Source of the DNA: a bacterium
GTDB taxonomy: Bacteria; UBA10199; JACPAL01; GCA-016699445
DNA: 64,000 bases
Assembly: GCA_036274695.1 (NCBI GenBank)
Contig: DASUFF010000141.1
Coordinates: 3,123-67,122, forward strand
Direction of reading: 5' to 3'
In this document: piece by piece, positions 1 through 64,000 of the stretch
Layout: each line of letters starts with the position of its first letter
Position numbering within the stretch: position 1 is the stretch's first letter
Notes under the pieces: generated by a model
Databases searched by the model: none
The model's input: the letters and a program-made list of their open reading frames with translations, nothing else
Told to the model about the DNA's origin: nothing
Translations under genes and position numbers: made by a program

Positions 1-1269
1 GGCGACGCGGCGGCGTTCCTCCGGATTCATGAGGCGCTTGCGGCGTTCGAGGCCGGCCACGATCCGCTCGATGGCCCCGATGAAGTCGTTCTCCTCCACA
101 GCCGCGGCCTTCCGCCGCGTGGCGAGGAGGGCCGCTTCGTTGACCAAGTTCGCGAGATCGGCGCCCGAAAATCCCGGGGTCAATCCCGCGATCCTTTCCG
201 CAGACACCTCCGCGGCAAGCTTCACCTTCTTCATATGGACCTTCAGGATCGCGGCGCGCCCGTTCAAGTCGGGATTGTCCAAGAGGATCTGGCGGTCGAA
301 CCTTCCCGCCCGCAGAAGGGCGGGGTCCAAGATCTCCGGGCGGTTGGTGGCGGCGAGAAGTATGATGCCCTTGGAGGGGTCGAACCCGTCGATCTCGGCC
401 AAGAGCTGGTTCAAGGTCTGCTGCATCTCTTCGTGGGCGCCGCCGCTCAAATAGCCCAGGGCCCGCGATTTGCCGACGGCGTCCAGCTCGTCGATGAAGA
501 GGAGGCAGGGGGCGCTGGCGCGCGCCTGCTCGAAGAGGTCGCGCACGCGCGCGGCTCCGAGGCCGACGAACATCTCCACGAACTCCGAGCCGTTGATGGA
601 GAAGAAGGGGACGTTCGCCTCGCCGGCGATGGCGCGGGCCATGAGCGTCTTGCCCGAACCCGGAGGACCCACGAGGAGGATGCCCTTCGGGGCCCGGGCG
701 CCCAGCTGGGCGTAACGCGCCGGGTCCTTCAAAAAATCGATCAGCTCGCGGACCTCTTCCTTCGCTTCCTCGACGCCGGCCACGTCGTCGAAGGTGATCT
801 TCACGTCCTTCTCCATGTAGATCTTGGCCTTGGACTTGCCCAGCCGCATGAGGCCGCCCTGGGCCCCGTCCGTCAGCCGCCCGAACATCCCGCGCCAGAG
901 CCAGAAAAGGAGGAGCAAGGGGAGGACCCAGGAGAGAACGGTCCAAAGGGTATTGTGATTGCGAGCCCCTTCGAAACGGACGCCTTTTTCCGTGAGCTTG
1001 GCGACCAAGTCCTTGTCCTCCACCCGCACCGCGAGGAACCGGCGAGGCTTGGCGCCGTCCGCGGGCTTGAAGACGCCCGCGACCTTATCCTCCGAAATGG
1101 CGACCTCCGCGACGTCGCCTTTTTCCAGGCGGGAGACGAAGTCGCTGTAGGGTATCTCCTCGGCGGGAGCGAACCAAGACGGGTTCTGCAGGAGCAGCCA
1201 GTAGCCGGCGATCAGGAGGACCAAAGCGACCCATCCCAGGCCGGGAATTCTCGACTTCCGCTCGTTCAT
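1..1269 (-). CDS. ftsH: ATP-dependent zinc metalloprotease FtsH (N-terminal ~420 aa; C-terminus beyond window start)
   Basis: Minus-strand translation gives [26 protein letters not shown]... with a TM helix, Walker A GPPGSGKT, Walker B LLFIDELD and the AAA second region of homology; it runs off the 5' edge, so it is absent from the ORF track. Confidence 0.9.
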
Positions 1270-1338
1270 CCAAGCATTTTACCGCAATGCCCTTCCGGAG
1301 GGCATGACAAGGATCATGAATTTCAGCGGGCGGCGTGC

Positions 1339-2082
1339 TTAAGGGATCGGTATCGCGTCTTCATAGGGAAGCACCAAAACGCGCGTCCCGTGAAAATCGT
1401 TCTCCTTGGACGGGGTTTCCACGAAGAATTCGTTCAGCCAGAGGGCGTCCTCCGTGAAGAGGCGGACGCAGCCGTGGCTGGCGTTGTAGCCGGGCACCTC
1501 GGGCGAGCCGTGCAGCGCGTAGCCGCGTCGGAAGAACATGCAGTAGGGCATCGGGGCCCCTCCCTTGCCGATGGGGAATTTTCCGGATTTGCACTTGCGG
1601 CCGCCCTTGGAGAGCGCCGAAAACTCCCCGTCGGGGCTCCGGCAGCGGCTCCGCACGTCCGGACACCAATTCTTTCCGCCGGACGCCGGGCCCCAAAAAA
1701 CGAGCTTGCCGTCCTCGTCGTAGGCCCCCCAGGCGAGCTGGGAGAGGTCCACGACGACGAGTTTCTCTCCGTCCGTGTCGCGCTTTTTCGGGAAAGGCGA
1801 GACGCTCATCACCGTGGCCCGTTCCAGCTTCTTGGGCACGGCGAGGATCATGCCGGGGCGCAGCTTGACGTTCATCCGGTTCGCGCGCCGGACGAGATCA
1901 CGCTCGTAGTCGTCGGGCCAAAGAATCTCCCACGTGTCTCCCGCGTCCACTTCGAGGCATTCGTAGCCCTTTTGGGTGCAAAGAATTTCTCCATACCGGC
2001 TTCCGGCCCCAGCGCGCGGGACGGCGCCCAGGAGGGAGAGCAGCGTCAAGAGGCTCACGCAGAATCTTTTCATCAGGGACAA
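1339..2082 (-). CDS. L,D-transpeptidase (YkuD domain) with signal peptide
   Basis: N-terminal signal peptide and the catalytic motif HGSPEVPGYNASHGCVRL (His / SHGC). Confidence 0.8.
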   Translation of the reverse strand: MSLMKRFCVSLLTLLSLLGAVPRAGAGSRYGEILCTQKGYECLEVDAGDTWEILWPDDYERDLVRRANRMNVKLRPGMILAVPKKLERATVMSVSPFPKKRDTDGEKLVVVDLSQLAWGAYDEDGKLVFWGPASGGKNWCPDVRSRCRSPDGEFSALSKGGRKCKSGKFPIGKGGAPMPYCMFFRRGYALHGSPEVPGYNASHGCVRLFTEDALWLNEFFVETPSKENDFHGTRVLVLPYEDAIPIP

Positions 2083-2118
2083 TAGATCATGAGGGGAAGC
2101 GCCCCGGTATGATTTCGG

Positions 2119-3015
2119 TCACTTCCCCGCGCGCGATGGGAGCGTAAGGGTGGAGCAGGGGGCGTGCCGCACCACGTTCTCGGCGACGCTTCCCAGGACC
2201 AGATGTGCGAGCCCTCTCCGTCCATGGGTCGGGATGACGATCAAATCGGCTCTCGTGGAACGGGCGCTCCGGCAAATGGCGTCGGCCGGTGCGCCGGAGA
2301 GCACGTGAATGCGGGCCCGCACCTTGCGCGAAACGGCCGCGGCGACGAGCGTTTTCAACTTTTTATGAGCCTTCTTCCTTAAGTCCTCCGAGAGCGTGGG
2401 AGGAAAATAGAGGCGCATCTCGGGAAACGGCGCCAGGTTCTCGACGGTCGGAGAGACGTGAACGATCTCGAGGCGGGCGGAAAAGAGCCCGGCCAAGTCC
2501 GAGGCGGCGCGAAGGACGCGGCGGGAGGATTCGTCGAAATCCAGCGGCACCAAGATGCGTTTGGGCGGCCACGCCCTCGGCTTGCGGACCACCCAGACCG
2601 GCGCCGGAGAGCGGCGGACGATGCCTTCCGCCACGCTTCCCATCAGGACGTGAAGGAGCCCGGTCCTTCCGTGGCTCCCCATGACGACCAAGTCCGGCTT
2701 TTCGTCCTTCAAGACCCCCAAGACCGCCGTCTTCGGGTCTCCCGCGGCCAGGATGCCCTGGATCGAGCGCGGCGTTTGCCCTCCCTTTTTCTCCAAGAGG
2801 TTCCGCACTTCCCGGTACAGCCGCCGGTTGAGGAGGTTTTTCAAAGGCTCGGTCTGATGGCCCCAGTCGCGGATCAGGTAGGTGGGGCCGATTTCCCAGA
2901 CGTGGACGATGCCGAGGCGCGAGCGAAAGCGTGAGGCCAGCCTTTCCGAGAAATGAAGCGCTTCCCGGCCCGGCTTGGAAAAGTCATAAAGAGCGATGAT
3001 TTTTTCGAATTTCAT
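2119..3015 (-). CDS. Universal stress protein, tandem UspA domains
   Basis: Two Usp-like halves (..VVMGSHGRTGL..GSVAE.. and ..IVIPTHGRRGL..GSVAE..). Confidence 0.8.
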   Translation of the reverse strand: MKFEKIIALYDFSKPGREALHFSERLASRFRSRLGIVHVWEIGPTYLIRDWGHQTEPLKNLLNRRLYREVRNLLEKKGGQTPRSIQGILAAGDPKTAVLGVLKDEKPDLVVMGSHGRTGLLHVLMGSVAEGIVRRSPAPVWVVRKPRAWPPKRILVPLDFDESSRRVLRAASDLAGLFSARLEIVHVSPTVENLAPFPEMRLYFPPTLSEDLRKKAHKKLKTLVAAAVSRKVRARIHVLSGAPADAICRSARSTRADLIVIPTHGRRGLAHLVLGSVAENVVRHAPCSTLTLPSRAGK

Positions 3016-3099
3016 AATGCCGCTCCTGAACGCAAACGTTTATTCTAACCCCCCGCCTTAAGATCTCCATGACGAAAGTCATCCTGCGGCGGATCCGGA

Positions 3100-3990
3100 T
3101 CAGAGGGACTTCAGCCCCTTCACCCGCGTCCCTTCCCGGATCTTGTCGCCGGGATAAAGAATGACCGTTTCCCCCGCCTTAAGCCCCGAGGCCACGACCG
3201 CCTTGACGGGATTGCGGGACTCGATTTCGACGCGGCGCTTGCGGGCTTTGCCGCCTTCCACGGCGAAGACCTCCCACGAGTCGCCTTCGCGGAAGAGGGC
3301 GCCTGTGGGGACGGTCAGGGCGTCGTCCACGGAGGCGACGACGATGTGCGCGTCGACCCGGAAGTTGTCGCCCAAACCCTTCCATTCCTCCAAGGGCGAG
3401 ACGATCGTGATCACCACGTTCACGCGCTGCTCCTCCACGCCGAGGGCCGAGACCTTCATGAAGGCGGAGGGTTCCACGAGCTTGACGCGGCCTTGAAGGG
3501 GCTTCGGGCCGCCCCAGCCCTCGATGCGGACCGGGTCGCCGGAACGGACGCGGACGGCGTCGGTGGTCAGCACGTCGGCGACCACTTCGAGGGAGTGCGA
3601 ATCGGCGACGTCCATGATGGCGGCGCCCCGCAAAATGGGGCCCTCGCTGTCGCGCTGGACGCGGAGGACGTAGCCGTCGACGGGGGCTAATTGCGGCCGT
3701 TCCGGGCCCCAGTCGATGACGGCGACCGTTTGCCCCTTGAGGACGCGGTCTCCCGCCTTCAGGGTCACGCGCCTCAAGTTCCCTTCGACGTCGGCGATGA
3801 CGGTATAGATGTCCACGGCGCGCGTGATGCCGTCCTCGACGACCTCCTGCTCGTAAGGTCCGCGGGCGACCTGGGCCAATTCCACCGCCAACGGCCTCGG
3901 ACGGATCGCCCAAACGACGGCCGCGACGAGGAACAACCCGCCCAAGGCCAACAAAACGCGTTTGACCGTCCGGTAAGAGTCTCGTTCCAT
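3100..3990 (-). CDS. HlyD-family periplasmic adaptor (membrane fusion protein) of the ABC exporter
   Basis: The ORF track gives 3100..4299, but the upstream part is shadow in the permease gene. The likely start is the internal M (MERDSYRTVKRVLLALGGLFLVAAV.., a TM anchor) followed by a beta-barrel/lipoyl-like adaptor sequence. Confidence 0.75.
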   Translation of the reverse strand: MERDSYRTVKRVLLALGGLFLVAAVVWAIRPRPLAVELAQVARGPYEQEVVEDGITRAVDIYTVIADVEGNLRRVTLKAGDRVLKGQTVAVIDWGPERPQLAPVDGYVLRVQRDSEGPILRGAAIMDVADSHSLEVVADVLTTDAVRVRSGDPVRIEGWGGPKPLQGRVKLVEPSAFMKVSALGVEEQRVNVVITIVSPLEEWKGLGDNFRVDAHIVVASVDDALTVPTGALFREGDSWEVFAVEGGKARKRRVEIESRNPVKAVVASGLKAGETVILYPGDKIREGTRVKGLKSL

Positions 3991-3992
3991 GG

Positions 3993-6356
3993 TCACTCCG
4001 GCACTTTCAAGGCGCTCACCAGGTCCATCCGGTTGATGATGCGCCGGATGATGAGCGTGCTGAGGAAACTTGCGAGGACGACCACCGCGCTCGCCTGTAA
4101 AAAGGTGGACGGCTCCACGTGAATCGGCATTTGCATGTCCTTGGTTTCCATCAGGGCGATCATCAGCCGCACGAACCCATAACCCAAGACCCACCCCAAA
4201 GGAACGGCCAAGAGCGTGAGCACGGCGGCCTCTCCCGCCAGAATGCGGAAGACCTCGTTCCGCGTAAATCCCAAGACGCGCAGGCTCAAAAGCTCCCAAG
4301 TCCGCTCGGAGAGCGAGACGCGCGCGCTGTTGTAGACGACGCCCACCGAGATGATGGCGGCGAAACCGGTCAAGACCGCCGCGTAGACTAAGATGAAGCT
4401 GCCCATGGTCTTCTCAAACATGCGGATGGCCGTCTCCTTGACGTTGATCGCGCCGATCCGGGGCATGTTGCGGAGGGCCGCCAGCAATTCGTCCTTCCGG
4501 TCGGGATCGATCTTGAGGGAGGCGGACGTGACGGCGTCGTCGTTCATGAGCCGGTTCAACGCGCTCAGGTCCATCGCCGCGAAGGTGCCCACCCAATTAT
4601 CGACCACGCCCCCGCACGTTACCACCCAAGACGGGCGCTTGCCCGTCAGGACCTCCACGCCGAAGGCGTCGCCCGGACGGACGCCCAGGCGGTCCGCCAA
4701 ATTCTTGCTCAAGACCGCGCCCTCGGGCGGAAGGCCGATGCGTTGCATATGGCGGTCCAAGATCTGACGGAGCTTGGCGCCTTCCGGAAGGCCGAAGAGG
4801 GCGGTTTGTTCCGAAAAATTCGCGCGGCGGACGCGGACGGGGAGGGTCCGATAGCCTTCGACGGACAGGACGCCGGGAGCGTGCCCGAGCTCGTAGAGGG
4901 CGCTGCGGGAGGTGTCTTCGATGAAGGAGACGCCGACGTCGTCCCGCTGTAGGACCGAGAACTGGTAGTAAAGGATGTAGGCCACCGAATCCCGCCAGAA
5001 GAGTCCGAGCATGAGGATCATGAGGGCGAAGGAGATGCCGACGATCCCGAGCCCCGTGCGCACCGGGCGGATCGCCAGGTTGCGGAAGACGATCCGGCCC
5101 GTCGTGGAGAGGAAGCGGCTTAAGCCCAGGCGCTCGGAAAGGGTCTTGTGGAACATGAGGGGGACGGGCGGCCGCATCGCCTCCGCCGGCGCGAGCCTAA
5201 AGACGCGCCGCAAGGACCCGAACGCCCCGATCACGGCCGCCAGAAAGCTCACGCCCACGCCGGTGACGGCCTGGAGCGGGTTCAGGCGGTAGTCGAGGGC
5301 GGGAAAATGGAAAAAACCTTCATAGACGCGGCTCAACATCGTGCCGATCCAGACGCCTCCCGCGATGCCGGCGGCTGCGCCCAGGAAGACGATCGACGAA
5401 ATCATCTTGAGGTAATGCAGCGAGATCGACCAGTTGCCGTAGCCCAGCGCCTTCAGCGTCGCGATTTGCGAGCGCTGCAGGCCGATCAATCGGCTGATGA
5501 CGACGTTCAGCAGGTAGGCGGAGACGGAGAGGAAGACGAAGGGGATCAGCGTGGCGGAGACCTTTTGTTGGGCGATCTCGTCGGTCACGGCGCGGTTCGA
5601 AAGCTGATCCTCCCGGCCGTAGGCCCCGAGCCCTCCGTAAGTCGCCAGGATCCGGTCGATGGATTCGATCACGCGCTTTTTGCTCGCGCCGGGGGCGAGC
5701 TTGAGCGTCACGCTGTTGAAGGCGCCTTTCATGTCCAGGGCGTGGGCGAGCGTGTCCTCCGGGATCCAGAAGATGCCGAACTCGCGGTCGTTGGGGATCG
5801 GCGTGGCTCCGCTGATCGCGTAGACATACTCAGGCGAGAGTCCCAAGCCCACCACGTGGAGCTTTTTGTATTTGCCTTCCAAGACGGCGACGATCTCGTC
5901 GCCGGGTTTGAACCCGTTGGCCCGGGCGAAGCCTTCGCCCATCACGACCTCGTCGCCGCGCGCCGGATCCACCATCCGCCCTTCGCGGATGTGGAGGCGA
6001 TTCAGCTCGATCCGCCCGTCCTCCGGAACGGAAATGAAGCGGCCGACCGCCGGCTCGACGCGGCCCGGGATTTCCAAAAGGGCGTCCCGCACCACGCGCG
6101 TCTCCAAGCTGGCGACTCCGTCGATCCTCTGAAGCTCTTCCCGGACGGGGAGGGGGGCGCGCTTGAGCTCCGCAAAGACGTCGGCGAAACGCCCTTGCCG
6201 GTAAAAGGCGTCCTGGGCGAGCTTGAGAGAATCGTGCGTGCTCAAAGAAGCGATGAGAGCCGAGATGCCGCTGCCCACCACCAGGGCTATGGTCACGACC
6301 TGGGCCTTCATGCCCCATAGATCCCGGAAGGCCTTGAGATCGAGCTTCCTCACCAT
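3993..6356 (-). CDS. ABC transporter permease, FtsX family with two FtsX repeats (MacB/YbbP-like)
   Basis: 787 aa from internal start [19 protein letters not shown]..; two 4-TM FtsX modules and large periplasmic domains; its start overlaps the ATPase stop by ATGA at 6350-6356. Confidence 0.8.
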
Positions 6357-7060
6357 GAAAGCTCCCCGGGTTTGAGCTTTTTCGCGTTGGTCTCCAAGGC
6401 CGTGATCCTTCCGTCGCCCAGGCGGACGACCCGGTCCGCCATGCCCGCGATGGCTGCGTTGTGGGTGATGATGACCGTCGTCGTGCCGAGATCTCGGTTC
6501 ACCCGCTGCAGGGCCTCCAGGACCATCTTGCCCGTCTGGTAATCGAGGGCCCCCGTCGGCTCGTCGCACAGAAGGACGTCCGGGCCCTTGGCGATGGCGC
6601 GGGCGATGGCCACGCGCTGTTGTTCGCCGCCGGAGAGCTGGGAGGGGAAGTGGCCGAGCCGTTCTTCGAGGCCCACGAGCTTGAGCGCTTCCCGCGCGTC
6701 CATCGGCTTCTCGGCGATTTCCGTAACCAACACCACGTTCTCCAGGGCGGTCAGGCTGGGGATCAGATTGTAGAATTGAAAAACGAAGCCGATGTGCTCG
6801 CGCCGGTAGCGGGTCAGCGCCTCTTCGCCCGCTTCGCGCAGGTTGTGGTCCCGGTAACGGACCTCGCCGGACGTGGGCGTGTCGAGCCCGCCCAAGATGT
6901 TCAGGAGCGTCGACTTGCCGCTGCCCGACGGGCCCAACAAGACGACGAACTCGCCGTCGTAGAGATCAAGATCGATGCCCCTGAGGGCGGGCACTTCCAC
7001 CTCGCCCATCGTGTACGTCTTCGTGAGGCCTTTGGCGGAAAAGACGGGCGTTCGATCCAT
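6350..7060 (-). CDS. ABC transporter ATP-binding protein (LolD/MacB-type)
   Basis: Walker [13 protein letters not shown] signature [14 protein letters not shown], Walker [13 protein letters not shown]. Confidence 0.9.
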
Positions 7061-7221
7061 AAATCAAATTATCACGGAGACGGCCCACTCCCGAATGATT
7101 TTGGTCAGTCCTCCGCCCTCTGCCCAAAATCATGGCGGGCCCTGACCTCTGTCATACCGTCCTCCCGCCGCCCGATTTAAATTAATGATAGATGAGGGAA
7201 ACGACCAAGAAAGGAACCGCT

Positions 7222-7479
7222 ATGAAACCCGGCAAAAAACCGGCGAAAGCCGCCCCCCGCAAGCCATTGAACGACCGGATGGAGGCCCTCCTGAAGGAGT
7301 TTTTGGCCAAGGTGGCCGAGGCCTCCTACCAAGTCGCCCTCAAGACCGGTTTTCGGGGGTCGTTCATGACCTTCCTGTCGGATCTCCAAGACGCGCTCGA
7401 CCAGGTCGTCCACAAGGACAGGGCGCTGGCCCGTCGCCTGGGCCGCGCGGCTGCAGCCGGCCACCGCGTGGTTCATTAA
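7222..7479 (+). CDS. Hypothetical small Lys/Ala-rich protein
   Basis: ORF 7192..7479; the more likely start is ATG 7222, preceded by AAGGAA. No recognisable domain. Confidence 0.35.
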   Translation: MKPGKKPAKAAPRKPLNDRMEALLKEFLAKVAEASYQVALKTGFRGSFMTFLSDLQDALDQVVHKDRALARRLGRAAAAGHRVVH

Positions 7480-7497
7480 GCCGCCGGATGAGGTCTT

Positions 7498-7887
7498 TCA
7501 TCCCAGCAACTCCATCGCCTGCGCCAGCTTCTCCCGTACCCGGTGCGCGATCTTCTCCAGCTCCGGATTGGCGATGGCCTGCATGGACGCGGCCGGATCG
7601 ACGGCGGCCACCTCGACGCGGCCGGGCGCGTGCTCCTGGACGATCACGTTGCAGGGAAGCATCGTCCCGATCTTGTCTTCGGCCAGCAGGGCCTGATGAG
7701 CGAAGGGGGGATTGCAGGCCCCGAGGATCCGATAATTGCGAAAGTCGACGTCGAGCTTTTTCTTCAACGTCGCCTTGACGTCGATGTCGGTCAGGACGCC
7801 GAAACCCTCTTTCTTGAGCGCTTCGACCGTGCGGTTCACCGCGTCCTCGAAGGTCGTCTTCAAGGTCTTGCTGAAGTAGTAAGGCAT
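7498..7887 (-). CDS. DUF302-family protein
   Basis: 129 aa; ..GFGVLTDIDVKATLKKKLDVDFRNYRILGACNPPFAHQAL.. is typical DUF302. Confidence 0.65.
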   Translation of the reverse strand: MPYYFSKTLKTTFEDAVNRTVEALKKEGFGVLTDIDVKATLKKKLDVDFRNYRILGACNPPFAHQALLAEDKIGTMLPCNVIVQEHAPGRVEVAAVDPAASMQAIANPELEKIAHRVREKLAQAMELLG

Positions 7888-7901
7888 GGCGCTTCTCCTT
7901 C

Positions 7902-8312
7902 CTATTTTACGAGCAGAATGGGGCAGGGCGCGAGGATGGCCACCTTGTAGCTGATCGTCCCCCAGTCCTGTCCCTTCCGCCCCGGTGTTACGGCGTGCGA
8001 ATTCATCACGATCAAATCCACCTTACGGGCCCGCGCGGTGCGCACGATGCCCTCCGTCCGGTGCCCCAGGTAAATTTCCTCCCGGACGGGCCGCCGCCGG
8101 ATCGCGTGCCCCAGCTTTTTCATGCGAATCCGCGCGTCCGTCAACAGCTCCGCGTAAAACTTCTTGAGCTCCCGGTTCGTCGGAAGACGGATTTCCTCCA
8201 CGATATGCAGGAGTGTGATCCGCGCGCGCGGCCCGCCCGCCTGAAGGGCCGCGGCGACGGCGCGCTTGTTCTTGGGGGTGAAGTCGACGGGGATCAGTAT
8301 GTTCCGGAACAT
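7902..8312 (-). CDS. Universal stress protein (single domain)
   Basis: MFRNILIPVDFTP...DLIVMNSHA.. fits the Usp fold signature. Confidence 0.7.
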   Translation of the reverse strand: MFRNILIPVDFTPKNKRAVAAALQAGGPRARITLLHIVEEIRLPTNRELKKFYAELLTDARIRMKKLGHAIRRRPVREEIYLGHRTEGIVRTARARKVDLIVMNSHAVTPGRKGQDWGTISYKVAILAPCPILLVK

Positions 8313-8373
8313 GGAGCCTCCTGGCGATTATGAGACACCAAAGGCGTTTTCTGCGGAATGACGAAAGTCAGGT

Positions 8374-8814
8374 TCAGGGCGGTGAAGTATACGCGTTCTC
8401 GCAGGGCGAATCGCAAAAGTAGGTCGCTCCCTTGAGGCAGCGGGCGGCGTCCTTCGTCAGCGCCAAGAGGCAATTGAGGGTCGGGCTTTTGACGATCGAG
8501 AAACTCTTGTCGTCGTCGCTCCAAATCCCCGGAAATTCCTTCCCGTCGCTGAGAATGACCACCGAGTTCCCGTCCTCGGCGACGGTGACGTCGATGTGGG
8601 AAGCGAGCTCGGCGCAATCCCCCTGGCCCAATTCATAGGGGCCGTTGGCGAAGGCGGGGTCGCGGGTGGTGTAGATCCCGAGCTGATCCGTTTCATAATC
8701 CTTGTTCGTTTTTATGAAACTGTCGGAGCACGCCCCGGTGGTGCCTTGCTCGTTGCAGCCGGCCAGGAACAGCGGGAGGGCCAGAGCGACGAGCGAAGGA
8801 AGTATTCTTTTCAA
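8374..8814 (-). CDS. Cys-rich lipoprotein, hypothetical
   Basis: Probable TTG start giving (M)KRILPSLVALALPLFLAGC.. with a lipobox LAGC; overlaps the upstream stop as TTGA. Confidence 0.5.
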   Translation of the reverse strand: MKRILPSLVALALPLFLAGCNEQGTTGACSDSFIKTNKDYETDQLGIYTTRDPAFANGPYELGQGDCAELASHIDVTVAEDGNSVVILSDGKEFPGIWSDDDKSFSIVKSPTLNCLLALTKDAARCLKGATYFCDSPCENAYTSPP

Positions 8815-9155
8815 CTGCAGAAGCCTTCGTTGAGCTCCACGTTTCGGAATTCCGTGTCGATGCAGCAGTCGGCCTCGCAGGTGACTCCGCCCTCCGTGAT
8901 GTTGTCGCAGACCTCTTCGGGCGTGATGGTGTAGTCGTCTTCGTTGAAGTAGAAGCAGTCGGCCTCCCATTCGCCGAATCCGAATCCGTCGCAGCCGTCC
9001 GTCACGCGCTTTTCGTAGGAGCACGCAAAATTTCCGTCGCCGCCGCCGCTGCTGCCTTCGCCGCCGCATCCCGCGGGCCCCGCGGAGTAAAACGCGGCCA
9101 GCGCCAGAAAGCCCGCCGCGAAACCGCCCAGGATCGTCGCCCTCTTTTTGCTCAT
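8811..9155 (-). CDS. Cys-rich secreted/lipoprotein, hypothetical
   Basis: MSKKRATILGGFAAGFLALAAFYSAGPAGCGG.. signal followed by 10+ Cys. Confidence 0.5.
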   Translation of the reverse strand: MSKKRATILGGFAAGFLALAAFYSAGPAGCGGEGSSGGGDGNFACSYEKRVTDGCDGFGFGEWEADCFYFNEDDYTITPEEVCDNITEGGVTCEADCCIDTEFRNVELNEGFCS

Positions 9156-9308
9156 AGGCCCTCCCCTTAAGATTTCGTTTAAGAACGTGATTTAGGTGCT
9201 ACTATGAAGGCCGCCGCTCGGAAACATGATTTTCGCCGGGATCGGTCCCCCCGCCCGCATGAGCAAAGTCATTGTCTTTTCGGGCGCCCGTTATAGATTC
9301 TGTTCGCC

Positions 9309-10466
9309 ATGAGACCATTCCTTGCGGTTTTTTTGGCGGTTTGTTGCGTCCTGGGCGCCGCCTCGTCGCCGGCCGAAGAGCTCGAACTGAAGTCCATGGC
9401 CTACCGGCCTTTGGCCCCGCTCATGGAATATAATTTCCAGACGCTTTTGGAGCTGCAGGAGTACGCGGCGTCACCCAAGCCCCTTCGCGATCCCGTCAAT
9501 TATTCCCGACTTTCAAGGCTCATCGACCGCCTGGCCGGAATCGCCCACGCCCTCCCCGAGATGACCGTCAAGGAGCGCCCGGGGCTTTCGGCCGTGGGGG
9601 CCGTCTACGAGGATTATCTTAACGATTTGAAAGCGGGACTGGCGTCCGGCGATTCCATCGCCCTCAGGAACCGGATCCGAACCGCCGCCGGATTCTGTTT
9701 CGAGTGCCATGCCAGCGCCTCGGGGACCGGTTTTTCGGATGCGCGAAAGCAGGCGGAGCGGCTCCGTCTCAGTCCCTTCCAGAAGGCGGAATTCCTGGCT
9801 GCGACCGGGCAATTCGAAGACGCGCTCAAGGCCTACAAGGGTCTCTTGGCGTCCGGCCCAGCGGAATCCGTGCCGTTCGTCGATCTTACGCGGGCCGTGA
9901 GGAACGCGCTGATCCTCGCCGTTCGGGTCAAACAGGACGCGGCCTTGGCCGAAGAGATCTTGGGTCTCGTGAAGAAGCACGAAGACCTCTCGGCCTCTCT
10001 CGGCGGGACCCTCGGGGCTTGGGAGAAGGATCTCGCAGCTTGGATGAAGGACAAGTCAGGCAAGGCCGTCAACGCGGGAGACCGGCTGGAGAAGGCAAGG
10101 AGCCTGGTCCGTCGGGCGGAGTCGCTCCAGACTTATCCGGCCGATCACGCCGGCGACTTGAGTTATTTAAGAGCCATCGCCTCCGCCCAGGAGGCCTTGG
10201 CCCTCGGTCCAAACGCCCTCCAAAAAGCGGAGGCCTTCTCGATCTTGGCCCAGGCCCATTTCATGCTCGAAGATCCTCTCCTCTGGAACTTGGACGGCTA
10301 TTATTGGGAGGCTTGCGTGGAGGCTGCGCCCCACACCCCGCAGGCCCGTGAATGCTTCCAACGCTGGGTTCAGGACATGTCCTTCCATTACACGGGGAGC
10401 TTTGGAAACCACCTGCCCGAGGAGGCTTCGAAAAAGCTGATCCGGCTCAAGGATTTTGCGAATTGA
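9309..10466 (+). CDS. Secreted helical protein with a single CXXCH haem-binding motif (putative c-type cytochrome), hypothetical
   Basis: Signal peptide MRPFLAVFLAVCCVLGAAS; one CFECH motif; otherwise no recognised domain. Confidence 0.55.
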   Translation: MRPFLAVFLAVCCVLGAASSPAEELELKSMAYRPLAPLMEYNFQTLLELQEYAASPKPLRDPVNYSRLSRLIDRLAGIAHALPEMTVKERPGLSAVGAVYEDYLNDLKAGLASGDSIALRNRIRTAAGFCFECHASASGTGFSDARKQAERLRLSPFQKAEFLAATGQFEDALKAYKGLLASGPAESVPFVDLTRAVRNALILAVRVKQDAALAEEILGLVKKHEDLSASLGGTLGAWEKDLAAWMKDKSGKAVNAGDRLEKARSLVRRAESLQTYPADHAGDLSYLRAIASAQEALALGPNALQKAEAFSILAQAHFMLEDPLLWNLDGYYWEACVEAAPHTPQARECFQRWVQDMSFHYTGSFGNHLPEEASKKLIRLKDFAN

Positions 10467-10549
10467 TCCGGCCGGTGGGAACCAAGCTCGGCGGCTCCAA
10501 ACAAGGCTTCTCCGGCCGTCGCTGGAGCCGCCGCCGGCGATCGGCGTTC

Positions 10550-10810
10550 CTAGAATTGCTGATGGGCGACGCGCTTGAGATCCTTCCACGATTTTTTCAG
10601 CTCGCCCCGGAAGGCGCGAAGGGCGCTTTTTCCGGCGCCTCTCAATTTCCTCAGATCCCTTTCTGCGGCGTTAGCGATGATGCCGAACTTTTGGACGTTC
10701 CTTTCGATCTCCTTGGCCGCCAGACGGTTGGCCTTCCGGATCTTGATCCGGAGCCGGCGCAGCTGCGCGTCCAACGATGGGGAATGCCCGTTTCCTCGTG
10801 CTCTTTTCAT
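10550..10810 (-). CDS. Hypothetical small basic helical protein
   Basis: Internal start MKRARGNGHS..; 86 aa, lies 84 bp after the ACP gene on the same strand. Confidence 0.3.
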   Translation of the reverse strand: MKRARGNGHSPSLDAQLRRLRIKIRKANRLAAKEIERNVQKFGIIANAAERDLRKLRGAGKSALRAFRGELKKSWKDLKRVAHQQF

Positions 10811-10893
10811 GAGACCCTCCTTGTTTTGTTGGGTTGCAGGATAGCGCGATACGAAAGCGATGAACATGACGAATATCAGGAACGGCGGGAGAA

Positions 10894-11154
10894 TCAGGCA
10901 GGCATTTTTTCCGCCAGGTAATCGACGATGCGATCGATCGTGTCGAGTCCGGCGTAATCCGCCTCGGGAACGTTGACCCCGAGGTCTTCGTAAAGGCGCG
11001 AGACGAAGCGCAAAAAATCCACCGAGTCGATCTCCGTTTGCTCGCGCAGCGAGAGATCGGGTCTTAGGGCCTTCGCGTCGATCTCGGGGGCGATGTCGCT
11101 TAAGTAAGAGAGGACCTTGGCGCGGATCTCGTCGGCGGTGAGGACAGGGCTCAT
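10894..11154 (-). CDS. Acyl carrier protein (phosphopantetheine-binding)
   Basis: 86 aa from internal M (MSPVLTADEIRAKVLSYLSDIAPEID..); Ser-containing motif EIDSVDFLRF; ATGA overlap with the E2 catalytic gene at 11151-11154. Confidence 0.75.
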   Translation of the reverse strand: MSPVLTADEIRAKVLSYLSDIAPEIDAKALRPDLSLREQTEIDSVDFLRFVSRLYEDLGVNVPEADYAGLDTIDRIVDYLAEKMPA

Positions 11155-11813
11155 CGGCCGGTCTCCAAGGTTTGAGGGGATTGGAGGAGCTTGGCCATAG
11201 CGTTCAGGAAGGCGGCGCCCTTCAGGCCGTCCGAGACGCGGTGGTCGGCGGCGAGCGTCGCCGAGACCACGCGGTGGGGCACCTCCCGAATCCGTCCGAA
11301 CCCCACCAGGGCCACTTGCGGAGGATAGATGAGGCCGAAGACGCGGTCGCATCCCTCGTCGCCCAAGCTCGTCACGGTGATCGTCGGGTCCGTCAGTTCC
11401 GAACCCCTCAACCGGCCCGATCGGACGCGGGTGACCAAGTCCGTGAGGGCGCGGGCGATCTCGGAAAGGGATTTTTCCTGGACGTCGTGAAGGGCGGGGG
11501 CGAGCAGGCCGCCGCCGCGGAGGGCGACGACGACGCCGGTATGGACCGATTCGGCGGGACGAAAGGCGCCGTCGACGTAGCGGCCGTTCATCTCGGGGAA
11601 AGACTTCGCCGCGAAGGCGAAGGCCTTGAGGAACAAGACCACCGGCAAAAGCCGGTCCGGCGGGGCGCGGCGGGCGTTCTCCTCGGCGAGCCAGTTCAAG
11701 GCCGCGTCCATGGGGACGGTCGTTTCGAGATAATAGTGGGGGATCTCGCGATGCGACTTCTCCATGGCGGCGGCTATGGCCCGGCGCATGTTGAGGGACT
11801 TGTCGTCCGTCAT
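11151..11813 (-). CDS. 2-oxoacid dehydrogenase E2 catalytic (acyltransferase) domain protein, no lipoyl domain
   Basis: [28 protein letters not shown]... and the catalytic motif DHRVSDG; its start overlaps the lipoyl-protein stop (TCATGA). Confidence 0.8.
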   Translation of the reverse strand: MTDDKSLNMRRAIAAAMEKSHREIPHYYLETTVPMDAALNWLAEENARRAPPDRLLPVVLFLKAFAFAAKSFPEMNGRYVDGAFRPAESVHTGVVVALRGGGLLAPALHDVQEKSLSEIARALTDLVTRVRSGRLRGSELTDPTITVTSLGDEGCDRVFGLIYPPQVALVGFGRIREVPHRVVSATLAADHRVSDGLKGAAFLNAMAKLLQSPQTLETGR

Positions 11814-12052
11814 GAATCCTCCCGGATCAAGGCGAGGAGCTTTCCCACCGGCAGCCAGTCTTCCCCCGGTTCGACCAAAATCTTGTCGACGACGCCGTTT
11901 CGAAAGACCTCGACGTCCACCGCCGACTTGCGCGTCTCGATCGTCGCGATGATGTCGCCCTTCTTCACGCGGTCGCCCGGCTTGACCTTCCACTCCACCA
12001 GCTTGGCGTCCTGCATGTCGGCGCCCAAGGACGGCAGCTTGAACTCATACAT
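11810..12052 (-). CDS. Stand-alone lipoyl (biotinyl/lipoyl attachment) domain protein
   Basis: 80 aa: [48 protein letters not shown].. with the conserved lipoyl-Lys context. Confidence 0.75.
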
Positions 12053-13058
12053 GGCGAAGGGCCTTTCTTGCGGCCGCGACGATCGTTTCGACCTGGGGAA
12101 GGGCCGCGTCCTCCAGGTGCTTGGCGTAAGGGAGCGGGACTTCGACGGTGCAGACTCTTTCCACCGGGGCCTTCAGGGAGGCGAAGGCGCCTTCCATGAT
12201 CCGCGCCGAGATCTCCGCCGAAAGGCTTCCGCTCCGCCAGCCTTCGTCGACCACCACCGCCCGCCCGGTCTTCCGGACGGTCTTCAAAATCGTCTCCGTG
12301 TCCAGGGGCCGCAGGACGCGAAGATCGACGACTTCCGCGGCGATGCCTTCCTTTTGAAGTTCGTCGGCGGCCGCGAGCGCCTTGAAGAGCATCGCGCCGT
12401 AGGCGACGAGGCTCAAGTCCTTTCCTTCGCGACGGACCGCGGCGCCGGTGATCGGCACGAGGCCCGCGTTCTCGGCGATCTCTCCGGTCCTATTGTAGAG
12501 GCTCGCGTGTTCGAAGATGAGCGTCGGGTCGGGGTCGAGGAGGGCCGAGCCGAGCATGCCGCGCGCGTCTTCCAAGACGGCGGGCGTCAAAATCTTCAGT
12601 CCCGGGATGTGTGCGTACCAGCCTTCGAGGCTGTGGGAATGCTGGGCGGCGAGCTGGCGTCCCGCGCCCGTGGCCATGCGGACGACGAGGGGCACGCTCA
12701 ACTGTCCGCCCGACATGTGGCGGACCGTCGCGGCCACATTCATGATCTGATCCAGACAGAGCAGGCTGAAATTGACCGTCATGACCTCGACGATGGGGCG
12801 CATGCCTCCAAGGGCCGCGCCGATGCCGGCGCCCACGAAGGCCGATTCCGAGAGCGGTGTGTCCCGGATCCGTTCGGGCCCGAATTCCTTCAAAAATCCC
12901 AGGCTCACGGCGTAACTCCCGCCGTAGCGGCCCACGTCCTCGCCCATGAGGAAGACGCGCGGGTCGCCCAAGAGGGCCTCCCGGTGCGCGGCGCGCAAGG
13001 CCTCGCGGTAGGTGGTGGCCGCTTTCTTAGCCGGTGATGTGGGGCGTGACGACGTCAC
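12045..13058 (-). CDS. 2-oxoacid (pyruvate/acetoin-type) dehydrogenase E1 component beta subunit
   Basis: ..[33 protein letters not shown].., with transketolase-like Pyr and C-terminal domains. Confidence 0.9.
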
Positions 13059-13998
13059 GGATCAAATCCTCCACGGGTTCGAGGGTGCCTTCCTCGGCGT
13101 ATTTCACGGATGCTTCGATCTCCGCGTCGATTTTCTTCTTCATAGCGGCCGACGCGGCCTCATCGAGCCAGCCCTGCATTTTGAGAAAAGTCTCGAAGGC
13201 CGGCAGCGGGTCTTTTTTCTTCCACTCCTCGATCTCTTTTTTATCCCGGTACAGGTCCGGGTCGAACATCGAGTGGGCGCGGAACCGGTAGGTGCGGCAT
13301 TCCAGAAAATACGGCCGCGCTTCTTCGCGGACGACGCGGATCGCCTTTTCCGCGGCCTCCGCCACGGCAAGCGGGTCCATGCCGTCCACCGTTGCCGCTT
13401 CCACATGATAGCTCCGCGCCTTGAGCAATAGATCGACTTCCGCCTCCGAGCGGTCGATGCGCGTGCCCATCGCGTAGAGATTGTTTTCGCAGAGAAAGAG
13501 GACGGGGAGCTCCCACAGAGCGGCCAAGTTCATCGATTCATGAAACTCGCCCTCCGCCATGGCGCCTTCGCCGAAGAAACAGGCGGTGACGTTTTTCCGC
13601 CCCTGCATCCGGTCGGCCAAGGCGAGTCCCGTGGAAAGGGGCAAGCCCCCGCCGACGATGGCGTTGCCGCCGTAGAAGCGGCGTCCGGCGTCGTAGAGAT
13701 GCATCGAGCCGCCGCGCCCCTTGCTGCAGCCTTCGATCTTGCCGAACATTTCCGCCATGACGGCGTCCATGGGCGTTCCGCGCACCAAGATGTGCCCGTG
13801 CTCGCGATAGGTGGCGACGATCGCGTCCTCCGGTCGGAGCTGGGGAATGATCGCGGAGGCGACCGCCTCTTCGCCGATATAAAGGTGGAGAAAACCGCGG
13901 ATCTTGGATTCCGTATAAAGCTCGGCGCAGCGTTCTTCGAACCGGCGAATTCGGGTCATCTGGCGGAAGATCTCCAGGCAGGAGGCGCGGCCCCTCAT
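13027..13998 (-). CDS. 2-oxoacid dehydrogenase E1 component alpha subunit (TPP-binding)
   Basis: 323 aa from internal M ([22 protein letters not shown]..); TPP motif [31 protein letters not shown]; start overlaps the ACS stop (ATGA at 13995-13998) and is preceded by GGAGG. The long upstream extension in the ORF track is shadow. Confidence 0.85.
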
Positions 13999-15725
13999 TT
14001 GGCCTCCTCGAGGGTGGAGAGGTCGCCTTCGGGGAGGCCCAGCTCGCGGGCCTTCAAGAGGCGTCTCAAGATCTTTCCGCTCTTGGTCTTCGGGAGGTCC
14101 TTGATGAAGTCGATCTCTTTGGGGGCGACGGCGGGCCCGAGACGGCGCCGTGCGAATCCCAAAAGGTCTTTCCGCAGGTCTTCGGTTTCGGCGACGCCGG
14201 GCTTGAGGCTCACGAAGGCCTTCACGACGGCGCCGATCACGGGATCGGGTTTGCCGATGACGCCGGCTTCGGAGACGGACGGATGTTCCATGAGGGCGCT
14301 CTCCACCTCGAAGGGCCCGATCAAATGGCCGGCCGATTTGATGACGTCGTCGGAGCGGCCGACGAACCAATAGTACCCGTCCGCATCCCGGCGCGCCAGG
14401 TCGCCGGTGAAGTACCAGCCGTCGGCGAAACATTTTCGATACCTCTCGTCCTCGTTCAAATACCCGCGGAACATGGAAGGCCATCCGGTTTTCAAGACCA
14501 GTTCGCCCTGGGCGCCCGCTTCTTCGACGATCTCGGCCCGCCCGTCTTCCGAGCGGCGCGCGACGGCGGCGGCGATGCCGGGCAGGGGACGGCCCATCGA
14601 GCCGGGGCGGATGTCCATGGACGGAAAGTTCGCGATCATGATCCCGCCGGTCTCCGTCTGCCACCAGTTGTCGTGGATCGGGAGCCCGAAGGCGTCGAGG
14701 CCCCACAGCACGGCCTCGGGGTTCAGGGGCTCGCCGACGCTCGCGATGAAACGGAGTTTCGAGAGATTTCGCCGTTTCGGCAGATCCGTCCCTCCGCGCA
14801 TCATCATGCGGACGGCCGTGGGAGCCGTGTACCAGACGGTGACGCCTCGTTCTTCGAGGACGCGGTACCAGCGGTCGGCGTCGAATTCGCCCTCGTCCAC
14901 GATCAACCTCACGCCGTTGGTGAGAGGAGAAATGATTCCGTAGGAGGTGCCGGTGACCCAGCCGGGATCGGCGGTGCACCAGAAGACGTCGTCGTCGTGA
15001 AAATCGAGGGCGAGCAGGCCGGTCGCGTGATGGGCGACGACGGCTTCGTGCACATGGACGGCGCCCTTGGGCCGTCCGGTCGTTCCGCTGGTGAAGTGGA
15101 GGAGGGCCATATCCTGCGGATCGGTCGCGGGGATGTCGAATTCGGGGGATGCGGCGGTCAGGAGTTTTTCCCAGGCGGGACCGGTCAGGACCACCTCGCG
15201 GAGGGCGGGGAGATCGCCGCGGATCGCCGCCACTTTGCGTTCGTAGAAGGTCTCCGTCGTGACGAGGATCTTTCCCTCGCCCAGTTGAAGGCGCGTCTTC
15301 AAAGGCTCCGGGCCGAAAGCCGAGAAAAGAGGACAGAACACGGAGCCGTTTTTCAGGGCGCCCAGGAAGGCGATATAAAGTTCCGGCGTCCGGCCGAGGA
15401 GGGTGAAGACGCGGTCGCCTTTTCCGATGCCGAGATTTTTTAGGACGTCGGCGAATCGGTTGGATGCTTGATCGAGGGCCTTGTAGGTCCAATCTTCGAC
15501 GCGTCCGTCTTTTCTTAAGAAAATGATCGCGGTTCGGTCGGCTTTGGGGCCTCGAGCGTGGCGGACGACGGCTTCGTGGGCGATGTTGAGTCCGCGGCCT
15601 CCGGGAAGTCCGTCCAGAAGCGTCCTTGCCTTGTCCCAGGAAAAGTCGCGGACCGATTCTTCATAGGAAAAGAGATTGGGCCGGATTCTCCACGTGCAGG
15701 GATCCTTGAGAATCGGCCTGGTCAT
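13995..15725 (-). CDS. AMP-forming acyl-CoA synthetase (acetyl-CoA synthetase family)
   Basis: 576 aa from internal M (MTRPILKDP..); motifs [10 protein letters not shown], YGxTE-like, and the [23 protein letters not shown] hinge. Confidence 0.85.
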
Positions 15726-17008
15726 GGCCCGGACTTTCCGGCCGTCAGATAGAGGCGGAACCATTCCGCCGCCAGTCGTGCGGCTTCCTCCAACTTGCCC
15801 GGCTCCTCGAAGAGGTGCGTGGCGTTGGGGACGACGGCCAAGTCCTTGACGCCGCGCAGGGCGGCATAAGCGCTCTCGTTCATTTCGATCACGGCCTCGT
15901 CCCATCCGCCGACGATCAGCAGCGTCGCGGCCTTTACGCGCGAAAGCATCGGCATCGCCAGGTCCGGCCGGCCGCCCCGGGAGACGACGGCGCGGATCTT
16001 GTGGCCCATCTCGGCCGCGGCGATCAAGGCGGCCGCGGCGCCGGTCGAGGCTCCGAAGTAGCCGATCGGCAGACCGGCGACCTCCGGGCGCTTTTCCAGC
16101 CACTCCGTCGCCGTCGCGAGACGGCGGGCGAGCAGCGGGATGTCGAAACGGTTTTCATACGTGTCGTCTTCCGCGGGGGTCAGGAGATCGAAGAGGAGGG
16201 TCGCGAAACCCGCCTTGTGCAGGATGTCCGCGACGTACCGGTTTCGCGGGCTCAAGCGGCTGCTCCCGCTTCCGTGGGCGAAGAGGATGATGCCGTGCGC
16301 CTTCGGAGGGACCGTCAAGTTTCCGGGGAGGAGATGGCCGTCGACGGGGATGGCGACTTCCGGGTCTTCAGCGTCGCCGGAGGCGGCCTCTTTCAGGAGG
16401 GCGACGACCTCCTCGTCTTCCACTTGCCCGAAATCCTCGAAGAACTGGCCGACGGCGTAGAAGTCCCGCGGCGTCTCCAGGCAGACCACCTGATCGGCGT
16501 AGGGGCGGATCTTATCGACGTTCGACGGGGGAGCGACGGCCGCGGCGGCGATGAGGCGCGCCGGGTTTTTCTCGCGGACCGACTTCAGGGCCGCGATCAT
16601 CGTCGAGCCCGTGGCGATGCCGTCGTCGACCACGATGACGATCCGGCCCTTGGGGTCGACGGGGGGGCGGGCCTCGGTATAGCGCCGGCGCCGTTCCCGC
16701 AGGACCTCCAGCTGCTCGCGCTTCTCCCGATCGAGATAATCGCGGGAAACACCGAGCGCGCGGGCGTAATCGGTCAGGAAGGTGTGGCCGTGTTCGTCGA
16801 TCGAGCCGATCGCCAGCTCGGGTTGCATCGGGGCGCGGAGCTTCCGGACGAGCACCACGTCGGCCTCGCCCCCCAAGGCGTTCGCGATGACCCGCGCCAT
16901 GGGCACGGCCCCCCGGGGGATCGCCAGGACAAGCGGGTTTTTCCCGCGGTACCGGATGAGCTCGCGGGCGAGCAAGGAAGCGGCCTGTTCGCGGTTTTGA
17001 AACGTCAT
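15722..17008 (-). CDS. Phosphoribosyltransferase-domain / alpha-beta hydrolase (dienelactone hydrolase-like) fusion protein
   Basis: N-terminal PRTase motif [15 protein letters not shown]; C-terminal HGSGSS... hydrolase fold. Confidence 0.7.
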
Positions 17009-17247
17009 AAAGGGCCTTCGCGGCCTCCCTTAAGGCCGAGCAGGGACAGGATCAGAATGACGGCGTACATGACGAATCCGTAAACGCACACCGGCGGGCC
17101 GGGGATCGGGAAGGCCGCTTCGCCGCAGGAAACGCCTTCCATCCGAGACGCCGGACCGAAGAGTTCCTGGTATGAGAGATACCCCGAAAATAGGAGTCCG
17201 GCCACAGATACGCCCGCGATCGCTTTTAAAGTCGTTCGTATTTTCAT
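17005..17247 (-). CDS. Small membrane protein (80 aa, 2 TM, Cys pair), hypothetical
   Basis: MKIRTTLKAIAGVSVAGLLFSGYLSY...CGEAAFPIPGPPVCVYGFVMYAVILILSLLGL; ATGA overlaps on both sides (17005-17008 and 17244-17247). Confidence 0.5.
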   Translation of the reverse strand: MKIRTTLKAIAGVSVAGLLFSGYLSYQELFGPASRMEGVSCGEAAFPIPGPPVCVYGFVMYAVILILSLLGLKGGREGPL

Positions 17248-18203
17248 ACTTGAGTCTCCGTAAGGAATTTTCTCCGGTAGCCGGCGGCCGTTTTCGGACA
17301 ATGGCTCAACACGGCGCAGGGGGCATACCGGACGACTTGTTCCGCGACGCCCCCCATGAGAAAGCGCGCCAGGCCGGAACGGCTGTGGGTCGGGATGAGG
17401 ATTAAGTCCGATTTCATGTCGGCGGCCGCGCGGCAGATCTGGTCGGCCGCCGGGCCCATGGGCAGGCAGTAGGTCATTTCCAGCTTGGGGTGGGCCTCTT
17501 TTAACGCCTCGAGTTTCTCCGCGGCCTCTTTTTCCCGCGGGGAGATGCCGTCGACCAAGTCCTCGGGCAAGGGGTAGGGGGGAGGACGGACGGCGTGGGG
17601 CACGGGGGTGATGGCGTGAATCAGGCAGAACTGCAAAGGGAGGGCGGCGGCGAGCGTCTCCGCCAATGCGAACGTCTCCTCCTCGGGGCCCGCGAAGTCC
17701 ACCGGCAGCAGCACCGAACGGGGAGGCCACGCGGACGACCGGCGCGTCACCAGCACGGGCGACGGCGAGTGGCGGACGAGCTTTTCCGCCACGCTCCCCA
17801 TGAGAACGTGAGGGAGGTCGCTTACGCCCGCGGTTCCCATCACCACCAGATCCGGCGCGTCTTTTTCGACAGCCGATAAAAGCGCCGCCACCGGTTTTCC
17901 TTCGAGCACTTCGATCTCGACACCGGCCGCGAGGGTCTCGCACCGATCGGGTACGACGGCCTTGAAAGCCGCTTCGACCTGCGTCCGGATCCTCAAATCC
18001 GCTTCGTCGACCGTCCAGGAGTCCCCCTTCTCGGGCGACCACTCGAGGGTATGAACGACCTTGAGCCGCGAGCCGCAGAGGGCCGAAAGCCCGGCCGCCC
18101 ATTCCAAGGCCATGAAGCTCGTGCGCGAGAGGTCGCAAAGGCTGAGGATTCTTTCGAACACAATTCCGATTTTAGGAAATCGGAGGAAAAACGGCCATGA
18201 CAT
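17244..18203 (-). CDS. Universal stress protein, tandem domains
   Basis: Two Usp halves (..LVVMGTAGVSDLPHVLMGSVAE.. and ..ILIPTHSRSGLARFLMGGVAE..). The start is uncertain: ATG at 18203, or GTG at ~18161 giving the more Usp-like MFERILSL. Confidence 0.7.
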   Translation of the reverse strand: MSWPFFLRFPKIGIVFERILSLCDLSRTSFMALEWAAGLSALCGSRLKVVHTLEWSPEKGDSWTVDEADLRIRTQVEAAFKAVVPDRCETLAAGVEIEVLEGKPVAALLSAVEKDAPDLVVMGTAGVSDLPHVLMGSVAEKLVRHSPSPVLVTRRSSAWPPRSVLLPVDFAGPEEETFALAETLAAALPLQFCLIHAITPVPHAVRPPPYPLPEDLVDGISPREKEAAEKLEALKEAHPKLEMTYCLPMGPAADQICRAAADMKSDLILIPTHSRSGLARFLMGGVAEQVVRYAPCAVLSHCPKTAAGYRRKFLTETQV

Positions 18204-18261
18204 CGGCGAGACGGCGGCCTGATCTTCGTCAGGTTCGCGGTTTTCCGCGAGAGGAGTTCTT

Positions 18262-19044
18262 TTACGCGCCCGCCCTCGCGATGGTCTTCTTCAGGAGCAG
18301 GGAGAGGCCGAAGAGGAAGGCGTTGACCAGGATCATCGAAGGTCCCGCGGGGAAACCCGTTTGGCGATGCACCGACAGGCCGATCGCGCAGCTGGAGGCC
18401 CCGATGAAGAGGCTTCCGTAGGCGTATTGCCGCAGATTTCGGCTCACGTTTCTCGAGGCGGCGGCTGGGATGATCATCAACGCGCCGACCAAGAGCGTCC
18501 CCGTGACCTTCACTCCCAGCGAGACCACGGCCGCGATGGCCAGGAGGTAGAGCAGGTTGTATTTGCGGCCGGTGATTCCCTGGACGTGGGCCAGGTCCTC
18601 CGAAATGTTCAAGAGCATCATGCCCGGGTAGATGGATCGGACAAGAAGAAAAACGCCGAGAGAGATTAAGATGGAAAATACCGCCGCCGGCGGCGAGACC
18701 TTCGAGACGTCGCCAATCAAGCTTTCCAGCAATTCGGGCTCGGGGACGATCAGGAAACCGATGGCCAAGCTGGTGACGAAGGCGATGCCGATCAAGGTTT
18801 CCATCCCCAACGAGGTTTTTCCGCCCAACTGCCAGACGAGGAGGATTCCCAGGAGGACGAACAAAAAGGCGCCGAGGCTCGGGTCGAAATGGAAGGCCAG
18901 CCCCAACCCCAGCCCGGGCAGGGCGACGTGGCCGAGCGCGTCCCCCGCGAGCGCCATCCGCTTGCTGATCATGAGGGAGCCCAAGTAGCCGCCTACCGCC
19001 CCGACGGCGATACTGACGGCCAGGCTGGAAAGCGAGTCATCCAT
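18262..19044 (-). CDS. znuB: Metal (Zn/Mn) ABC transporter permease, ABC-3 family
   Basis: 260 aa polytopic membrane protein typical of ZnuB/TroC-like permeases. Confidence 0.75.
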   Translation of the reverse strand: MDDSLSSLAVSIAVGAVGGYLGSLMISKRMALAGDALGHVALPGLGLGLAFHFDPSLGAFLFVLLGILLVWQLGGKTSLGMETLIGIAFVTSLAIGFLIVPEPELLESLIGDVSKVSPPAAVFSILISLGVFLLVRSIYPGMMLLNISEDLAHVQGITGRKYNLLYLLAIAAVVSLGVKVTGTLLVGALMIIPAAASRNVSRNLRQYAYGSLFIGASSCAIGLSVHRQTGFPAGPSMILVNAFLFGLSLLLKKTIARAGA

Positions 19045-19726
19045 GGTCGTGTAGGAAATACTTGGTCCCCTTTCCGAAGACCTCCTGCAGATTGGCGGGC
19101 GTGAGGATCTCCGTCGGGGGGCCGAAGCAGATCATTTTTTTGTTGAGGCAGAGGATGTTCGTCGCCTGACGGTAGACGGCCGTCAGCTCGTGCGTGACCA
19201 GAAGGACCGTGAGCCGTCTCTCTTTCTGAACTTTTTGCAAAAGTTCGTAGACGGTCTCCTCGCCGCCGACGTCGATGCCGGCCATCGGCTCGTCGAAGAG
19301 GAGGGCATTGGGATCGCCTGCCAAGGCCCAGGCGATCAACACCCTTTGAAACTGGCCGGAGGAAATCTTCCCGATCTCCCTTTTTAGAAAAGAGGGATCT
19401 TCGATTCCGACCTGTTGCAAGACCTTCGCCGCTTCCGCCGGGCCGATGCGCTTCAATCCGAAAAATTCTTGCACGGTCACGGGCAAGTCCTTGTCGAGAG
19501 GCACCCGCTGCGGCACGTAGCCGATCACGACGTCCTCACTCCAAGTCACCTCTCCCCGATGCGGAAGAAGTCCGGCCAGTGCCTTCAAGAGGATCGTTTT
19601 GCCGGCCCCGTTCGGCCCCAAAATGACGAGTGTCTGGCCGCGGTCGACGCTGAAATCGATTCCTTCCAGAATCGGTTCGCCGTCCAAGGAGACGCTTAGG
19701 TTTTTGACCGTTAGAATTTTTCCCAT
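19037..19726 (-). CDS. znuC: Metal ABC transporter ATP-binding protein (ZnuC-like)
   Basis: C-terminal 229 aa of ORF 19037..20944 (MGKILTVKNLSVSLDGEPIL..GPNGAGKT..LSSGQFQRVLIA..LLFDEP); alternative start at 19738. The upstream 400 aa of that ORF is shadow. Confidence 0.8.
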   Translation of the reverse strand: MGKILTVKNLSVSLDGEPILEGIDFSVDRGQTLVILGPNGAGKTILLKALAGLLPHRGEVTWSEDVVIGYVPQRVPLDKDLPVTVQEFFGLKRIGPAEAAKVLQQVGIEDPSFLKREIGKISSGQFQRVLIAWALAGDPNALLFDEPMAGIDVGGEETVYELLQKVQKERRLTVLLVTHELTAVYRQATNILCLNKKMICFGPPTEILTPANLQEVFGKGTKYFLHDHG

Positions 19727-19747
19727 GCGCCGTGCCATAATAGCACA

Positions 19748-21199
19748 ATGAGGATCGAAGCCTTCAAAAACTCCGTGATCGAAACTCACATCTCGTGGAT
19801 CCTCCTGACCGGCCCGTTCGCCTACAAGATCAAGAAGCCGGTGAACTTGGGGTTCTGCGACTTCACCACCTTGGAGAAGCGTAAATTCTATTGCGAGGAG
19901 GAGTTGAGGCTCAATCGAAGGCTTGCGCCGGAGCTTTACGTAGAGATCGTTCCCGTCACGGGGACGGAAGACGCGCCGCGCCTGGGCGGGGACGGGCCGG
20001 TCATCGACTATGCGGTGAAGATGGTCCAATTCGACCAGGCCTGCCGCCTCGACCGCGTGCTCTCCGCCGGCGGCCTTTTGCCGGAGCACATGGATCAATT
20101 CGCGTCCCAGCTCGCGGCGTTTCACGGCGCCGTTCCGGCGGCCGCGCCGGAATCGCCTTACGGAAACGCGCAGTCGGTCGCCCGCACGGTCCTGGAAACG
20201 CTCGGGGATTTGGATTCTTTGGAAAATGCCTCCCTCGTCGCCGACCTTCGTTCGTGGTGCGGGTCGGAAGCCGTCCGCCTGAAGGAGGTTTTCGAGGCCC
20301 GGAAGGACGGCGGCTTCGTCCGCGAGTGCCACGGCGACGCGCATCTGGCGAATGCGGCTCTGATCGACGGACGGATCCGGATCTTCGACGCCATCGACTT
20401 CAATCCGGACCTGCGGTGGATCGACGTGATGAGCGAGACCGCCTTCGCCGCGATGGATTTGCAGGACCGCGGACGGCCGGACCTGGCCCGCCGTTTTTTG
20501 AACGCCTACCTGGAGCGCACCGGCGACTACGAAGGCCTGCGCGCCTTCCGCTTCTACGAAGTCTACCGCGCCCAAGTGCGCGCCAAGGTGGCGGCCATCC
20601 GCCTGTCGCAAGAGGGCCTCGCGCCCGCGGAGCGCGCGGAAATCCGGGCCGAGGCGGAGGGGTATCTGGCCCTCGCCTTGAAACTCACGCGTCCCGAGCC
20701 GCCCAAGCTGTCCATCACCTTCGGCGTGTCCGGCTCCGGAAAGACCCACGGGACGCAGAGGATTTTGGAGACGGAAGGGGCCGTCCGACTCCGCACCGAC
20801 GTCGAGCGCAAGCGCCTCTTCGGGATCGATCCCTTCGAGGGCACGCCGCCCTCGCGAAAAGAGGAAGTCTACGGAGCCGACGCCTCGCGGCGGGTCTACC
20901 GGCGGCTTTTGGATTTGAGCTGGATGCTTCTGTCCGAAGGTCATTCCCTCATCGTCGACGGAACTTTCCTAAAGAGGAGCGAGAGGGACGAGTTCCGCGC
21001 GCTTGCGGCCGCTCTGGCGGTCCCTTTCCGCATTCTATCCTTCGAGGCGCCGGACGACGTCCTGAAGCGGCGGGTTTCGGCACGCCGGGCGGCCGGCGCC
21101 GACGCTTCCGAGGCCGATTGGGAGATCGTCGAAAGGCAGAAGCGGCGGATGGAGCCTTTGACGCCCGACGAAAAGGGCGCGATGGAAGAAGGGGTATGA
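19748..21199 (+). CDS. Bifunctional APH-like kinase (protein-kinase fold) / P-loop (AAA-type) kinase fusion protein
   Basis: N-terminal Brenner motif HGDAHLANA and an IFDAIDF context; C-terminal Walker A GVSGSGKT. Confidence 0.75.
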   Translation: MRIEAFKNSVIETHISWILLTGPFAYKIKKPVNLGFCDFTTLEKRKFYCEEELRLNRRLAPELYVEIVPVTGTEDAPRLGGDGPVIDYAVKMVQFDQACRLDRVLSAGGLLPEHMDQFASQLAAFHGAVPAAAPESPYGNAQSVARTVLETLGDLDSLENASLVADLRSWCGSEAVRLKEVFEARKDGGFVRECHGDAHLANAALIDGRIRIFDAIDFNPDLRWIDVMSETAFAAMDLQDRGRPDLARRFLNAYLERTGDYEGLRAFRFYEVYRAQVRAKVAAIRLSQEGLAPAERAEIRAEAEGYLALALKLTRPEPPKLSITFGVSGSGKTHGTQRILETEGAVRLRTDVERKRLFGIDPFEGTPPSRKEEVYGADASRRVYRRLLDLSWMLLSEGHSLIVDGTFLKRSERDEFRALAAALAVPFRILSFEAPDDVLKRRVSARRAAGADASEADWEIVERQKRRMEPLTPDEKGAMEEGV

Positions 21200-21876
21200 A
21201 CTTCCTGATGGCGTTCTTGCTCCTCGTCAAACGGTATTTCCGGTACGAAACGGTCGGACTGGAGCATATTCCCAAACGCGGGCCGGCCCTGATCGTCATG
21301 AACCACGGCGTCCTGCCGTTCCATTCCTTCGCCCTGGTCTACGAGATTTACAAGAAGACGGGCGTCCTGCCGAGGAGCCTCGCGGCGGAGTTTCTTTTCA
21401 AAATTCCCGTCGTCAAGGACCTGTTCGAAAAGGGCGGGGCCGTCTGCGCTTCTCCCGAAAACGCCGAAAAGCTCCTGCGCGCCGGCCATCTCGTGACGGT
21501 CTCCCCCGGCGGGATCTACGAGGGCCTGGTCACGCGGCCGGACGCGGTTTGCCTTCCCTGGGAGAGCCATTTCGGATTCGCTCAGGTCGCCTGCAAGCTG
21601 GGCGTGCCGATCGTTCCGACCTACTGCCGGGGATTGAACAAGGCCTACGTCACGTCGCAGAGGTTTTTGGAGGAACGGACCTGGCTCCTCAAGCGGATCC
21701 GGTTTTCGATTCCGTTCTTTTTCGGGTTGGGGCTCTTTCCCTTCCCCGTCAAACTCACGCACGTGATCGGCAGCCCTATTTCCACGAAGCCCCGGAAGGG
21801 CGAGCCTCCGGATCGACGGGTTTGGCGGGTCCATGACCGGACGATCGCGGCGGTGACGCGTCTGGCGGAAGGATGA
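21196..21876 (+). CDS. Lysophospholipid/1-acyl-glycerol-3-phosphate acyltransferase-like protein (PlsC family)
   Basis: MNFLMAFLLLVKRYFRYETVGLEHIPKRGPALIVMNHGVLP.. ; ATGA overlap with the upstream gene at 21196-21199. Confidence 0.65.
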   Translation: MNFLMAFLLLVKRYFRYETVGLEHIPKRGPALIVMNHGVLPFHSFALVYEIYKKTGVLPRSLAAEFLFKIPVVKDLFEKGGAVCASPENAEKLLRAGHLVTVSPGGIYEGLVTRPDAVCLPWESHFGFAQVACKLGVPIVPTYCRGLNKAYVTSQRFLEERTWLLKRIRFSIPFFFGLGLFPFPVKLTHVIGSPISTKPRKGEPPDRRVWRVHDRTIAAVTRLAEG

Positions 21877-21910
21877 CGCCGAACCCTCTTCTTGCCAGAG
21901 CTGCAGGGAC

Positions 21911-22972
21911 TTGGTAGCCCGAGACATGTCCTCCCCCCTCGAAGAATCCTCCTGGCATCTTTTGGAATACGTGCCCGACGCGACCCTGATCGTCGACCGC
22001 GAGGGGCGCATCCTCTTCGTCAATTCCCTGGCGCAGAAACTCTTCGGCTACGGGCCGGGCGAGCTGGTCGGGCAGGCCATGGAGGTTTTGATCCCCCAGC
22101 GGTTCCGCGAACGGCACGTGCATCACCGCAAGGAATACGCCCACGGACCCAAGCCGCGGCCCATGGGGGCGGGGCTCGATCTTTACGGCGTGCGGAAGGA
22201 CGGCACGGAGTTCCCCACGGAGATCAGCCTCAGCCCCATCCAAACGGGCGACAGCGTGCGGGTCATGGCGGCGATCCGCGACGTGACGGACAGCCGGTTG
22301 AAGGAGCGGCTGGCCACTTTGGGGCATTTGGCGGGGAGCATCGCGCACGAGCTGCGCAACCCGCTCGCCACCATCGACAGCTCGGTGTATTTCCTGAAGG
22401 CCAAGCTCAAAGACGCGGACCCGAAGGTCGCCGAGCATTTGAGCCGGATTAAGTCCGCCGTCACGGCGGCGACGTCGGTCATCCAGAGTCTACTGGACCT
22501 GACGCGGATGAAGCCGCCGCTGATGTCGCGCGTGGACGTGGCGGCGACGGTGGACGAGGCGGTGGCAGCGATCAAAGACATCGGCTCCATCGACGTCGTC
22601 CGCGATTATCCGGCGGAGGGCGCCTTCGTGCCGGGGGACTCCCAGCAGCTCCTGATGGCGTTCGGCAACGTCGCGAAAAACGCGGTCGACGCCATGAAGG
22701 GCAAGGGACGCCTCGTCCTCAGCGTGCGCAAGACGGAGCCCCACCACGTGGAGATTTCGTTTTCGGACACGGGGCCGGGGATCCCGGAGGAAAATCTGGA
22801 CCGGATCTTCCAGCCGCTTTTCAGCACCAAGGCCACGGGTATCGGTTTCGGCCTCTCCATTGCGAAGATGGTGACGGACCGGCACGAGGGAAGCATCCGC
22901 GCCCATACGGAGCCGGGGAAGGGGGCGACGTTCGTCTTGAGATTTCCTCTTTATCGGGAAAAAACAGCTTGA
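21911..22972 (+). CDS. PAS-domain sensor histidine kinase
   Basis: PAS region, H-box SIAHELRNPL, and HATPase G-boxes (DTGPGIPEE, GIGFGLSI). Confidence 0.85.
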   Translation: MVARDMSSPLEESSWHLLEYVPDATLIVDREGRILFVNSLAQKLFGYGPGELVGQAMEVLIPQRFRERHVHHRKEYAHGPKPRPMGAGLDLYGVRKDGTEFPTEISLSPIQTGDSVRVMAAIRDVTDSRLKERLATLGHLAGSIAHELRNPLATIDSSVYFLKAKLKDADPKVAEHLSRIKSAVTAATSVIQSLLDLTRMKPPLMSRVDVAATVDEAVAAIKDIGSIDVVRDYPAEGAFVPGDSQQLLMAFGNVAKNAVDAMKGKGRLVLSVRKTEPHHVEISFSDTGPGIPEENLDRIFQPLFSTKATGIGFGLSIAKMVTDRHEGSIRAHTEPGKGATFVLRFPLYREKTA

Positions 22973-22990
22973 TAAACTCTTAAACCGATC

Positions 22991-23359
22991 ATGATGGCCT
23001 TTCTTAAAAAGGTGCTGCTGGCGGACGACAATCTCGAGTTCTGCCGCAATATAAGCGATATCTTGGAGCTCAAGGACTACCAGGTGGTCACCGCCCACGA
23101 CGGGCATGAGGCCTTGGAGTTGGCCAAAAACGAGCGGTTTGACTTGGCCCTGATGGACGTCCGCATGCCCGTCATGGACGGTCTCGAGGCCTTCGACCGG
23201 ATGCAGTCCGCCTTGGTGCAGGTCCCCGTCATCATGATGTCCGCCTTCGCGGTCGAGGAAAACCTCCAGCAGAAGCCCATATACGCCTACCTGAAGAAAC
23301 CCATCGACTTCGATCGGTTGATGGCGCTTTTGGACAATTTGGAACAGCAAAGGGCTTAA
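22991..23359 (+). CDS. Single-domain response regulator (CheY-like receiver)
   Basis: LLADDN...DLALMDVRMPVMDG...KKP. Confidence 0.85.
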   Translation: MMAFLKKVLLADDNLEFCRNISDILELKDYQVVTAHDGHEALELAKNERFDLALMDVRMPVMDGLEAFDRMQSALVQVPVIMMSAFAVEENLQQKPIYAYLKKPIDFDRLMALLDNLEQQRA

Positions 23360-24382
23360 GTGTCCATGGAGCCTCTGGAGCCTCAATTCCGCGTCCTGAT
23401 CGTCGACGACGACCGCGATCTCGCGCTTAACCTGCAGGACATCTTGGAAAGCCGCGGCTACTCGGCGTCCGTGGCCGCGACGGCGGCGGAGGGCCTGGAG
23501 GCCGCCCGGCGCCAAGTCTTCGATCTCGCCGTGGTGGACGTGCGGTTGCCCGACATGCCGGGCACGGCCTTGATCGAGAAGCTGATCCTCCTCTGTCCCG
23601 GCCTCGAATCCATTCTCATCACCGGCTTCGTCTCCCTGGAGACGGCCATCGCCGCCATCCGGCAGAAGCATATCGTCGCTTATGAAGTGAAGCCCGTCGA
23701 CTTGGACCGCCTCATCGCCGTCTTGGAACAGGTCGCACGGAAGAAAAGGCTCGAGCGGGAGCTGCTCGACGTGCGGGAACGGGAGAGGGGGCGCATCGGA
23801 CGGGAGCTTCACGACGGCTTGGGCCAGCACTTGACCGGCATCGCCCTTCACGCCCAGGTCCTGTGCGGGGCCCTAAAAGACAAGAAGCTCGCCGAGGCGG
23901 ACCACGCCTTCCGGATCGCTCACATGATCAACGAGGCGATCCAAGAGGCCGGGCGGCTCGCGCGGGGCTTGGCGCCCGTGGTCCTGGAACAGAGGGGGTT
24001 GAAGGCCGCCCTCGAGGAGTTGACCTCCGGGATCGAAACGGCCTCGGGCGTTCCCTGCCGCCTGGAATGGAGCCCGGACGTCCGCGATCCCGGGCAGGAC
24101 GCGGCCATCCACGTCTACCGGCTCGTCCAGGAGGCGGTGAACAATGCCGCCAAGCACGCCGCCGCCAAGGCCGTTCGCGTCCAGGTCGCGGGCGACGGCG
24201 AAGGCACGATGATCCGGATTTCCGACGACGGCGTCGGCCTGCCGGAGAAGGCCTCGGAGAAGGGCGGGATGGGTCTGAACATCATGCGTTACCGCGCGGG
24301 CGTCATCGGCGCCAGCCTGGAACTCATGCCGAACGAAAACGGCGGCACCGTCGTCTGTGTCCGATGCCGCCGATGGATGTGA
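23360..24382 (+). CDS. Hybrid receiver / HisKA_3-type histidine kinase
   Basis: N-terminal receiver (VLIVDDD..DLAVVDVRLPDMPG); H-box RIGRELHDGLGQHLTGI; HATPase_c region. Confidence 0.8.
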   Translation: MSMEPLEPQFRVLIVDDDRDLALNLQDILESRGYSASVAATAAEGLEAARRQVFDLAVVDVRLPDMPGTALIEKLILLCPGLESILITGFVSLETAIAAIRQKHIVAYEVKPVDLDRLIAVLEQVARKKRLERELLDVRERERGRIGRELHDGLGQHLTGIALHAQVLCGALKDKKLAEADHAFRIAHMINEAIQEAGRLARGLAPVVLEQRGLKAALEELTSGIETASGVPCRLEWSPDVRDPGQDAAIHVYRLVQEAVNNAAKHAAAKAVRVQVAGDGEGTMIRISDDGVGLPEKASEKGGMGLNIMRYRAGVIGASLELMPNENGGTVVCVRCRRWM

Positions 24383-24432
24383 ACGGGTCCTTTCGCTGGA
24401 AGTTCCGGGCCGAATGACCTAAAAAGAAAATC

Positions 24433-25116
24433 ATGGTCGAAACGGGCAAAAAGAAAAAAGGGACGCCGGAACGGGCGCGGATACTGATCGTGGACGACCA
24501 CCCCGTCGTGCGGCAGGGTCTCGCGTTGTTGATCGGGCAGCAGCCCGACTTGTCCGTCTGCGGCGAGGCCGAGGACGCCTTTCGCGCCCTTTCCGCCATC
24601 GAGGCCTTGAAGCCCGACTTGGTCCTGGCCGACGTCTCCCTGAAAGGGGCCGACGGCATCGAACTGACCAAGGACATCAAGGCCCGTTTTCCCTCCGTGC
24701 CCGTCCTGGTCTTATCGATGCTCGACGAATCCTTCTACGCCGAGCGGGCCCTCCGCGCCGGCGCCAAGGGCTACGTCATGAAGCAGGAGGCCACCGACAA
24801 GATCCTCACGGCAATCCGCCGCGTCTTGGGCGGCGAGGTCTTCGTGAGCGATAAGATGGTCAGCCGCATGCTCCAAAAGATGGCCGGGGACTCGGCCGCG
24901 GGCGGATCGCCGGTGGATCTTCTGAGCGACCGCGAGATGACCGTCTTCCAGCTCATCGGGCGCGGCTACTCCACCGCGCGCATCGCCGAGGATCTGCATT
25001 TGAGCGTGAAGACCGTCGAGACCCACCGGGCCCACATCAAGGAAAAATTGAATTTGGCCGACGCCGCCGAGCTTTCGGGATACGCCGGCCAGTGGCTGAG
25101 CCGGCAGGGCGAGTAA
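24433..25116 (+). CDS. NarL/FixJ-family response regulator (receiver + LuxR-type HTH)
   Basis: ILIVDDHPVVRQG..; C-terminal LSDREMTVFQLIGRGYSTARIAEDLHLSVKTVETHR. Confidence 0.9.
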   Translation: MVETGKKKKGTPERARILIVDDHPVVRQGLALLIGQQPDLSVCGEAEDAFRALSAIEALKPDLVLADVSLKGADGIELTKDIKARFPSVPVLVLSMLDESFYAERALRAGAKGYVMKQEATDKILTAIRRVLGGEVFVSDKMVSRMLQKMAGDSAAGGSPVDLLSDREMTVFQLIGRGYSTARIAEDLHLSVKTVETHRAHIKEKLNLADAAELSGYAGQWLSRQGE

Positions 25117-25249
25117 GCCCCCCCGATGCGGCCATCGGGGAATCCCCGATGCGCCCTCGGCTGAGGTCCTCAACGAAAAATCAGGTCTCGCCCCGATTGT
25201 CGGCGGACGGCCCCTCCCGTAAGTTGGGCTCATCAAAAGGGAGGTCCCC

Positions 25250-25888
25250 ATGAGCCACAACGCCATCAACCGCATCTTTCGAAAGAAACAATCCCTCTTC
25301 TACGAAGGCGCCCCGGCGGCCGGCGTCTACGTGGTCCGGTCGGGCCAGGTCAAAGTCTTCAAGACGGGTCCGGAGGGCAAGGAGCTCATTTTGAGAATCG
25401 CGAAGGCGGGGGATCTCCTGGGGGCCGAGTCCATCTTGTCAGGGCAGACCTGCACCTCCACGGCCGAGATGCTGGAGGACGGCGAGGTGTCCTTCACCGA
25501 CAAGAATTCCTTCCTCGACAAGCTGCGCCGGGAGCCGCAGATGGCCTCCGACCTCATGCGCTCGCTCGCCTCCGAGCTGGTGGCCAGCCAGGAGGTGCGC
25601 GTGGAACTCGCCCAGTCCTCCGTCCGCGAGCGGATGGCGAAACTTTTGGCGACTTTGGCCGCGGAGCATGGCTCGCAGGTGAAGAAGGGAATCCGCATCC
25701 AGCTTTCACTCTCCCGCGAGGAGATGGCGGACATGATCGGCACCGCCTCCGAGACCGCCATGCGCCTGCTCAAGGATTTCCGCGAGGAGAACCTTTTGGA
25801 AGTGCACGGCCGCGAGATCTTAGTATTGGACCGCAACCGTCTGTTGCGGACGGCGGGGATGGAAGAGTCCTGGAGGATGGCATGCTGA
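25250..25888 (+). CDS. Crp/Fnr-family transcriptional regulator
   Basis: cNMP-binding beta-roll followed by a C-terminal HTH (REEMADMIGTASETAMRLLKDF). Confidence 0.85.
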   Translation: MSHNAINRIFRKKQSLFYEGAPAAGVYVVRSGQVKVFKTGPEGKELILRIAKAGDLLGAESILSGQTCTSTAEMLEDGEVSFTDKNSFLDKLRREPQMASDLMRSLASELVASQEVRVELAQSSVRERMAKLLATLAAEHGSQVKKGIRIQLSLSREEMADMIGTASETAMRLLKDFREENLLEVHGREILVLDRNRLLRTAGMEESWRMAC

Positions 25889-26658
25889 CCCGAAGACGCA
25901 TGGAGGGGAAGACGGCCATCGTCACCGGCGGCTCCAAGGGCATCGGCCGCGCCGCCTGCCTGATGCTCGCCCGGGAGGGCGCGAAGGTCGCCGTCGCCGA
26001 CACGGACGATTCGGCCGGCCGCGACGTGGTGGAGCGCATCGTCGCCTCGGGGGGCGAGGGCCGCTACTGGCATTTGAACGTCGGCAGCGAGGCGGAGGTG
26101 AAGAAGACGTTCGACGAGGTCGCGCGCGCCTTCGGCGAGATCAACGTGCTGGTCAACAACGCCGGCATCGCCGGAATCAACCGTCCCACGCACGAGATCT
26201 CGGAGGCCGAGTGGGACGAGGTCATGCGCGTGAACGTGAAGGGCGTCTTCTTCGGCGTCAAACACGCCGTGCCCCACATGAAGAAGGCCGGGGGCGGGAG
26301 CATCGTCAACCTGTCGTCCATCTACGGCCTGATCAGCGCCCCGGACGTCCCGCCGTACCACGCCTCCAAGGGCGCCGTGCGTCTGATGACCAAGACCGAC
26401 GCCCTCCTCTACGCCAAGGACAAGATCCGGGTGAATTCCATCCACCCCGGCTTCATCTGGACCCCGATGGTGGAGGGTTTTCTCAAGTCCCAAGGAGACG
26501 TGAACGCGGGCATCAAGGCGACGGGGGAGCTGCATCCCCTCGGCCACCTGGGCGAGCCGGACGACATCGCCTACGGCATCCTTTATCTGGCCTCCGACGA
26601 ATCGAAGTTCGTGACGGGCTCGGAGCTGGTCATCGACGGCGGCTACACCGCCCGATAG
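25882..26658 (+). CDS. Short-chain dehydrogenase/reductase (SDR)
   Basis: TGGSKGIGRA Rossmann motif, NNAG, and YHASKGAV catalytic Tyr/Lys. Confidence 0.9.
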   Translation: MLTRRRMEGKTAIVTGGSKGIGRAACLMLAREGAKVAVADTDDSAGRDVVERIVASGGEGRYWHLNVGSEAEVKKTFDEVARAFGEINVLVNNAGIAGINRPTHEISEAEWDEVMRVNVKGVFFGVKHAVPHMKKAGGGSIVNLSSIYGLISAPDVPPYHASKGAVRLMTKTDALLYAKDKIRVNSIHPGFIWTPMVEGFLKSQGDVNAGIKATGELHPLGHLGEPDDIAYGILYLASDESKFVTGSELVIDGGYTAR

Positions 26659-26675
26659 TAGGGTAGGAGGCCCCC

Positions 26676-26828
26676 ATGATCCGCAAACTCCCTTCCGGTC
26701 ACTACCGTTTGTATTCCCGCAGCATCAACCCCAAGACCGGCCGGCGGCGCAATTTGGGCACGTTCCCGACGCGCGCGGCGGCCGTGAAGCATGAGCGGGC
26801 GGTGCAGTTCTTCAAGAGACGCGGGTAA
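26676..26828 (+). CDS. Orphan 50-aa AP2/integrase-type (Arm-like) DNA-binding domain protein
   Basis: Not in the ORF track (<60 aa). MIRKLPSGHYRLYSRSINPKTGRRRNLGTFPTRAAAVKHERAVQFFKRRG matches the ..LPSGxYRx..G.R.SLGTF.T..EA.. pattern of phage-integrase N-terminal/AP2 domains. Strong SD AGGAGG 5 nt upstream. Confidence 0.5.
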   Translation: MIRKLPSGHYRLYSRSINPKTGRRRNLGTFPTRAAAVKHERAVQFFKRRG

Positions 26829-26836
26829 GGCGCCGA

Positions 26837-28819
26837 TCATTTGACGAGGGGGAGGTAGACATCGAAGGTCGTTCCTTCCCCGAGCCGGCTGTCGGCCGTC
26901 ACGAATCCTCCCACCTTCCGCAGAAAGTTCGCCACCATCGTCATGCCGAATCCCCTCGGCGCGTTGCCCGCGGGCTTGGTGGTGAACCCGAGCTCGAATA
27001 TGCGGCGGAGGGTTTCCTCCGTCATGCCCTCGCCGTTGTCCCGGACGCGGAGACGGACGTAGCGGCCGGGCCGGACTTCGAAGGGGGCGGCTTGCCGGGA
27101 CAGGCTCGCCGCCGTCTCCTCGGTCACGTCGGCCTTTTCCGAGCCGATGAAGAGACGCGGATGCCGGCGGCCTTTCATGGCGTCGCGGGCGTTGACGACC
27201 AAGTTGTCGAGCACGCGCAGCAGCTCGCCCGCCGGTCCGGGCACGAGGGCGGGCTCGTTGCCGGGCGCGAGGACCAAGTCCTGGCGGGAGCCGAAGAGAA
27301 GAGCCAGGCTCGAGGGCTGCAGCAGGACGTTCAAGTCCACGGCGGGAACGCTCCCGCCGCGGCCCGAATTCCGGAAATCCTGCAGCATCTGAAGCGCCCG
27401 CTCGGTGGCCAGGCGCGTCTCTTTCAACCCTTCCGAAAAATCATCGAAGGCGCCTGGCGGGAGGCTGTCTCCCGACAGGCGTTCTAAGCCCTCCTCCAGG
27501 AAGGAGTGGTTGGCGAGGAGGACGGCGAAGACGTTGTTCAAGTCGTGCGCCAGGGAATGTCCCGCGAAACGGAGCGCGGACGCCTCGGCCTGGAGCGCCA
27601 GGCGGCTTTGCGAATCCGGTTCCGCCTCGATCCGGCGCATGACGCCCGAGAAATGCGTGACGACGCCGTTTTGACGGTGGGCGATCAAGGCCATGGAGAC
27701 GGGGATCTCGCCGCCCGCGGCGTCCAAGAGCGCGGTGTTTCCCATCCAGAGCCCCTCGCTGAAGGCCGTGGGGACCGCGGTGCGCTTGATTTGTTCCAGG
27801 GCCCATGCGGGGTGCAGGGCGTCGGTGGCGACGTTCGAGAGGTCGTCGTTCGCATCCCACTTCCTGATTTTCCTCAAGGCCTCGTTGCCATAGAGCATCC
27901 GGCCGTCGGGCGCGACGCTCAAGACGAAGTCGGAGGAGACGGCGAGGGTTTCGCGCAGCCGCCTGCTTTCCTCCTGCGCGTTCCTGCGGTCGGTGACGTC
28001 CCGCTGGGAGGCGTGGATCTCCAAGATCCGTCCCGACCCCGGATCGCGGACGGCCCGCGCCCGGGTTTCCATCCAGCGCCACGAGCCGTCCTTGTGCAGC
28101 AGCCGGTGCTCGAAGACGTTCAAGGCGCTCCGTTCCAGGATCTCCCCGTGCCGGGCCCGGATGTGCTCCAAGTCCTCCGGGTGGATGAATTCGTAGGCGG
28201 AGCGGCCGACCACCTCCTCCGGCCTGTAACCCGTGATGGTTTCGTTGGCGGGGGAGACGTAAGTAATGACGCCTTCGGCGGTCATCCGCGAGATCGCGTC
28301 CGTGGTGGTGCCTTCGAGCACGCGGCGCAGGTCCTCGCTTTTCATCATGCGGTCGCGGAACAGGCAGCGCTCCGTCGTTTTCGTGAAGAACAGGAATCCC
28401 AGCCCCTTTCCGCCGTCGCGGGACAGAAAGTGCACGGCGCCGTTCAAGTCGAAGCAATTTTGGCAGCCGTCCGCCGTGATGAGATGGACGTCCTTCTCCT
28501 CGAACTCTTCGCCCGGTCTCAGGGCGAGGAGGGTTTCGACCAGCTCGCGCCGCAAATGATGGGAGAGCAGCGGGGCTTCGTCGCTTCGGAGGGCCAGTGT
28601 CCTCAGAAGCGCGATGTTCCCTTGCAGGATTCTTCCCGCTTCGAGGGCGTTCCCGGGCTCGAAGGCGAGAGCGGGATGGGGGTAAAGGTCCAAGAAATTT
28701 TTCAGGGAGGACGGCGGTATATTTCCCCGTCCGGCGTCGTCCGCTGAGATCACGCGCGGGAGGGAGGAACCGTTCGCCGAGGCCATGCACAGCCAGGGCG
28801 TTTGAACGATCGGATTCAT
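26837..28819 (-). CDS. Multi-PAS sensor histidine kinase
   Basis: Several PAS repeats, H-box FAGHSLAHDLNNV, HATPase (DNGEGMTEE, GFGMTMV). Start likely MNPIVQT (28819); the ORF track extends to 28870. Confidence 0.8.
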   Translation of the reverse strand: MNPIVQTPWLCMASANGSSLPRVISADDAGRGNIPPSSLKNFLDLYPHPALAFEPGNALEAGRILQGNIALLRTLALRSDEAPLLSHHLRRELVETLLALRPGEEFEEKDVHLITADGCQNCFDLNGAVHFLSRDGGKGLGFLFFTKTTERCLFRDRMMKSEDLRRVLEGTTTDAISRMTAEGVITYVSPANETITGYRPEEVVGRSAYEFIHPEDLEHIRARHGEILERSALNVFEHRLLHKDGSWRWMETRARAVRDPGSGRILEIHASQRDVTDRRNAQEESRRLRETLAVSSDFVLSVAPDGRMLYGNEALRKIRKWDANDDLSNVATDALHPAWALEQIKRTAVPTAFSEGLWMGNTALLDAAGGEIPVSMALIAHRQNGVVTHFSGVMRRIEAEPDSQSRLALQAEASALRFAGHSLAHDLNNVFAVLLANHSFLEEGLERLSGDSLPPGAFDDFSEGLKETRLATERALQMLQDFRNSGRGGSVPAVDLNVLLQPSSLALLFGSRQDLVLAPGNEPALVPGPAGELLRVLDNLVVNARDAMKGRRHPRLFIGSEKADVTEETAASLSRQAAPFEVRPGRYVRLRVRDNGEGMTEETLRRIFELGFTTKPAGNAPRGFGMTMVANFLRKVGGFVTADSRLGEGTTFDVYLPLVK

Positions 28820-28954
28820 GAAACACCTCTTTCGCCCGGAGACGTAGCGCGGAAGAGGACCGGCCCCCATGACCCGCCGCAGGAGTCTTTATGATTTTTA
28901 TCAGCTAACCTGCTGAAATTGTTGAATTATTTTGTTCCATGTCGCGGAAAATTT

Positions 28955-31456
28955 CTATCCATTTCCGTGGCCCCGCGCCCGCCCCAGGTATTTCGTCAGC
29001 TCGAACCACAGCACGCTCGAAAAACCGGCGGCGCCGCAGAGCAGGAAATCCCGGACGGCGAGGGGGCCGAAGCGGAAGAGGTCCCTCAAGGGGGGAACGG
29101 CGAGGACGGCCGCCAGCAAGGCGGTCGCCCCGGCGAAGACGGCCCAAAGGGCCTTGTTCGGGGTCCGCAGCGTCGCCCAGATCGTGCTCTTCCAGGACCG
29201 GTTGGTGAGGATGAGCGCGAGGTTCGCGGCGACCAGGGTCGCGAAGGTGAGGGCGCGGAGGCGTCCTTCCGGCAAGCCGAAATGGCGGCCCAACGCGTAG
29301 GCGCCGAAGACGACGGCCAGGGCCCCGGCCCCTTGGAGAAGGCTGAAGAGCAGCACCTTGCGGCCGAGCAACGGCGCGTCCCTCGGGCGCGGCGGGCGGG
29401 TCATGACGTCTTTCTCCTCGGCCTCCGCTTCGAAGACGATCGAGCAGGCGGGGTCGATGATCAGCTCCAGGAAAACGATGTGCGCGGGGAAGAACGCGAG
29501 AGGCCAGCCGAGCAGGACGGGCAGCAGGGCGAGGCCGGCGATGGGCACGTGGACGGCCAGGATGAAGGAAATGGCCTTTTGAAGGTTGTCGAAAATGCGG
29601 CGGCCCATACGGACGGCGGCGACGATGGAGGAAAAGTCGTCGTCCACGAGCACGATCGAGGCCGATTCGCGCGCCACGTCGGTTCCGCGGCCGCCCATGG
29701 CCACGCCGATGTGGGCGGCCTTGAGGGCGGGGGCATCGTTGACGCCGTCGCCGGTCATGGCCACCGTCTCGCCGTCGGCCTTGAGCGCCCCGATCAGCTT
29801 GAGTTTGTACTCCGGCGACATGCGCGCATAGACGTTCACGGCGCGCGCCTTCTCGCGCACGACCTCGTCGGGCAAGGCCTGAAGCTCGGCTCCGGTCAAA
29901 ATGCCCGCCTCCGTCGGCAAGCCGATCGTATCGGCCACGTGCCGGGCCGTTCCCGGATGGTCGCCCGTGATCATCACCACCCGGATCCCGGCGGCGTAGC
30001 ATTCCCGGATGGCCCCGGGGACCGACGGGCGCACGGGGTCGACGAAGCCCAGCAATCCCACCAGCCGAAAGACGAAATCGTGCTGGATCTCCGGCAGCTT
30101 CGGGTTTTGAAAGTGCGCCTTGGCGACGGCCAGCACGCGGAATCCGTCGTCCGCCATCGCCTTCACCGCGCGGGCCATGGTCGCGTGCTCGTCCTCGGGG
30201 AGATGGCATAGGTCGAAAATTGCCTCGGGCGCGCCTTTGGAGGCGATGACGAAATCCGTCCCCCCGGGGGATTGCCAGACGTGGGAGAGTGCCAGAAGCT
30301 CGGGCGTGAGCGGATATTCGCGGACCAAGGTCCAGTCGCGATGTACGTGTTCGGTCCCCGCGAGGAACCGGTCGGCGATCGCGGCGATGGCCTTTTCCAT
30401 CGGGTCGAAGGGGTTTTTCTGGCTGGCCAGCAGGGCGAACTCGCCCAGTTCGTGGAAGGCCTCCGGGAGGATTTCGGTTCCCGCGTCCACATCTTGAACG
30501 GCGCCGTTCGCGTAGAGGCGCTCGACGGACATCCGATTCTGGGTGAGGGTTCCGGTCTTGTCCACGCAGAGCACGGTGGTCGCCCCCAGGGTCTCGATGG
30601 CGGCGATCCGCCGCGTGAGCACCCGGCGCGCGGACATCCGCCAGGCGCCGAGGGCCAAAAAGACGGTCAGGACGACCGGGATTTCCTCCGGGATCATCGA
30701 CATGGCCAGGGTGATTCCGATGAGCACGCCCTCGAGGGCGTCGGCCCGCGAGAGGCCGTAGAGGACGGCGACGCTGACGCACACGACGAACGCGGCGACG
30801 GCCAGGATCTTCACGAGCCTGCCGGTTTCCCGCTGCAGGCGTGTCTTTTCGGGCTTCATCCCCGCGAGCATCTTGCCGATGCGCCCCATCTCGCTCCGAA
30901 GCCCGGTGGCGGTCACCAGGGCGGTCGCGTGGCCCTGGACCACGAGCGTTCCCGAGTACACCGTTTCGTCCTTCCGCTTGCGCACGGGGACGGATTCGCC
31001 GGTTAAGAGAGATTCGTCCGCGGCCAGATGGGAGGCGGTCAGGAGGGCGCCGTCGGCGGGGACGCGGTCGCCCTCGGAGAGCATCACCAGGTCGCCGGCC
31101 ACGACCTCGCGCCCGGGGATCCGGCGCGCGGCGCCTTCGCGCACGACCAAGGCCCGGGGGCTGGAGAGGTCGCGGAGGGCCTCCAAAGCCCGCTCCGTCT
31201 TGCGCTCCTGATAAAAGGTAATGGCGAGGACGAAGAAGACGGAGACCCCGAGCATCAGGGCTTCCTTCAAGTCGCCGAGGGAAAAATAGATCCCGGAGGC
31301 CGCCAAAAGCAGGAGGATCATCGGCTCCGAGGCCACTTCGCGCGCGATCGCGGCGACGCCGCGGGGCCTGGCGGAGGGAAGCTCGTTCGCCCCGTCGCGG
31401 AGCAAGCGCTCCGCCGCTTCCTTTTCCGTGAGGCCGGGGGGGAGGGGGTGTTTCAT
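28955..31456 (-). CDS. Cation-transporting P-type ATPase (P2/P3-like, Ca2+/Mg2+ type)
   Basis: 833 aa from internal M (MKHPLPPGLTEKEAAERL..); DKTGTLT phosphorylation site, TGDGVNDAPAL, PEEIP. Its start overlaps the hipA stop (ATGA at 31453-31456). The 195-aa upstream extension in the ORF track is shadow. Confidence 0.85.
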   Translation of the reverse strand: MKHPLPPGLTEKEAAERLLRDGANELPSARPRGVAAIAREVASEPMILLLLAASGIYFSLGDLKEALMLGVSVFFVLAITFYQERKTERALEALRDLSSPRALVVREGAARRIPGREVVAGDLVMLSEGDRVPADGALLTASHLAADESLLTGESVPVRKRKDETVYSGTLVVQGHATALVTATGLRSEMGRIGKMLAGMKPEKTRLQRETGRLVKILAVAAFVVCVSVAVLYGLSRADALEGVLIGITLAMSMIPEEIPVVLTVFLALGAWRMSARRVLTRRIAAIETLGATTVLCVDKTGTLTQNRMSVERLYANGAVQDVDAGTEILPEAFHELGEFALLASQKNPFDPMEKAIAAIADRFLAGTEHVHRDWTLVREYPLTPELLALSHVWQSPGGTDFVIASKGAPEAIFDLCHLPEDEHATMARAVKAMADDGFRVLAVAKAHFQNPKLPEIQHDFVFRLVGLLGFVDPVRPSVPGAIRECYAAGIRVVMITGDHPGTARHVADTIGLPTEAGILTGAELQALPDEVVREKARAVNVYARMSPEYKLKLIGALKADGETVAMTGDGVNDAPALKAAHIGVAMGGRGTDVARESASIVLVDDDFSSIVAAVRMGRRIFDNLQKAISFILAVHVPIAGLALLPVLLGWPLAFFPAHIVFLELIIDPACSIVFEAEAEEKDVMTRPPRPRDAPLLGRKVLLFSLLQGAGALAVVFGAYALGRHFGLPEGRLRALTFATLVAANLALILTNRSWKSTIWATLRTPNKALWAVFAGATALLAAVLAVPPLRDLFRFGPLAVRDFLLCGAAGFSSVLWFELTKYLGRARGHGNG

Positions 31457-32685
31457 AGGTGCGGATAATTCCGGAGTTCGCGCGTCCTTGCGAGGATCTT
31501 CAGAATGGCGTCTTTCTGGTCGAAGAATTCGGGAAAACGGGTGAACAATGCTTCGGCCTTTTCCGGGAGCCCGGCGGCCATTTCCTTGAGCGTCTGAAGG
31601 ACGAAAGCCGCCTTGACGCCCGCTTCCTCCGCGAACCGTTCCCAATGACGTTGGAAAATCCTGTCCGCGGAATATTCGCCGCCGATCTTCATCGCCATGC
31701 GCGAGGAAAGGCCGGGATAAACCACCGTCGACATCAGGTCGTAGAAGGGCGCCAAGAGGACGCCGTCTTTCGAGATCAACAAAGAGATGTTCTTTCCGTG
31801 GGCGTCCGCGTTGCCGATCAAGAAATTGAACGCAGCCCATTGGATCAGGGACTTCTTGTCGGCGGCCGGTTGACGGCTCTTGGATTCCAGGAGGCGGAAA
31901 CAGTCCCGGAAAGAAGGGCCTCCTTCGTTCTCGTACTTGCGATCCGGCATGCGGCCCAGCGCCTGGCAAAAGTCTTCTTGATGGAGGCGCCGGACCGTTC
32001 CCGCCGCCGTCGCTCGGTCGTACCGCTTCACCAGGCAATACGGATTTTTTCCCGTCGACCGGAACAGTACCGGCGCGGCGGACAATCCCATGTGGACGGC
32101 GAGCGTCATGCAGAAGGCCTCGTTTTCGGTGGAATCGGGAACGTGGGAAATGCTGGGTTTGAGGATGTAAGAACTCGCGAACGCCCCTTCGGGAAGGAAG
32201 AGATTCGTGTCGTCATAGTGAACCGGCAATTTATTTTGGGCGCCGGCCAGGGAAAGCCTCGCTCCCTCTTGGGTGGCGAGCAGGGGACGACTCGGCAGGT
32301 TTTGAAGGCGTGCGTCGAGATCCTCGCGGGACAGGGGACGATAAGATCCCTCCCGCGAAGGCCTCGTTCCTTCGGGAAGCAAGGATAACGCCCCGGCGCA
32401 ATCGCCCCCGATCGCTTCCAACAGTTTGAAGTCGTTGCCCGGCGAGATGCCGAATTTGGCCGCGAGCAGCCGCCGGACTTCGCCCTCCGGCAGCAGGTTG
32501 GCGAAAAACGCGCGCGCGGCGTCGCGGTCGTAAATTTCCTCTCGCAGCGGCAGGGACAGCGAGAGGGGATATTTGTCCGGACCCGCAAGCCATTCCGGCG
32601 CGTACTGGAAAAGGTATCTGCCGTTACCGTCCAGCCAGAGTCGGCCGACGGCCTTCGCGTCCACGTAGACGATGAGCGTATTCAT
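31453..32685 (-). CDS. hipA: HipA-family serine/threonine kinase toxin
   Basis: GAQNKLP and LIGNADAHGKNISLL motifs plus an N-terminal coupling domain. Confidence 0.85.
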   Translation of the reverse strand: MNTLIVYVDAKAVGRLWLDGNGRYLFQYAPEWLAGPDKYPLSLSLPLREEIYDRDAARAFFANLLPEGEVRRLLAAKFGISPGNDFKLLEAIGGDCAGALSLLPEGTRPSREGSYRPLSREDLDARLQNLPSRPLLATQEGARLSLAGAQNKLPVHYDDTNLFLPEGAFASSYILKPSISHVPDSTENEAFCMTLAVHMGLSAAPVLFRSTGKNPYCLVKRYDRATAAGTVRRLHQEDFCQALGRMPDRKYENEGGPSFRDCFRLLESKSRQPAADKKSLIQWAAFNFLIGNADAHGKNISLLISKDGVLLAPFYDLMSTVVYPGLSSRMAMKIGGEYSADRIFQRHWERFAEEAGVKAAFVLQTLKEMAAGLPEKAEALFTRFPEFFDQKDAILKILARTRELRNYPHL

Positions 32686-32906
32686 TCGTCGTGTCCCCTT
32701 TCCCGACCCTCAAGAGTCAGCCCCAATCCTTGCAGGACTTTCAGAACTTTCGAGAACCGAACCGTTTCCTTCCCGTTTTCCAGGTCCGAGAGAAAACGCG
32801 TTCCGACTCCGCAAAGAGCGGCCGCTTCCGATTGGGCGAGTCCATCCTTTTTCCTTTTCTTTCGGATGAGGTCAGAAATATCATTTAATTTCAATATTTT
32901 AGACAT
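32682..32906 (-). CDS. hipB: HipB-like XRE-family HTH antitoxin
   Basis: 74 aa HTH (LAQSEAAALCGVGTRFLSDLENGK); overlaps the hipA start (ATGA). Confidence 0.75.
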   Translation of the reverse strand: MSKILKLNDISDLIRKKRKKDGLAQSEAAALCGVGTRFLSDLENGKETVRFSKVLKVLQGLGLTLEGRERGHDE

Positions 32907-32909
32907 AAT

Positions 32910-33026
32910 TATTCCCGATCGGGAATATATCGCGGACTTAAGGCAAAGACAAGAGATTTATTCCCGATCGGGAATGGAATAGGAAGTTTCGGTGAAGGCT
33001 AAGGCTAATATTCCCGATCGGGAATA
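32910..33026. promoter_or_regulatory. Three copies of an 18-bp perfect palindrome TATTCCCGATCGGGAATA (putative HipB operators) spaced 49-50 bp apart in an AT-rich promoter region
   Basis: Copies at 32910-32927, 32959-32976 (17/18 match) and 33009-33026, directly upstream of hipB. The half-sites resemble E. coli hipB operators (TATCC-N8-GGATA). Confidence 0.7.
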
Positions 33027-33043
33027 TAAGGTCTGTCTGTCCC

Positions 33044-33508
33044 TCACGGCCCTCGCCGGCCTTTCTCGATCCTCTCAAGGCGTTGGATGATGTCCTTGAG
33101 CGAACGTTCGATCCTCTCGGTCTCCTTCTCCTCCGAGCGGACCTCTCTCTCGATCGGCAAAAGTTCCCTCTCCACTTCCTCCTTCATGAGGAAGGTCAGG
33201 AGCACGCCGGTGAAGGTGATGAAGAAGACGGTGCCCGTGTACATGAGCGCGATGGCGATCAGGCGTCCGGCGAAGGTGATCGGCAGGAGGTCTCCGTAGC
33301 CGATCGTGGTGATGGTCGAGACGCCCCACCAGAGGCAATTGAAATAAGAGCTCATGGCGGGGTTGACGTTCCGCTCCAGGAAGTAGACGGCGGTGACGGC
33401 GATGAGGAGGACCACATTCCCGACGACGGTCAGATAAATGAAAGTGGGATGGAAGAAGGCCTTCAGGAGTTGCCGAGATTCTTTTTTAAAGAGTTTGAAG
33501 AGGCTCAT
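33044..33508 (-). CDS. Small two-TM potassium channel (KcsA-like) with C-terminal coiled coil
   Basis: 154 aa from internal M (MSLFKLFKK..); selectivity filter TTIGYGD; ATGA overlap with the radical SAM gene stop at 33505-33508. Confidence 0.8.
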   Translation of the reverse strand: MSLFKLFKKESRQLLKAFFHPTFIYLTVVGNVVLLIAVTAVYFLERNVNPAMSSYFNCLWWGVSTITTIGYGDLLPITFAGRLIAIALMYTGTVFFITFTGVLLTFLMKEEVERELLPIEREVRSEEKETERIERSLKDIIQRLERIEKGRRGP

Positions 33509-34617
33509 AGTCCCTGTGAGGAAGCGAACTCCTTCAGGAACACCGGTTTCCGGCGGTTGCCCCAATGGCCCGGCCGGTCCTCGAACACGCCGGGAAGGGC
33601 GGTGCCGCAGGCGGCGCAGGTGCCGTCCTCCTTCAGGCGCCAATCGACGATCGCGTAACCCCGCCGCCCGATCACGCGCCTCTTGCACCCGGCGCAGTAG
33701 GTGTCCTCGCCCGCGACGTGAGCGATGTTGCCCACGTAAGCATGATGTATCCCGTTCTTCAGAGCGATCTCCCGGGCCTTGATCAGCGTCTGCGGCGGCG
33801 TCGGAGGCGTGTCCATCATCTTCCAATCGGGATGAAAGGCCGTGAAGTGCACGGGCACGTCGGGGCCTAAGTTTTCCAGGATCCAACCCGTCATTTGATC
33901 GGTCTCCTTCTCCGAGTCGTTCAAGCCGGGGATCATGAGGTTGGTGATCTCGAACCAGCACTTCGTTTCTTTTTTAAGATAAACCAGCGTATCGAGCACC
34001 GGCTGGAGATGGCCGACGGTGACGTCGCCGTAGAATTTTTCGGTGAAGCCTTTGAGATCCACGTTGGCCGCGTCCATGTATCGGTAGAGCTCGGCGCGGG
34101 CCTGCGGTTCGATATAACCGGCGGTGACCGCCACGGTCTTGAGCCCCGCCTCGCGGCAGGCCTGAGCGACGTCGACGGCGTATTCGAGAAAGACGGTCGG
34201 GTCGTTGTAGGTGAAGGCCACGCTCCGGCAGCCCAAGTCCTTCGCCGCCTTGGCGATGGCCTCGGGGGAGGCCTGGTCGGCCAAGGTGTCGATCTCGCGC
34301 GATTTGGAGATGTCCCAGTTCTGGCAGAATTTGCAGGCCAAGTTACAGCCCGCCGTCCCGAAGGAGAGGATGGGCGTGCCCGGCAGGAAGTGGAAGAGGG
34401 GCTTTTTCTCGATGGGGTCGACGCAGAAACCGCTGGAGCGCCCGTAGGTGGTCAGGACGATGCCGTCGTTCTCCCGCATGCGGACGAAGCACATCCCGCG
34501 CTGGCCCTCGTTCAAGCGGCAGAAACGGGGGCAGACGTCGCACTGGACGCGCCCGTCGTCTAATTTGTGCCAATAACGGCCGGGCACCACGGGCCCCGCC
34601 GGAAACCGGGACGCCAT
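33505..34617 (-). CDS. AmmeMemoRadiSam-system radical SAM enzyme
   Basis: RYWHKLDDGRVQCDVCPRFC N-terminus, CNLACKFCQN radical SAM Cys triad, C-terminal Cys cluster. Confidence 0.85.
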   Translation of the reverse strand: MASRFPAGPVVPGRYWHKLDDGRVQCDVCPRFCRLNEGQRGMCFVRMRENDGIVLTTYGRSSGFCVDPIEKKPLFHFLPGTPILSFGTAGCNLACKFCQNWDISKSREIDTLADQASPEAIAKAAKDLGCRSVAFTYNDPTVFLEYAVDVAQACREAGLKTVAVTAGYIEPQARAELYRYMDAANVDLKGFTEKFYGDVTVGHLQPVLDTLVYLKKETKCWFEITNLMIPGLNDSEKETDQMTGWILENLGPDVPVHFTAFHPDWKMMDTPPTPPQTLIKAREIALKNGIHHAYVGNIAHVAGEDTYCAGCKRRVIGRRGYAIVDWRLKEDGTCAACGTALPGVFEDRPGHWGNRRKPVFLKEFASSQGL

Positions 34618-34737
34618 ACACCTTCCTCCTTATATTGTTATTATAAGCACGATTTCGCGGCGGCGCCATGACCCCGGTCATCCCGGAGGGGAGGCTCAAT
34701 ATCATGCCGACGCCTGCGGCGGTAGACAGGCATAAAT

Positions 34738-35109
34738 TCAATGATCCTCATATTTCAGGATGTGGAGGGACAATTCCGGAAAGGCCTTTCTCATCGCGGA
34801 GAGGAGGGCTTCCTTGTCACGGGCTTTTTCATGGACGAAACCGACGGACTTCTGGAGCGCGGAGGCCTTGACCGTGGAGGCGTCGACACCGGCCTGCAGG
34901 GAGAGCCAGGAGACGAGTTCGTCCGCCCGCGCCTGCGGAAGGGGGCCCAGCAGTTTCAGCACCACGAGCTCGAGCTTGTCCGGCGAGGCGGCGACTTTCT
35001 GAGCCGCGTCCCAGGAATAGACCGCCGCGCGGTTGTCCTCGTGGCAGAGACCGCAGGGCCAGGCGCTACTGACTGGCATCAATAGCGCCCATAGCGCCAT
35101 GATGCGCAT
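34738..35109 (-). CDS. Secreted hypothetical protein with a CXXCH/CXXC motif at the predicted mature N-terminus
   Basis: Signal peptide MRIMALWALLMPVSSA | WPCGLCHEDN..; overlaps the 3' end of the nirK reading frame by ~44 nt. Confidence 0.4.
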   Translation of the reverse strand: MRIMALWALLMPVSSAWPCGLCHEDNRAAVYSWDAAQKVAASPDKLELVVLKLLGPLPQARADELVSWLSLQAGVDASTVKASALQKSVGFVHEKARDKEALLSAMRKAFPELSLHILKYEDH

Positions 35110-36100
35110 CAGCGAATTCGTGATCGACGAAGACATATTTCCCCTTTTCCGGAATGACGAACTCGACGATCGCGCCGCTGGACGCGCCTAGGAGGACGGT
35201 CTGCATGCCGCGAAGCTCATTGGCCGGATTACCGTCCAGCCAAACCTTGTCAAAGATGGTTCCGATGACGTGGAAGCTCGATGTGCCGTTCGGCCCGGCG
35301 TTCAGGACATACAGCCGGACCCGTTCTCCGGCCTTCGCCTTGAGCGGTTACGCCTCGAGGTGTCGCTGAAATTTGCCGTTGAAGGTCACGTAGGTCGGCT
35401 GCTTCTTCTCCACCGCCGCCATGTCGGTGTCGTAGGTGCCGTCGGCCTCGGGCTGCTCCTTCGGATAGAATTCGGATTGGACCAAGGCGTATTCCCGGTC
35501 GGCCTTCGTCGGATAGCCATCCTTCGGCTCGACGATGGTCATCCCGTACATGCCCTTGGCCAGGTGTTGCAGGACCATCGTGGTGGCGCAGTGGTACATG
35601 TAGACGCCCGGATAGTTGGCGATCCATTCGAAAGTGAGCGATTGGCCGGGGTCGATCGTCCGGTACTTGTCCTGGGGCGAGACCATCGCGGCGTGGAAAT
35701 CGATCGAGTGGGGCATCGGCAGGGTGATCGCCGCCTGCTCGGAGCTCCGGTTATTGAGCGTAAAGACGACCTTGTCCCCCTGCCGGACGTGGATCGTCGG
35801 CCCCGGCGCGTCGCCGCCGAAGGTCCAAAGGCCCATCTTCACATTGTCGAAGACCTCGACGACCTTATGCGTGACGTCCAAGCGGACGTGGTGGACGGTT
35901 TCTTGCGGCACCGGTTTCACCTCCGGGAGCAGGGTGACCGCGCCGCCGTCGAAGAACTTGTCGTCCTTGGGAAGCTCCATTCCGAGCTTGGACTCCGGCG
36001 ACCCGTACTGGCTCCCGTAAGAACCTCCGGAGGGGCGTCCCGAGCAGGACACCAAGACCAGCATCAGTATCAGGGCCAACGGTCTCAAGGCCAATTTCAT
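35066..36100 (-). pseudogene. nirK: Copper-containing nitrite reductase NirK (lipoprotein type) interrupted by an in-frame TAA at 35348-35350
   Basis: Domain 1 (ORF 35348..36100) has type-1/type-2 Cu ligand motifs HSIDFHAA and MYHCATTMVLQHLAKGMYG. The same frame continues after TAA with domain 2 (KAKAGERVRLYVLNAGPNGTSSFHVIGTIFDKVW...FVDHEF..) to TAG at 35066. The stop aligns with a Lys of homologues. Confidence 0.75.
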
Positions 36101-36181
36101 AAAAGCTCCTTTTGCAATTTCCGATTAGGTCGAAACGTTCGTAAAAACCATGATCCTAGGCGCATCCGGATATGATCTCCG

Positions 36182-37402
36182 TCAGTCGCCCGTTTTGAAG
36201 ATCCGGGGAAGGGCGAATCCGCCCCAGGCGGCGAGCCCCAAGGTCCAGGACCATGCGGCGAACAGCAGGTGATTCCAGTAGGCCGTCTCCGGCAGGAGGC
36301 GGGCGATGCTGCGCGTGGCGGCGGCGAGGAGAATCAGGCCGACCGCAGCTTTAAGAAGCCGCGAGGTCTTTTCGAGGACGAGGTCGTGGCTGCCGTGGGC
36401 AAGCGTGACGCGCGTCGCCACGGCGAAGGTCATCAAACCGAAGCCGCCTACGTAGGCCAGATGGCGCGCGTGAACGTCATAGGAAGGCGCCGCGACGGGC
36501 AGCCAGAGACCGAGCAGCAGGAGCCAGCAGGACGTCCAAAGGCTCCAGGCCAGCGTCGAACGGACGGCTGGCCCCCTATGGATCTTCCAGTCATGAAAAC
36601 TCACCAGCGTGAACACGGCGGCGCGGAGACCCCGTCCCAACGCCGGAGAGACGCGGATCTCCAAGGCGAAACTGGCCAGGAGAACGGCCGAAACGACCCA
36701 CAAAGGAAGAGGGATCAGCCGCAAAAAAGGCAAAGGTTTCTCCTTCGGCGGGCGGACGCTGACGGTGACCGGCGGCGTGCAGGTCGGGCGGCCCAGGAGA
36801 TTCGGGATCAGGAAAATCCCGACGCCGAGGATCAGAAGGAGCTGAAAGCCTTCATAGAGATAAAGGCGTCCCAGGGTGTCGAATAAGTCGGCGCGGCCGG
36901 TGGCGTCATGGAAGGCCTGGAACGCGGCGGCCACGACTTCGGCCGCGAGCGCCGCGAGGGCCAAGATCAGCGGAGGCGGCGGATAGGCGCTGCGGTTTCG
37001 GATGCGGCGCCAGCAAAAGGCGAGAAGGAAGAGGCTAAAGGCTCCGAGGCAGGCGTGAAAGGGCAGTCGGTTCGGGAAAAAGACCGTAAGTAAAAGGCCG
37101 GCCGCAAGCGCTCCTCCGACGACAAAATCGCTGCGCTCGGGCCCGAAACTTCCCGTGAATCGGGGGACGGCGGTCATGAGGAAGCCCGCGGCGAACAAAG
37201 GGAGGAATCCTCCGGTCATGAGATCGGCGTGCCACTCCTTGGGGTAGGTGCCCATGGCGTTTTGAAGAAAGAGGATCCAAAGCCCGACGCCCGCCAGGCC
37301 CATCAGCCAGCCGATCGGGAAGAAGACCCGATAGGCATCGATGGGAACGGGCCGCCTCAGAAAAACACCTGCTTCGGGACTCTTAAGTTGCGGCGAGATC
37401 AT
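36182..37402 (-). CDS. nnrS: NnrS-family haem-copper membrane protein (NO-stress associated)
   Basis: ~406 aa polytopic membrane protein from internal M (MISPQLKSPEAGVFLRRPVPIDAYRVFFPIGWLMGL..); NnrS-like helices with conserved His. Confidence 0.7.
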   Translation of the reverse strand: MISPQLKSPEAGVFLRRPVPIDAYRVFFPIGWLMGLAGVGLWILFLQNAMGTYPKEWHADLMTGGFLPLFAAGFLMTAVPRFTGSFGPERSDFVVGGALAAGLLLTVFFPNRLPFHACLGAFSLFLLAFCWRRIRNRSAYPPPPLILALAALAAEVVAAAFQAFHDATGRADLFDTLGRLYLYEGFQLLLILGVGIFLIPNLLGRPTCTPPVTVSVRPPKEKPLPFLRLIPLPLWVVSAVLLASFALEIRVSPALGRGLRAAVFTLVSFHDWKIHRGPAVRSTLAWSLWTSCWLLLLGLWLPVAAPSYDVHARHLAYVGGFGLMTFAVATRVTLAHGSHDLVLEKTSRLLKAAVGLILLAAATRSIARLLPETAYWNHLLFAAWSWTLGLAAWGGFALPRIFKTGD

Positions 37403-37434
37403 GGCAGGTTTCCTGCGTGATGCCGGTGCTCTCC

Positions 37435-37743
37435 TCAAGGCCTTCCCTGTCCAGGTTGCAAAGGAAGCGACTCTACCGGGTTCGAAGGAGGTATCTTCGG
37501 CTCCGTCCAAAGCTCCGATCGGAGCGCGTGCTTGCAGATGCCGATGACGTGGCTCCCGCATTGCTCGCTTTGCTGCATGTCCCGCTTGAGGACGGCCTTG
37601 AGAGCCCGCTTGAAGGACGACCGGAGTTTCTTTTCGGAAACCCCTCTTTTTTTGCAACGGAAGGCGACGCGGCAGGAGGCCTCGATTAAGTCCTCGAGAA
37701 AGCTTTCGGTTGTCATCTCGAAACGCACATGGATGCCGGCCAT
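37435..37743 (-). CDS. Hypothetical small Cys-containing protein upstream of nnrS
   Basis: MAGIHVRFEMTTESFLEDLIEASCRVAFRC...; no recognised domain. Confidence 0.3.
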   Translation of the reverse strand: MAGIHVRFEMTTESFLEDLIEASCRVAFRCKKRGVSEKKLRSSFKRALKAVLKRDMQQSEQCGSHVIGICKHALRSELWTEPKIPPSNPVESLPLQPGQGRP

Positions 37744-37910
37744 GAAACCCTCCTTCGGGAAGTTTCCCAAAAAGGACGGCCGGAGGACATGATCTTCACG
37801 AGGTCCCGGCCTGATTTTCGTCAGCCGGAGCAGAATCATGCCGGTGCCTGACGGAGGTCATACGGCCTTTTCGGCCTTCCGTTTTAGACTGCCTTTCAAA
37901 AGGAGGCGTT

Positions 37911-38393
37911 ATGGCGAACGAAAAGACTCTTACGACGGCGGCGGAACGGCGACCGGGCCGGGGACTGTGGTCGGTCCATGAGGCCCTGGACCGGATGATC
38001 GGCGACTTCTTCGGGGAGACGGGGATCGAGCCCTTCCCGGCCCGGGCGCTCGATGGTTTCCAAATCCCGAGCGTGGACATCGCCGAGACGGACAAGGAAC
38101 TGACGGTCTCGGCGGAGTTGCCCGGGATGGACGAGAAGAGCATCGAAGTGTCCCTGAACAGGGACCGGCTCGTCATCAAGGGGGAGAAGAAGGAAGAGGA
38201 AGAGGAGAAGAAAAAGGGGTATTACCGCAAGGAGCGCCGCTTCGGCTCCGTCTACCGCGAGATCGATCTGCCCTGCGAGGTGATGGCCGACAAGGTGGGC
38301 GCAACCTTCGCGAAAGGCGTCCTGAAGATCACGCTTCCCAAGACGGCCCAGGCCCTGAAGGAAAACGTGAGGATCCCGGTCAAGGCCGGTTGA
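37911..38393 (+). CDS. Hsp20/alpha-crystallin family small heat-shock protein
   Basis: Alpha-crystallin domain (PSVDIAETDKELTVSAELPGMDEKSIEVSL..AKGVLKITLPK). Confidence 0.9.
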   Translation: MANEKTLTTAAERRPGRGLWSVHEALDRMIGDFFGETGIEPFPARALDGFQIPSVDIAETDKELTVSAELPGMDEKSIEVSLNRDRLVIKGEKKEEEEEKKKGYYRKERRFGSVYREIDLPCEVMADKVGATFAKGVLKITLPKTAQALKENVRIPVKAG

Positions 38394-38408
38394 AACCCGG
38401 ACCGTGAA

Positions 38409-40181
38409 TCAGAGGCGGCATTCCGACGGGTCGCACTTGATCGCGAATTCCTGCTGCATCGGGTCTTCGCCGGTGCCCAGTTCCAGGACCTGCGTCGGCT
38501 TGCTCCCGTAGCGGTAGATCGTGATGCCCTTGAGCCCCAGATCCCAGGCCCGCCAGTAGGCGTCCGCGACGTCGTCCGGCGTCGCGCCGGCGGGGAGGTT
38601 GATCGTCTTCGAGACGGAGTTGTCGACGTGTTTCTGGAAGGCGGCCTGGATGGCGAGGTGGCGGTCCGGGGGGATGTCTAAGGCGGTCGCGAAGAGACGG
38701 CGCGTGTGCTCCGGGATTCCCTCCACGTCTTTCAAATGCCCTTTTTCCAAGACCTTCCGCAGAATGTCCTTCCGGCTTAACCCGTTCTCCTTCAGATGGG
38801 CGAGAAAGACGGGGTTGGCGTCGACCAGCGTCTTTCCCTCCAAGGCGCGGCGGCGGTAGGCCAGGGCGAAGAGCGGCTCGATGCCGGAGCTCGTGCCGGC
38901 GATGATGCTGATGGTTCCGGTCGGGGCGACCGCGGTGAGCGCGGCGTTGCGGAGCCGGATCCTCCGCCGCTCGTGCACGCTGCCTTTCCAGTTCGGGAAG
39001 GGACCGCGTTCCTTGGCGAGGCGGCGCGAGGCCTCCCGCGCCTCCCCGGCGATGAACCGCATGACCCTCTCTCCCAGCGACGCCGCCTTCGGGGCGTCGT
39101 ACGGAACGCCCAGCAAGAGGAGCAGTTCGGCGAATCCCATGACGCCCAAGCCGATCTTGCGGTTGCCGCGGCACATCCGGTCGATCTCCGGAAAGGGATA
39201 GCGGTTCGCCTCCACGACGTCGTCCAGGAAACGTATCCCTTTTCGGACCGTTTCCCCCAAGCGCTTCCAATCGATTACGAAGCCGCGCCCCTTCCGGGTC
39301 ACCATCCGGGAAAGATTGATCGAGCCCAAGTTGCACGCCTCGTAGGGCAGCAGCGGGATCTCGCCGCAGGGGTTGGTCGCCTCGATGGTCCCCAGCCGCG
39401 GCGTGGGGTTGGCTCGGTTGATCGTGTCCAGGAAAATGAGCCCCGGATCCCCGGTTTCCCAGGCGGCCTCGGCGATCCGGTCGAAGACCTCGCGGGCCTT
39501 GAGGCGCCCGGCCTTCGCCCGCGTGGCCGGATGGATCAGGTCGTAGGTCTTGCCGGCGCGGGCGGCGCGCAGGAAGGCGTCGGTGGCGCCGACGGAGATG
39601 TTGAAGTTCTGGAGCGTCTTTCCGTCGCGCTTGGCGTCGATGAATTCCAGGATGTCGGGATGGTCCGCGCGGAGGATGCCCATGTTCGCGCCGCGGCGGC
39701 GGCCGCCCTGTTTGATGTTCTCGGTGGCGGCGTCGAAGATCTTCATGAAGGAAACGGGCCCCGAGGCCTCGCCGCCGGTGGAGCCCAGGAAGGACCCGCG
39801 GGGCCTGAGCCGCGAGAAGGAAAAACCCGTCCCGCCGCCCGTTTTCTGCACGACCGCCATCCGTTTGACCGCCTCGAAGATGCCCTCCATCGTGTCCTCG
39901 ACGGGAAGGACGAAACAGGCCGAGAGCTGTCCGAGCGGCGTGCCGGCGTTCATGAGCGTGGGGCTGTTGGGGAGGAACTCGAGGCGCTCCATCATGAGGC
40001 GGAACGTCTCGGCCCAGCGGTCGCGGGCCTCGCCGCCGCCCCAGGCGGTTTCCGCGGCGGCCACCGCGTCGGCGACGCGGCGGAAGAGCCGGGAAGGCGT
40101 TTCGACGACGCGGCCTTGCGCGTCCCGGCGGAGATAGCGGGCCTCCAAGACGCGGAGAGCGTTGGAGGAGGATTCAGGCAT
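38409..40181 (-). CDS. nrdJ: Adenosylcobalamin-dependent (class II) ribonucleotide reductase
   Basis: 590 aa; class II RNR active-site region NPCGEIPLLPYEACNLGSINL and a C-terminal Cys pair. Confidence 0.85.
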   Translation of the reverse strand: MPESSSNALRVLEARYLRRDAQGRVVETPSRLFRRVADAVAAAETAWGGGEARDRWAETFRLMMERLEFLPNSPTLMNAGTPLGQLSACFVLPVEDTMEGIFEAVKRMAVVQKTGGGTGFSFSRLRPRGSFLGSTGGEASGPVSFMKIFDAATENIKQGGRRRGANMGILRADHPDILEFIDAKRDGKTLQNFNISVGATDAFLRAARAGKTYDLIHPATRAKAGRLKAREVFDRIAEAAWETGDPGLIFLDTINRANPTPRLGTIEATNPCGEIPLLPYEACNLGSINLSRMVTRKGRGFVIDWKRLGETVRKGIRFLDDVVEANRYPFPEIDRMCRGNRKIGLGVMGFAELLLLLGVPYDAPKAASLGERVMRFIAGEAREASRRLAKERGPFPNWKGSVHERRRIRLRNAALTAVAPTGTISIIAGTSSGIEPLFALAYRRRALEGKTLVDANPVFLAHLKENGLSRKDILRKVLEKGHLKDVEGIPEHTRRLFATALDIPPDRHLAIQAAFQKHVDNSVSKTINLPAGATPDDVADAYWRAWDLGLKGITIYRYGSKPTQVLELGTGEDPMQQEFAIKCDPSECRL

Positions 40182-40210
40182 GGGGCCGATTCTATACCGG
40201 ATTTTTCTTT

Positions 40211-41080
40211 TTATCCCCTCCGGAATTTGCCGGGATGGAACGTCAGCACGTGGCAGGGCGCGTAGCGGACGACCTGCTCGGTGACGCTGCCCAGAAGCAG
40301 TCGGGGAAGGCCTTTCCGCCCCTGCGTGGGCATGAGGATCAAGTCGGCGCCGATTTGCTGCGCCATCCGGCAGATTTCGTCGGCCGGCTGTCCGACGGCG
40401 GCATGTTCGATGATCGGAATCTCCGGATGCTTCGAGACGATGGTGCGCAGGCGGACCCGGGCCTCGCGCAGGGCGGCTTCCTTGTCGAAAGGCGGCAGAA
40501 AGGGGGCGGCTTCGGGAGGGATGGATAGGGGCGTGGGCGCCTCGACCACCTGAACGAGCTCCACGGAGGCGTTGAAGGCGTTCCGCAGCTCCGAGGCGAG
40601 GAGCAGGGATTCCTCGCCGTCATCCTCCCAGTCCAGCGGGATCAGGATCGCCCGTGGCGGGAAATCGCTCCGCCTCACGACGAAAACGGGCGCCGATGAA
40701 TGGCGGACGATCCTCTCGGCCACGCTTCCCAGGAACACATGCGTCAGTCCCGTGACGCCGTGAGTTCCCGCGAGGACCAAGTCGGGCTTCTCCTGATCGA
40801 TCATTTCCAAAAGCGTTTCGGCCGGCCGGCCGGTCCGGACCTCGATGCGGACGGCCTTCGTCTTTTCGGGCCCCGGCGCCTTGCGGCTTTGCAGCTCCTT
40901 CTCGATCTGGGTCCGGAAGAATCGCCCCATCTCCGCCGGATGGTCCCGCGCCTCCTCCCGTCCGATCGCGTGCGCGACGACGATTTCCGAACGGAAGGCC
41001 TCCCCGAGGCTCAAGGCGCAGGTGAGCGCGCGCCGGGACGGCCAGGAGAAATCGAAAAGGACCATGATTTTGGAAAACAT
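40211..41080 (-). CDS. Universal stress protein, tandem domains
   Basis: ..LVLAGTHGVTGLTHVFLGSVAE.. and ..LILMPTQGRKGLPRLLLGSVTE.. Confidence 0.8.
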   Translation of the reverse strand: MFSKIMVLFDFSWPSRRALTCALSLGEAFRSEIVVAHAIGREEARDHPAEMGRFFRTQIEKELQSRKAPGPEKTKAVRIEVRTGRPAETLLEMIDQEKPDLVLAGTHGVTGLTHVFLGSVAERIVRHSSAPVFVVRRSDFPPRAILIPLDWEDDGEESLLLASELRNAFNASVELVQVVEAPTPLSIPPEAAPFLPPFDKEAALREARVRLRTIVSKHPEIPIIEHAAVGQPADEICRMAQQIGADLILMPTQGRKGLPRLLLGSVTEQVVRYAPCHVLTFHPGKFRRG

Positions 41081-41098
41081 AAGGCCTCCTAATTGCTT

Positions 41099-41320
41099 CT
41101 AAAGCCTTTCGACGTCCATCGACCGGACCTGCTCGCGGTAGCGCTGCCTCAGTTTCACCGGAATCGAACGTCCCGCCATGGCCAGGAAGACGGCGGCGGG
41201 AAGGTGGAAGAACATGATCATCTCGGGGTGGTGCCAGATCCTTTTGACGGCGATGCCCGCGAGGATCAGGATGCCGAAGACGGCGAAATAGGCCCAGCCT
41301 TTTTTCTGCTCCGAAACCAT
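41099..41320 (-). CDS. Hypothetical small membrane protein (2 TM)
   Basis: Hydrophobic, I/F/K-containing composition atypical of GC-rich shadow ORFs. Confidence 0.3.
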   Translation of the reverse strand: MVSEQKKGWAYFAVFGILILAGIAVKRIWHHPEMIMFFHLPAAVFLAMAGRSIPVKLRQRYREQVRSMDVERL

Positions 41321-41655
41321 AGAGTCAACCCCCCTCCGGCGATGAGGAGCGCGGCGAGGAAGAGGCCGAACTCGACGCCGAATCCCAAAAAATCCTGCTG
41401 CGCCACGCGAAAGTCCCTCGCGGCCGTTCCCCCGGCCGTCGTCGCGCGGAGGCGATAGTCGCCGGGCATCTGCAGCCAGAAGGTTCCGGCGGCGCCGCCG
41501 GGGACCTCCTTCATCGCCACCGCGAAGAGGTCCCCTTGCGCCGAGGCGACGACGACCTGCGCCGGGCCGGGGCCGCCCCCCAGGACCCGCACTTCAATGG
41601 GCGCGACGGTCCGCGGCGATTCCGGCCTCAGCGCGATGTTCGGTGCTGAAGACAT
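41266..41655 (-). CDS. Hypothetical protein with C-terminal TM anchor
   Basis: Beta-rich N-terminal part, C-terminal helix FGVEFGLFLAALLIAGGGLTLWF. Confidence 0.3.
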   Translation of the reverse strand: MSSAPNIALRPESPRTVAPIEVRVLGGGPGPAQVVVASAQGDLFAVAMKEVPGGAAGTFWLQMPGDYRLRATTAGGTAARDFRVAQQDFLGFGVEFGLFLAALLIAGGGLTLWFRSRKKAGPISPSSAS

Positions 41656-41819
41656 GTTTTTGTCGGCGGACCGTAAACGCCACGACCGCCGCGATTCCGA
41701 TGACCATCCCCATTTCCATGAAGTGGATCATCAATTCGATGATTCGGTTTTCTTCCAACATGCGACCCAGACTACGCCCCCGGACTCCCGGCTTGTAATG
41801 ATATGGAACAGGCCGGAAC

Positions 41820-42794
41820 ATGATTCAAATCATGGTGCGCTCCCGCGCGCGTGGGCAAAGTGGCTTCGGTATGGAAATGAAAAAGACCGCGCTCACGGCG
41901 GCGCTGCTCCTCGCGTTCGGTCCGTTCTTCCCGGCCTTCGGCCAGACCGCCTTCGTCGACACGATCAAGCGGCAGGAAATGGTCCAGAGCGGGAAAAAGG
42001 CCTTCTTGAACCGCTGCTCCGGCTGTCACGGGCTGGAAGGGGACGGCAACGGGCCGGCCGCCCGCTTTCTGGACCCGCGCCCCCGCGACTTCACGAAGGG
42101 CATCTTCAAGTTCAAGACGACGCCGTTGGGTGGCATGCCCACCGAGGACGATCTCCTGAAGACCCTCAACCAAGGCGTCCCGGGCACCAGCATGCCGTCC
42201 TTCGCTCTCGTCAGCGACGCGGAGAAGCGTTCCCTCGTCGAATACCTGAAGACCTTGGCCCCCGACGCGTGGAAGGCGCGGGACCCGGTTTCGGCCGTTC
42301 CCGCCCTGGCCGTGCCCGCGGGCGTCTTCAACAACAAGGCGAAATTTTTGGAATACGCCAGAACCGGCCGCGTGTGGTTCCAGGAGCTGGGCTGCATCGC
42401 CTGCCACGGGACCTCGGCCAAGGGCGACGGACCGTCCGCGGAAACCTTGACCGACGCCTGGGGCAACCCCATCCGCCCGGAGAATCTGCACCGCCCGTTC
42501 GTCAAGCGCGGCTACACGCTGCAGGACGTCGCCTACTCCATCGCCAACGGCGTCGATGGGACGCCCATGCCCGCCAACGGGACGATGTTGGACGGCATGG
42601 CCGACCGTTTTCCGGAGGTGCGGGAGAAGCGCTTCGTCTGGGAGCTGGCGGCCTACGTCTTCTACCTGCGCGGCGAGCATGCCGGCCTCTACAAGGAAGG
42701 GGAGATCCCTCCGATCCCGCCCGACCGCATCCCTCCCGAGGAGGTGAAGGCGGCGGTCGGCAAATATTTCGAGGAGCCCGCCGATGGAAAATAA
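41820..42794 (+). CDS. ccoP: Dihaem c-type cytochrome (CcoP-like subunit of the cbb3 oxidase)
   Basis: Signal/anchor MKKTALTAALLLAFGPFFPAFG; two CXXCH motifs (CSGCHG, CIACHG); probable start at MEMKK.. (~41868). Confidence 0.75.
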   Translation: MIQIMVRSRARGQSGFGMEMKKTALTAALLLAFGPFFPAFGQTAFVDTIKRQEMVQSGKKAFLNRCSGCHGLEGDGNGPAARFLDPRPRDFTKGIFKFKTTPLGGMPTEDDLLKTLNQGVPGTSMPSFALVSDAEKRSLVEYLKTLAPDAWKARDPVSAVPALAVPAGVFNNKAKFLEYARTGRVWFQELGCIACHGTSAKGDGPSAETLTDAWGNPIRPENLHRPFVKRGYTLQDVAYSIANGVDGTPMPANGTMLDGMADRFPEVREKRFVWELAAYVFYLRGEHAGLYKEGEIPPIPPDRIPPEEVKAAVGKYFEEPADGK

Positions 42795-44172
42795 CGAACG
42801 CCCTCTGGTGCCGCAGAAGCTGGTGACGGCGCATCTGCTGATCGCCGTCCTCTACATCTTCATCGCCGTGCTGGCGGGCTTAACCTTCTCGCTTCAGTTC
42901 ATCGACCTCTATCCCTTCAAGGGCGTCGCGCTTTTCTCGCCGGGCCGCGTGCGGATGGTGCACACGCAGTCGGTGGCCTATGCCTGGCTGGCCAACGCCT
43001 TCTTCGGCGTCATCTATTACATGATCCCGAAGCTGACCGACCGGCGCATCTTTTCGGAGAAGCTGGGCTGGTTCGTTTTCTACGCGTACAATTTTTTGAT
43101 CTTCGCCACCGTCGCCCTGATCTTGGGAGGCCACGCGCAAGGCCTGGAATGGGCGGAGACCCCCAAGATCCTGGACCCCTTGATCGCCGTCGTCGTCGTC
43201 CTCTACGTGGTCAACGTCGTCGCCGCCGTCTGGAGGGCCCGCTCCAAACCCTTCTACGTGAGCGTGTGGTACGTGCTGGCGGCGCTGATCTGGACGCCGC
43301 TCGTCTATTTGATGGGAAATTTCCTGCCGGAGTACGTCTTCGCCGGGACGAGCGGGGCGGCGATCTCCTCCATGTACATCCACGACCTGGTGGGCCTGTT
43401 CGTGACGCCCATCGGCACGGCCATGATCTATTATCTCATGCCCGTCCTGCTCAAACGCCCGCTCTTCTCGCACGCGCTCTCGCTCATCGGGTTCTGGGGG
43501 CTCGCGTTTTTCTATCCGCTCAACAGCACGCACCATTACCTCTACAGCCCGATCCCGATGTGGTCGCAGTATGCCGGCATCGTGGCCTCCGTGGGCATCC
43601 ACGTCGTCGTCTACACCGTGGTCTTCAACGTCATCGCCACCATGGCCCAGGATTGGAAAAAGGCGATGACCGACATCCCCCTGCGCTTCCTCTTCGTCGG
43701 AACGATCTGTTACCTGATCACCTGCGTGCAGTGCGCGGTCCAGGTCACGCTGTCGGTGCAGAAGATCATCCATTTCACCGACTGGGTCGTCGGCCACAGC
43801 CATTTCGTGCTCTTCGGTGTGTTCAGTTTCTGGAGCTTCGCCTGGATCTACTACCTCCTGCCGCGCCTCCTCAAAACGCCGATGTACAGCCAGTCGCTCA
43901 TGAACTGGCACTTCTGGCTCTCCACCGGCGGGATCTTTCTGATGCAGTTCGACCTGCTCGCCGCAGGGCTGGTGCAGGGGATGATGTGGGCGAACTTAGC
44001 CCCGTTCATCGACTCGGTGGCGGCGTCGATCCCGTTTTGGTGGGTGAGGATGTTCTCCGGCATGATGATCTTCGTCGGCGAAAGCGTTTTTCTCATCAAT
44101 GTCTACATGACCTGGCGGTTGTCCCGCGGCGTCCGCGAGCCGGCGGCGGCCGCGGTGCCGGTGGGGGCCTGA
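42784..44172 (+). CDS. ccoN: cbb3-type cytochrome c oxidase subunit I (CcoN)
   Basis: 12-TM haem-copper oxidase, C-family signature (..HHYLYSP.., WVVGHSHFVLFG). Confidence 0.85.
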   Translation: MENNERPLVPQKLVTAHLLIAVLYIFIAVLAGLTFSLQFIDLYPFKGVALFSPGRVRMVHTQSVAYAWLANAFFGVIYYMIPKLTDRRIFSEKLGWFVFYAYNFLIFATVALILGGHAQGLEWAETPKILDPLIAVVVVLYVVNVVAAVWRARSKPFYVSVWYVLAALIWTPLVYLMGNFLPEYVFAGTSGAAISSMYIHDLVGLFVTPIGTAMIYYLMPVLLKRPLFSHALSLIGFWGLAFFYPLNSTHHYLYSPIPMWSQYAGIVASVGIHVVVYTVVFNVIATMAQDWKKAMTDIPLRFLFVGTICYLITCVQCAVQVTLSVQKIIHFTDWVVGHSHFVLFGVFSFWSFAWIYYLLPRLLKTPMYSQSLMNWHFWLSTGGIFLMQFDLLAAGLVQGMMWANLAPFIDSVAASIPFWWVRMFSGMMIFVGESVFLINVYMTWRLSRGVREPAAAAVPVGA

Positions 44173-44173
44173 T

Positions 44174-44842
44174 ATGTCCAGCGCGCAGCGTTTCGAGAGG
44201 TTCAGCAGCGTCTTCCTCCTGGCGGGATTGGGGAGCCTGGTCGTCGCCTTCCTCGTGCTGGGGCTGGCGCCGGCGTCGATGGTGAACAAGTCGGAGTTGA
44301 ACGACGTGGCCGCCTCCGTGCCGGAGGATTTTCAGCCCTACTACAAGGATGCGGCGGCCTACCGGGCGGGGCTCTTGCGCGGGAGGGACCATTATATCGC
44401 GGAGGCCTGTTGGCACTGCCACAGCCAGTACGTGCGGCCGGTCTCGAACGAGGCCTTGCGCTACGGGCCGGTCTCCCAGCCGGGCGAGTACCAGAACGTC
44501 TTGAGCCGCCCGCAGCTCTTCGGGACGCGGCGCGTGGGGCCGGACCTCTCGCGCGAATCGGGCAAGCACACCAATGACTGGCACTTCGCCCATCTTTACA
44601 ACCCAAAGTCCGTCGAGCCGCAGTCGGTGATGCCGGTCTACAGCTGGTATTTCGAGCTGAAGAAGAAGGACGGGTCCGGGCTCAAGCCCGGCGAGAACGA
44701 GAATTCCCCGGACGTGGTGATCCTGCCCCGGCAGGAGGCGGTCGATTTAGTCGCGTATCTCCAATGGTTGGGGAACCAGGTATCCTCCCGGTCGGGCACC
44801 ACCTACGATCCCGGCGCGATCGTCATGCCGCCGAGGGAGTAG
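44174..44842 (+). CDS. ccoO: cbb3-type cytochrome c oxidase monohaem subunit II (CcoO)
   Basis: N-terminal TM, CWHCHSQ haem site, FGTRRVGPDL motif. Confidence 0.85.
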   Translation: MSSAQRFERFSSVFLLAGLGSLVVAFLVLGLAPASMVNKSELNDVAASVPEDFQPYYKDAAAYRAGLLRGRDHYIAEACWHCHSQYVRPVSNEALRYGPVSQPGEYQNVLSRPQLFGTRRVGPDLSRESGKHTNDWHFAHLYNPKSVEPQSVMPVYSWYFELKKKDGSGLKPGENENSPDVVILPRQEAVDLVAYLQWLGNQVSSRSGTTYDPGAIVMPPRE

Positions 44843-44883
44843 GGGAGTCCAAAGGCCAAGGTCGAAAGGCCAAAGTGGGGATT

Positions 44884-45129
44884 ATGAAGAACGTAAAGAG
44901 CAAGCTTGTTTTGGCGACTGCGGTGCTGTCGCTCGTCATCGTCGTGATGTGGGTGTTGTCGGTGCGCAAGTCGAGCGAGGCGGTGGCGTTGATCGGGGCG
45001 GGGTACGCCTTTTTGTGTTTCGCGTTCCTGATCGCGCAGATCGTCGCCTTCGTGAAGGCGCATGTGGATTACGACCAGACGGTGGAACAGCCGAAGTTCG
45101 ACCTCATGCGGTTGGAGGACAACCCGTGA
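44884..45129 (+). CDS. Small membrane protein (CcoQ-like position), hypothetical
   Basis: MKNVKSKLVLATAVLSLVIVVMWVL.. 2 TM; SD GGGGA upstream. Confidence 0.45.
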   Translation: MKNVKSKLVLATAVLSLVIVVMWVLSVRKSSEAVALIGAGYAFLCFAFLIAQIVAFVKAHVDYDQTVEQPKFDLMRLEDNP

Positions 45130-45341
45130 AGGCCGCCTGGAAACGCTGGTTCCCGGCGGGTTCGCTGGGCTGCTTTTTCTGCGGCGTGGACACCAAGCCG
45201 CTTTTGATCTTCTTCGTCGGCATGATCGGGAGCCTGGCGCTCGGGACGCTCCTGACCGGTTTCGGGCTCTGGCTCCGCGGGAGTTTTCGAAACTCCGAAG
45301 CGATGAAGGAAGAAATTTTCCGGGCGGAGGAGAGGGTATGA
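45126..45341 (+). CDS. Small membrane protein, hypothetical (GTG start overlapping previous stop)
   Basis: VKAAWKRWFPAGSLGCFFCGVDTKPLLIFFVGMIGSLALGTLLTGFGLWL.. Confidence 0.35.
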   Translation: MKAAWKRWFPAGSLGCFFCGVDTKPLLIFFVGMIGSLALGTLLTGFGLWLRGSFRNSEAMKEEIFRAEERV

Positions 45342-45502
45342 CGGAAGACGAAGGCAAGCCCGAGACCGAAGGAAAATCCGTTTACTTGGGCAACGCCGTG
45401 CCCAAGCTCCTGCGCCTGTCCTACGCCGCTTTCGCCCTTTGGGCCTTGAGTTACGTCGTCCGGTTCCTCGTCCCGGATCTCGTCCAATGGCTGAAGCGTT
45501 GA
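45338..45502 (+). CDS. Small membrane protein, hypothetical (ATGA-coupled)
   Basis: MTEDEGKPETEGKSVYLGNAVPKLLRLSYAAFALWALSYVVRFLVPDLVQWLKR. Confidence 0.35.
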   Translation: MTEDEGKPETEGKSVYLGNAVPKLLRLSYAAFALWALSYVVRFLVPDLVQWLKR

Positions 45503-46533
45503 AGGGAGGGCGGTTGAACTCCATTTTCGACGAACTCCCGGCCCCGCCCAAACCCGTCTTGACCGACGAGCAGCGCTACCGCCGCCACCGCCGGTTCGCC
45601 GTCGTCCTCAACGCCTTCGTGCTGGCCTACAGCCTGATCCACAAGTTCTTCCTCCCGGTCTATCTGACCCGGATCGCGCATGCCTCCTCGTTCGCTCCCG
45701 TCGACGGATGGTGGCTCTATCATCTCGCGCTCGCCGTCCTGCTCTTGAGGAAGAATTGGGACGACGCGGCGCTGCGTTCGACCCTTTTTTTCGGCATCGG
45801 CGGCGCCGCCTGCCAGATCCTCGTGAGTTTCCGTGAGCGCAATTGGCACAGCGTCAGCCTCTGGGTGACCTCTGCCTCCACGTTGTGGGTCATATTTTTC
45901 CTTCTCTCCAAGACCCGCGGCCGTCTTCCGGCGCGCTGGGGGGGCGGGAGGGCGGCGCTGAAAGCGGTCCTGCTGGCGGCGGGCTTCCTCGCGCAATTCG
46001 CCTTTTTCGGATTCACGCTCACCGTCGAAAAGGCGGCGCATCGGGCGGCGGCGAAGGCCGTGACGACGGAGGCTTTTCCGTTTTTGGCCGATCCGAAAGC
46101 CTGCGGCGCGGGAGGATTCCGCCTCGTTTTGGAGGCGGGGGTCCCGAAATTGCCGAAGCTCGGGATCTTGCGGGAGGTAAGCGTGCGCGACTGCGGTTTT
46201 CCGGCGGCCTTGGCGGCCTTCGATCCGAACGGGCCGCTGTCCGTCGCGAACGCGACCTCCGGTTACTTGAATGTGAAGGCCTACGTCCCGTCGAACGGGA
46301 GATGGCGTCCCCTCCAAAACATGCCCTTGCCGCCGGGCCTGTCGCACGTTCTCTCGCCGGAGGCCCTCGCCGGTCAGGGCGTGATCCTGCTTGCCTCCGA
46401 CGCCGATCCCAAAAAGGGGATCCTCCTGCTCCTCTCGGACCCGGCCGCCTTCGCGGAGGCGGTCAAAAGCCTGCCCCGCGCCGGAGAGCCGGGGGCCGTC
46501 GCGATCGACCGGACGGGCCTGTCCTTGCGGTAA
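45487..46533 (+). CDS. Hypothetical membrane protein (N-terminal 4 TM + C-terminal soluble domain) downstream of cco genes
   Basis: MAEALKGGRLNSIFDE.. start overlapping the previous ORF; no recognised domain. Confidence 0.5.
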   Translation: MAEALKGGRLNSIFDELPAPPKPVLTDEQRYRRHRRFAVVLNAFVLAYSLIHKFFLPVYLTRIAHASSFAPVDGWWLYHLALAVLLLRKNWDDAALRSTLFFGIGGAACQILVSFRERNWHSVSLWVTSASTLWVIFFLLSKTRGRLPARWGGGRAALKAVLLAAGFLAQFAFFGFTLTVEKAAHRAAAKAVTTEAFPFLADPKACGAGGFRLVLEAGVPKLPKLGILREVSVRDCGFPAALAAFDPNGPLSVANATSGYLNVKAYVPSNGRWRPLQNMPLPPGLSHVLSPEALAGQGVILLASDADPKKGILLLLSDPAAFAEAVKSLPRAGEPGAVAIDRTGLSLR

Positions 46534-46645
46534 AAAACCCTCGACTTCCTGCGGCTTTTTGGGCTAAACACCCCCGCTTCCCGCGGTTGCTTGCGGTCCC
46601 CGCGCGGCGACTTAAATTAATGAGCTAACAGGAGTTGAGATCCGT

Positions 46646-48745
46646 ATGAGCAACATCGAAAAGGTCCGAAACATCGGTATTTCCGCGCACATCGACTCGG
46701 GCAAGACCACCCTGTCCGAGCGCATTCTTTTCTACACCAAGAAGATCCACGCCATTCATGAAGTGCGCGGCAAGGACCAGGTCGGCGCCACCATGGACTT
46801 CATGGACCTGGAGCGCGAAAAGGGCATCACCATTCAGTCCGCCGCCACCTATTGTGAGTGGAAGGGTTTCAACATCAACTTGATCGACACCCCGGGCCAC
46901 GTCGACTTCACCATCGAGGTCGAGCGCGCCCTGCGCGTCTTGGACGGAGCGATTCTGGTCCTCTGTGCGGTATCGGGCGTCCAGTCGCAGTCCATCACCG
47001 TCGACCGCCAAATGACCCGGTATCACGTCCCCCGCATCGCCTTCGTCAACAAGATGGACCGCGCCGGCGCCGATCCGTTCCGCGTGATGAACCAGCTCCG
47101 CGACAAGTTGGGACACAACGCCCACATGGTCTCCATGCCGATCGGCGCGGAGGACCAGTTCAAGGGCGTCATCGATCTGATCGACATGAAGGCGCATTTC
47201 TATGACGGCGACAGCGGCGAGAATATTCGCGTGGAAGACGTCCCCGCGGATATGTTGCCCCGCGCCAAGGAACTGCGCCACGAATTGGTGGCCGCCACGG
47301 GCGATTTCGACGACGACGTCATGGCCCTCTATCTCGAGGATAAGGAAGTCTCCCCCGAACTCCTGCGCAAGGCGGTCCGGAAGGCGACCTTAAGCCTTAA
47401 GTTCATCCCGGTCATGATGGGCTCTGCCTACAAGAACAAGGGCGTTCAGCTTCTCTTGGATGCCGTCACCTATTACCTGCCGAACCCGTCCGAGGTCGTC
47501 AACGAAGCCCACGACCAGGATAAGGAAGAAGAGAAGGTGATCTTGGAGTCCGTGCCGAACAAGCCCTTCGTCGGATTGGCCTTCAAGCTTGAAGACGGGC
47601 GGTTCGGCCAGTTGACCTACATGCGCCTTTACCAGGGCAAGGTCCAAAAGGGCGATTTCATCGTCAACAACTCCGGCAACAAAAAGCGCGTGAAGGTGCC
47701 CCGCTTGGTCCGCATGCACGCCGATAAGATGCACGACATCGATTCAGCCGAAGCCGGCGATATCGTGGCCATGTTCGGCGTGGAATGTTCCTCCGGCGAC
47801 ACGTTCACGGACGAGTCCATCAATTACACGATGACCTCCATGCACGTCCCGAACGCCGTCATTTCGCTTGCCATCGCGCCGAAGGACAAGACGGCCACGG
47901 CCAACTTCTCCAAGGCGTTGAACCGGTTCACCAAGGAAGACCCGACCTTCCGCGTCCATCGCGACGAGGAATCCGCCCAGACCATCATCTCCGGCATGGG
48001 CGAGCTGCATTTGGAAATCTATATGGAGCGCATGAAGCGCGAGTTCGCCTGCGAGGTCATCTCCGGCAAGCCGCAGGTTGCCTACCGCGAGACGATCACC
48101 GCCAAGACCGACTTCATGTACCAGCACAAGAAGCAGACCGGCGGTTCCGGCCAGTACGCCAAGATCGGCGGCATTTTCGAGCCGCTCCCGGCCGATTCGG
48201 TGCTGACCTACGAATTCGTGGACGAGATCGTGGGTGGGCGCATCCCCCGCGAGTTCATCCCGTCCTGCGACAAGGGCTTTCAGGAACAATTGAAGAAGGG
48301 CCAGTTGATCGGCGCGCCGGTCGTCGGTTTCCGCGCCATCATCAACGACGGCGCCTATCACGACGTCGACTCCTCCGACATGGCCTTCCGCATCTGCGCC
48401 ATGACGGCGGTCCGCGAGTACTACAATGCCTGCAAACCCATCATCTTGGAGCCGATCATGCGCCTTCAGACCCAGGCTCCCGAAGAGTTTCAGGGCGCGG
48501 TGGTCGGCCAGGTCAACCAGCGCCGCGGAGTGATCCTGTCCACCGGCACGGCGAACAAGTACGTGCAGGTCGACGCCGAAGTGCCGCTGTCGGAAATGTT
48601 CGGCTATTCCACCGATCTCCGCAGCGCGACCCAGGGCAAGGGCGAGTTCCAGATGGAGTTCCTGAAATACGCGCCGGTGCCCCGCAACGTGCAGGACGAG
48701 CTGGTCAAGAAGTACCAAGAGAAGCGCGCGGCGGAGAACAAGTAA
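46646..48745 (+). CDS. fusA: Elongation factor G (stand-alone copy, not in an rpsL-rpsG-fusA-tuf context)
   Basis: G1 motif [22 protein letters not shown], and full five-domain length (699 aa). Confidence 0.95.
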
Positions 48746-48747
48746 TC

Positions 48748-49134
48748 ATGAACAAGTTCGACACGATCTTAAACGAGCTGAAAGACCTTCAGTCCCGGTT
48801 GAAGAACACGGCAAACCGGCTTTGGAGTATCAAATTGACGCTGACCGGCGCCCCCGATGGGCAGGCCGAGGCGGAGTTCCTTCGCCGCCGGCTGATGAAG
48901 CGCGAAAAAGAAGAACAGCAGGAGTTCGAGAAGCTCTTGAACCGCTTGAACCGCTGCATCTCCTCGCACCTGGACAGCTCCCTCATCGCCTTCAGCTCCA
49001 TCGAAGACGTTCAGACCGTGGCGAGCATCAGCAAGACCATCCGCTATCTCCACAATTCCTTTGCCGGTGAGCTGCCTTTGGGCCATACGTGGGCCAAACT
49101 CAATGCGGCTCTTCCGGCTTTCTCTCGCAATTAG
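48748..49134 (+). CDS. Hypothetical helical protein translationally coupled to fusA
   Basis: ATG 2 nt after the fusA stop (TAATCATG); 128 aa, coiled-coil-like. Confidence 0.45.
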   Translation: MNKFDTILNELKDLQSRLKNTANRLWSIKLTLTGAPDGQAEAEFLRRRLMKREKEEQQEFEKLLNRLNRCISSHLDSSLIAFSSIEDVQTVASISKTIRYLHNSFAGELPLGHTWAKLNAALPAFSRN

Positions 49135-49870
49135 CCTTCTGACGCTCCTTCCCCTCGCGGCGATCGCCGCGGAGGACGAGGAGGCGGCCTTGATCGAGGA
49201 AGAGGCCAAGATTAGCTTCGCCCAGGAGTTCGATTTCGGCTCCCAGTATGTCTGGAGGGGCTTCGCCCAGACACGCGGACCGGTCCTGCAGCCCGAGGCC
49301 TCGCTCTCCATTTACGATCTGACGCTCAATCTCTGGGCCAATCTGGTTTTGAACGACGAGCCCCATCAGGGCCAGTTTACGGAGGTCGACCCTTCCATCG
49401 ACTATTACCTTCATTTCGGCGATCTCGAGATCCAGCCGTCCTTCGAATATTATTTCTATCCCAGCCAAGTGGATTCTCCCTCCACCGGCGAGTTGTCCCT
49501 TTGGCTCGCATATGCGCTTGGACCGGTCAAACTGTTCACGGACCACATCTTTGACGTCGTCCGCTACGGGGGCGCCTATTTCGGCGATCTCGGCATTTCG
49601 CACGAGCGGGATCTTTGTAAGAAACTGGGCCTCCGAACCTCCGGAGCGATCGGCTGGGCGTCGCCCAAGTTCAACGGGACCTACGGCGGGATCTCCAAGG
49701 CGGCGTTCAACGTTTTTCTGTGGGACTTGGAACTCAACTACCGGCCCTGGAAGCATTTTTACGTAAGACCCCATATGCAGGTCAGTGTCCTCCTCGATCC
49801 GGATCTGCGCTCGAATGCCTCCGACCCGACGATCTTAAGCGGCGGGCTGGCCTTGGGATTCACTTTTTGA
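49103..49870 (+). CDS. Outer-membrane beta-barrel protein, hypothetical
   Basis: Signal peptide MRLFRLSLAISLLTLLPLAAIAA; alternating beta-strand pattern; C-terminal ..LALGFTF ending in Phe. Confidence 0.6.
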   Translation: MRLFRLSLAISLLTLLPLAAIAAEDEEAALIEEEAKISFAQEFDFGSQYVWRGFAQTRGPVLQPEASLSIYDLTLNLWANLVLNDEPHQGQFTEVDPSIDYYLHFGDLEIQPSFEYYFYPSQVDSPSTGELSLWLAYALGPVKLFTDHIFDVVRYGGAYFGDLGISHERDLCKKLGLRTSGAIGWASPKFNGTYGGISKAAFNVFLWDLELNYRPWKHFYVRPHMQVSVLLDPDLRSNASDPTILSGGLALGFTF

Positions 49871-49873
49871 TCC

Positions 49874-51337
49874 ATGAAAGCGCGGGGTTTTTACAATATT
49901 GCCGCCGACTGCGCCGAACGCCGTTCGGGCGAAGGCGGCGTCGCCGTCGCCCTGGTCCCCGAAGACGGAAGAGGGGAAGCATGGACCTTCGCCGAACTCC
50001 GGGAACGCGCCCGGCAGGCGGCCTACGGACTTCGCCGGACGGGCCTGAAGCGCGGCCAGCGGTTTCTCCTCAAGCTTCCGAACGGCCTCGAGTTTCCCGC
50101 CGCATTTCTCGGAGGCATAATCCTCGGAGCGATCCCCATTCCCGTTTCGACTCTCTTGACCGCTTCCGAGATGCGTTTTCTGAAGGAGGACAGCGGCGCC
50201 CGTCTCGTTCTGGAGGATCCCGCCCTCGTTCGGCGTTGGTTTTCGGGCCCTGCACTCTCCGGTTCCCTCAAGACCCGGGCCTCCGACCCCGCCTTTTGGC
50301 TTTATACGAGCGGGACGGAGGGCCGCCCCAAGGCCGTCATCCACGCCCACCGGAGCATCCCGGCTCACGACGCCCGCAACCGTCTCTGGCTCGATCTGCG
50401 AAAGGGCGATGTCGTCTTCAACACCAGCGCCTTGAACTGGAGCTACGCGCTGACCTGCGGTTTTTTGGACGCCCTCCGCGGCGGGGCGTCCTCGGTGATT
50501 TTCTCGGGCAAGGCCGATCCGGAAAAAATCCTGCGGACGATTCAAGCCCGTCGCGTCACCGTCTTTTTGAGCGTGCCCGGGATCTACCGGCGCCTGACGG
50601 AGTGTTTGAAGAAAAAGCCTTCGTTAAGCCGCTGTCTGCGTTCCGTTCGTGTTGCCCTTTCCGCCGGCGAAAAGCTGCCGCCGGAGATTCGGGCGCGCTT
50701 TCGGAAGGCGTCCGGGCTGACGCTCCGGGAAGGGTTGGGGATGACCGAGCACAGCGTCTATCTCGTTCAGCCGAAGGGGAGGCGCGTCGTCGAAGGGTCC
50801 TGCGGGCGATCTCTGGCAGGCAGGAAGGTGACGATTTTAAGGGAGGATCTCAAGCCCGTCCGCCCCGGCGAAGTCGGTATTCTGGCGTCGCACCGATCCT
50901 GCGCGGGCTTGATGCTCGGCTATCATCGGCGCCCGGAAGAGGAGAAAAAGGTTTTTAGGAAAGATTGGTTCCTTTCGGGCGATTTCGCCTATCGGGACGC
51001 GAAGGGGAATTTCTTCTACGTCGGCCGGAGGGACGACGTGATCACCGCCGGCGGTTACCGGATCTCGCCGATGGAGGTGGAGGCCGTTTTGAACCGCTAT
51101 CCGGCGGTGAGGGAATCGGCCGTCACCGGCGTCGAGATTTCATCCGGAAAAACCATCGTTCTCGGCCATGTAGCAGTAAAAAAGGGCCGCCGAGAGACGG
51201 ACTTCCTCAAACGAGCGATTTTGAATTTTTCCCGGAAACGGCTCGCGCGTTACAAGACGCCGCGGGAGATCGTCTTCGTGCCGGAGCTTCCCAAGACCTC
51301 GAACGGAAAGGTCCAGCGGTCTTTGTTGCGCCGATAG
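49874..51337 (+). CDS. AMP-dependent acyl-CoA synthetase/ligase
   Basis: YTSGTEGRPK, GYRISPMEVE hinge, C-terminal Lys (KTSNGK). Confidence 0.85.
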   Translation: MKARGFYNIAADCAERRSGEGGVAVALVPEDGRGEAWTFAELRERARQAAYGLRRTGLKRGQRFLLKLPNGLEFPAAFLGGIILGAIPIPVSTLLTASEMRFLKEDSGARLVLEDPALVRRWFSGPALSGSLKTRASDPAFWLYTSGTEGRPKAVIHAHRSIPAHDARNRLWLDLRKGDVVFNTSALNWSYALTCGFLDALRGGASSVIFSGKADPEKILRTIQARRVTVFLSVPGIYRRLTECLKKKPSLSRCLRSVRVALSAGEKLPPEIRARFRKASGLTLREGLGMTEHSVYLVQPKGRRVVEGSCGRSLAGRKVTILREDLKPVRPGEVGILASHRSCAGLMLGYHRRPEEEKKVFRKDWFLSGDFAYRDAKGNFFYVGRRDDVITAGGYRISPMEVEAVLNRYPAVRESAVTGVEISSGKTIVLGHVAVKKGRRETDFLKRAILNFSRKRLARYKTPREIVFVPELPKTSNGKVQRSLLRR

Positions 51338-51443
51338 GCCCATTCTCAAAGGGCGGCATTCCGAAACCCGCCTATTCCGAAAAAAGCGCAAAAGACAGGG
51401 CGGAAAGCGGGCACTTTTATGGAATAGTTCCGATCTTCCGCCC

Positions 51444-53570
51444 ATGGGAGACGGTGTTCAAAGAAACTTCGCGCTCATTATCAATGGAGACGACGAAAGT
51501 CGCCATCTTGGAAACGTCGACCGCGCCATAAAGACCCTTCGTTCGGAAGCGCCTTATGAAATCTCGGTGGCCAGCAGGAAACCCCCTTCCAACTCAGTCG
51601 AACATTTCATAGCACCGCACGAACAGTCCTTGAAGAGATTGATCGAAGGGATTCGATCCAAAATAGACGATGACGATTTATTGGTCGTTTATATCACGGG
51701 TCACGGGGGGGCGGGCAATCAACGGGAAGGTTGCGTCGAATGGCCTGGCGCTTGTTATCCCTTGTCCTCTTTGGGCCGCGAGTTGAAGAATTTGCTCTAT
51801 GGAAAGCGGATCGTCGTTATGGATCAGTGCTTTTCGGGAGGCGGATTACCTCTTTTCGCCGATGACCGCACCTATGTTGTCACTCAGGGAGGCCCCGATG
51901 AGACTGTCTCTTGTCAGGAGTTTAGTCCTTATTTTTGGGGCGATGGCGTCACCGATTTGGACGGCGACGGGATCAAAACGGTGGAAGAGCGGTTTATCTA
52001 CGCCGTAAAAACGGGGAAGACCCCCACGCACACGCAATACTACGCGCCCGGTTCGGCGATTTCCCTTTCGGGAAAGGCCGACAAAACCCCTCCTTTCAAG
52101 GCCGGTGTGACCGAGGTCCACGATCAAAGGGGGGTGGAGGCCGAGTTGAAGCGCCTGCAGCCCGGCCAGCTGGCCCTCGTCATGTTTTCTTCCGAAACCT
52201 GCGATGCCTGCAAAAGGTACGCCCCGACTTTTGAGGGGTTCTCCAGGCAATTTGGCGGCAGGTTTTTGATGATCCGCGCCGAGGGGGTTAACGGGAGCGA
52301 AGAGGATTGGGGAAAACACTATGGAGTCGACCGATTCCCCAAAGTGGCTTTTATCAATCATCGGGGACAAGTGACTTTTGTGGAGGACCGTGCACGGCCC
52401 TTGGATTCCCTGGTGGCGGCATCGGGCTATGACGTTCTTCATGGGGTGCGGGTTTACGCGGCGCAGCTGGAGAGTCCTCATCGGGATGAAAGGGAAAAGG
52501 CCATCGCCGCTCTCGCCAAAATCGGCAGAAACGCGTCTCCAAAAAAGGAGGATAAAGAAGCCCTTTCGCTTTTCGCGGACCTCATCGGACAATCTCCTGC
52601 GCGGGTTCTCGTTTTGGCTCAATGGATGGCGAATAAAAACGTGGGTCTGTTTTCTCGCTGGGATGCGGAGAATGTTTTAACCGACCTCACGACGGCCCTG
52701 ATGGAGAAGGAGGGCGACCTTCTTCGGAAAAGTGCGAATCTTTTAAAAAAGCAGACCGCTCTTCTCGATAAAACGGACGACTTATTGAAAAAGGGAATTG
52801 CTCTGGCCGAAACAGGGGGAGATCGAGAGGAGGAGGCGATGATTCAAAAGGAGGTGGCAAAAATCAAACAAGAAGTGGAGAAGATTCAGAAATTGCTGGA
52901 TGCGATCGACGTGGAAATCTCCGTAACACCCTTGATTTTAAAGCAGATTGCCGTTCCCCTCTTAACAAAGATCCTTTTGGACGAAAGCGATTCTCCCACC
53001 ATGCGTCGGAAAGCGGCCGTGGCGCTCGAAAGAATGAAAACTGTCGGTTGGATCAAAAAACCGGCCGCCACTCCCGCCTTGATCGAGGATTTGAATTTAA
53101 AATCGGCTGAGGAATTATCGGCATTGATGGATGCTCAATGGCGAGGATGGCGATTTGGCGGCGGGGCTGTCCTGAATTACTTTGAAGGTCCCGGAGCCGG
53201 TTCTCATTTATGGGCCGGATATCGTCGCTACCGATGGGATTTTCGGGTCAACCTTCGGGGCGAAGGGTTGAAACTCGATAAGACCGGTTACGGTTTTCGT
53301 ATGGACATATCGATCGAGCCGATCGTTCACATTTTCGATCGACCCGCGCGTTGGGACCCATATTTAAACTTGCCCGAGGTGGGGGTTTCTCATCACTTTG
53401 GAAAGAACGTCTGGGGCCTTTCTTTTTCGCCCCTGGGCGCAGGTCTCCAACTCCATCTGAATGACAATTGGTCCGCTTATGCCGGCGCAAGACTCCGTGG
53501 GGCCGTGACCCCCGGCGAGGATGTAAGGGTTGGAGCGGAAATTCCGTTGGGTTTTTCGGGTTCTTTTTGA
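51444..53570 (+). CDS. Multidomain protein: N-terminal caspase/legumain-like (clan CD) Cys peptidase domain + thioredoxin-fold CxxC domain + HEAT-like/coiled-coil region + C-terminal beta-rich domain
   Basis: His-Gly ..VVYITGHGG (nt ~51702) and Cys ..MDQCFSGG (nt ~51828), 42 residues apart as in legumain-type peptidases. Thioredoxin-like LALVMFSSETCDACKRYAPTF..FPKVAFIN. Coiled coil LLKKQTALLDKTDDLLKKG..IQKEVAKIKQEVEKIQKLL. HEAT-like ..DESDSPTMRRKAAVALERM... C-terminus ..GAEIPLGFSGSF. Confidence 0.7.
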   Translation: MGDGVQRNFALIINGDDESRHLGNVDRAIKTLRSEAPYEISVASRKPPSNSVEHFIAPHEQSLKRLIEGIRSKIDDDDLLVVYITGHGGAGNQREGCVEWPGACYPLSSLGRELKNLLYGKRIVVMDQCFSGGGLPLFADDRTYVVTQGGPDETVSCQEFSPYFWGDGVTDLDGDGIKTVEERFIYAVKTGKTPTHTQYYAPGSAISLSGKADKTPPFKAGVTEVHDQRGVEAELKRLQPGQLALVMFSSETCDACKRYAPTFEGFSRQFGGRFLMIRAEGVNGSEEDWGKHYGVDRFPKVAFINHRGQVTFVEDRARPLDSLVAASGYDVLHGVRVYAAQLESPHRDEREKAIAALAKIGRNASPKKEDKEALSLFADLIGQSPARVLVLAQWMANKNVGLFSRWDAENVLTDLTTALMEKEGDLLRKSANLLKKQTALLDKTDDLLKKGIALAETGGDREEEAMIQKEVAKIKQEVEKIQKLLDAIDVEISVTPLILKQIAVPLLTKILLDESDSPTMRRKAAVALERMKTVGWIKKPAATPALIEDLNLKSAEELSALMDAQWRGWRFGGGAVLNYFEGPGAGSHLWAGYRRYRWDFRVNLRGEGLKLDKTGYGFRMDISIEPIVHIFDRPARWDPYLNLPEVGVSHHFGKNVWGLSFSPLGAGLQLHLNDNWSAYAGARLRGAVTPGEDVRVGAEIPLGFSGSF

Positions 53571-53877
53571 TCGTCTGCTCAAGACTCAAGAATAGATTTT
53601 TACGGCCTTGAAGAAGTCCTCAACGGCGCACTGTTCCCATTCTCTCTTTAAAGCATTCCTAAGCCAACCCATTCCGAGAAAAGCGAGTGCCAAACGGTTA
53701 ATGTCGCGACTTCGCCATTTTTAGGTCGATAAATGTGAGAGTATGCTTGGCCCAATAGCGCAATTAACGCGGGCCCTGACCCGTTTCGGGATCCTAGAAC
53801 CCGCGACAACTTGCCCGCCCGGAGTCGGCGTCAGCCCCGGCGGCCTTGTCATTCGGCCCGCCGAGGGAAGGGATCTG

Positions 53878-54477
53878 ATGATGGCCGCGGTCCTTACGGC
53901 CCCCTTGGCGCCGCCGATCTTTCGGGCGGAATCGTCCATCCGCCAGCCGCGCGTCTTGATCGACAGCCAACACTGGTTGGAAAATTTTCAACCGTCGCAG
54001 GCGCTTATCGGGGGACTCGCCTTATTGGCGGAGGGAGCGAGCCTCACCTTCGCCCTCAAGTGGCGGGGCGCGGAAGGTCCGGAGGCCCGAGAGTTCGAGC
54101 CGCCGGCGGAGATCGCTCGGCAACAGGGGTTAGTTTTGGCCGCGATGGGGGGCAGGGGAAAGGATAAGAGGGAGGCGAAGCTCCAGTCGCTTCTGGAGCA
54201 GTTGAAGGATTCCGATGGGACAAAGCGAAGTAAAGCAGCCGAGGCCCTTGGCGAACTCGGCGACCCCCGCGCGATCAAGCCGTTGATTCGGGCGCTGGGG
54301 GATGGCGATAAGTTGGTGCGAATGGCAGCGGCCGAGGCCCTCGGCGAACTCGGCGACCCCCGCGCGGTCAAGCCGTTGATCCGGGCGCTGGGGGATGACG
54401 ATGCTTGGGTTCGAAGCGATGCGTCCAAGTCCCTTGGCAAACTCAAGTCTATCAAGAAAAAAATTGGTTCGCCTTGA
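53878..54477 (+). CDS. HEAT-repeat (PBS-lyase HEAT-like) protein, intact copy
   Basis: Tandem repeats [60 protein letters not shown]..; the ORF track starts at 53743, but homology with copy 2 begins near 53881. Confidence 0.6.
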
Positions 54478-54545
54478 AGAAGAAGGCGATCTCGGCTTTG
54501 GCCGTCTCCGGCGCGTCCGAGCCGTTGACGGCGTTGGCGTCGATC
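53881..54545. repeat. Duplicated segment copy 1: HEAT-repeat gene plus ~80 bp of the ndk 3' end
   Basis: Near-identical to 55247..55728 except that the HEAT-repeat block is present only here. 54468-54545 duplicates the last ~27 codons of ndk (minus strand), so it is a truncated ndk remnant. Confidence 0.8.
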
Positions 54546-54594
54546 CAATTCTGTCTTGAAAGCCATATACATCATGATGTATTCTCCTTAGGGA

Positions 54595-54894
54595 ATGAAG
54601 GTTGCCTTTGAGTGGGACGGCGGAAACGACGTCAAGAGCTATACGAAGCACGGCGTCTCGCGGCAGGAAGCGGAATCCGTTTTTCAGGATGACCGGAAGC
54701 TCCACTTTTCCGACCCGTTCCATTCAAAAGGCGAGAGGCGATACATTACGGTGGGTCGCAGCGCCCATCCGCGTATCCTATTCATCGCCTGGACGCTGCG
54801 AGGAACAAAGGTTCGGATCATCTCCGCGCGTCCGGCCAGCCGGAAGGAAAGGAAGGTCTATGAAGAAAAGAACAAAGGAAAAAAACGAGCGTGA
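54595..54894 (+). CDS. brnT: BrnT-family (DUF497, RelE-fold) toxin
   Basis: MKVAFEWDGGNDVKSYTKHGVSRQEAESVF..RYITVGRS..ILFIAWTLRG.. is typical BrnT. Confidence 0.75.
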   Translation: MKVAFEWDGGNDVKSYTKHGVSRQEAESVFQDDRKLHFSDPFHSKGERRYITVGRSAHPRILFIAWTLRGTKVRIISARPASRKERKVYEEKNKGKKRA

Positions 54895-55114
54895 ACGGTA
54901 CCTCAACACCGATTTCGGCGATCTGCTCGCCGGACTCAAGCCTCTGAATTTGGACCTGGAGTTCCCTTCCCCCACGCAGTCGATCAGCCTTCGCCTTCCG
55001 CGTGACGTTCTGAACGAGATTCGAATCGTGGCCGATGAACGGGATGTGCCGTATCAATCGCTCATTAAGATGTGGGTAGTTGAGCGCTTGAGGGCGGGTA
55101 AAAAGGCGGCTTAG
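54860..55114 (+). CDS. brnA: BrnA-family (RHH/CopG-like) antitoxin
   Basis: MKKRTKEKNERERYLNTDFGDLL...ISLRLPRDVLNEIRIVADERDVPYQSLIKMWVVERL; overlaps brnT by 35 nt; toxin-first order typical of brnTA. Confidence 0.7.
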   Translation: MKKRTKEKNERERYLNTDFGDLLAGLKPLNLDLEFPSPTQSISLRLPRDVLNEIRIVADERDVPYQSLIKMWVVERLRAGKKAA

Positions 55115-55246
55115 CTGCGCTAGAAGTCTCACGCCACCGGAATTCCCCATTCTTCCTTCCAGGTCTCCGAATTTTCACCATTCTCAGAAAAATAAGCGCC
55201 AAACGGCCGGAGGGCGAAACTTTGACGTAATCGGGTCGGCAACCTG

Positions 55247-55658
55247 ATGCGGGTCGCGTCGGTCGCCGCGCCGCTGGCCCCGCCGGTCTTTCGGGCGGAA
55301 TCGTCCATCCTTAGGTCACGCGTCTTGATCGACATCCAACATTGGTCGGAAAGTTTTCAACCGCCCGCGGCGCTCATCGGGGGACTCGTCTTATTGGCGG
55401 TGGAGTCGAGCTTTACCTTCGCGCTCAAGTGGCGCGGTGCGGAAGGTCCGGAGGCCCGGGAGTTCGAGCCGCCGGCGGAGATCGCCCGGCAACAGGGGTT
55501 GGTATTGGCGGCGATGGGGGGTGGGGGCAAAGACAAAAAGGAGGCGAAGCTCTAGTCGCTTCTGGAGCGGCTGAAGGATTCCGATGGGACAATGCGAAGT
55601 AAAGCGGCCGAGGCCCTTCGCGAACTCAAGTCGATCAAGAAAAAATCTCGTTCGCCTT
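55247..55658 (+). pseudogene. Degenerate second copy of the HEAT-repeat gene (HEAT block deleted, premature TAG at ~55553)
   Basis: MRVASVAAPLAPPVFRAESSILRSRVLIDIQHW... is ~85-90% identical to copy 1 at DNA level, then stops (..KEAKL*), and homology resumes out of frame. Confidence 0.7.
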
Positions 55659-56057
55659 GAAGAAGAAGGCGATCTCGGTCTTGGCCGTCTCCGGCGCGTC
55701 CGAGCCGTGGACGACGTTGGCGTCGATCGACTCCGCGAAATCGCGGCGAATGGTCCCCGGATCGGCCTTCTTCGGGTCGGTCGCGCCCATGATCTCGCGG
55801 TTCTTCGCGATGGCGTTCTCGCCTTCCAGGCACGTCACGACCACCGGGCCGGAAATCATGTAATTCACCAGCGATTCGTAGAAGGGACGGGCCTTGTGGA
55901 CGGCGTAGAATTCCTGGGCCTGTTCCTTGGAGAGCTTGGTCATGCGCGTGGCGACGATCTTAAGCCCGCCCTTTTCGAAGCGGGCGAAGCACTCGCCGAT
56001 GACGTTTTTCTGCACGCCGTCCGGCTTGATGATGGAAAGGGTACGTTCTTTAGCCAC
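55635..56057 (-). CDS. ndk: Nucleoside diphosphate kinase
   Basis: [15 protein letters not shown]...NVVHGSD active-site His. Confidence 0.95.
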
Positions 56058-56922
56058 GATAGACCTCCTTAAGAGTCTTTCCTATTTCAGCGATGGTCCG
56101 CGAGACCTTGATGCCCGCGGCTTCCATCGCCTTGATTTTCTCGTCCGCCGTCCCCTTGCCGCCGGAAATGATGGCGCCCGCATGGCCCATGCGCTTTCCC
56201 GGAGGGGCGGAAATGCCGGCGATGAAACCCACCACCGGCTTTTTCACGTTCTTTTTGATGTAGTCCGCGGCTTCTTCCTCGGCCGAGCCGCCGATCTCGC
56301 CGATCATGACGATGGCTTCGGTGCCCTTGTCCTCGTTGAAGAGTTTGAGCACGTCGATAAAGTTGGTGCCGTTGACCGGATCGCCGCCGATGCCCACGCA
56401 GGTGGACTGGCCCAGACCGATTTTCGTGACTTGATCGACCGCTTCATAGGTGAGCGTCCCGGAGCGGCTGACGATGCCGACTTTTCCCGGCCGGTGGATG
56501 TGCCCGGGCATGATGCCGATCTTGCACTCGCCAGGCGTGATGACGCCGGGACAGTTGGGCCCGATCAAACGCGTGCGCTTGCCTTCCATGTAGCGTTTCA
56601 CCTGGATCATATCGACGACGGGGATGCCTTCGGTGATGCACACGACCAAGTCCAGATCGGCGTCGACCGCTTCCTTGATGGCCGCCGCCGCGAATTTCGG
56701 CGGAACGTAGATGACGGAAACGGTCGAACCCGTCTTTTCCTTCGCTTCCTTGACGGAGTTGAAGATCGGAATCCCCTCGAATTCCTGCCCGCCCTTGCCG
56801 GGCGTGACGCCGGCCGCCATCTTCGTGCCGTAGGCGACGCACTGGCGCGTATGGAACTGGCCGGTATTGCCGGTGATTCCTTGGGTCATGACCTTCGTGT
56901 CTTTGTTGACGAGGATCGACAT
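56050..56922 (-). CDS. sucD: Succinyl-CoA synthetase alpha subunit
   Basis: CoA-binding and SGTLTYE..GIGGDP motifs, His (MGHAGAII). Confidence 0.95.
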
Positions 56923-56926
56923 AAAG

Positions 56927-58084
56927 TTACCGTGCTTCCTTCACGATGCGGTCGGCCGCCTTCGAGAGGTCGTCTTCGGAGATCAGTTTCAGGCCGGATT
57001 CGTTCAGGATCTTCTTGCCCAGATCGACGTTGGTACCCTGCAGCCGGACGACCACCGGTACCTGGATCTTCACGTCGCGCGCGGCCTGGACCACGCCCGT
57101 CGCGATCGTATCGCACTTCATGATGCCGCCGAAGATATTGACCAGAATGCCCTTCACCTTGGGGTCGGCCAGGATGATCTTGAAGGCCGCCGTGACTTTT
57201 TCCGCCGTCGCGCCGCCGCCGACGTCCAGGAAGTTCGCGGGCTCGCCGCCTGCCAGCTTGATGATGTCCATCGTGGCCATCGCGAGCCCGGCGCCGTTCA
57301 CCATGCAGCCGATGTTGCCGTTCAGGCTGATGTAGGAGAGGTCGTATTTCTTCGCTTCGATCTCGGCGGCGTCCTCTTCGTCCAAGTCGCGAAGGGTCTC
57401 ATAATCCGGGTGGCGGAAGAGGGCGTTGTCGTCGAAGTTGATCTTGGCGTCCAAGGCCAGGAGATTTCCGTCGCCGGTGACGACCAGCGGGTTGATTTCC
57501 GCCAGGGAGAAGTCGCCTTTGACATAGGCCTCATAAAGGGCCTTCACGAAAGTGACAAACTTTTCCGAAAGACCGGCGTCAAAACCGAGTTTGCCGGCGA
57601 CGTCCTTGACGATTCTTTCATCGACGCCAGCGACCGGATCAACGCCTATCTTCAAGATTTTTTCGGGATGCTTGGCGGCGACTTCCTCAATGTCCATGCC
57701 GCCTTCGGAGGAGGCCATGATCGTCACGCGCGAGGTGACGCGGTCTAAGACGGCGCCGAGGTAAAGCTCGCGCGCGATCTGGCAGCCTTTTTCGATCAAG
57801 AGCTTCTTGACGACTTTCCCTTCGGGCCCGGTCTGGTGCGTGACTAAGGTCATGCCCAGGATAGCCTTGGCGTTGGCCTCCGCCTCATCGATCGTCTTCG
57901 CCAGCTTGACGCCGCCGCCCTTGCCGCGGCCGCCGGCGTGGATCTGGGCCTTGACGACCACGGGCAACCCCAGCTCCTTGGCGGTTTTTACGGCGTCTTC
58001 GACCGAAAAGGCCACGCACCCTTCGGGGGTCGGGACCCCGTATTTCCTCAAAATCTCTTTGCCTTGATATTCGTGGATTTTCAC
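56927..58084 (-). CDS. sucC: Succinyl-CoA synthetase beta subunit
   Basis: ATP-grasp; probable GTG start giving (M)[16 protein letters not shown]; the ORF track's N-terminal 11 aa extension is unlikely. Confidence 0.9.
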
Positions 58085-58160
58085 GATGAAACCCCAATAA
58101 AATTCTAAGCTTTTCATCGCACCTTTTGTGTGCGACGCGTTCGTCTATCAAAGAACGCGA

Positions 58161-58667
58161 ATGGGACGCAAGGTCATTATCTTCCTCATCTTCTTCGCTC
58201 TCCCGCTCTCAGCGTGGGCTGGCGAGGTGATGGTTCAATCCTGCCACGACGGGGACACGTGCGCGATCCAAGTGGCCGGGCTTGCGCTCAAGGTCCGGTT
58301 GGCCGGCATCGACGCGCCGGAGATGGGGCGCAAGAAGGGGTCGGAACAGCCTTTCGCGCGCGAGTCCCGGGACGCGCTCAACGCGATGGTGGCGGGCAAG
58401 AAGGTCGAGGTGGGCCAATACGGTATCGACGCCTACAATCGTCCGCTCGTGACCCTCAAGACGCCTTCCGGGACGATCGTCAATGAAGAGCTGGTCAAGC
58501 TGGGTCTGGCGGAGATTTACGAAGGGAACAAGGCCTTCGACCTGACGAAACTCAAACTCCTGCAATCCCAGGCGCAGAACGGCCGCCGCGGCGTTTGGTC
58601 GCTGGGCGCCCGTTACGTCAGTCCTTATCTCTACCGGAAAAAATCGAAGGTTTCGGAAGAAGGCTAG
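58161..58667 (+). CDS. Secreted thermonuclease (staphylococcal nuclease-like)
   Basis: Signal peptide MGRKVIIFLIFFALPLSAWA; SNase motifs CHDGDTC..VRLAGIDAPE. Confidence 0.8.
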   Translation: MGRKVIIFLIFFALPLSAWAGEVMVQSCHDGDTCAIQVAGLALKVRLAGIDAPEMGRKKGSEQPFARESRDALNAMVAGKKVEVGQYGIDAYNRPLVTLKTPSGTIVNEELVKLGLAEIYEGNKAFDLTKLKLLQSQAQNGRRGVWSLGARYVSPYLYRKKSKVSEEG

Positions 58668-58676
58668 TCGGGAAAG

Positions 58677-59570
58677 CTAGCGCCCGAGCTGGCGCTCCAC
58701 GGCCGGCGCCTTCATCCCCCCGATCCCCGCTTGAAAGATCTGGAAGTTTCCCGCGCCGAACCGGACGGCGTGTCCCGGCTGGAGCGTGAAGGCCGATGTC
58801 CCGTTGCGCGTGACCGCCGCCCCGCCCTTGAAGATGAGTGTCGCATCCGACGGCAGGGTCTCCACGGCGCCTTCGGGCGTCGTCGCCGTCGCCGCCCCGT
58901 CTTTGGTGACGGTGACCACGGTGCCCTTCGTGAATTCCTTCGTATAGCCGTCTATCATGATGAAGCCCTCGGGCGCGGTGAAGGTGCCGCCTTGAATCAG
59001 GTCTTCCTGGACCACGGGTGTGGTGACGACTCCTTGCTGTCCGAACCGCCGGATCGCATCGACTCCGGGGCCGGCTTTATAGATGGTGTCCGGGGCGGGG
59101 TAGTCTCCCACGCCGCCTCCGCCGACCGCAGGCCCGACGGCCGGGCCTCCGATGGGCGAACCTGCCGTGAGTCCCGGAACTTCGACCGGTACGAGACCTT
59201 CGCAAATGATGGGTTGGGTCAGACAGATGCTCGCTCCGCCGGTCAGCGTGATCGTGCCTCCGGAACCCGAACCGCCGGTGGCGGTGCCGCCGCCGGTCGT
59301 CGTTCCCGACGTGCCCGTCCCTCCGCTCGTCGTCGTCCCCGTGGCCGTCGTCCCTCCGGGACCGCCGCCCGTCGTGTCTTCGGCGGTCGCGCCTCCCGTC
59401 GAGGGCTCGGCCGATCCCGTCGTTTCTCCGGCCGTCGGCGTCGTGGTGTCGCTGCCGGACTCCTCGGTGTTCGTCACTTCACCGCCGGGCCCGTTCGTGC
59501 CGCAGGACATGAGACCGCTGGAGAACAGGGCCCAACCGAGGACGACCGATAAGAGAAGACGTTGGATCAT
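58677..59570 (-). CDS. Lipoprotein with long Gly/Thr-rich low-complexity linker, hypothetical
   Basis: MIQRLLLSVVLGWALFSSGLMSCG lipobox, then ~150 aa of G/T/S repeats, then a beta-rich C-terminal domain. Confidence 0.55.
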   Translation of the reverse strand: MIQRLLLSVVLGWALFSSGLMSCGTNGPGGEVTNTEESGSDTTTPTAGETTGSAEPSTGGATAEDTTGGGPGGTTATGTTTSGGTGTSGTTTGGGTATGGSGSGGTITLTGGASICLTQPIICEGLVPVEVPGLTAGSPIGGPAVGPAVGGGGVGDYPAPDTIYKAGPGVDAIRRFGQQGVVTTPVVQEDLIQGGTFTAPEGFIMIDGYTKEFTKGTVVTVTKDGAATATTPEGAVETLPSDATLIFKGGAAVTRNGTSAFTLQPGHAVRFGAGNFQIFQAGIGGMKAPAVERQLGR

Positions 59571-59690
59571 AAAGTACCTCCAAGGAGACATTTAAACGGA
59601 TTGCAATCCCGATACCAATGATTAGATTAATAAAATTAAGTACTTACGATATCGCTCCTAGGTCGATCTTCTCTCAATTTGATAAAATTA

Positions 59691-61085
59691 TCAAAATGAA
59701 AAATCCGTGCCGCAGAGATAACGGCCCAACGAAACGCGCTCGGGCGGCGGACGGGGATTATCGGGCCTCGTCCTCTCCAGTTGGTAGACGATCTCGAAGT
59801 CCTTCAAACGCCGCCCTTCGGCCGCTTCGCGATTCCATTGATAACAAAGATACCAGGCGAAATAGGGGCGAAGGGCGGGGTCGTCCCACACATTGGTCAT
59901 GTACTTCGTCCATCGAAAATCCTTGTAGTCGGAGGGGACGTCCTTGGGCCGTTCCCATCGGATTTTTTGTCCCCAATGAAAGAGATCCACCGAGGATCCG
60001 TCTTCCAACCGTCCGGGGATGACGTACCAGCCGTCGACCACCTTGGGCGCGATGAACATCACCCAGCCCTGATTCAAGGCGAGGAGCCGGGCTGGCGCCC
60101 AAAGGACGCTGTTTCGCAACGGCAGCGGGAAGACCGTGCCCAGGTTCCAGAGAAAGACCATCAGAAGACAGTAAAGGGCGAAAAGGCGGGCGGGAAGAGG
60201 CAGAGGATCCACGGGCGTCGGCCGCTCGGCGACGGTCTCCCTTCCTTTCCCCCAAAAGGAGCCCGGTAGAAAGGGAAGGATGGCGGCCGTGCTGATCCAC
60301 GGAAAGAGTCCCAGGGAAAGGAAGGATCCGAGGCTTGCCTGAAAGACGACGAAGGCGGCGACCGTCGCGATTCTCAGCCGCGGCGTTCGGAAGGTCGCGA
60401 GGAGCAGCAGGGGGCCGGCGAGCTCGAAGATGAGCGTCGCATAGGAAAGTCCCCGCATGAGTCGGGGAAAGTGCAGAAGCGCGGCGCCCAAAGGGCGCGC
60501 GTAAGTGTCCAGGGCGACGGCATAGTAGACGGCCGAGCCGTCTTGCCACGAAGGATCCTTGGCCTTGAGGAGGCCGGTGAAGACGTAAACGATGACGACT
60601 TGCAGCAGGAGGGCCGCCGTGCCGATCGAAACGATCTCATTTCCGGGCGTGCGCGCGCGGGAAGTCCGGGCGTCCATCGAATACCGAAGTCCCCACGGCA
60701 GGAACATTCCCCAAAACACCAGCAGCCTTAAGAAGAGATCGCCTCCGTAGAGGACGTAACCGTTGCGGTGATGCAGGGAGACTAAGAAAACCCACGAAAC
60801 CACGGAGGCGACGCGTGTCCACCGGCCGGCCAAGAGGAGAAGGGCGAAGCCCCCCGCCAGGGTGAATAAGACCGCCTCGAAGGCCGTCGAACCGCCCAGG
60901 GCGTGAAACGAAAGATCGAAATAACCGCCCAAGGCGGACAGGGCCGCTCGGGGAAAGACGCCGAAGTCCGTGTAGTGGACCGTGAGATCGCGGGCGCGGT
61001 CGATCAAGTCCACCAAAAGCAAAAGAGCGACGGCGATGCGGAAGGCGGCGAGCGAGCGGAGGTCGGTCGCGAAGAGGCGTCTCAC
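59691..61085 (-). CDS. HTTM-domain (vitamin K-dependent gamma-carboxylase-like) membrane protein
   Basis: N-terminal MRRLFATDLRSLAAFRIAVALLLLVDL.. typical HTTM start; polytopic, 464 aa. Confidence 0.65.
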   Translation of the reverse strand: MRRLFATDLRSLAAFRIAVALLLLVDLIDRARDLTVHYTDFGVFPRAALSALGGYFDLSFHALGGSTAFEAVLFTLAGGFALLLLAGRWTRVASVVSWVFLVSLHHRNGYVLYGGDLFLRLLVFWGMFLPWGLRYSMDARTSRARTPGNEIVSIGTAALLLQVVIVYVFTGLLKAKDPSWQDGSAVYYAVALDTYARPLGAALLHFPRLMRGLSYATLIFELAGPLLLLATFRTPRLRIATVAAFVVFQASLGSFLSLGLFPWISTAAILPFLPGSFWGKGRETVAERPTPVDPLPLPARLFALYCLLMVFLWNLGTVFPLPLRNSVLWAPARLLALNQGWVMFIAPKVVDGWYVIPGRLEDGSSVDLFHWGQKIRWERPKDVPSDYKDFRWTKYMTNVWDDPALRPYFAWYLCYQWNREAAEGRRLKDFEIVYQLERTRPDNPRPPPERVSLGRYLCGTDFSF

Positions 61086-61098
61086 GTAAGGGCGGATC

Positions 61099-61845
61099 TT
61101 AGCCCCAAAGCAGCTTTTTGAACATCCTCTTGGTGGCTTCCCACTCCATCTCGGCGATGGAAGTGGTCAGGGGGATTTCCTTCGGGCAGACTTCCACGCA
61201 CATCTGCGCGTTGCCGCAATCGCTCAAGCCGCCTTTTTCCATCAGGGCGTCGATGCGCTCGTCGGCATACATGGCGCCGGTGGGGTGCTTGTTGAAGAGG
61301 CGGGCCTGCGAGATGGCGGCGGCGCCGATGAAGTCGGAGTGCGGATTGACCTGGGGGCAGGCCTCGAGGCAGCAGCCGCAGGTCATGCAACGGGAAAGCT
61401 CGTAGCCGATGTGCTGCTCTTTAGGACTCAGTCGCGGTCCCGCGCCTAAGTTATGGGTGCCGTCGATGGGCACCCAGGCCTTTACGCGCTTCAAGGCTTC
61501 GAACATTTTCGTGCGGTCCACGCGCAGGTCGCGGATGCACGGGAACTTGCTCATCGGCTCCAAGGTGATCGGCTGCGAGAGGTTGTCCACCAGCGCCGAG
61601 CAGGCCTGGCGGACCTTGCCGTTGATGAGCATGGTGCAGGAGCCGCAGACTTCTTCCAAGCAGGCGGCGTCCCAGGTCACCGGAGTCGTCTTCTGGCCCT
61701 TGGCGTTCTGAGGATTCTTTTGAATCTCCATCAAGCAGGAGATGACGTTCATCGAAGCCCGGTAGGGCAGTTCGAATTCCTCCCAATACGATTCGCCGTT
61801 GGGGGCGTCCCTGCGCTTGATTTTGAGATAGATCGTCTGGGCCAT
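61099..61845 (-). CDS. sdhB: Succinate dehydrogenase/fumarate reductase iron-sulfur subunit
   Basis: 2Fe-2S (CxxxxCGSC), 4Fe-4S (CMTCGCCLEACP) and 3Fe-4S (CGNAQMCVEVCP) cysteine motifs. Confidence 0.95.
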   Translation of the reverse strand: MAQTIYLKIKRRDAPNGESYWEEFELPYRASMNVISCLMEIQKNPQNAKGQKTTPVTWDAACLEEVCGSCTMLINGKVRQACSALVDNLSQPITLEPMSKFPCIRDLRVDRTKMFEALKRVKAWVPIDGTHNLGAGPRLSPKEQHIGYELSRCMTCGCCLEACPQVNPHSDFIGAAAISQARLFNKHPTGAMYADERIDALMEKGGLSDCGNAQMCVEVCPKEIPLTTSIAEMEWEATKRMFKKLLWG

Positions 61846-61852
61846 AATCTTT

Positions 61853-63601
61853 CTACTTCATATCATATTTACGGGGACGCGGCTTGATGTGCTGGGTGTC
61901 CACGTCCTCGTAGGAAAATTCGGGTTCTTCCGCCGGGCCTCGGAACTTCGCCTTCGTCGTCTTCAGCCAGGTCGCGTCGTCGCGGTCCGGGAACTCCGGC
62001 TTGTAATGGGCTCCGCGGCTTTCGTTGCGGCGGAAGGCGCCCAGGGTGATCGCGCGCGCCAATTGGAGCATGTTTTCGAGTTCCCGGGCGAAGACGAGCT
62101 CGCGGTTGGACCAGGCGCCCGTGTCCGGCAGGTAGATGTCCTTGTAACGCTCGATCAGCTCCTCGATCTTCTCATCCATCTTCTTAAGCTTGGCGTTGTA
62201 GCGCACGACGGTGACGTTTTCCGTCATGCCGTCGCCCAGCTCCTCGTGCAAGACGTGCGGGTTGGTCTTGCCGTCGGCGGCGAGGAGCTTGTTGTTGCGC
62301 TCCGTCTCGCGGCGGACGGCGTCGTCGTAAACGCTCGCCTCGACCGCGTCGGCCGCCTTGGCCAGGCCCTTGGCGTATTTGACCGCGGAGGGACCGGAGA
62401 CCATGCCGCCGTAGATGCAGGAGACCAGGGAGTTGGCGCCCAGCCGGTTCGCGCCGTGGTACTGGTATTCGCATTCGCCGGCGGCGAAGAGGCCGGGGAT
62501 GTTCGACATGTGGTTGAAATCGATCCACAACCCGCCCATCGAATAATGCACGGCGGGGAAGACGCGCATCGGGACCTTCTTCGGGTCCTGGCCGACGAAC
62601 TTTTCGTAGATTTCCAGAACGCCGCCGAGCTTCTCTTGCAAGCGGTCGGGATCGATGTGAGAGACGTCCAGATAAACCTGCGGCCGCCCGTCCACGCCCA
62701 GCTTCAATTCGTAGACGACCTTGAAGATGGCGCGCGTGGCGACGTCGCGGGGGACCAAGTTGCCGTACTTCGGATACCACTCTTCCAGGAAGTACCAGGG
62801 CTTTCCGTCCTTCGGCACCCAGACGCGGCCGCCCTCGCCGCGGACGGATTCGGAGATCAGGCGGAGCTTGTCTTCACCCGGCACGGCGGTGGGATGGACC
62901 TGCACGAACTCGCCGTTCCCGTAGTAGGCGCCCTGCTGGTAGGCCGCCGAGACGGCGCTGCCGGTGCAGATGGTGGAATTGGTGCTCTTGCCGAAGATGA
63001 GCCCCGGGCCGCCGGTCGCCAAGATGACGGCGTCGGCGCGAAAGGCCCGGACTTCCATGGTGTCCAAGTTGATCGCCGTGATGCCGCGGCAGACCATCTG
63101 ATTGTCCAAAATGAGCGAGAGAAATTCCCAGCTCTCGTACTTGCGCACGCGGCCTTCGGATTCGTGAAAGCGGACCTGCTCGTCCAAGGCGTAAAGGATC
63201 TGCTGGCCGGTGGTGGCGCCGGCGAAGGCGGTGCGGTGGTACAGAGTTCCGCCGAAGCGGCGGAAGTCGAGAAGGCCTTCCGGCGTCCGGTTGAACATGA
63301 CGCCCATGCGGTCCAGCATGAAGATGATGCCGGGGGCCGCGTCGCACATGTTCTTCACCGGCGTCTGGTTGGCCAGGAAGTCGCCGCCGTAGATGGTGTC
63401 GTCGAAGTGCTGGGCGGTGGAGTCGCCCTCGCCCTTGGTGTTCACCGCGGCGTTGATGCCGCCCTGGGCGCACACCGAGTGCGAGCGGCGGACGGGCACG
63501 ACGGAGAAGAGGTCGACGGGCACGCCGGTCTCGGCCACCTTCATGGTCGCCGCCAGCCCCGCCAATCCCCCGCCCACAACGATGATTTTAGGTTGCGCCA
63601 T
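61853..63601 (-). CDS. sdhA: Succinate dehydrogenase/fumarate reductase flavoprotein subunit
   Basis: FAD motif VVGGGLAGLAA, covalent-FAD His region (RSHSVCAQGG), 582 aa. Confidence 0.95.
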   Translation of the reverse strand: MAQPKIIVVGGGLAGLAATMKVAETGVPVDLFSVVPVRRSHSVCAQGGINAAVNTKGEGDSTAQHFDDTIYGGDFLANQTPVKNMCDAAPGIIFMLDRMGVMFNRTPEGLLDFRRFGGTLYHRTAFAGATTGQQILYALDEQVRFHESEGRVRKYESWEFLSLILDNQMVCRGITAINLDTMEVRAFRADAVILATGGPGLIFGKSTNSTICTGSAVSAAYQQGAYYGNGEFVQVHPTAVPGEDKLRLISESVRGEGGRVWVPKDGKPWYFLEEWYPKYGNLVPRDVATRAIFKVVYELKLGVDGRPQVYLDVSHIDPDRLQEKLGGVLEIYEKFVGQDPKKVPMRVFPAVHYSMGGLWIDFNHMSNIPGLFAAGECEYQYHGANRLGANSLVSCIYGGMVSGPSAVKYAKGLAKAADAVEASVYDDAVRRETERNNKLLAADGKTNPHVLHEELGDGMTENVTVVRYNAKLKKMDEKIEELIERYKDIYLPDTGAWSNRELVFARELENMLQLARAITLGAFRRNESRGAHYKPEFPDRDDATWLKTTKAKFRGPAEEPEFSYEDVDTQHIKPRPRKYDMK

Positions 63602-63602
63602 G

Positions 63603-64000
63603 TTACGTGAATTTCAAGAGGATCGAGACGCTCCAAAGCGCCAGCACGACGAAAACGACCATGGTCAGCGCCCCGGACATCCGTTGCGCCTTCTTGCCGA
63701 CGGTCAGCCCCCAGGTCACCAGGAAGCTCCAGAGGCCGTTGGAGAAGTGGAAGACCACCGAGATCACGCCCACCATGTAGAACCAGAACCAAAACGGCTG
63801 CGCCAGCATCTGGCTCATCATCGATGCCGTCATCTCATAGCCGTGGATCACGGACTTGATGCGCGTCGAATACGAATGGGTGGCGATGAAGACCAGGGCG
63901 GTGAAGCCCGTCAGCCGCTGGAAGAAGAACATCCAGTTCCGGTAGCGACTATAAGACGTGAAGTTGTTCTGTCCCTTATAAATGATGGCGATGCCCAGGA
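63603..64000 (-). CDS. sdhC: Succinate dehydrogenase membrane cytochrome b subunit (partial; N-terminus beyond window end)
   Basis: Hydrophobic helices with His; the reading frame stays open upstream of the ORF-track start (..LGIAIIYKGQNNFTSYSRYRNWMFFFQRL..) to the window edge. Confidence 0.7.
   Translation of the reverse strand, partial: LGIAIIYKGQNNFTSYSRYRNWMFFFQRLTGFTALVFIATHSYSTRIKSVIHGYEMTASMMSQMLAQPFWFWFYMVGVISVVFHFSNGLWSFLVTWGLTVGKKAQRMSGALTMVVFVVLALWSVSILLKFT

Follow-up and report, generated by a model that had tools for sequence, protein, structure and literature searches.

We describe a five-gene unit, encoding an AcsA-type acetate-activating enzyme, the alpha and beta subunits of a pyruvate dehydrogenase (PDH)-type E1, an E2 acyltransferase and a distinctive acyl carrier protein (ACP), that is widely conserved and apparently unstudied; we found no published description of an acsA-E1 alpha-E1 beta-E2-acp module. 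The unit was identified in a 64,000-nt stretch of bacterial DNA, hereafter the window. We put at roughly 0.45 the probability that the window carries a hypoxia/dormancy-type stress-island operon whose core is an acetyl-handling module with acetyl-S-ACP as carrier. Judged by gene content and context, the module probably loads acetyl onto its own ACP and not onto CoA alone.

As originally predicted, nine intact ORFs run from 18203 down to 10894 on the minus strand, and Pfam matches over the curated cut-off were obtained for eight of them. They are given below with their flanking genes, in order of descending coordinate.

~19037-19800, minus strand: ABC ATPase gene (ORF), overlapping the ABC-3 permease gene
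18262..19044, minus strand: ABC-3-type transporter permease (ORF), ending 58 nt upstream of Usp
17244..18203, minus strand: tandem universal stress protein (Usp), 319 aa, first of the overlapping series (Pfam Usp, 145 bits, two stretches)
17005..17247, minus strand: 80-aa ORF, predicted two-helix membrane protein with two cysteines, ATGA overlap at both ends
15722..17008, minus strand: PRTase-DLH fusion of a phosphoribosyltransferase and a dienelactone-hydrolase-like alpha/beta hydrolase, 428 aa (Pfam)
13995..15725, minus strand: AcsA-type AMP-forming acetate-activating enzyme, 576 aa, first core gene (NCBIfam NF003313)
13027..13998, minus strand: E1 alpha, 2-oxoacid dehydrogenase of PDH type, 323 aa (Pfam E1_dh, 285 bits)
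12045..13058, minus strand: E1 beta, 337 aa, GTG start (Pfam Transket_pyr and Transketolase_C)
11810..12052, minus strand: free-standing lipoyl carrier protein, 80 aa, lipoyl lysine in ETRKS (Pfam Biotin_lipoyl, 62.8 bits)
11151..11813, minus strand: E2 acyltransferase catalytic domain alone, 220 aa (Pfam 2-oxoacid_dh, 168 bits)
10894..11154, minus strand: ACP, 86 aa, last core gene, Ser44 in the LREQTEIDSVDFL motif (Pfam PP-binding, 33.8 bits)
10550..10810, minus strand: possible tenth gene, 86-aa basic helix-rich protein, family unassigned (AAGGAGG ribosome-binding site)

All eight operon junctions are overlaps: six of 4 nt (ATGA, as shared by the Usp stop and the following start), one of 8 nt and one of 32 nt. 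The original prediction had every junction as a 4-nt ATGA overlap; the six that it listed do read ATGA, but the E1 beta/lipoyl junction (12045-12052, ATGTATGA), missing from its list, overlaps by 8 nt. The 32-nt E1 alpha/E1 beta overlap was reproduced. GTG at 13058 is the sole start codon before the conserved part of E1 beta, and gene callers place an overlap of 32 nt in one related locus (L002) and of 29 nt in another (L005). In a rough gene set of the window, four of the other same-strand neighboring pairs (n = 30) overlap, none by 4 nt, and the junction coupling of the operon is greater than this background. Reading frames are unchanged in relatives. An independent assembly (L001; Logan SRR25158403) encodes proteins 100% identical from E1 beta through ACP by tblastn, with gene calls that agree over this interval.

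The transcription unit may be larger than nine genes. The 86-aa ORF downstream begins approximately 84 nt after ACP, has no Pfam match and is also called as a gene in L001. Upstream of Usp, the ABC-3 permease and ABC ATPase genes may be co-transcribed with the operon; L005 has an ABC_tran and ABC-3 pair too, approximately 5 kb upstream of Acs with other genes between.

The five-gene unit was recovered in more than 100 fetched loci from many phyla, spanning Alpha-, Beta- and Gammaproteobacteria, Thermodesulfobacteriota, Actinomycetota, Gemmatimonadota, Acidobacteriota, Chloroflexota and UBA10199-like MAGs. It often adjoins Usp, Hsp20 or similar stress genes, or sits on plasmids, which carry several of the copies. 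Gene order was counted in 80-locus samples of best matches, whose members are phylogenetically interdependent. Where enough upstream sequence was available in these best matches (128 loci), E2 immediately precedes ACP in 105, comprising 55 out of 76 from genomes and 50 out of 52 from metagenomes. The ACP linkage is thus strongly conserved, and a 4-nt overlap is the commonest E2/ACP junction (60/115). AcsA is likewise embedded, being present upstream of E1/E2/ACP in 37/40 and 14/15 full copies from the best-match samples. An E3 gene is linked in one of the 178 sequences examined. With AcsA and ACP as fixed members and E3 unlinked in the other 177, the view that this is not a standard pdh or aco operon is borne out.

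The nine genes do not behave as a unit: among 54 large loci, only 9 contain PRTase and only 3 have a Usp gene within 10 kb of ACP. Usp, the 80-aa ORF and the PRTase-hydrolase are lineage-specific neighbors outside the conserved core. PRTase-DLH (Pfam Pribosyltran, 80.6 bits; DLH, 21.5 bits, barely over the cut-off of 21) is a recurrent yet non-obligate companion, with homologues adjoining the cassette in L005/L006 (75% identity), L011, L029, L031, L063 and others. The position of PRTase and Usp is variable, both being downstream of ACP in L005. The Pfam Usp domain does not start until residue 16, which leaves the assigned Usp start (18203) in doubt. The 80-aa ORF is the least certain gene, since its VKOR match is below threshold (E = 1e-4; 22.9 bits versus a Pfam cut-off of 27.5), its GC3 is low (0.65 versus 0.77-0.88), and no homologue was found in 177 related loci.

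Family assignments of AcsA and both E1 subunits exceed curated NCBIfam cut-offs. AcsA scores 876 bits against a cut-off of 729 for NF003313 (acetate--CoA ligase), E1 alpha 436 bits against 393.85 for TIGR03182 (PDH_E1_alph_y) and E1 beta 399 bits against 321 for NF006667. The closest PDB entry to AcsA is 9g79, a 572-aa Acs (E = 3e-162), and the motifs WWQTETGG and PKTKSGK are intact. The E2 of the window is split. Its 80-aa lipoyl protein corresponds to a detached E2 N-terminal domain, and its 220-aa catalytic protein lacks both the lipoyl and the peripheral-subunit-binding (E1/E3-binding) domain (PSBD). The latter has the active-site motif DHRVSDG, is closest in the PDB to 3b8k, the human PDC E2 core (E = 5e-23), and is approximately 60% identical to full-length E2s of 340-385 aa bearing PF02817. 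An identical split occurs in L002, L004 and L005-L007, and a fused lipoyl-PSBD-catalytic E2 in most other relatives. The E2 catalytic motifs, lipoyl lysine and ACP serine are all intact in the window. In Desulfotalea, ACP is followed by a lipoate-protein ligase (LplA) gene, an argument for use of the lipoyl arm. The glycine cleavage H protein is also a free-standing lipoyl carrier, but the likeness is one of concept only; the 80-aa protein is homologous to E2 lipoyl domains, with E1 and E2 of a 2-oxoacid dehydrogenase as presumed partners and not the P, T and L proteins.

These E1 scores, together with the lipoyl lysine, the E2 DHRxxDG motif and the resemblance to the human PDC E2 core, recall the PDH complex with heterotetrameric E1 (pdhA-pdhB-pdhC-lpd) of Alphaproteobacteria, Gram-positives and mitochondria. 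The operon differs from that complex in its unlinked E3, in its fixed AcsA and ACP and, in the window, in its divided E2 without a PSBD.

The ACP family comprises at least 7990 clusters at 90% identity. Across 120 members, 16 positions are invariant, S44 included, and the median pI is 4.6; the family is distinct and, like working carrier proteins, acidic. The ACP is not the AcpP of fatty-acid synthesis, as it falls under the cut-off of every NCBIfam ACP model and fab genes are absent nearby.

The same ACP family also occurs apart from E1 and E2. In 15 genome loci without either, it lies directly downstream of acsA with a 4-nt overlap, and a Pat-like GNAT follows the ACP or is fused to it; the top NCBIfam match of the GNAT beside the acs-acp pair is 'acetyltransferase Pat'. 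These acs-acp-gnat loci are all from Betaproteobacteria, mostly of Rhodocyclales type, and may derive from few evolutionary events. Among full cassettes, an ACP-GNAT or a nearby GNAT occurs in some (L045, L140, L136, L108, L169 and Rhodococcus pDK1). E2 is therefore not the sole partner of the ACP and perhaps not its main one, and AcsA is at least as likely a partner. In the window, no GNAT, phosphopantetheinyl transferase or E3 is encoded, and we therefore assume that the consumer and helper enzymes are encoded elsewhere.

AcsA-type enzymes are classic GNAT targets, as in B. subtilis AcuA/AcsA and mycobacterial Pat/Acs. The AcsA of the window is a short Acs of the B. subtilis type (acsA-acuABC), and it retains the PKTxSGK lysine of the systems in which a GNAT regulates Acs, Salmonella Pat/Acs among them. 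We know of no ACP in such systems; here, an ACP holds the regulatory place of the GNAT, which is fused or adjacent in relatives and missing from the window. A plain CoA-dependent complex is fully compatible with these sequences, because AcsA passes the acetate--CoA ligase equivalog and E1 and E2 are PDH-like. The operon could then be an ordinary auxiliary PDH and acetyl-CoA synthetase that maintain the acetyl-CoA supply in hypoxia or stress, with an E3 borrowed from another complex. In that case the ACP would not accept acyl groups from E2 but would regulate or dock to AcsA, for instance by recruiting a Pat-type acetyltransferase to it or by sensing CoA status. The family scores of AcsA and E1 fit this reading, as do the PGAP gene names, the normal E2 architecture of most family members and the persistence of the ACP with AcsA alone, fused to a Pat-like GNAT. 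The E3/E1-binding domain kept in most relatives' E2 counts against acetyl-ACP as well. However, an ACP regulating AcsA leaves unexplained why in more than 100 loci it is placed right after E2, translationally coupled, and not beside acsA. It would also have no need of an invariant phosphopantetheine serine, and the GNAT is missing from most cassette loci. We regard this explanation as possible but on the unlikely side.

Two further explanations give the acetyl group another fate. Under the original prediction, E2 would acylate the ACP and so provide the starter unit from which, for example, a lipid or secondary metabolite is built. Such transfer has a biochemical precedent in QncN/QncL/QncM, from QncL to QncM (PMC6335953). 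This system (quinocarcin biosynthesis; also SclQ1-4 of scleric acid) resembles an E1/E2 pair and loads a C2 unit onto an ACP. Its parts, as described, have counterparts in the window: an E1-like enzyme of the thiamine-diphosphate kind, domains of lipoyl and E2 acyltransferase type, and a small ACP next to them. In the original Qnc work, the acyl group reportedly passes from lipoyl to ACP. By this analogy, E2-to-ACP transfer is plausible here, where E2 precedes the ACP. In favor of a starter unit, the opposite strand encodes a DAGAT-like acyltransferase some 3 kb upstream of the operon. The starter-unit destination is very improbable. Qnc draws on ketose phosphates, has a transketolase-like E1 and feeds an NRPS, whereas the window has a PDH-type E1, AcsA within the unit and a stress-survival context. 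Conserved genes for PKS, NRPS, ketosynthase, FAS, lipid synthesis or phosphopantetheinyl transferase are absent within 10 kb in 80 best-match genome loci. The genes after the ACP vary (PRTase, Usp, LplA, regulators), the ACP recurs, apart from E2, with AcsA and a protein acetyltransferase, and the operon is surrounded by stress genes. The window encodes four Usp proteins, Hsp20, a class II-type ribonucleotide reductase (RNR), a P-type ATPase, NnrS and a Crp/Fnr regulator. Under the other explanation, the module would conserve energy from pyruvate to acetate during non-growing survival: the PDH parts would load ACP or CoA, and AcsA would run in reverse (acetyl-thioester + AMP + PPi to acetate + ATP), with the linked phosphoribosyltransferase as a possible source of AMP and PPi. 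AMP-forming Acs of Syntrophus aciditrophicus reportedly runs in this direction, the PDH parts never occur without AcsA, the module repeatedly has a PRTase as neighbor, and the setting is of hypoxia/dormancy type. We nevertheless consider it improbable, as the reverse reaction is thermodynamically unfavorable unless AMP and PPi are high, PRTase is found in a minority of loci, no gene for the electron sink that PDH requires is present here, and acs-acp-gnat operons and ACP::GNAT fusions would be unexplained.

With several Usp genes, Hsp20/alpha-crystallin, class II-type RNR, cation ATPase and oxygen-type regulators, the surroundings recall the mycobacterial DosR dormancy regulon and the lxa low-oxygen locus of Burkholderia cenocepacia. 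The Usp, Hsp20/alpha-crystallin, RNR and cation ATPase classes are listed as common to those two systems, and the main text of the lxa paper holds no mention that we found of an acs-pdh-acp module (PMC3721108). Regulators in the window are Crp/Fnr and two-component proteins, and the likeness to a stress island is one of gene content. In Rhodococcus pDK1, a GAF sensor kinase and response regulator, resembling a DosS/DosR pair, and a Usp adjoin the cassette.

In the acetyl-ACP reading that we prefer, pyruvate would be decarboxylated by the PDH-type E1 and the lipoyl protein acetylated. The E2 catalytic domain, AcsA (from acetate and ATP) or both would then acetylate the 4'-phosphopantetheine thiol of the ACP, giving acetyl-S-ACP in place of, or alongside, acetylation of free CoA. 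The recurring partners of the ACP, namely E2, AcsA and GNAT, normally use the pantetheine thiol of CoA, as expected if the ACP arm replaces CoA. The dihydrolipoyl group would be reoxidized by an E3 from elsewhere. We infer that the ACP would thus be a private acetyl carrier common to both acetyl-producing enzymes, and that acetyl-ACP would likely serve as a donor or sensor for Pat-type protein acetyltransferases encoded outside the window.

Reading of the minus strand from 18203 to 10894 gave nine intact ORFs, with exactly the coordinates originally predicted, and clear family matches were obtained for eight of them (Pfam, NCBIfam). Usp is a tandem protein, and the PRTase is fused to a dienelactone-hydrolase-like domain. 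Neighboring ORFs overlap at all eight junctions. The 4-nt ATGA overlap that the original prediction ascribed to every junction is present at the six it listed but not throughout: E1 alpha and E1 beta overlap by 32 nt, as had been stated, and the E1 beta/lipoyl junction (12045-12052), missing from the earlier list, is an 8-nt overlap (ATGTATGA). E1 beta begins with a GTG at 13058, the sole possible start before the conserved N-terminus. Elsewhere in the window, using a rough gene set, overlaps occur in 4 of 30 same-strand neighbor pairs and 4-nt overlaps in 0 of 30, so the coupling is a property of the operon and not genome-wide. The reading frames were also checked against an independent Logan assembly (SRR25158403; locus L001), in which the gene calls are unchanged and the proteins from E1 beta to ACP are 100% identical to those of the window (tblastn).

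The operon may contain more than nine genes. On the upstream side, the last of the ABC transporter genes stops 58 nt before Usp, and on the downstream side, ~84 nt beyond the ACP, there is an 86-aa ORF preceded by a strong ribosome-binding site. Scanning 9800-20200 for promoters and terminators returned counts no better than those of shuffled sequence. Convergent with the operon end is a 385-aa protein (9309-10466, plus strand) with a signal-peptide-like N-terminus, a CFECH motif (CxxCH, haem c) and no Pfam match. One ORF appears to be a doubtful member of the operon:

17005-17247, minus strand: 80-aa membrane ORF between Usp and PRTase; sub-threshold VKOR match (E 1e-4)

Its alignment is confined to the N-terminal half of the VKOR profile (TM1, cysteine loop, TM2), its codon signal is weaker, and homologues were absent from 177 related loci. 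Should it be a genuine gene, one could imagine, as pure speculation, a thiol-quinone connection to the reoxidation of dihydrolipoyl groups.

The thiamine-diphosphate E1 pair characteristic of a PDH complex is present. E1 alpha matches E1_dh (285 bits) and passes the PDH equivalog TIGR03182 (436 bits; cut-off 393.85), and E1 beta carries Transket_pyr and Transketolase_C domains and exceeds the cut-off of NF006667 (399 bits; cut-off 321). The separate 80-aa lipoyl protein (Biotin_lipoyl, 62.8 bits) has a predicted lipoylatable lysine in ETRKS, while the 220-aa E2 catalytic domain (2-oxoacid_dh, 168 bits) has the active-site motif DHRVSDG and aligns to PDB 3b8k (E 5e-23). The peripheral-subunit-binding domain (PSBD; PF02817), which tethers E1/E3 to E2 in complexes, was absent from both the lipoyl and the catalytic protein by Pfam; most fused relatives with ~60% identity retain it. 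In the window and its closest relatives, E2 is divided between two proteins: the lipoyl part stands free, and the catalytic part begins immediately with the core fold, with no linker. Since this split was seen in several independent assemblies, it is not a frameshift artefact, and such a system would operate with two free carrier proteins, one lipoyl and one phosphopantetheinyl. The operon lacks E3, as originally reported: no E3 disulfide motif was found across the 64-kb window, and one was located near the cassette in 1 of 178 sequences.

The AMP-forming acyl-CoA synthetase said to be embedded in the operon is assigned from sequence to the AcsA type. It matches NF003313 (acetate--CoA ligase) over its full length (876 bits; cut-off 729), contains the ANL motifs WWQTETGG and PKTKSGK, and is of the short type represented by the B. 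subtilis enzyme, with 9g79 as its best match in the PDB (E 3e-162). AcsA of this type is regulated by GNAT acetylation of the PKTxSGK lysine. A second, shorter AMP-binding enzyme of 487 aa is encoded at 49874-51337 on the plus strand.

The dedicated ACP (86 aa) matches PF00550 with 33.8 bits (cut-off 20.8), with its serine in EIDSVDFL. This residue, Ser44, is invariant in 120 family members and is the predicted phosphopantetheine site. Across those 120 proteins, Ser44 is one of sixteen invariant positions, others being in the LR.Q..DS.D.L motif around it, and the family is acidic (median pI 4.6). Together, the acidity and the invariant positions point to a functional carrier that its partners constrain strongly. 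The family comprises at least 7990 clusters at 90% identity, and comparison with the PDB returned generic ACPs only. A housekeeping fatty-acid AcpP was considered and rejected: the window's ACP falls below the cut-off of every NCBIfam ACP model (best model 34 bits vs 66; TIGR00517 23 vs 70), and its neighbors are E2, AcsA or GNAT (Pat-like acetyltransferase) genes, with no fab genes among them. The GO label "fatty acid biosynthetic process" that annotation pipelines assign to it would need correcting even if the enzymes act in the ordinary way. A role as octanoyl or lipoyl donor for E2 lipoylation was also discarded; the ACP is kept in loci without any lipoyl domain, the AcsA is of the acetate type, and Desulfotalea has a lipoate-protein ligase for this task.

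The run Acs-E1 alpha-E1 beta-lipoyl-E2-ACP recurs in relatives at 81%, 65% and 58% E2 identity (L002, L004 and L005-L007; L-numbers denote related loci from genomes and metagenomes). In more distant bacteria (L008, L011), E2 is the usual fused lipoyl-PSBD-catalytic protein, and Rhodococcus ABRD24 has an ACP of the family 5 kb away. A search with an alignment of seven ACPs detected the family in no fewer than 586 species genomes and no fewer than 544 metagenome contigs. Neighborhoods were compared in 80-locus samples, which were limited to the best matches, contain many Betaproteobacteria and lack phylogenetic independence; genes were called by simple ORF and tblastn rules. The proposed ACP linkage is borne out in relatives, as E2 lies directly upstream of the ACP in 55 of 76 genome loci and 50 of 52 metagenome loci with at least 800 nt upstream in these best-match samples. 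Where enough upstream sequence was available, AcsA was also present in 37/40 genome and 14/15 metagenome E2-bearing loci of the same samples. E2 and ACP most often overlap by 4 nt (60 of 115 loci, an approximate figure from a rough automated measure). Other neighbors vary: PRTase occurs in 9 and Usp in 3 of 54 large loci, and in L005 both lie downstream of the ACP, not upstream of Acs. The conserved unit is therefore five genes (acsA, E1 alpha, E1 beta, E2 and ACP), and the nine-gene set originally put forward as the unit is a layout peculiar to the window's lineage.

In Burkholderia savannae, Rhodococcus sp. DK17, Desulfotalea psychrophila, Methylocystis rosea and Sinorhizobium fredii, annotated cassettes are carried by plasmids or mobile regions, with Hsp20, Usp, FtsH, nicotinate PRTase, and a GAF sensor kinase plus response regulator among the genes nearby. 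In D. psychrophila (L095:9321-10331), a strict anaerobe, the cassette is carried on a large conjugative plasmid, and the gene that immediately follows the ACP encodes a lipoate-protein ligase. It is unusual for a sulfate reducer to have a PDH-type complex on a plasmid.

The ACP also occurs without E1 and E2. It directly follows AcsA in 15 of 76 genome loci, all from Betaproteobacteria and mostly of Rhodocyclales type (Accumulibacter, Dechloromonas, Azonexus and others), and in 6 more genome loci it neighbors neither E2 nor AcsA. In every E1/E2-less locus identified (20/80), a GNAT follows within ~50 nt of the ACP, either as a separate gene, as in the acs-acp-gnat operons, or joined to the C-terminus of the ACP in a single ORF of ~265-290 aa.

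Linked and fused ACP and GNAT genes in related loci
L027 (Accumulibacter), 8220-9989: acs, overlapping acp by 4 nt
L027, 9986-10252: acp
L027, 10256-10783: gnat
L073, 3753-4544: ACP::GNAT fusion
L064, 9992-10792: ACP::GNAT fusion
L015, 9932-10801: ACP::GNAT fusion
L059, 9917-10786: ACP::GNAT fusion
L081, 2197-2994: ACP::GNAT fusion

The best NCBIfam match of the GNAT is the mycobacterial protein acetyltransferase Pat. Full cassettes with an ACP-GNAT or a GNAT close by were also found (L045, L140, L136, L108, L169 and Rhodococcus pDK1). Taking all its contexts together, the ACP family recurs with three partners, namely E2, AcsA and a Pat-like GNAT, each of which normally works on CoA at its pantetheine thiol. 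We know of no description of a protein acetyltransferase in which an ACP replaces the regulatory domain, and the GNAT link suggests a protein-acetylation circuit. Downstream of the L081 fusion (3631-6591) is a second E2/E1 set with 31-43% identity to the window proteins and a different gene order, which may be another kind of ACP-linked 2-oxoacid dehydrogenase.

Pfam scans of the operon's surroundings in the window identified three more Usp genes as well as Hsp20, NnrS, a P-type ATPase and a ribonucleotide reductase (RNR) of class II type. Regulatory genes in these surroundings encode a Crp/Fnr regulator, a histidine kinase with a PAS domain, and response regulators.

Stress-related genes in the window
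28955-32038: P-type ATPase, near the second stress cluster
36182-37657: NnrS, near the second stress cluster
37911-38393, plus strand: Hsp20
38409-40181, minus strand: class II-type ribonucleotide reductase
40211-41080, minus strand: tandem Usp

The second stress cluster (37911-41080; Hsp20, RNR, tandem Usp) resembles DosR/lxa gene sets. Usp, Hsp20/alpha-crystallin, RNR and a cation ATPase are listed as common to the DosR regulon of mycobacteria and the lxa locus of Burkholderia (PMC3721108), and by gene content the window has a corresponding cluster of genes for Usp, Hsp20, a class II RNR, a cation ATPase and an oxygen-responsive regulator. Identity with the low-oxygen lxa locus of B. cenocepacia was rejected: the paper gives Usp, Hsp20, RNR, ATPase and PHA genes, and a term search of its main text showed no acs-pdh-acp module (PMC3721108), so the likeness is kept as a comparison of context only. 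FNR/Crp-like palindromes (TTGAT-N4-ATCAA, up to 2 mismatches) number 30 in the window vs 11.8 +/- 3.0 in shuffled sequence; most are inside genes, and the whole-window scan found none clearly placed before the operon. An intergenic copy (28891-28904) adjoins the P-type ATPase gene. Homologues of the Pat-like GNAT, CBS, S30AE, DUF3175 and LplA were absent from the 64-kb window, and general Pfam scans of the window's neighbors revealed no phosphopantetheinyl transferase. About 3 kb upstream of the operon start, the opposite strand encodes a 226-aa DAGAT/PlsC-like acyltransferase (~21200-21876, plus strand; DAGAT 55 bits, Acyltransferase 42 bits), which could relate to storage-lipid synthesis in dormancy.

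By their family matches, the parts are of known kinds (PDH-type E1/E2, AcsA and a PP-binding carrier), and their assembly matches no described system that we found. Full-text searches of open-access papers and preprints returned no description of the module, although such absence is not proof. It is a widespread, automatically annotated and uncharacterized module with a real link to a carrier protein. Our preferred reading, which we hold tentatively (probability about 0.45), is that the five-gene core is an acetyl-handling module that places acetyl from pyruvate and/or acetate on the dedicated ACP. Acetyl from pyruvate would pass through E1, the lipoyl protein and E2 onto the ACP, and acetyl from acetate would be placed there by AcsA. 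The model draws on the invariant serine, the tight coupling to E2, the persistence of the ACP with AcsA alone, the fusion to an acetyl-using GNAT, and the precedent of E2-to-ACP transfer from QncL to QncM (PMC6335953). Both the enzyme that loads the ACP and the use made of acetyl-ACP are what we infer.

The operon shares its E1 pair, lipoyl lysine and DHRxxDG E2 with the PDH complex. A complete PDH complex also has the PSBD, which the operon lacks, and any E3 would be encoded outside the 64-kb window. These parts would suit an ordinary, CoA-dependent auxiliary PDH plus Acs in which the ACP is a regulatory partner of AcsA, and the loci with ACP directly after AcsA would be compatible with that role. 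We regard this explanation as less likely than the acetyl-ACP reading. An ATP-conserving route from pyruvate to acetate, with AcsA running in reverse, seems improbable. Qnc/Nap-type C2 loading likewise sets an E2 acyltransferase and a lipoyl domain beside a dedicated ACP, an arrangement in keeping with the lipid or secondary-metabolite starter unit of the original prediction. In Qnc/Nap-type systems, however, a transketolase-like E1 acts on ketose phosphates, whereas E1 alpha of the window is a PDH equivalog and transketolase models score far below their cut-offs; those systems also have a linked NRPS/PKS consumer and phosphopantetheinyl transferase, and no such cluster is conserved within 10 kb in the best-match 80 genome loci, nor did the Pfam scans of the window's neighbors reveal one. 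Condensing enzymes and assembly lines are not linked in those loci over the same distance, which makes a starter unit highly improbable. A secondary-metabolite cluster was rejected for lack of conserved PKS, NRPS or ketosynthase neighbors in the same 80 loci.

Acetyl transfer to the ACP could be taken further, in a proposal that we consider speculative and unlikely as a whole. Acetyl-S-ACP might form a separate acetyl currency in non-growing, oxygen-starved bacteria, with E1/lipoyl/E2 and AcsA charging the ACP. The ACP, joined to the acetyltransferase itself in some genomes, would supply acetyl independently of CoA to lysine acetyltransferases of the Pat type, or act as their sensor, and these would in turn control AcsA and stress proteins. 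Carriers in the window's lineage would then be wholly mobile, with neither the lipoyl protein nor the ACP tethered. A bolder version also has AcsA run in reverse on PRTase-derived AMP and PPi, with ATP gained from pyruvate.

If the ACP truly takes acetyl from a PDH-type E2 and/or AcsA, this would be the first primary-metabolism 2-oxoacid dehydrogenase to feed a carrier protein rather than CoA. It would also reveal an unrecognized acetyl-ACP pool tied to protein acetylation and dormancy, and give a function to a module now automatically annotated as "PDH + acetate--CoA ligase + fatty-acid ACP". Because the islands that carry the module resemble the mycobacterial DosR regulon, it could bear on how aerobes outlast anoxia.

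What the first reader, a model, noticed from the sequence alone, without database searches (positions are those of the whole stretch)
32907..33030. Three phased copies of a perfect 18-bp palindrome TATTCCCGATCGGGAATA in the hipBA promoter, likely HipB operators
Perfect or near-perfect copies sit at 32910-32927, 32959-32976 and 33009-33026, spaced 49-50 bp centre-to-centre, in a strikingly AT-rich spacer within a ~68% GC genome. The half-site TATTCC/GGAATA resembles the E. coli HipB operator TATCC-N8-GGATA but with a 6-bp spacer. The ~5-helical-turn spacing places the copies on one DNA face, suggesting cooperative binding or looping. The proximal operator abuts the hipB start codon.
Basis: partly seen in the sequence, partly recalled or inferred. 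Interest (0 to 1): 0.55.

Follow-up and report, generated by a model that had tools for sequence, protein, structure and literature searches.

The report
Three HipB operators on hipBA promoter
Three evenly spaced copies of an 18-bp palindrome sit on the promoter of a toxin-antitoxin (hipBA) operon and are almost certainly where the antitoxin HipB binds to shut off its own operon. The same sites, spacing and promoter layout recur before related hipBA operons in about a dozen bacterial phyla, so this is an ordinary regulatory device that is unusually well conserved.

Summary
TATTCCCGATCGGGAATA occurs at 32910-27, 32959-76 (1 mismatch) and 33009-26, 49 and 50 bp apart, and nowhere else in the 64 kb window (chance expectation 0.02). 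All genes here are on the minus strand. The array lies between the end of a small K+-channel gene and a 74-aa Y4mF-type HipB antitoxin, which is followed by a 410-aa HipA kinase.

Comparative data strongly support the operator reading. The exact 18-mer occurs in 115 stretches of other genomes. About 80 of these lie immediately upstream of hipB-hipA homologues that are only 38-63 % (HipB) and 29-54 % (HipA) identical, spread over about 12 phyla. These loci have 2-3 copies 49-50 bp apart.

A second set of loci, chosen by the HipB recognition-helix peptide rather than by DNA, shows the same motif (tWTTMCCG-NN-CGGKAAWa) and the same phasing. A TTGACA-like -35 box sits about 6 bp after O2. The -10 box is made of TA plus the first four bases of O1.

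So O1 covers the -10 box and the transcription start, O2 abuts the -35 box, and O3 is an upstream auxiliary site. This is a new member of a known kind. The closest analogues are the operator arrays of E. coli, Shewanella and Legionella HipB. Binding has not been tested. The "same DNA face" claim is not secure.

The parts
32910..32927 (.). O1, the promoter-proximal operator: perfect palindrome TATTCCCGATCGGGAATA. Its first 4 nt (in gene orientation) form the end of the predicted -10 box, it covers the predicted transcription start, and it ends 3 nt before the hipB ATG.
   Evidence: sequence. (-10 box TATATT at 32929-32924). (the same position is conserved in homologous loci; the base before O1 is A in 85 % of 62 loci).
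32959..32976 (.). O2, the middle operator: CATTCCCGATCGGGAATA in gene orientation, with 1 mismatch at the distal end. It ends 6 nt upstream of the predicted -35 box.
   Evidence: In one search, a TTGACA-like box (at least 5/6) lies 5-6 nt after O2 in 22 of 62 DNA-selected loci and 4-6 nt after O2 in 16 of 37 protein-selected loci. In the O3-O2 spacer, which serves as a control, the counts are 1 of 45 and 3 of 25.
33009..33026 (.). O3, the distal operator: a perfect palindrome 17 nt after the stop codon of the upstream K+-channel gene.
   Evidence: A third site 98-100 bp upstream of O1 is present in 45 of 62 DNA-selected and 25 of 37 protein-selected arrays.
32947..32952 (-). Predicted -35 hexamer TTGTCT (4/6 match to TTGACA).
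   Evidence: the only promoter-like match in 32600-33300; shuffle mean 0.2. Its offset of 6 nt after O2 equals the family mode.
32924..32929 (-). Predicted -10 hexamer TATATT (TA plus the first four bases of O1), with a 17-nt spacer to the -35 box. The transcription start is inferred at about 32915-32918, inside O1, giving a 5' leader of about 10-12 nt.
   Evidence: The transcription start position is inferred, not measured.
32682..32906 (-). hipB: a 74-aa Xre/Cro-type HTH antitoxin of the Y4mF family. Its recognition helix is G-V-G-T-R37-F38-L-S-D-L-E-N-G-K.
   Evidence: HTH_3, 6.8e-10. (TIGR03070, 73.2 bits, above cut-off). (closest solved structures: Legionella HipB 8EZT, Shewanella HipB 4PU3, E. 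coli HipB). (R18, R37, E43, G45, K46 and G62 invariant across 38 homologues that share the operator).
31453..32685 (-). hipA: a 410-aa Ser/Thr kinase toxin that overlaps hipB by 4 nt.
   Evidence: Couple_hipA 9e-31, HipA_C 5e-53. (Shewanella HipA 4PU3, 5e-50; E. coli HipA, 6e-44). (31 % identity to E. coli HipA; the SxAGAQxK loop, the DxHxKN catalytic motif and the PFYD motif all align).

Best explanation
The three palindromes are operators of the HipB antitoxin encoded immediately downstream. They form the autoregulatory switch of a hipB-hipA toxin-antitoxin operon on the minus strand.

Proposed mechanism:
1. A HipB dimer binds each 18-bp site through its helix-turn-helix, reading TATTCCCG half-sites around a free 2-bp centre.
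2. O1 overlaps the -10 hexamer and the transcription start, so an occupied O1 blocks RNA polymerase.
3. O2 lies 6 bp upstream of the -35 box.
4. O3, a further 50 bp upstream, adds occupancy or helps build a larger complex.
5. HipA, bound to HipB as HipA2HipB2, is expected to act as co-repressor and to be held inactive on the DNA.
6. Loss of HipB would de-repress the operon and free the kinase.

Shown here: the sites, their statistics, the gene identities, and the conservation of motif, phasing and promoter position across very distant hipBA loci.

Inferred: HipB binding, the transcription start, co-repression by HipA, and any contact between neighbouring complexes.
For: - Sites are real and unique in the window (relaxed core).
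- Gene identities: a Y4mF-type HipB and a full-length HipA with the kinase motifs aligned.
- Scan of 185,579 species genomes for the exact 18-mer: 115 stretches, against about 9 expected for a random 18-mer in 596 Gb. Of these, 78 have a hipB homologue directly downstream by tblastn and 2 more by ORF reading. About 10 further loci show phased pairs at contig edges. HipB identity to the window protein is only 38-63 % and HipA 29-54 %.
- Record titles span Acidobacteriota, Planctomycetota, Gemmatimonadota, Myxococcota, Desulfobacterota, Alpha-, Beta- and Gammaproteobacteria, Armatimonadota, Verrucomicrobiota, Fibrobacterota, Spirochaetota, Elusimicrobiota and Bdellovibrionota.
- Adjacent sites are 49 bp apart in 51 cases and 50 bp apart in 48 cases.
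- An independent, protein-selected sample (peptide pattern RF[ILV][SVI][DE]LExGK in metagenomes): 62 of 76 loci have at least 1 site and 56 have at least 2, mostly 49-50 bp apart, with a 38-39 bp subclass.
- A -35-like box sits at a fixed offset after O2 but not after O3. A conserved A precedes O1, making a -10 box with O1's TATT. The window's only promoter-like match falls exactly there.
- The recognition-helix residues are invariant across the HipBs that share the site.
- In five complete chromosomes of the set the exact 18-mer occurs at one locus only.
- Precedents: E. coli HipB binds four TATCC-N8-GGATA operators (PMC3920265; located). Shewanella HipB binds four palindromes with a 50-bp period (PMC4150777). 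Legionella HipB binds three evenly spaced 18-nt sites (PMC10653801).
Against: - There is no binding, footprint or transcription-start data for this locus or for any member of this subfamily that I could find.
- The window's -35 box matches TTGACA at only 4/6.
- O1 ends 3 nt before the ATG, which leaves no canonical Shine-Dalgarno sequence and implies a very short leader.
- 49-50 bp is not an integral number of helical turns. In Shewanella no cooperativity between adjacent operators was seen, so the role of O3 and of the phasing is unclear.
- In two GC-rich MAGs the same 18-mer is dispersed on many contigs away from hipBA, so the sequence is not exclusive to hipBA promoters everywhere.
Confidence: 0.85

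Rival explanations
1. The palindromes are copies of a generic dispersed palindromic repeat (REP-like) or transcript-end hairpins. They would sit between the K+-channel gene and hipB by accident, with no link to HipB.
For: - Each copy can form a 7-bp hairpin, and the terminator scan flagged O1 as hairpin-like.
- O3 lies 17 nt after the stop codon of the upstream gene.
- In two MAGs (binchicken_co165_281 and MAG077) the same 18-mer occurs singly on many contigs, embedded in longer GC-rich hairpins and without hipBA.
Against: - There are only three copies in 64 kb, all in one intergenic region.
- About 80 of 115 occurrences in other genomes are immediately upstream of hipB-hipA, whatever the upstream gene is.
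- Five complete chromosomes have the exact sequence at one locus only.
- No U-tract follows O2 or O3.
- Protein-selected loci show the same motif.
Confidence: 0.04
2. The sites act at the RNA level, or are bound by a regulator other than HipB. For example, they could be hairpins in a read-through transcript from the K+-channel gene that sequester the hipB start, or targets of a host global regulator.
For: - No terminator is predicted between the K+-channel gene and hipB, so read-through RNA carrying all three hairpins is possible.
- O1 abuts the start codon.
Against: - The upstream genes differ among homologous loci while the array stays with hipB.
- A conserved -35/-10 pair placed between O2 and O1 puts O2 and O3 outside the hipBA mRNA.
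- Variation is symmetric and spares only the 2-bp centre, as expected for a dimeric HTH site. An RNA stem would instead tolerate compensatory changes, and I saw none in the invariant core positions.
- The only factor that co-occurs with the motif across about 12 phyla is HipB, whose recognition helix is invariant.
- There is no Rfam family match.
Confidence: 0.05

Closest known systems
E. coli K-12 hipBA operators O1-O4 (TATCC-N8-GGATA; Black et al. 1994; Schumacher et al. 2009 and 2015, as summarised in PMC3920265)
   Same: - 18-bp palindromes of the same geometry, upstream of hipB-hipA.
- Half-site TATCC versus TATTC.
- E. coli O4 (TATCCGCGATCGCGGATA) even shares the CGATCG centre.
- Several copies overlap the promoter, with the proximal copy at the -10 box and transcription start.
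- HipB is an Xre-type HTH and HipA a kinase, 31 % identical to the window HipA.
   Different: - Four sites rather than three, with centres 28/39/28 bp apart rather than 49/50.
- In E. coli O2 lies between the -35 and -10 boxes. Here O2 is upstream of the -35 box.
- HipB is only 27 % identical and has a different recognition helix (IKQATISNFEN versus VGTRFLSDLEN).
- In E. coli the N8 is variable. Here only the central 2 bp are free.
Shewanella oneidensis MR-1 hipBA operators (GTGTA-N6-TACAC x4; Wen et al. 2014, PMC4150777)
   Same: - Evenly spaced array with 34-bp gaps between 16-bp sites, giving a 50-bp period, the same period as here.
- So HipA is the closest solved relative of the window HipA (5e-50).
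- So HipB is the second-closest solved HipB.
   Different: - Unrelated operator sequence and a 16-bp span.
- Four sites, the fourth inside the hipB ORF.
- No such site lies inside the window's hipB.
Legionella pneumophila HipBST operators O1-O3 (PMC10653801)
   Same: - Three evenly spaced 18-nt inverted-repeat sites.
- O1 is close to the hipB start and overlaps the predicted promoter.
- The internal sequence is conserved.
- Lp HipB is the closest solved homologue of the window HipB (8EZT, 2e-10).
- HipB binding to the sites was shown by EMSA.
   Different: - A tripartite HipB-HipS-HipT system.
- 53-bp gaps, giving a 71-bp period.
- The authors describe these as motifs distinct from those of hipBA promoters.
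y4mF-hipA of Sinorhizobium fredii NGR234 plasmid pNGR234a (namesake of NCBIfam TIGR03070), and rhizobial and sphingomonad plasmid homologues
   Same: - Same protein subfamily: HipB 50 % and HipA 47 % identical to the window proteins.
- Three sites with the core TYCCG-NN-CGGKA, 49 bp apart, the last ending 7 nt before the CDS.
   Different: - Each site has 3 mismatches to the window's 18-mer (TAATCCCGAGCGGTAAAT, TTTTCCCGACCGGGAAAT, CTTTCCCGAGCGGGAAAA).
- It is plasmid-borne.
- I found no experimental work on its operators.
Caulobacter crescentus hipBA1 and hipBA2 promoters (Huang et al. 2020, PMC7029023)
   Same: [quoted passage not shown]
   Different: The repeat sequence is given only in an image (Supplementary Fig. 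S8), so I could not tell whether it is the same motif.

Membership tests
HipB operators of a hipBA autoregulated promoter (general kind) | Inverted-repeat sites located immediately upstream of a hipB (HTH antitoxin)-hipA (kinase) operon | tested here: met
   The sites lie 3-120 nt upstream of hipB, and hipA overlaps hipB by 4 nt.
HipB operators of a hipBA autoregulated promoter (general kind) | Multiple copies that overlap or flank the -35 and -10 promoter elements | tested here: met
   predicts a promoter with the -10 box overlapping O1 and the -35 box 6 nt after O2. The position is conserved across the family. This is a prediction only; no transcription-start data exist.
HipB operators of a hipBA autoregulated promoter (general kind) | Co-conservation of the sites with the hipB gene in unrelated genomes | tested here: met
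   About 80 of 115 DNA-selected loci. 62 of 76 protein-selected loci. pNGR234a.
HipB operators of a hipBA autoregulated promoter (general kind) | Specific binding of HipB (and the HipA-HipB complex) to the sites, and repression of transcription | not testable with these tools
   This needs EMSA or footprinting and a reporter assay.
E. coli-type HipB operator TATCC-N8-GGATA | Match to the consensus TATCC-N8-GGATA | tested here: not met
   The window sites are TATTC-N8-GAATA, with one mismatch per half-site. The 18-bp geometry is the same, but the recognition helix differs.
E. coli-type HipB operator TATCC-N8-GGATA | Four sites with 10/21/10-bp gaps | tested here: not met
   Three sites with 31- and 32-bp gaps. 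E. coli centre-to-centre distances of 28/39/28 bp were verified.
Y4mF-family antitoxin (NCBIfam TIGR03070, couple_hipB) paired with a HipA carrying the TIGR03071 N-domain | Score above the curated cut-off, with an adjacent HipA that has the Couple_hipA domain | tested here: met
   73.2 bits against a 71.65 cut-off; TIGR03071, 99.5 bits. PF13657 and PF07804.
Dispersed palindromic repeat (REP-like element) | Many copies scattered through intergenic regions of the same genome | tested here: not met
   Three copies in 64 kb, all at one locus. One locus per complete chromosome in five relatives. The whole source genome is not available, so this holds only for the window.
Intrinsic terminator | GC-rich hairpin followed by a U-tract at the end of a gene | tested here: not met
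   O3 is followed by TTAGCCTTAGCC and O2 by AATCTCTTG. Only O1, which lies in front of a start codon, was flagged, and the count did not exceed the shuffle expectation (1 found, mean 0.9).

The most novel reading that the evidence does not exclude
The spacing between neighbouring Hip operators is quantised in steps of about one helical turn with a constant remainder.

Observed distances:
- E. coli: 28 and 39 bp.
- This family: 38-39, 49-50, 60-61, 72 and 79-82 bp.
- Shewanella: 50 bp.
- Legionella HipBST: 71 bp.

All of these are about n + 0.7 turns at 10.5 bp per turn. This would mean that Hip systems in general build one conserved higher-order nucleoprotein geometry, in which HipB-bent DNA and HipA bridge or wrap successive operators. 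That structure would tie sequestration of the kinase to promoter occupancy.

Separately, the near-identical operator shared across about 12 phyla would let horizontally acquired hipBA modules cross-regulate one another.
Probability: 0.25. Interest if true: 0.55.

Novelty: new member of a known kind. Interest (0 to 1): 0.3.

Why it matters
For this locus, the result gives a concrete, testable map of the hipBA control region: three operators, the -35 and -10 boxes, and a very short leader.

More broadly, the comparison defines the operator consensus (tWTTMCCG-NN-CGGKAAWa) and the three-site, 49-50-bp architecture for the Y4mF-type HipB/HipA subfamily. This subfamily is very widespread: more than 544 confirmed loci turned up in a single capped metagenome scan. 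It also occurs on rhizobial and sphingomonad plasmids. I could not find the motif in the searchable literature.

Because the site is so conserved, HipB proteins from different modules or species may recognise each other's promoters. That matters for cross-talk between paralogous hipBA modules and for annotating such promoters automatically. It does not change the accepted picture of how type II toxin-antitoxin operons are autoregulated.

Tried and rejected
- Generic repeat or terminator: rejected on copy number in the window, linkage to hipB elsewhere, and the absence of U-tracts.
- Known RNA family: an Rfam scan of 32500-33400 gave only sub-threshold eukaryotic miRNA/snoRNA hits. These are an artefact of two palindromes pairing.
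- Finding the source genome to count sites genome-wide: the exact HipA protein is on record only on a 3.4-kb Logan contig (SRR25158403) with the same gene order. The regulon question could therefore be answered only for the window and for relatives.
- Literature search for the 14-mer, 18-mer or core sequence: no relevant paper. Searches on Y4mF/HipB and the Acidovorax HipBA paper define no operator. The Caulobacter repeats are shown only as an image. Schumacher 2015 (PMC7502270) is not held.
- blastn of the 146-bp intergenic region against plasmids: no match. Similarity is confined to the short sites.
- Viral contigs: only 2 stretches carry the exact 18-mer, and neither has a hipBA hit within the fetched DNA.
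- Periodogram of inter-site distances: it cannot separate periods between 10 and 11 bp, because there are few independent spacing classes and the loci are related. The helical-phase idea therefore stays a hypothesis.
- A fourth site inside hipB, as in Shewanella: none within 3 mismatches.

Full report
**1. The observation**

The 18-mer TATTCCCGATCGGGAATA occurs at 32910-32927 and 33009-33026 without mismatch, and at 32959-32976 with one mismatch. With up to three mismatches allowed there is no other match in the 64-kb window. Dinucleotide-preserving shuffles give 0.02 matches on average, and none of 100 shuffles reaches three. A relaxed core, T[CA]CCG-NN-CGG[GT]A, is also confined to these three places. 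The start positions are 49 and 50 bp apart.

The 137-bp intergenic region is 44.5 % GC in a window of 62.5 % GC.

**2. Anatomy**

All relevant genes are on the minus strand. In the direction of transcription the order is:
- a radical-SAM gene (34617..33505);
- a 154-aa two-TM K+-channel gene that overlaps it by 4 nt and ends at 33044 (Ion_trans_2);
- 17 nt of spacer, then O3 (33026..33009);
- 32 nt of spacer, then O2 (32976..32959);
- 31 nt of spacer, then O1 (32927..32910);
- 3 nt of spacer, then the ATG of a 74-aa ORF (32906..32682);
- a 410-aa ORF (32685..31453) that overlaps the 74-aa ORF by 4 nt.

The 74-aa protein is an Xre-type HTH (HTH_3, 6.8e-10). It passes the curated cut-off of NCBIfam TIGR03070, 'type II toxin-antitoxin system Y4mF family antitoxin / couple_hipB' (73.2 bits against 71.65).

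The 410-aa protein has the Couple_hipA N-domain and the HipA_C kinase domain. Its closest solved relatives are Shewanella oneidensis HipA (4PU3, 5e-50) and E. coli HipA (6e-44). It is 31 % identical to E. coli HipA, and the SxAGAQxK phosphorylation loop, the DxHxKN catalytic motif and the PFYD motif all align. The gene identification 'hipBA' is therefore sound.

The consensus scan finds a single sigma-70-like promoter in 32600-33300 (shuffle mean 0.2). It lies on the minus strand:
- -35 box: TTGTCT at 32952-32947;
- spacer: 17 nt;
- -10 box: TATATT at 32929-32924.

The -10 box therefore consists of TA plus the first four bases of O1, and the -35 box begins 6 nt after O2. A start about 7 nt downstream of the -10 box would fall in the centre of O1 and leave a leader of only about 10-12 nt. 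This is inferred, not measured.

**3. Comparative evidence, DNA-selected**

A scan of one genome for each of 185,579 species for the exact 18-mer returned 115 stretches. By my arithmetic a random 18-mer in 596 Gb would be expected about 9 times.

tblastn with the window's proteins shows a hipB homologue directly downstream of the palindrome in 78 of these stretches. ORF reading adds two more, L016 and L104. About ten others show phased pairs cut by a contig or locus end.

These HipB proteins are only 38-63 % identical to the window's, and the HipA proteins 29-54 %. By record title the hosts span Acidobacteriota, Planctomycetota, Gemmatimonadota, Myxococcota, Desulfobacterota, Alpha-, Beta- and Gammaproteobacteria, Armatimonadota, Verrucomicrobiota, Fibrobacterota, Spirochaetota, Elusimicrobiota and Bdellovibrionota.

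Neighbouring sites are 49 bp apart in 51 cases and 50 bp apart in 48 cases. Most loci have three sites. In the five complete chromosomes of the set (L006, L057, L074, L086, L116) the exact sequence occurs at one locus only.

**4. Comparative evidence, protein-selected**

The first set is biased towards the exact sequence. I therefore fetched loci using an alignment of HipB proteins (A1). The scan used the peptide pattern RF[ILV][SVI][DE]LExGK.

Of the 76 loci with enough upstream DNA:
- 62 have at least one site within four mismatches;
- 56 have two to four sites;
- none has the exact 18-mer, and the best sites have 1-4 mismatches.

The spacings are 50 bp (33 cases), 49 bp (13), 39 bp (19) and 38 bp (6).

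Position-wise conservation in this unbiased set gives the consensus tWTTMCCG-NN-CGGKAAWa. Positions 3, 4, 6, 8, 11-13 and 15 are 84-100 % conserved, and the two central bases are free. The window's palindrome is thus the idealised consensus of a family-wide operator.

The family namesake, y4mF-hipA on pNGR234a, also has three such sites 49 bp apart, the last ending 7 nt before the CDS.

**5. Promoter position is conserved**

In the O2-O1 spacer a TTGACA-like hexamer (at least 5/6) lies 5-6 nt after O2 in 22 of 62 DNA-selected arrays. It lies 4-6 nt after O2 in 16 of 37 protein-selected arrays. At the same offsets of the O3-O2 spacer, which serves as an internal control, it occurs in 1 of 45 and 3 of 25.

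The base before O1 is A in 85 % and 65 % of arrays in the two sets. That A corresponds to the conserved A2 of a -10 hexamer whose T6 is O1's invariant fourth base. The window's predicted promoter has exactly this geometry.

The layout 'O2 | -35 | 17-18 nt | -10 overlapping O1 | hipB' is therefore a family property. This is what one expects of a repressor-controlled promoter. O1 close to or touching the start codon is also common among the homologues.

**6. The reader protein**

Across 38 HipBs that share the operator, mean column identity is 38 %. The invariant residues are R18, R37, E43, G45, K46 and G62, and G35, F38 and L42 are nearly invariant. R37 and F38 lie in the second helix of the HTH.

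By analogy with 434-type repressors (my own knowledge, not tested here), R37 occupies a base-contacting position. It is a plausible reader of the invariant G/C core.

E. coli HipB is 27 % identical and has a different recognition helix. The resemblance of TATTC to TATCC may therefore reflect common descent or may be coincidence. I cannot tell which.

**7. Comparison with known systems**

- **E. coli.** HipB binds four TATCC-N8-GGATA operators cooperatively, with HipA as co-repressor (PMC3920265). I located them in MG1655 at centre-to-centre distances of 28, 39 and 28 bp. The -35 box lies between O3 and O2, and the -10 box between O2 and O1.
- **Shewanella oneidensis.** Four GTGTA-N6-TACAC sites are separated by 34 bp, which gives a 50-bp period. 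The DNA is bent by about 125 degrees, and ITC found no cooperativity between adjacent operators (PMC4150777).
- **Legionella HipBST.** Three 18-nt sites have 53-bp gaps. O1 overlaps the predicted promoter, and HipB binding was shown by EMSA (PMC10653801).
- **Caulobacter.** The hipBA1 and hipBA2 promoters carry identical, regularly spaced inverted repeats whose sequence I could not read.

The window's array is a further instance of this known design. It has E. coli-like site geometry, Shewanella-like periodicity and a Legionella-like three-site layout. No paper in the searchable library contains the 14-mer or 18-mer.

**8. What remains uncertain**

- **Binding is untested.**
- **The 'same face' claim.** It rests on 10 bp per turn. 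At 10.5 bp per turn, 49.5 bp is 4.7 turns.
- **Spacing classes.** The classes seen across the family (38-39, 49-50, 60-61, 72 and 79-82 bp) and in E. coli, Shewanella and Legionella (28/39, 50 and 71 bp) differ by about one turn and share a remainder of about 0.7 turn. This suggests that rotational setting matters. However, the loci are related and the classes are few, so the periodogram cannot fix the period. I treat this as a hypothesis.
- **Dispersed copies in two MAGs.** Two GC-rich MAGs carry the same 18-mer as solitary copies on many contigs, inside longer hairpins. The sequence can therefore have another life elsewhere. Nothing of the kind is seen in this window.

**9. Verdict**

The operator interpretation is supported by strong comparative evidence, and I put my confidence in it at about 0.85. 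The result is a new member of a known kind, of modest interest. The useful by-product is a family-wide operator consensus and promoter map for Y4mF-type hipBA modules.

Noticed in passing
L003, L030, L047, L072, L089, L112, L114, L115 (one MAG, binchicken_co165_281); L046, L050, L109, L110 (MAG077): The identical 18-mer occurs as solitary copies on many contigs of two GC-rich MAGs, usually as the AT-rich core of a longer GC-rich hairpin and without hipBA. L115 has a hipB-like gene with one site and no hipA hit. This could be a REP-like repeat, or the regulon of an orphan HipB-like repressor.
   Followed up: partly
Loci L002-L197; L117 (E. coli): Distances between neighbouring sites fall into classes of 38-39, 49-50, 60-61, 72 and 79-82 bp. 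E. coli has 28/39/28, Shewanella 50 and Legionella HipBST 71. The steps are about one helical turn, with a constant remainder of about 0.7 turn.
   Followed up: partly
L198 1651-1766 (pNGR234a, upstream of y4mF): The namesake of the Y4mF antitoxin family has three degenerate sites (core TYCCG-NN-CGGKA) 49 bp apart, the last ending 7 nt before the CDS. As far as I could find, these are not annotated or described.
   Followed up: yes
window 32995-33008 and 32972-32981 (minus strand): There is a short direct repeat TTAGCC x2.3 in the O3-O2 spacer. There is also a duplicated half-site (ATTCC-ATTCC) at the distal edge of O2, which accounts for O2's single mismatch.
   Followed up: no
window 31453-33043: The hipBA cassette is lower in GC than its surroundings: hipB 48 %, intergenic region 44.5 %, hipA 60 %, window 62.5 %, neighbouring P-type ATPase 68 %. 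Together with the presence of homologues on conjugative plasmids, this suggests horizontal acquisition.
   Followed up: partly
window 33044-34617 (minus strand): A radical-SAM gene (370 aa) overlaps by 4 nt a very small K+-channel gene (154 aa, Ion_trans_2, TTIGYGD filter). The same pair precedes hipBA on the only other contig that carries this HipA (L001). No terminator is predicted between the channel gene and hipB.
   Followed up: no
alignment A1 (HipB homologues); window 32682-32720: Many HipB homologues carry a Trp about 10 residues after the last helix (RGW, KGW or PFW). The window's HipB has RGH there. In E. coli the C-terminal Trp of HipB docks into HipA (my own knowledge), so the tail-toxin contact may differ here.
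   Followed up: no
L012, L015, L025, L043, L069, L099, L005 (Planctomycetota-type loci): This subgroup uses the same palindrome but with irregular, longer spacings (60-62, 72, 79-82 and 201 bp) and up to four or five sites. Its HipB has RL instead of RF in the recognition helix. Its HipA aligns to the window HipA only over the kinase domain, at about 30 % identity.
   Followed up: no
window 32903-32984: Sub-threshold Rfam hits to eukaryotic miRNA precursor models (mir-60, 26.6 bits against a gathering score of 67). These are an artefact of O1 and O2 being able to pair as one long hairpin.
   Followed up: yes
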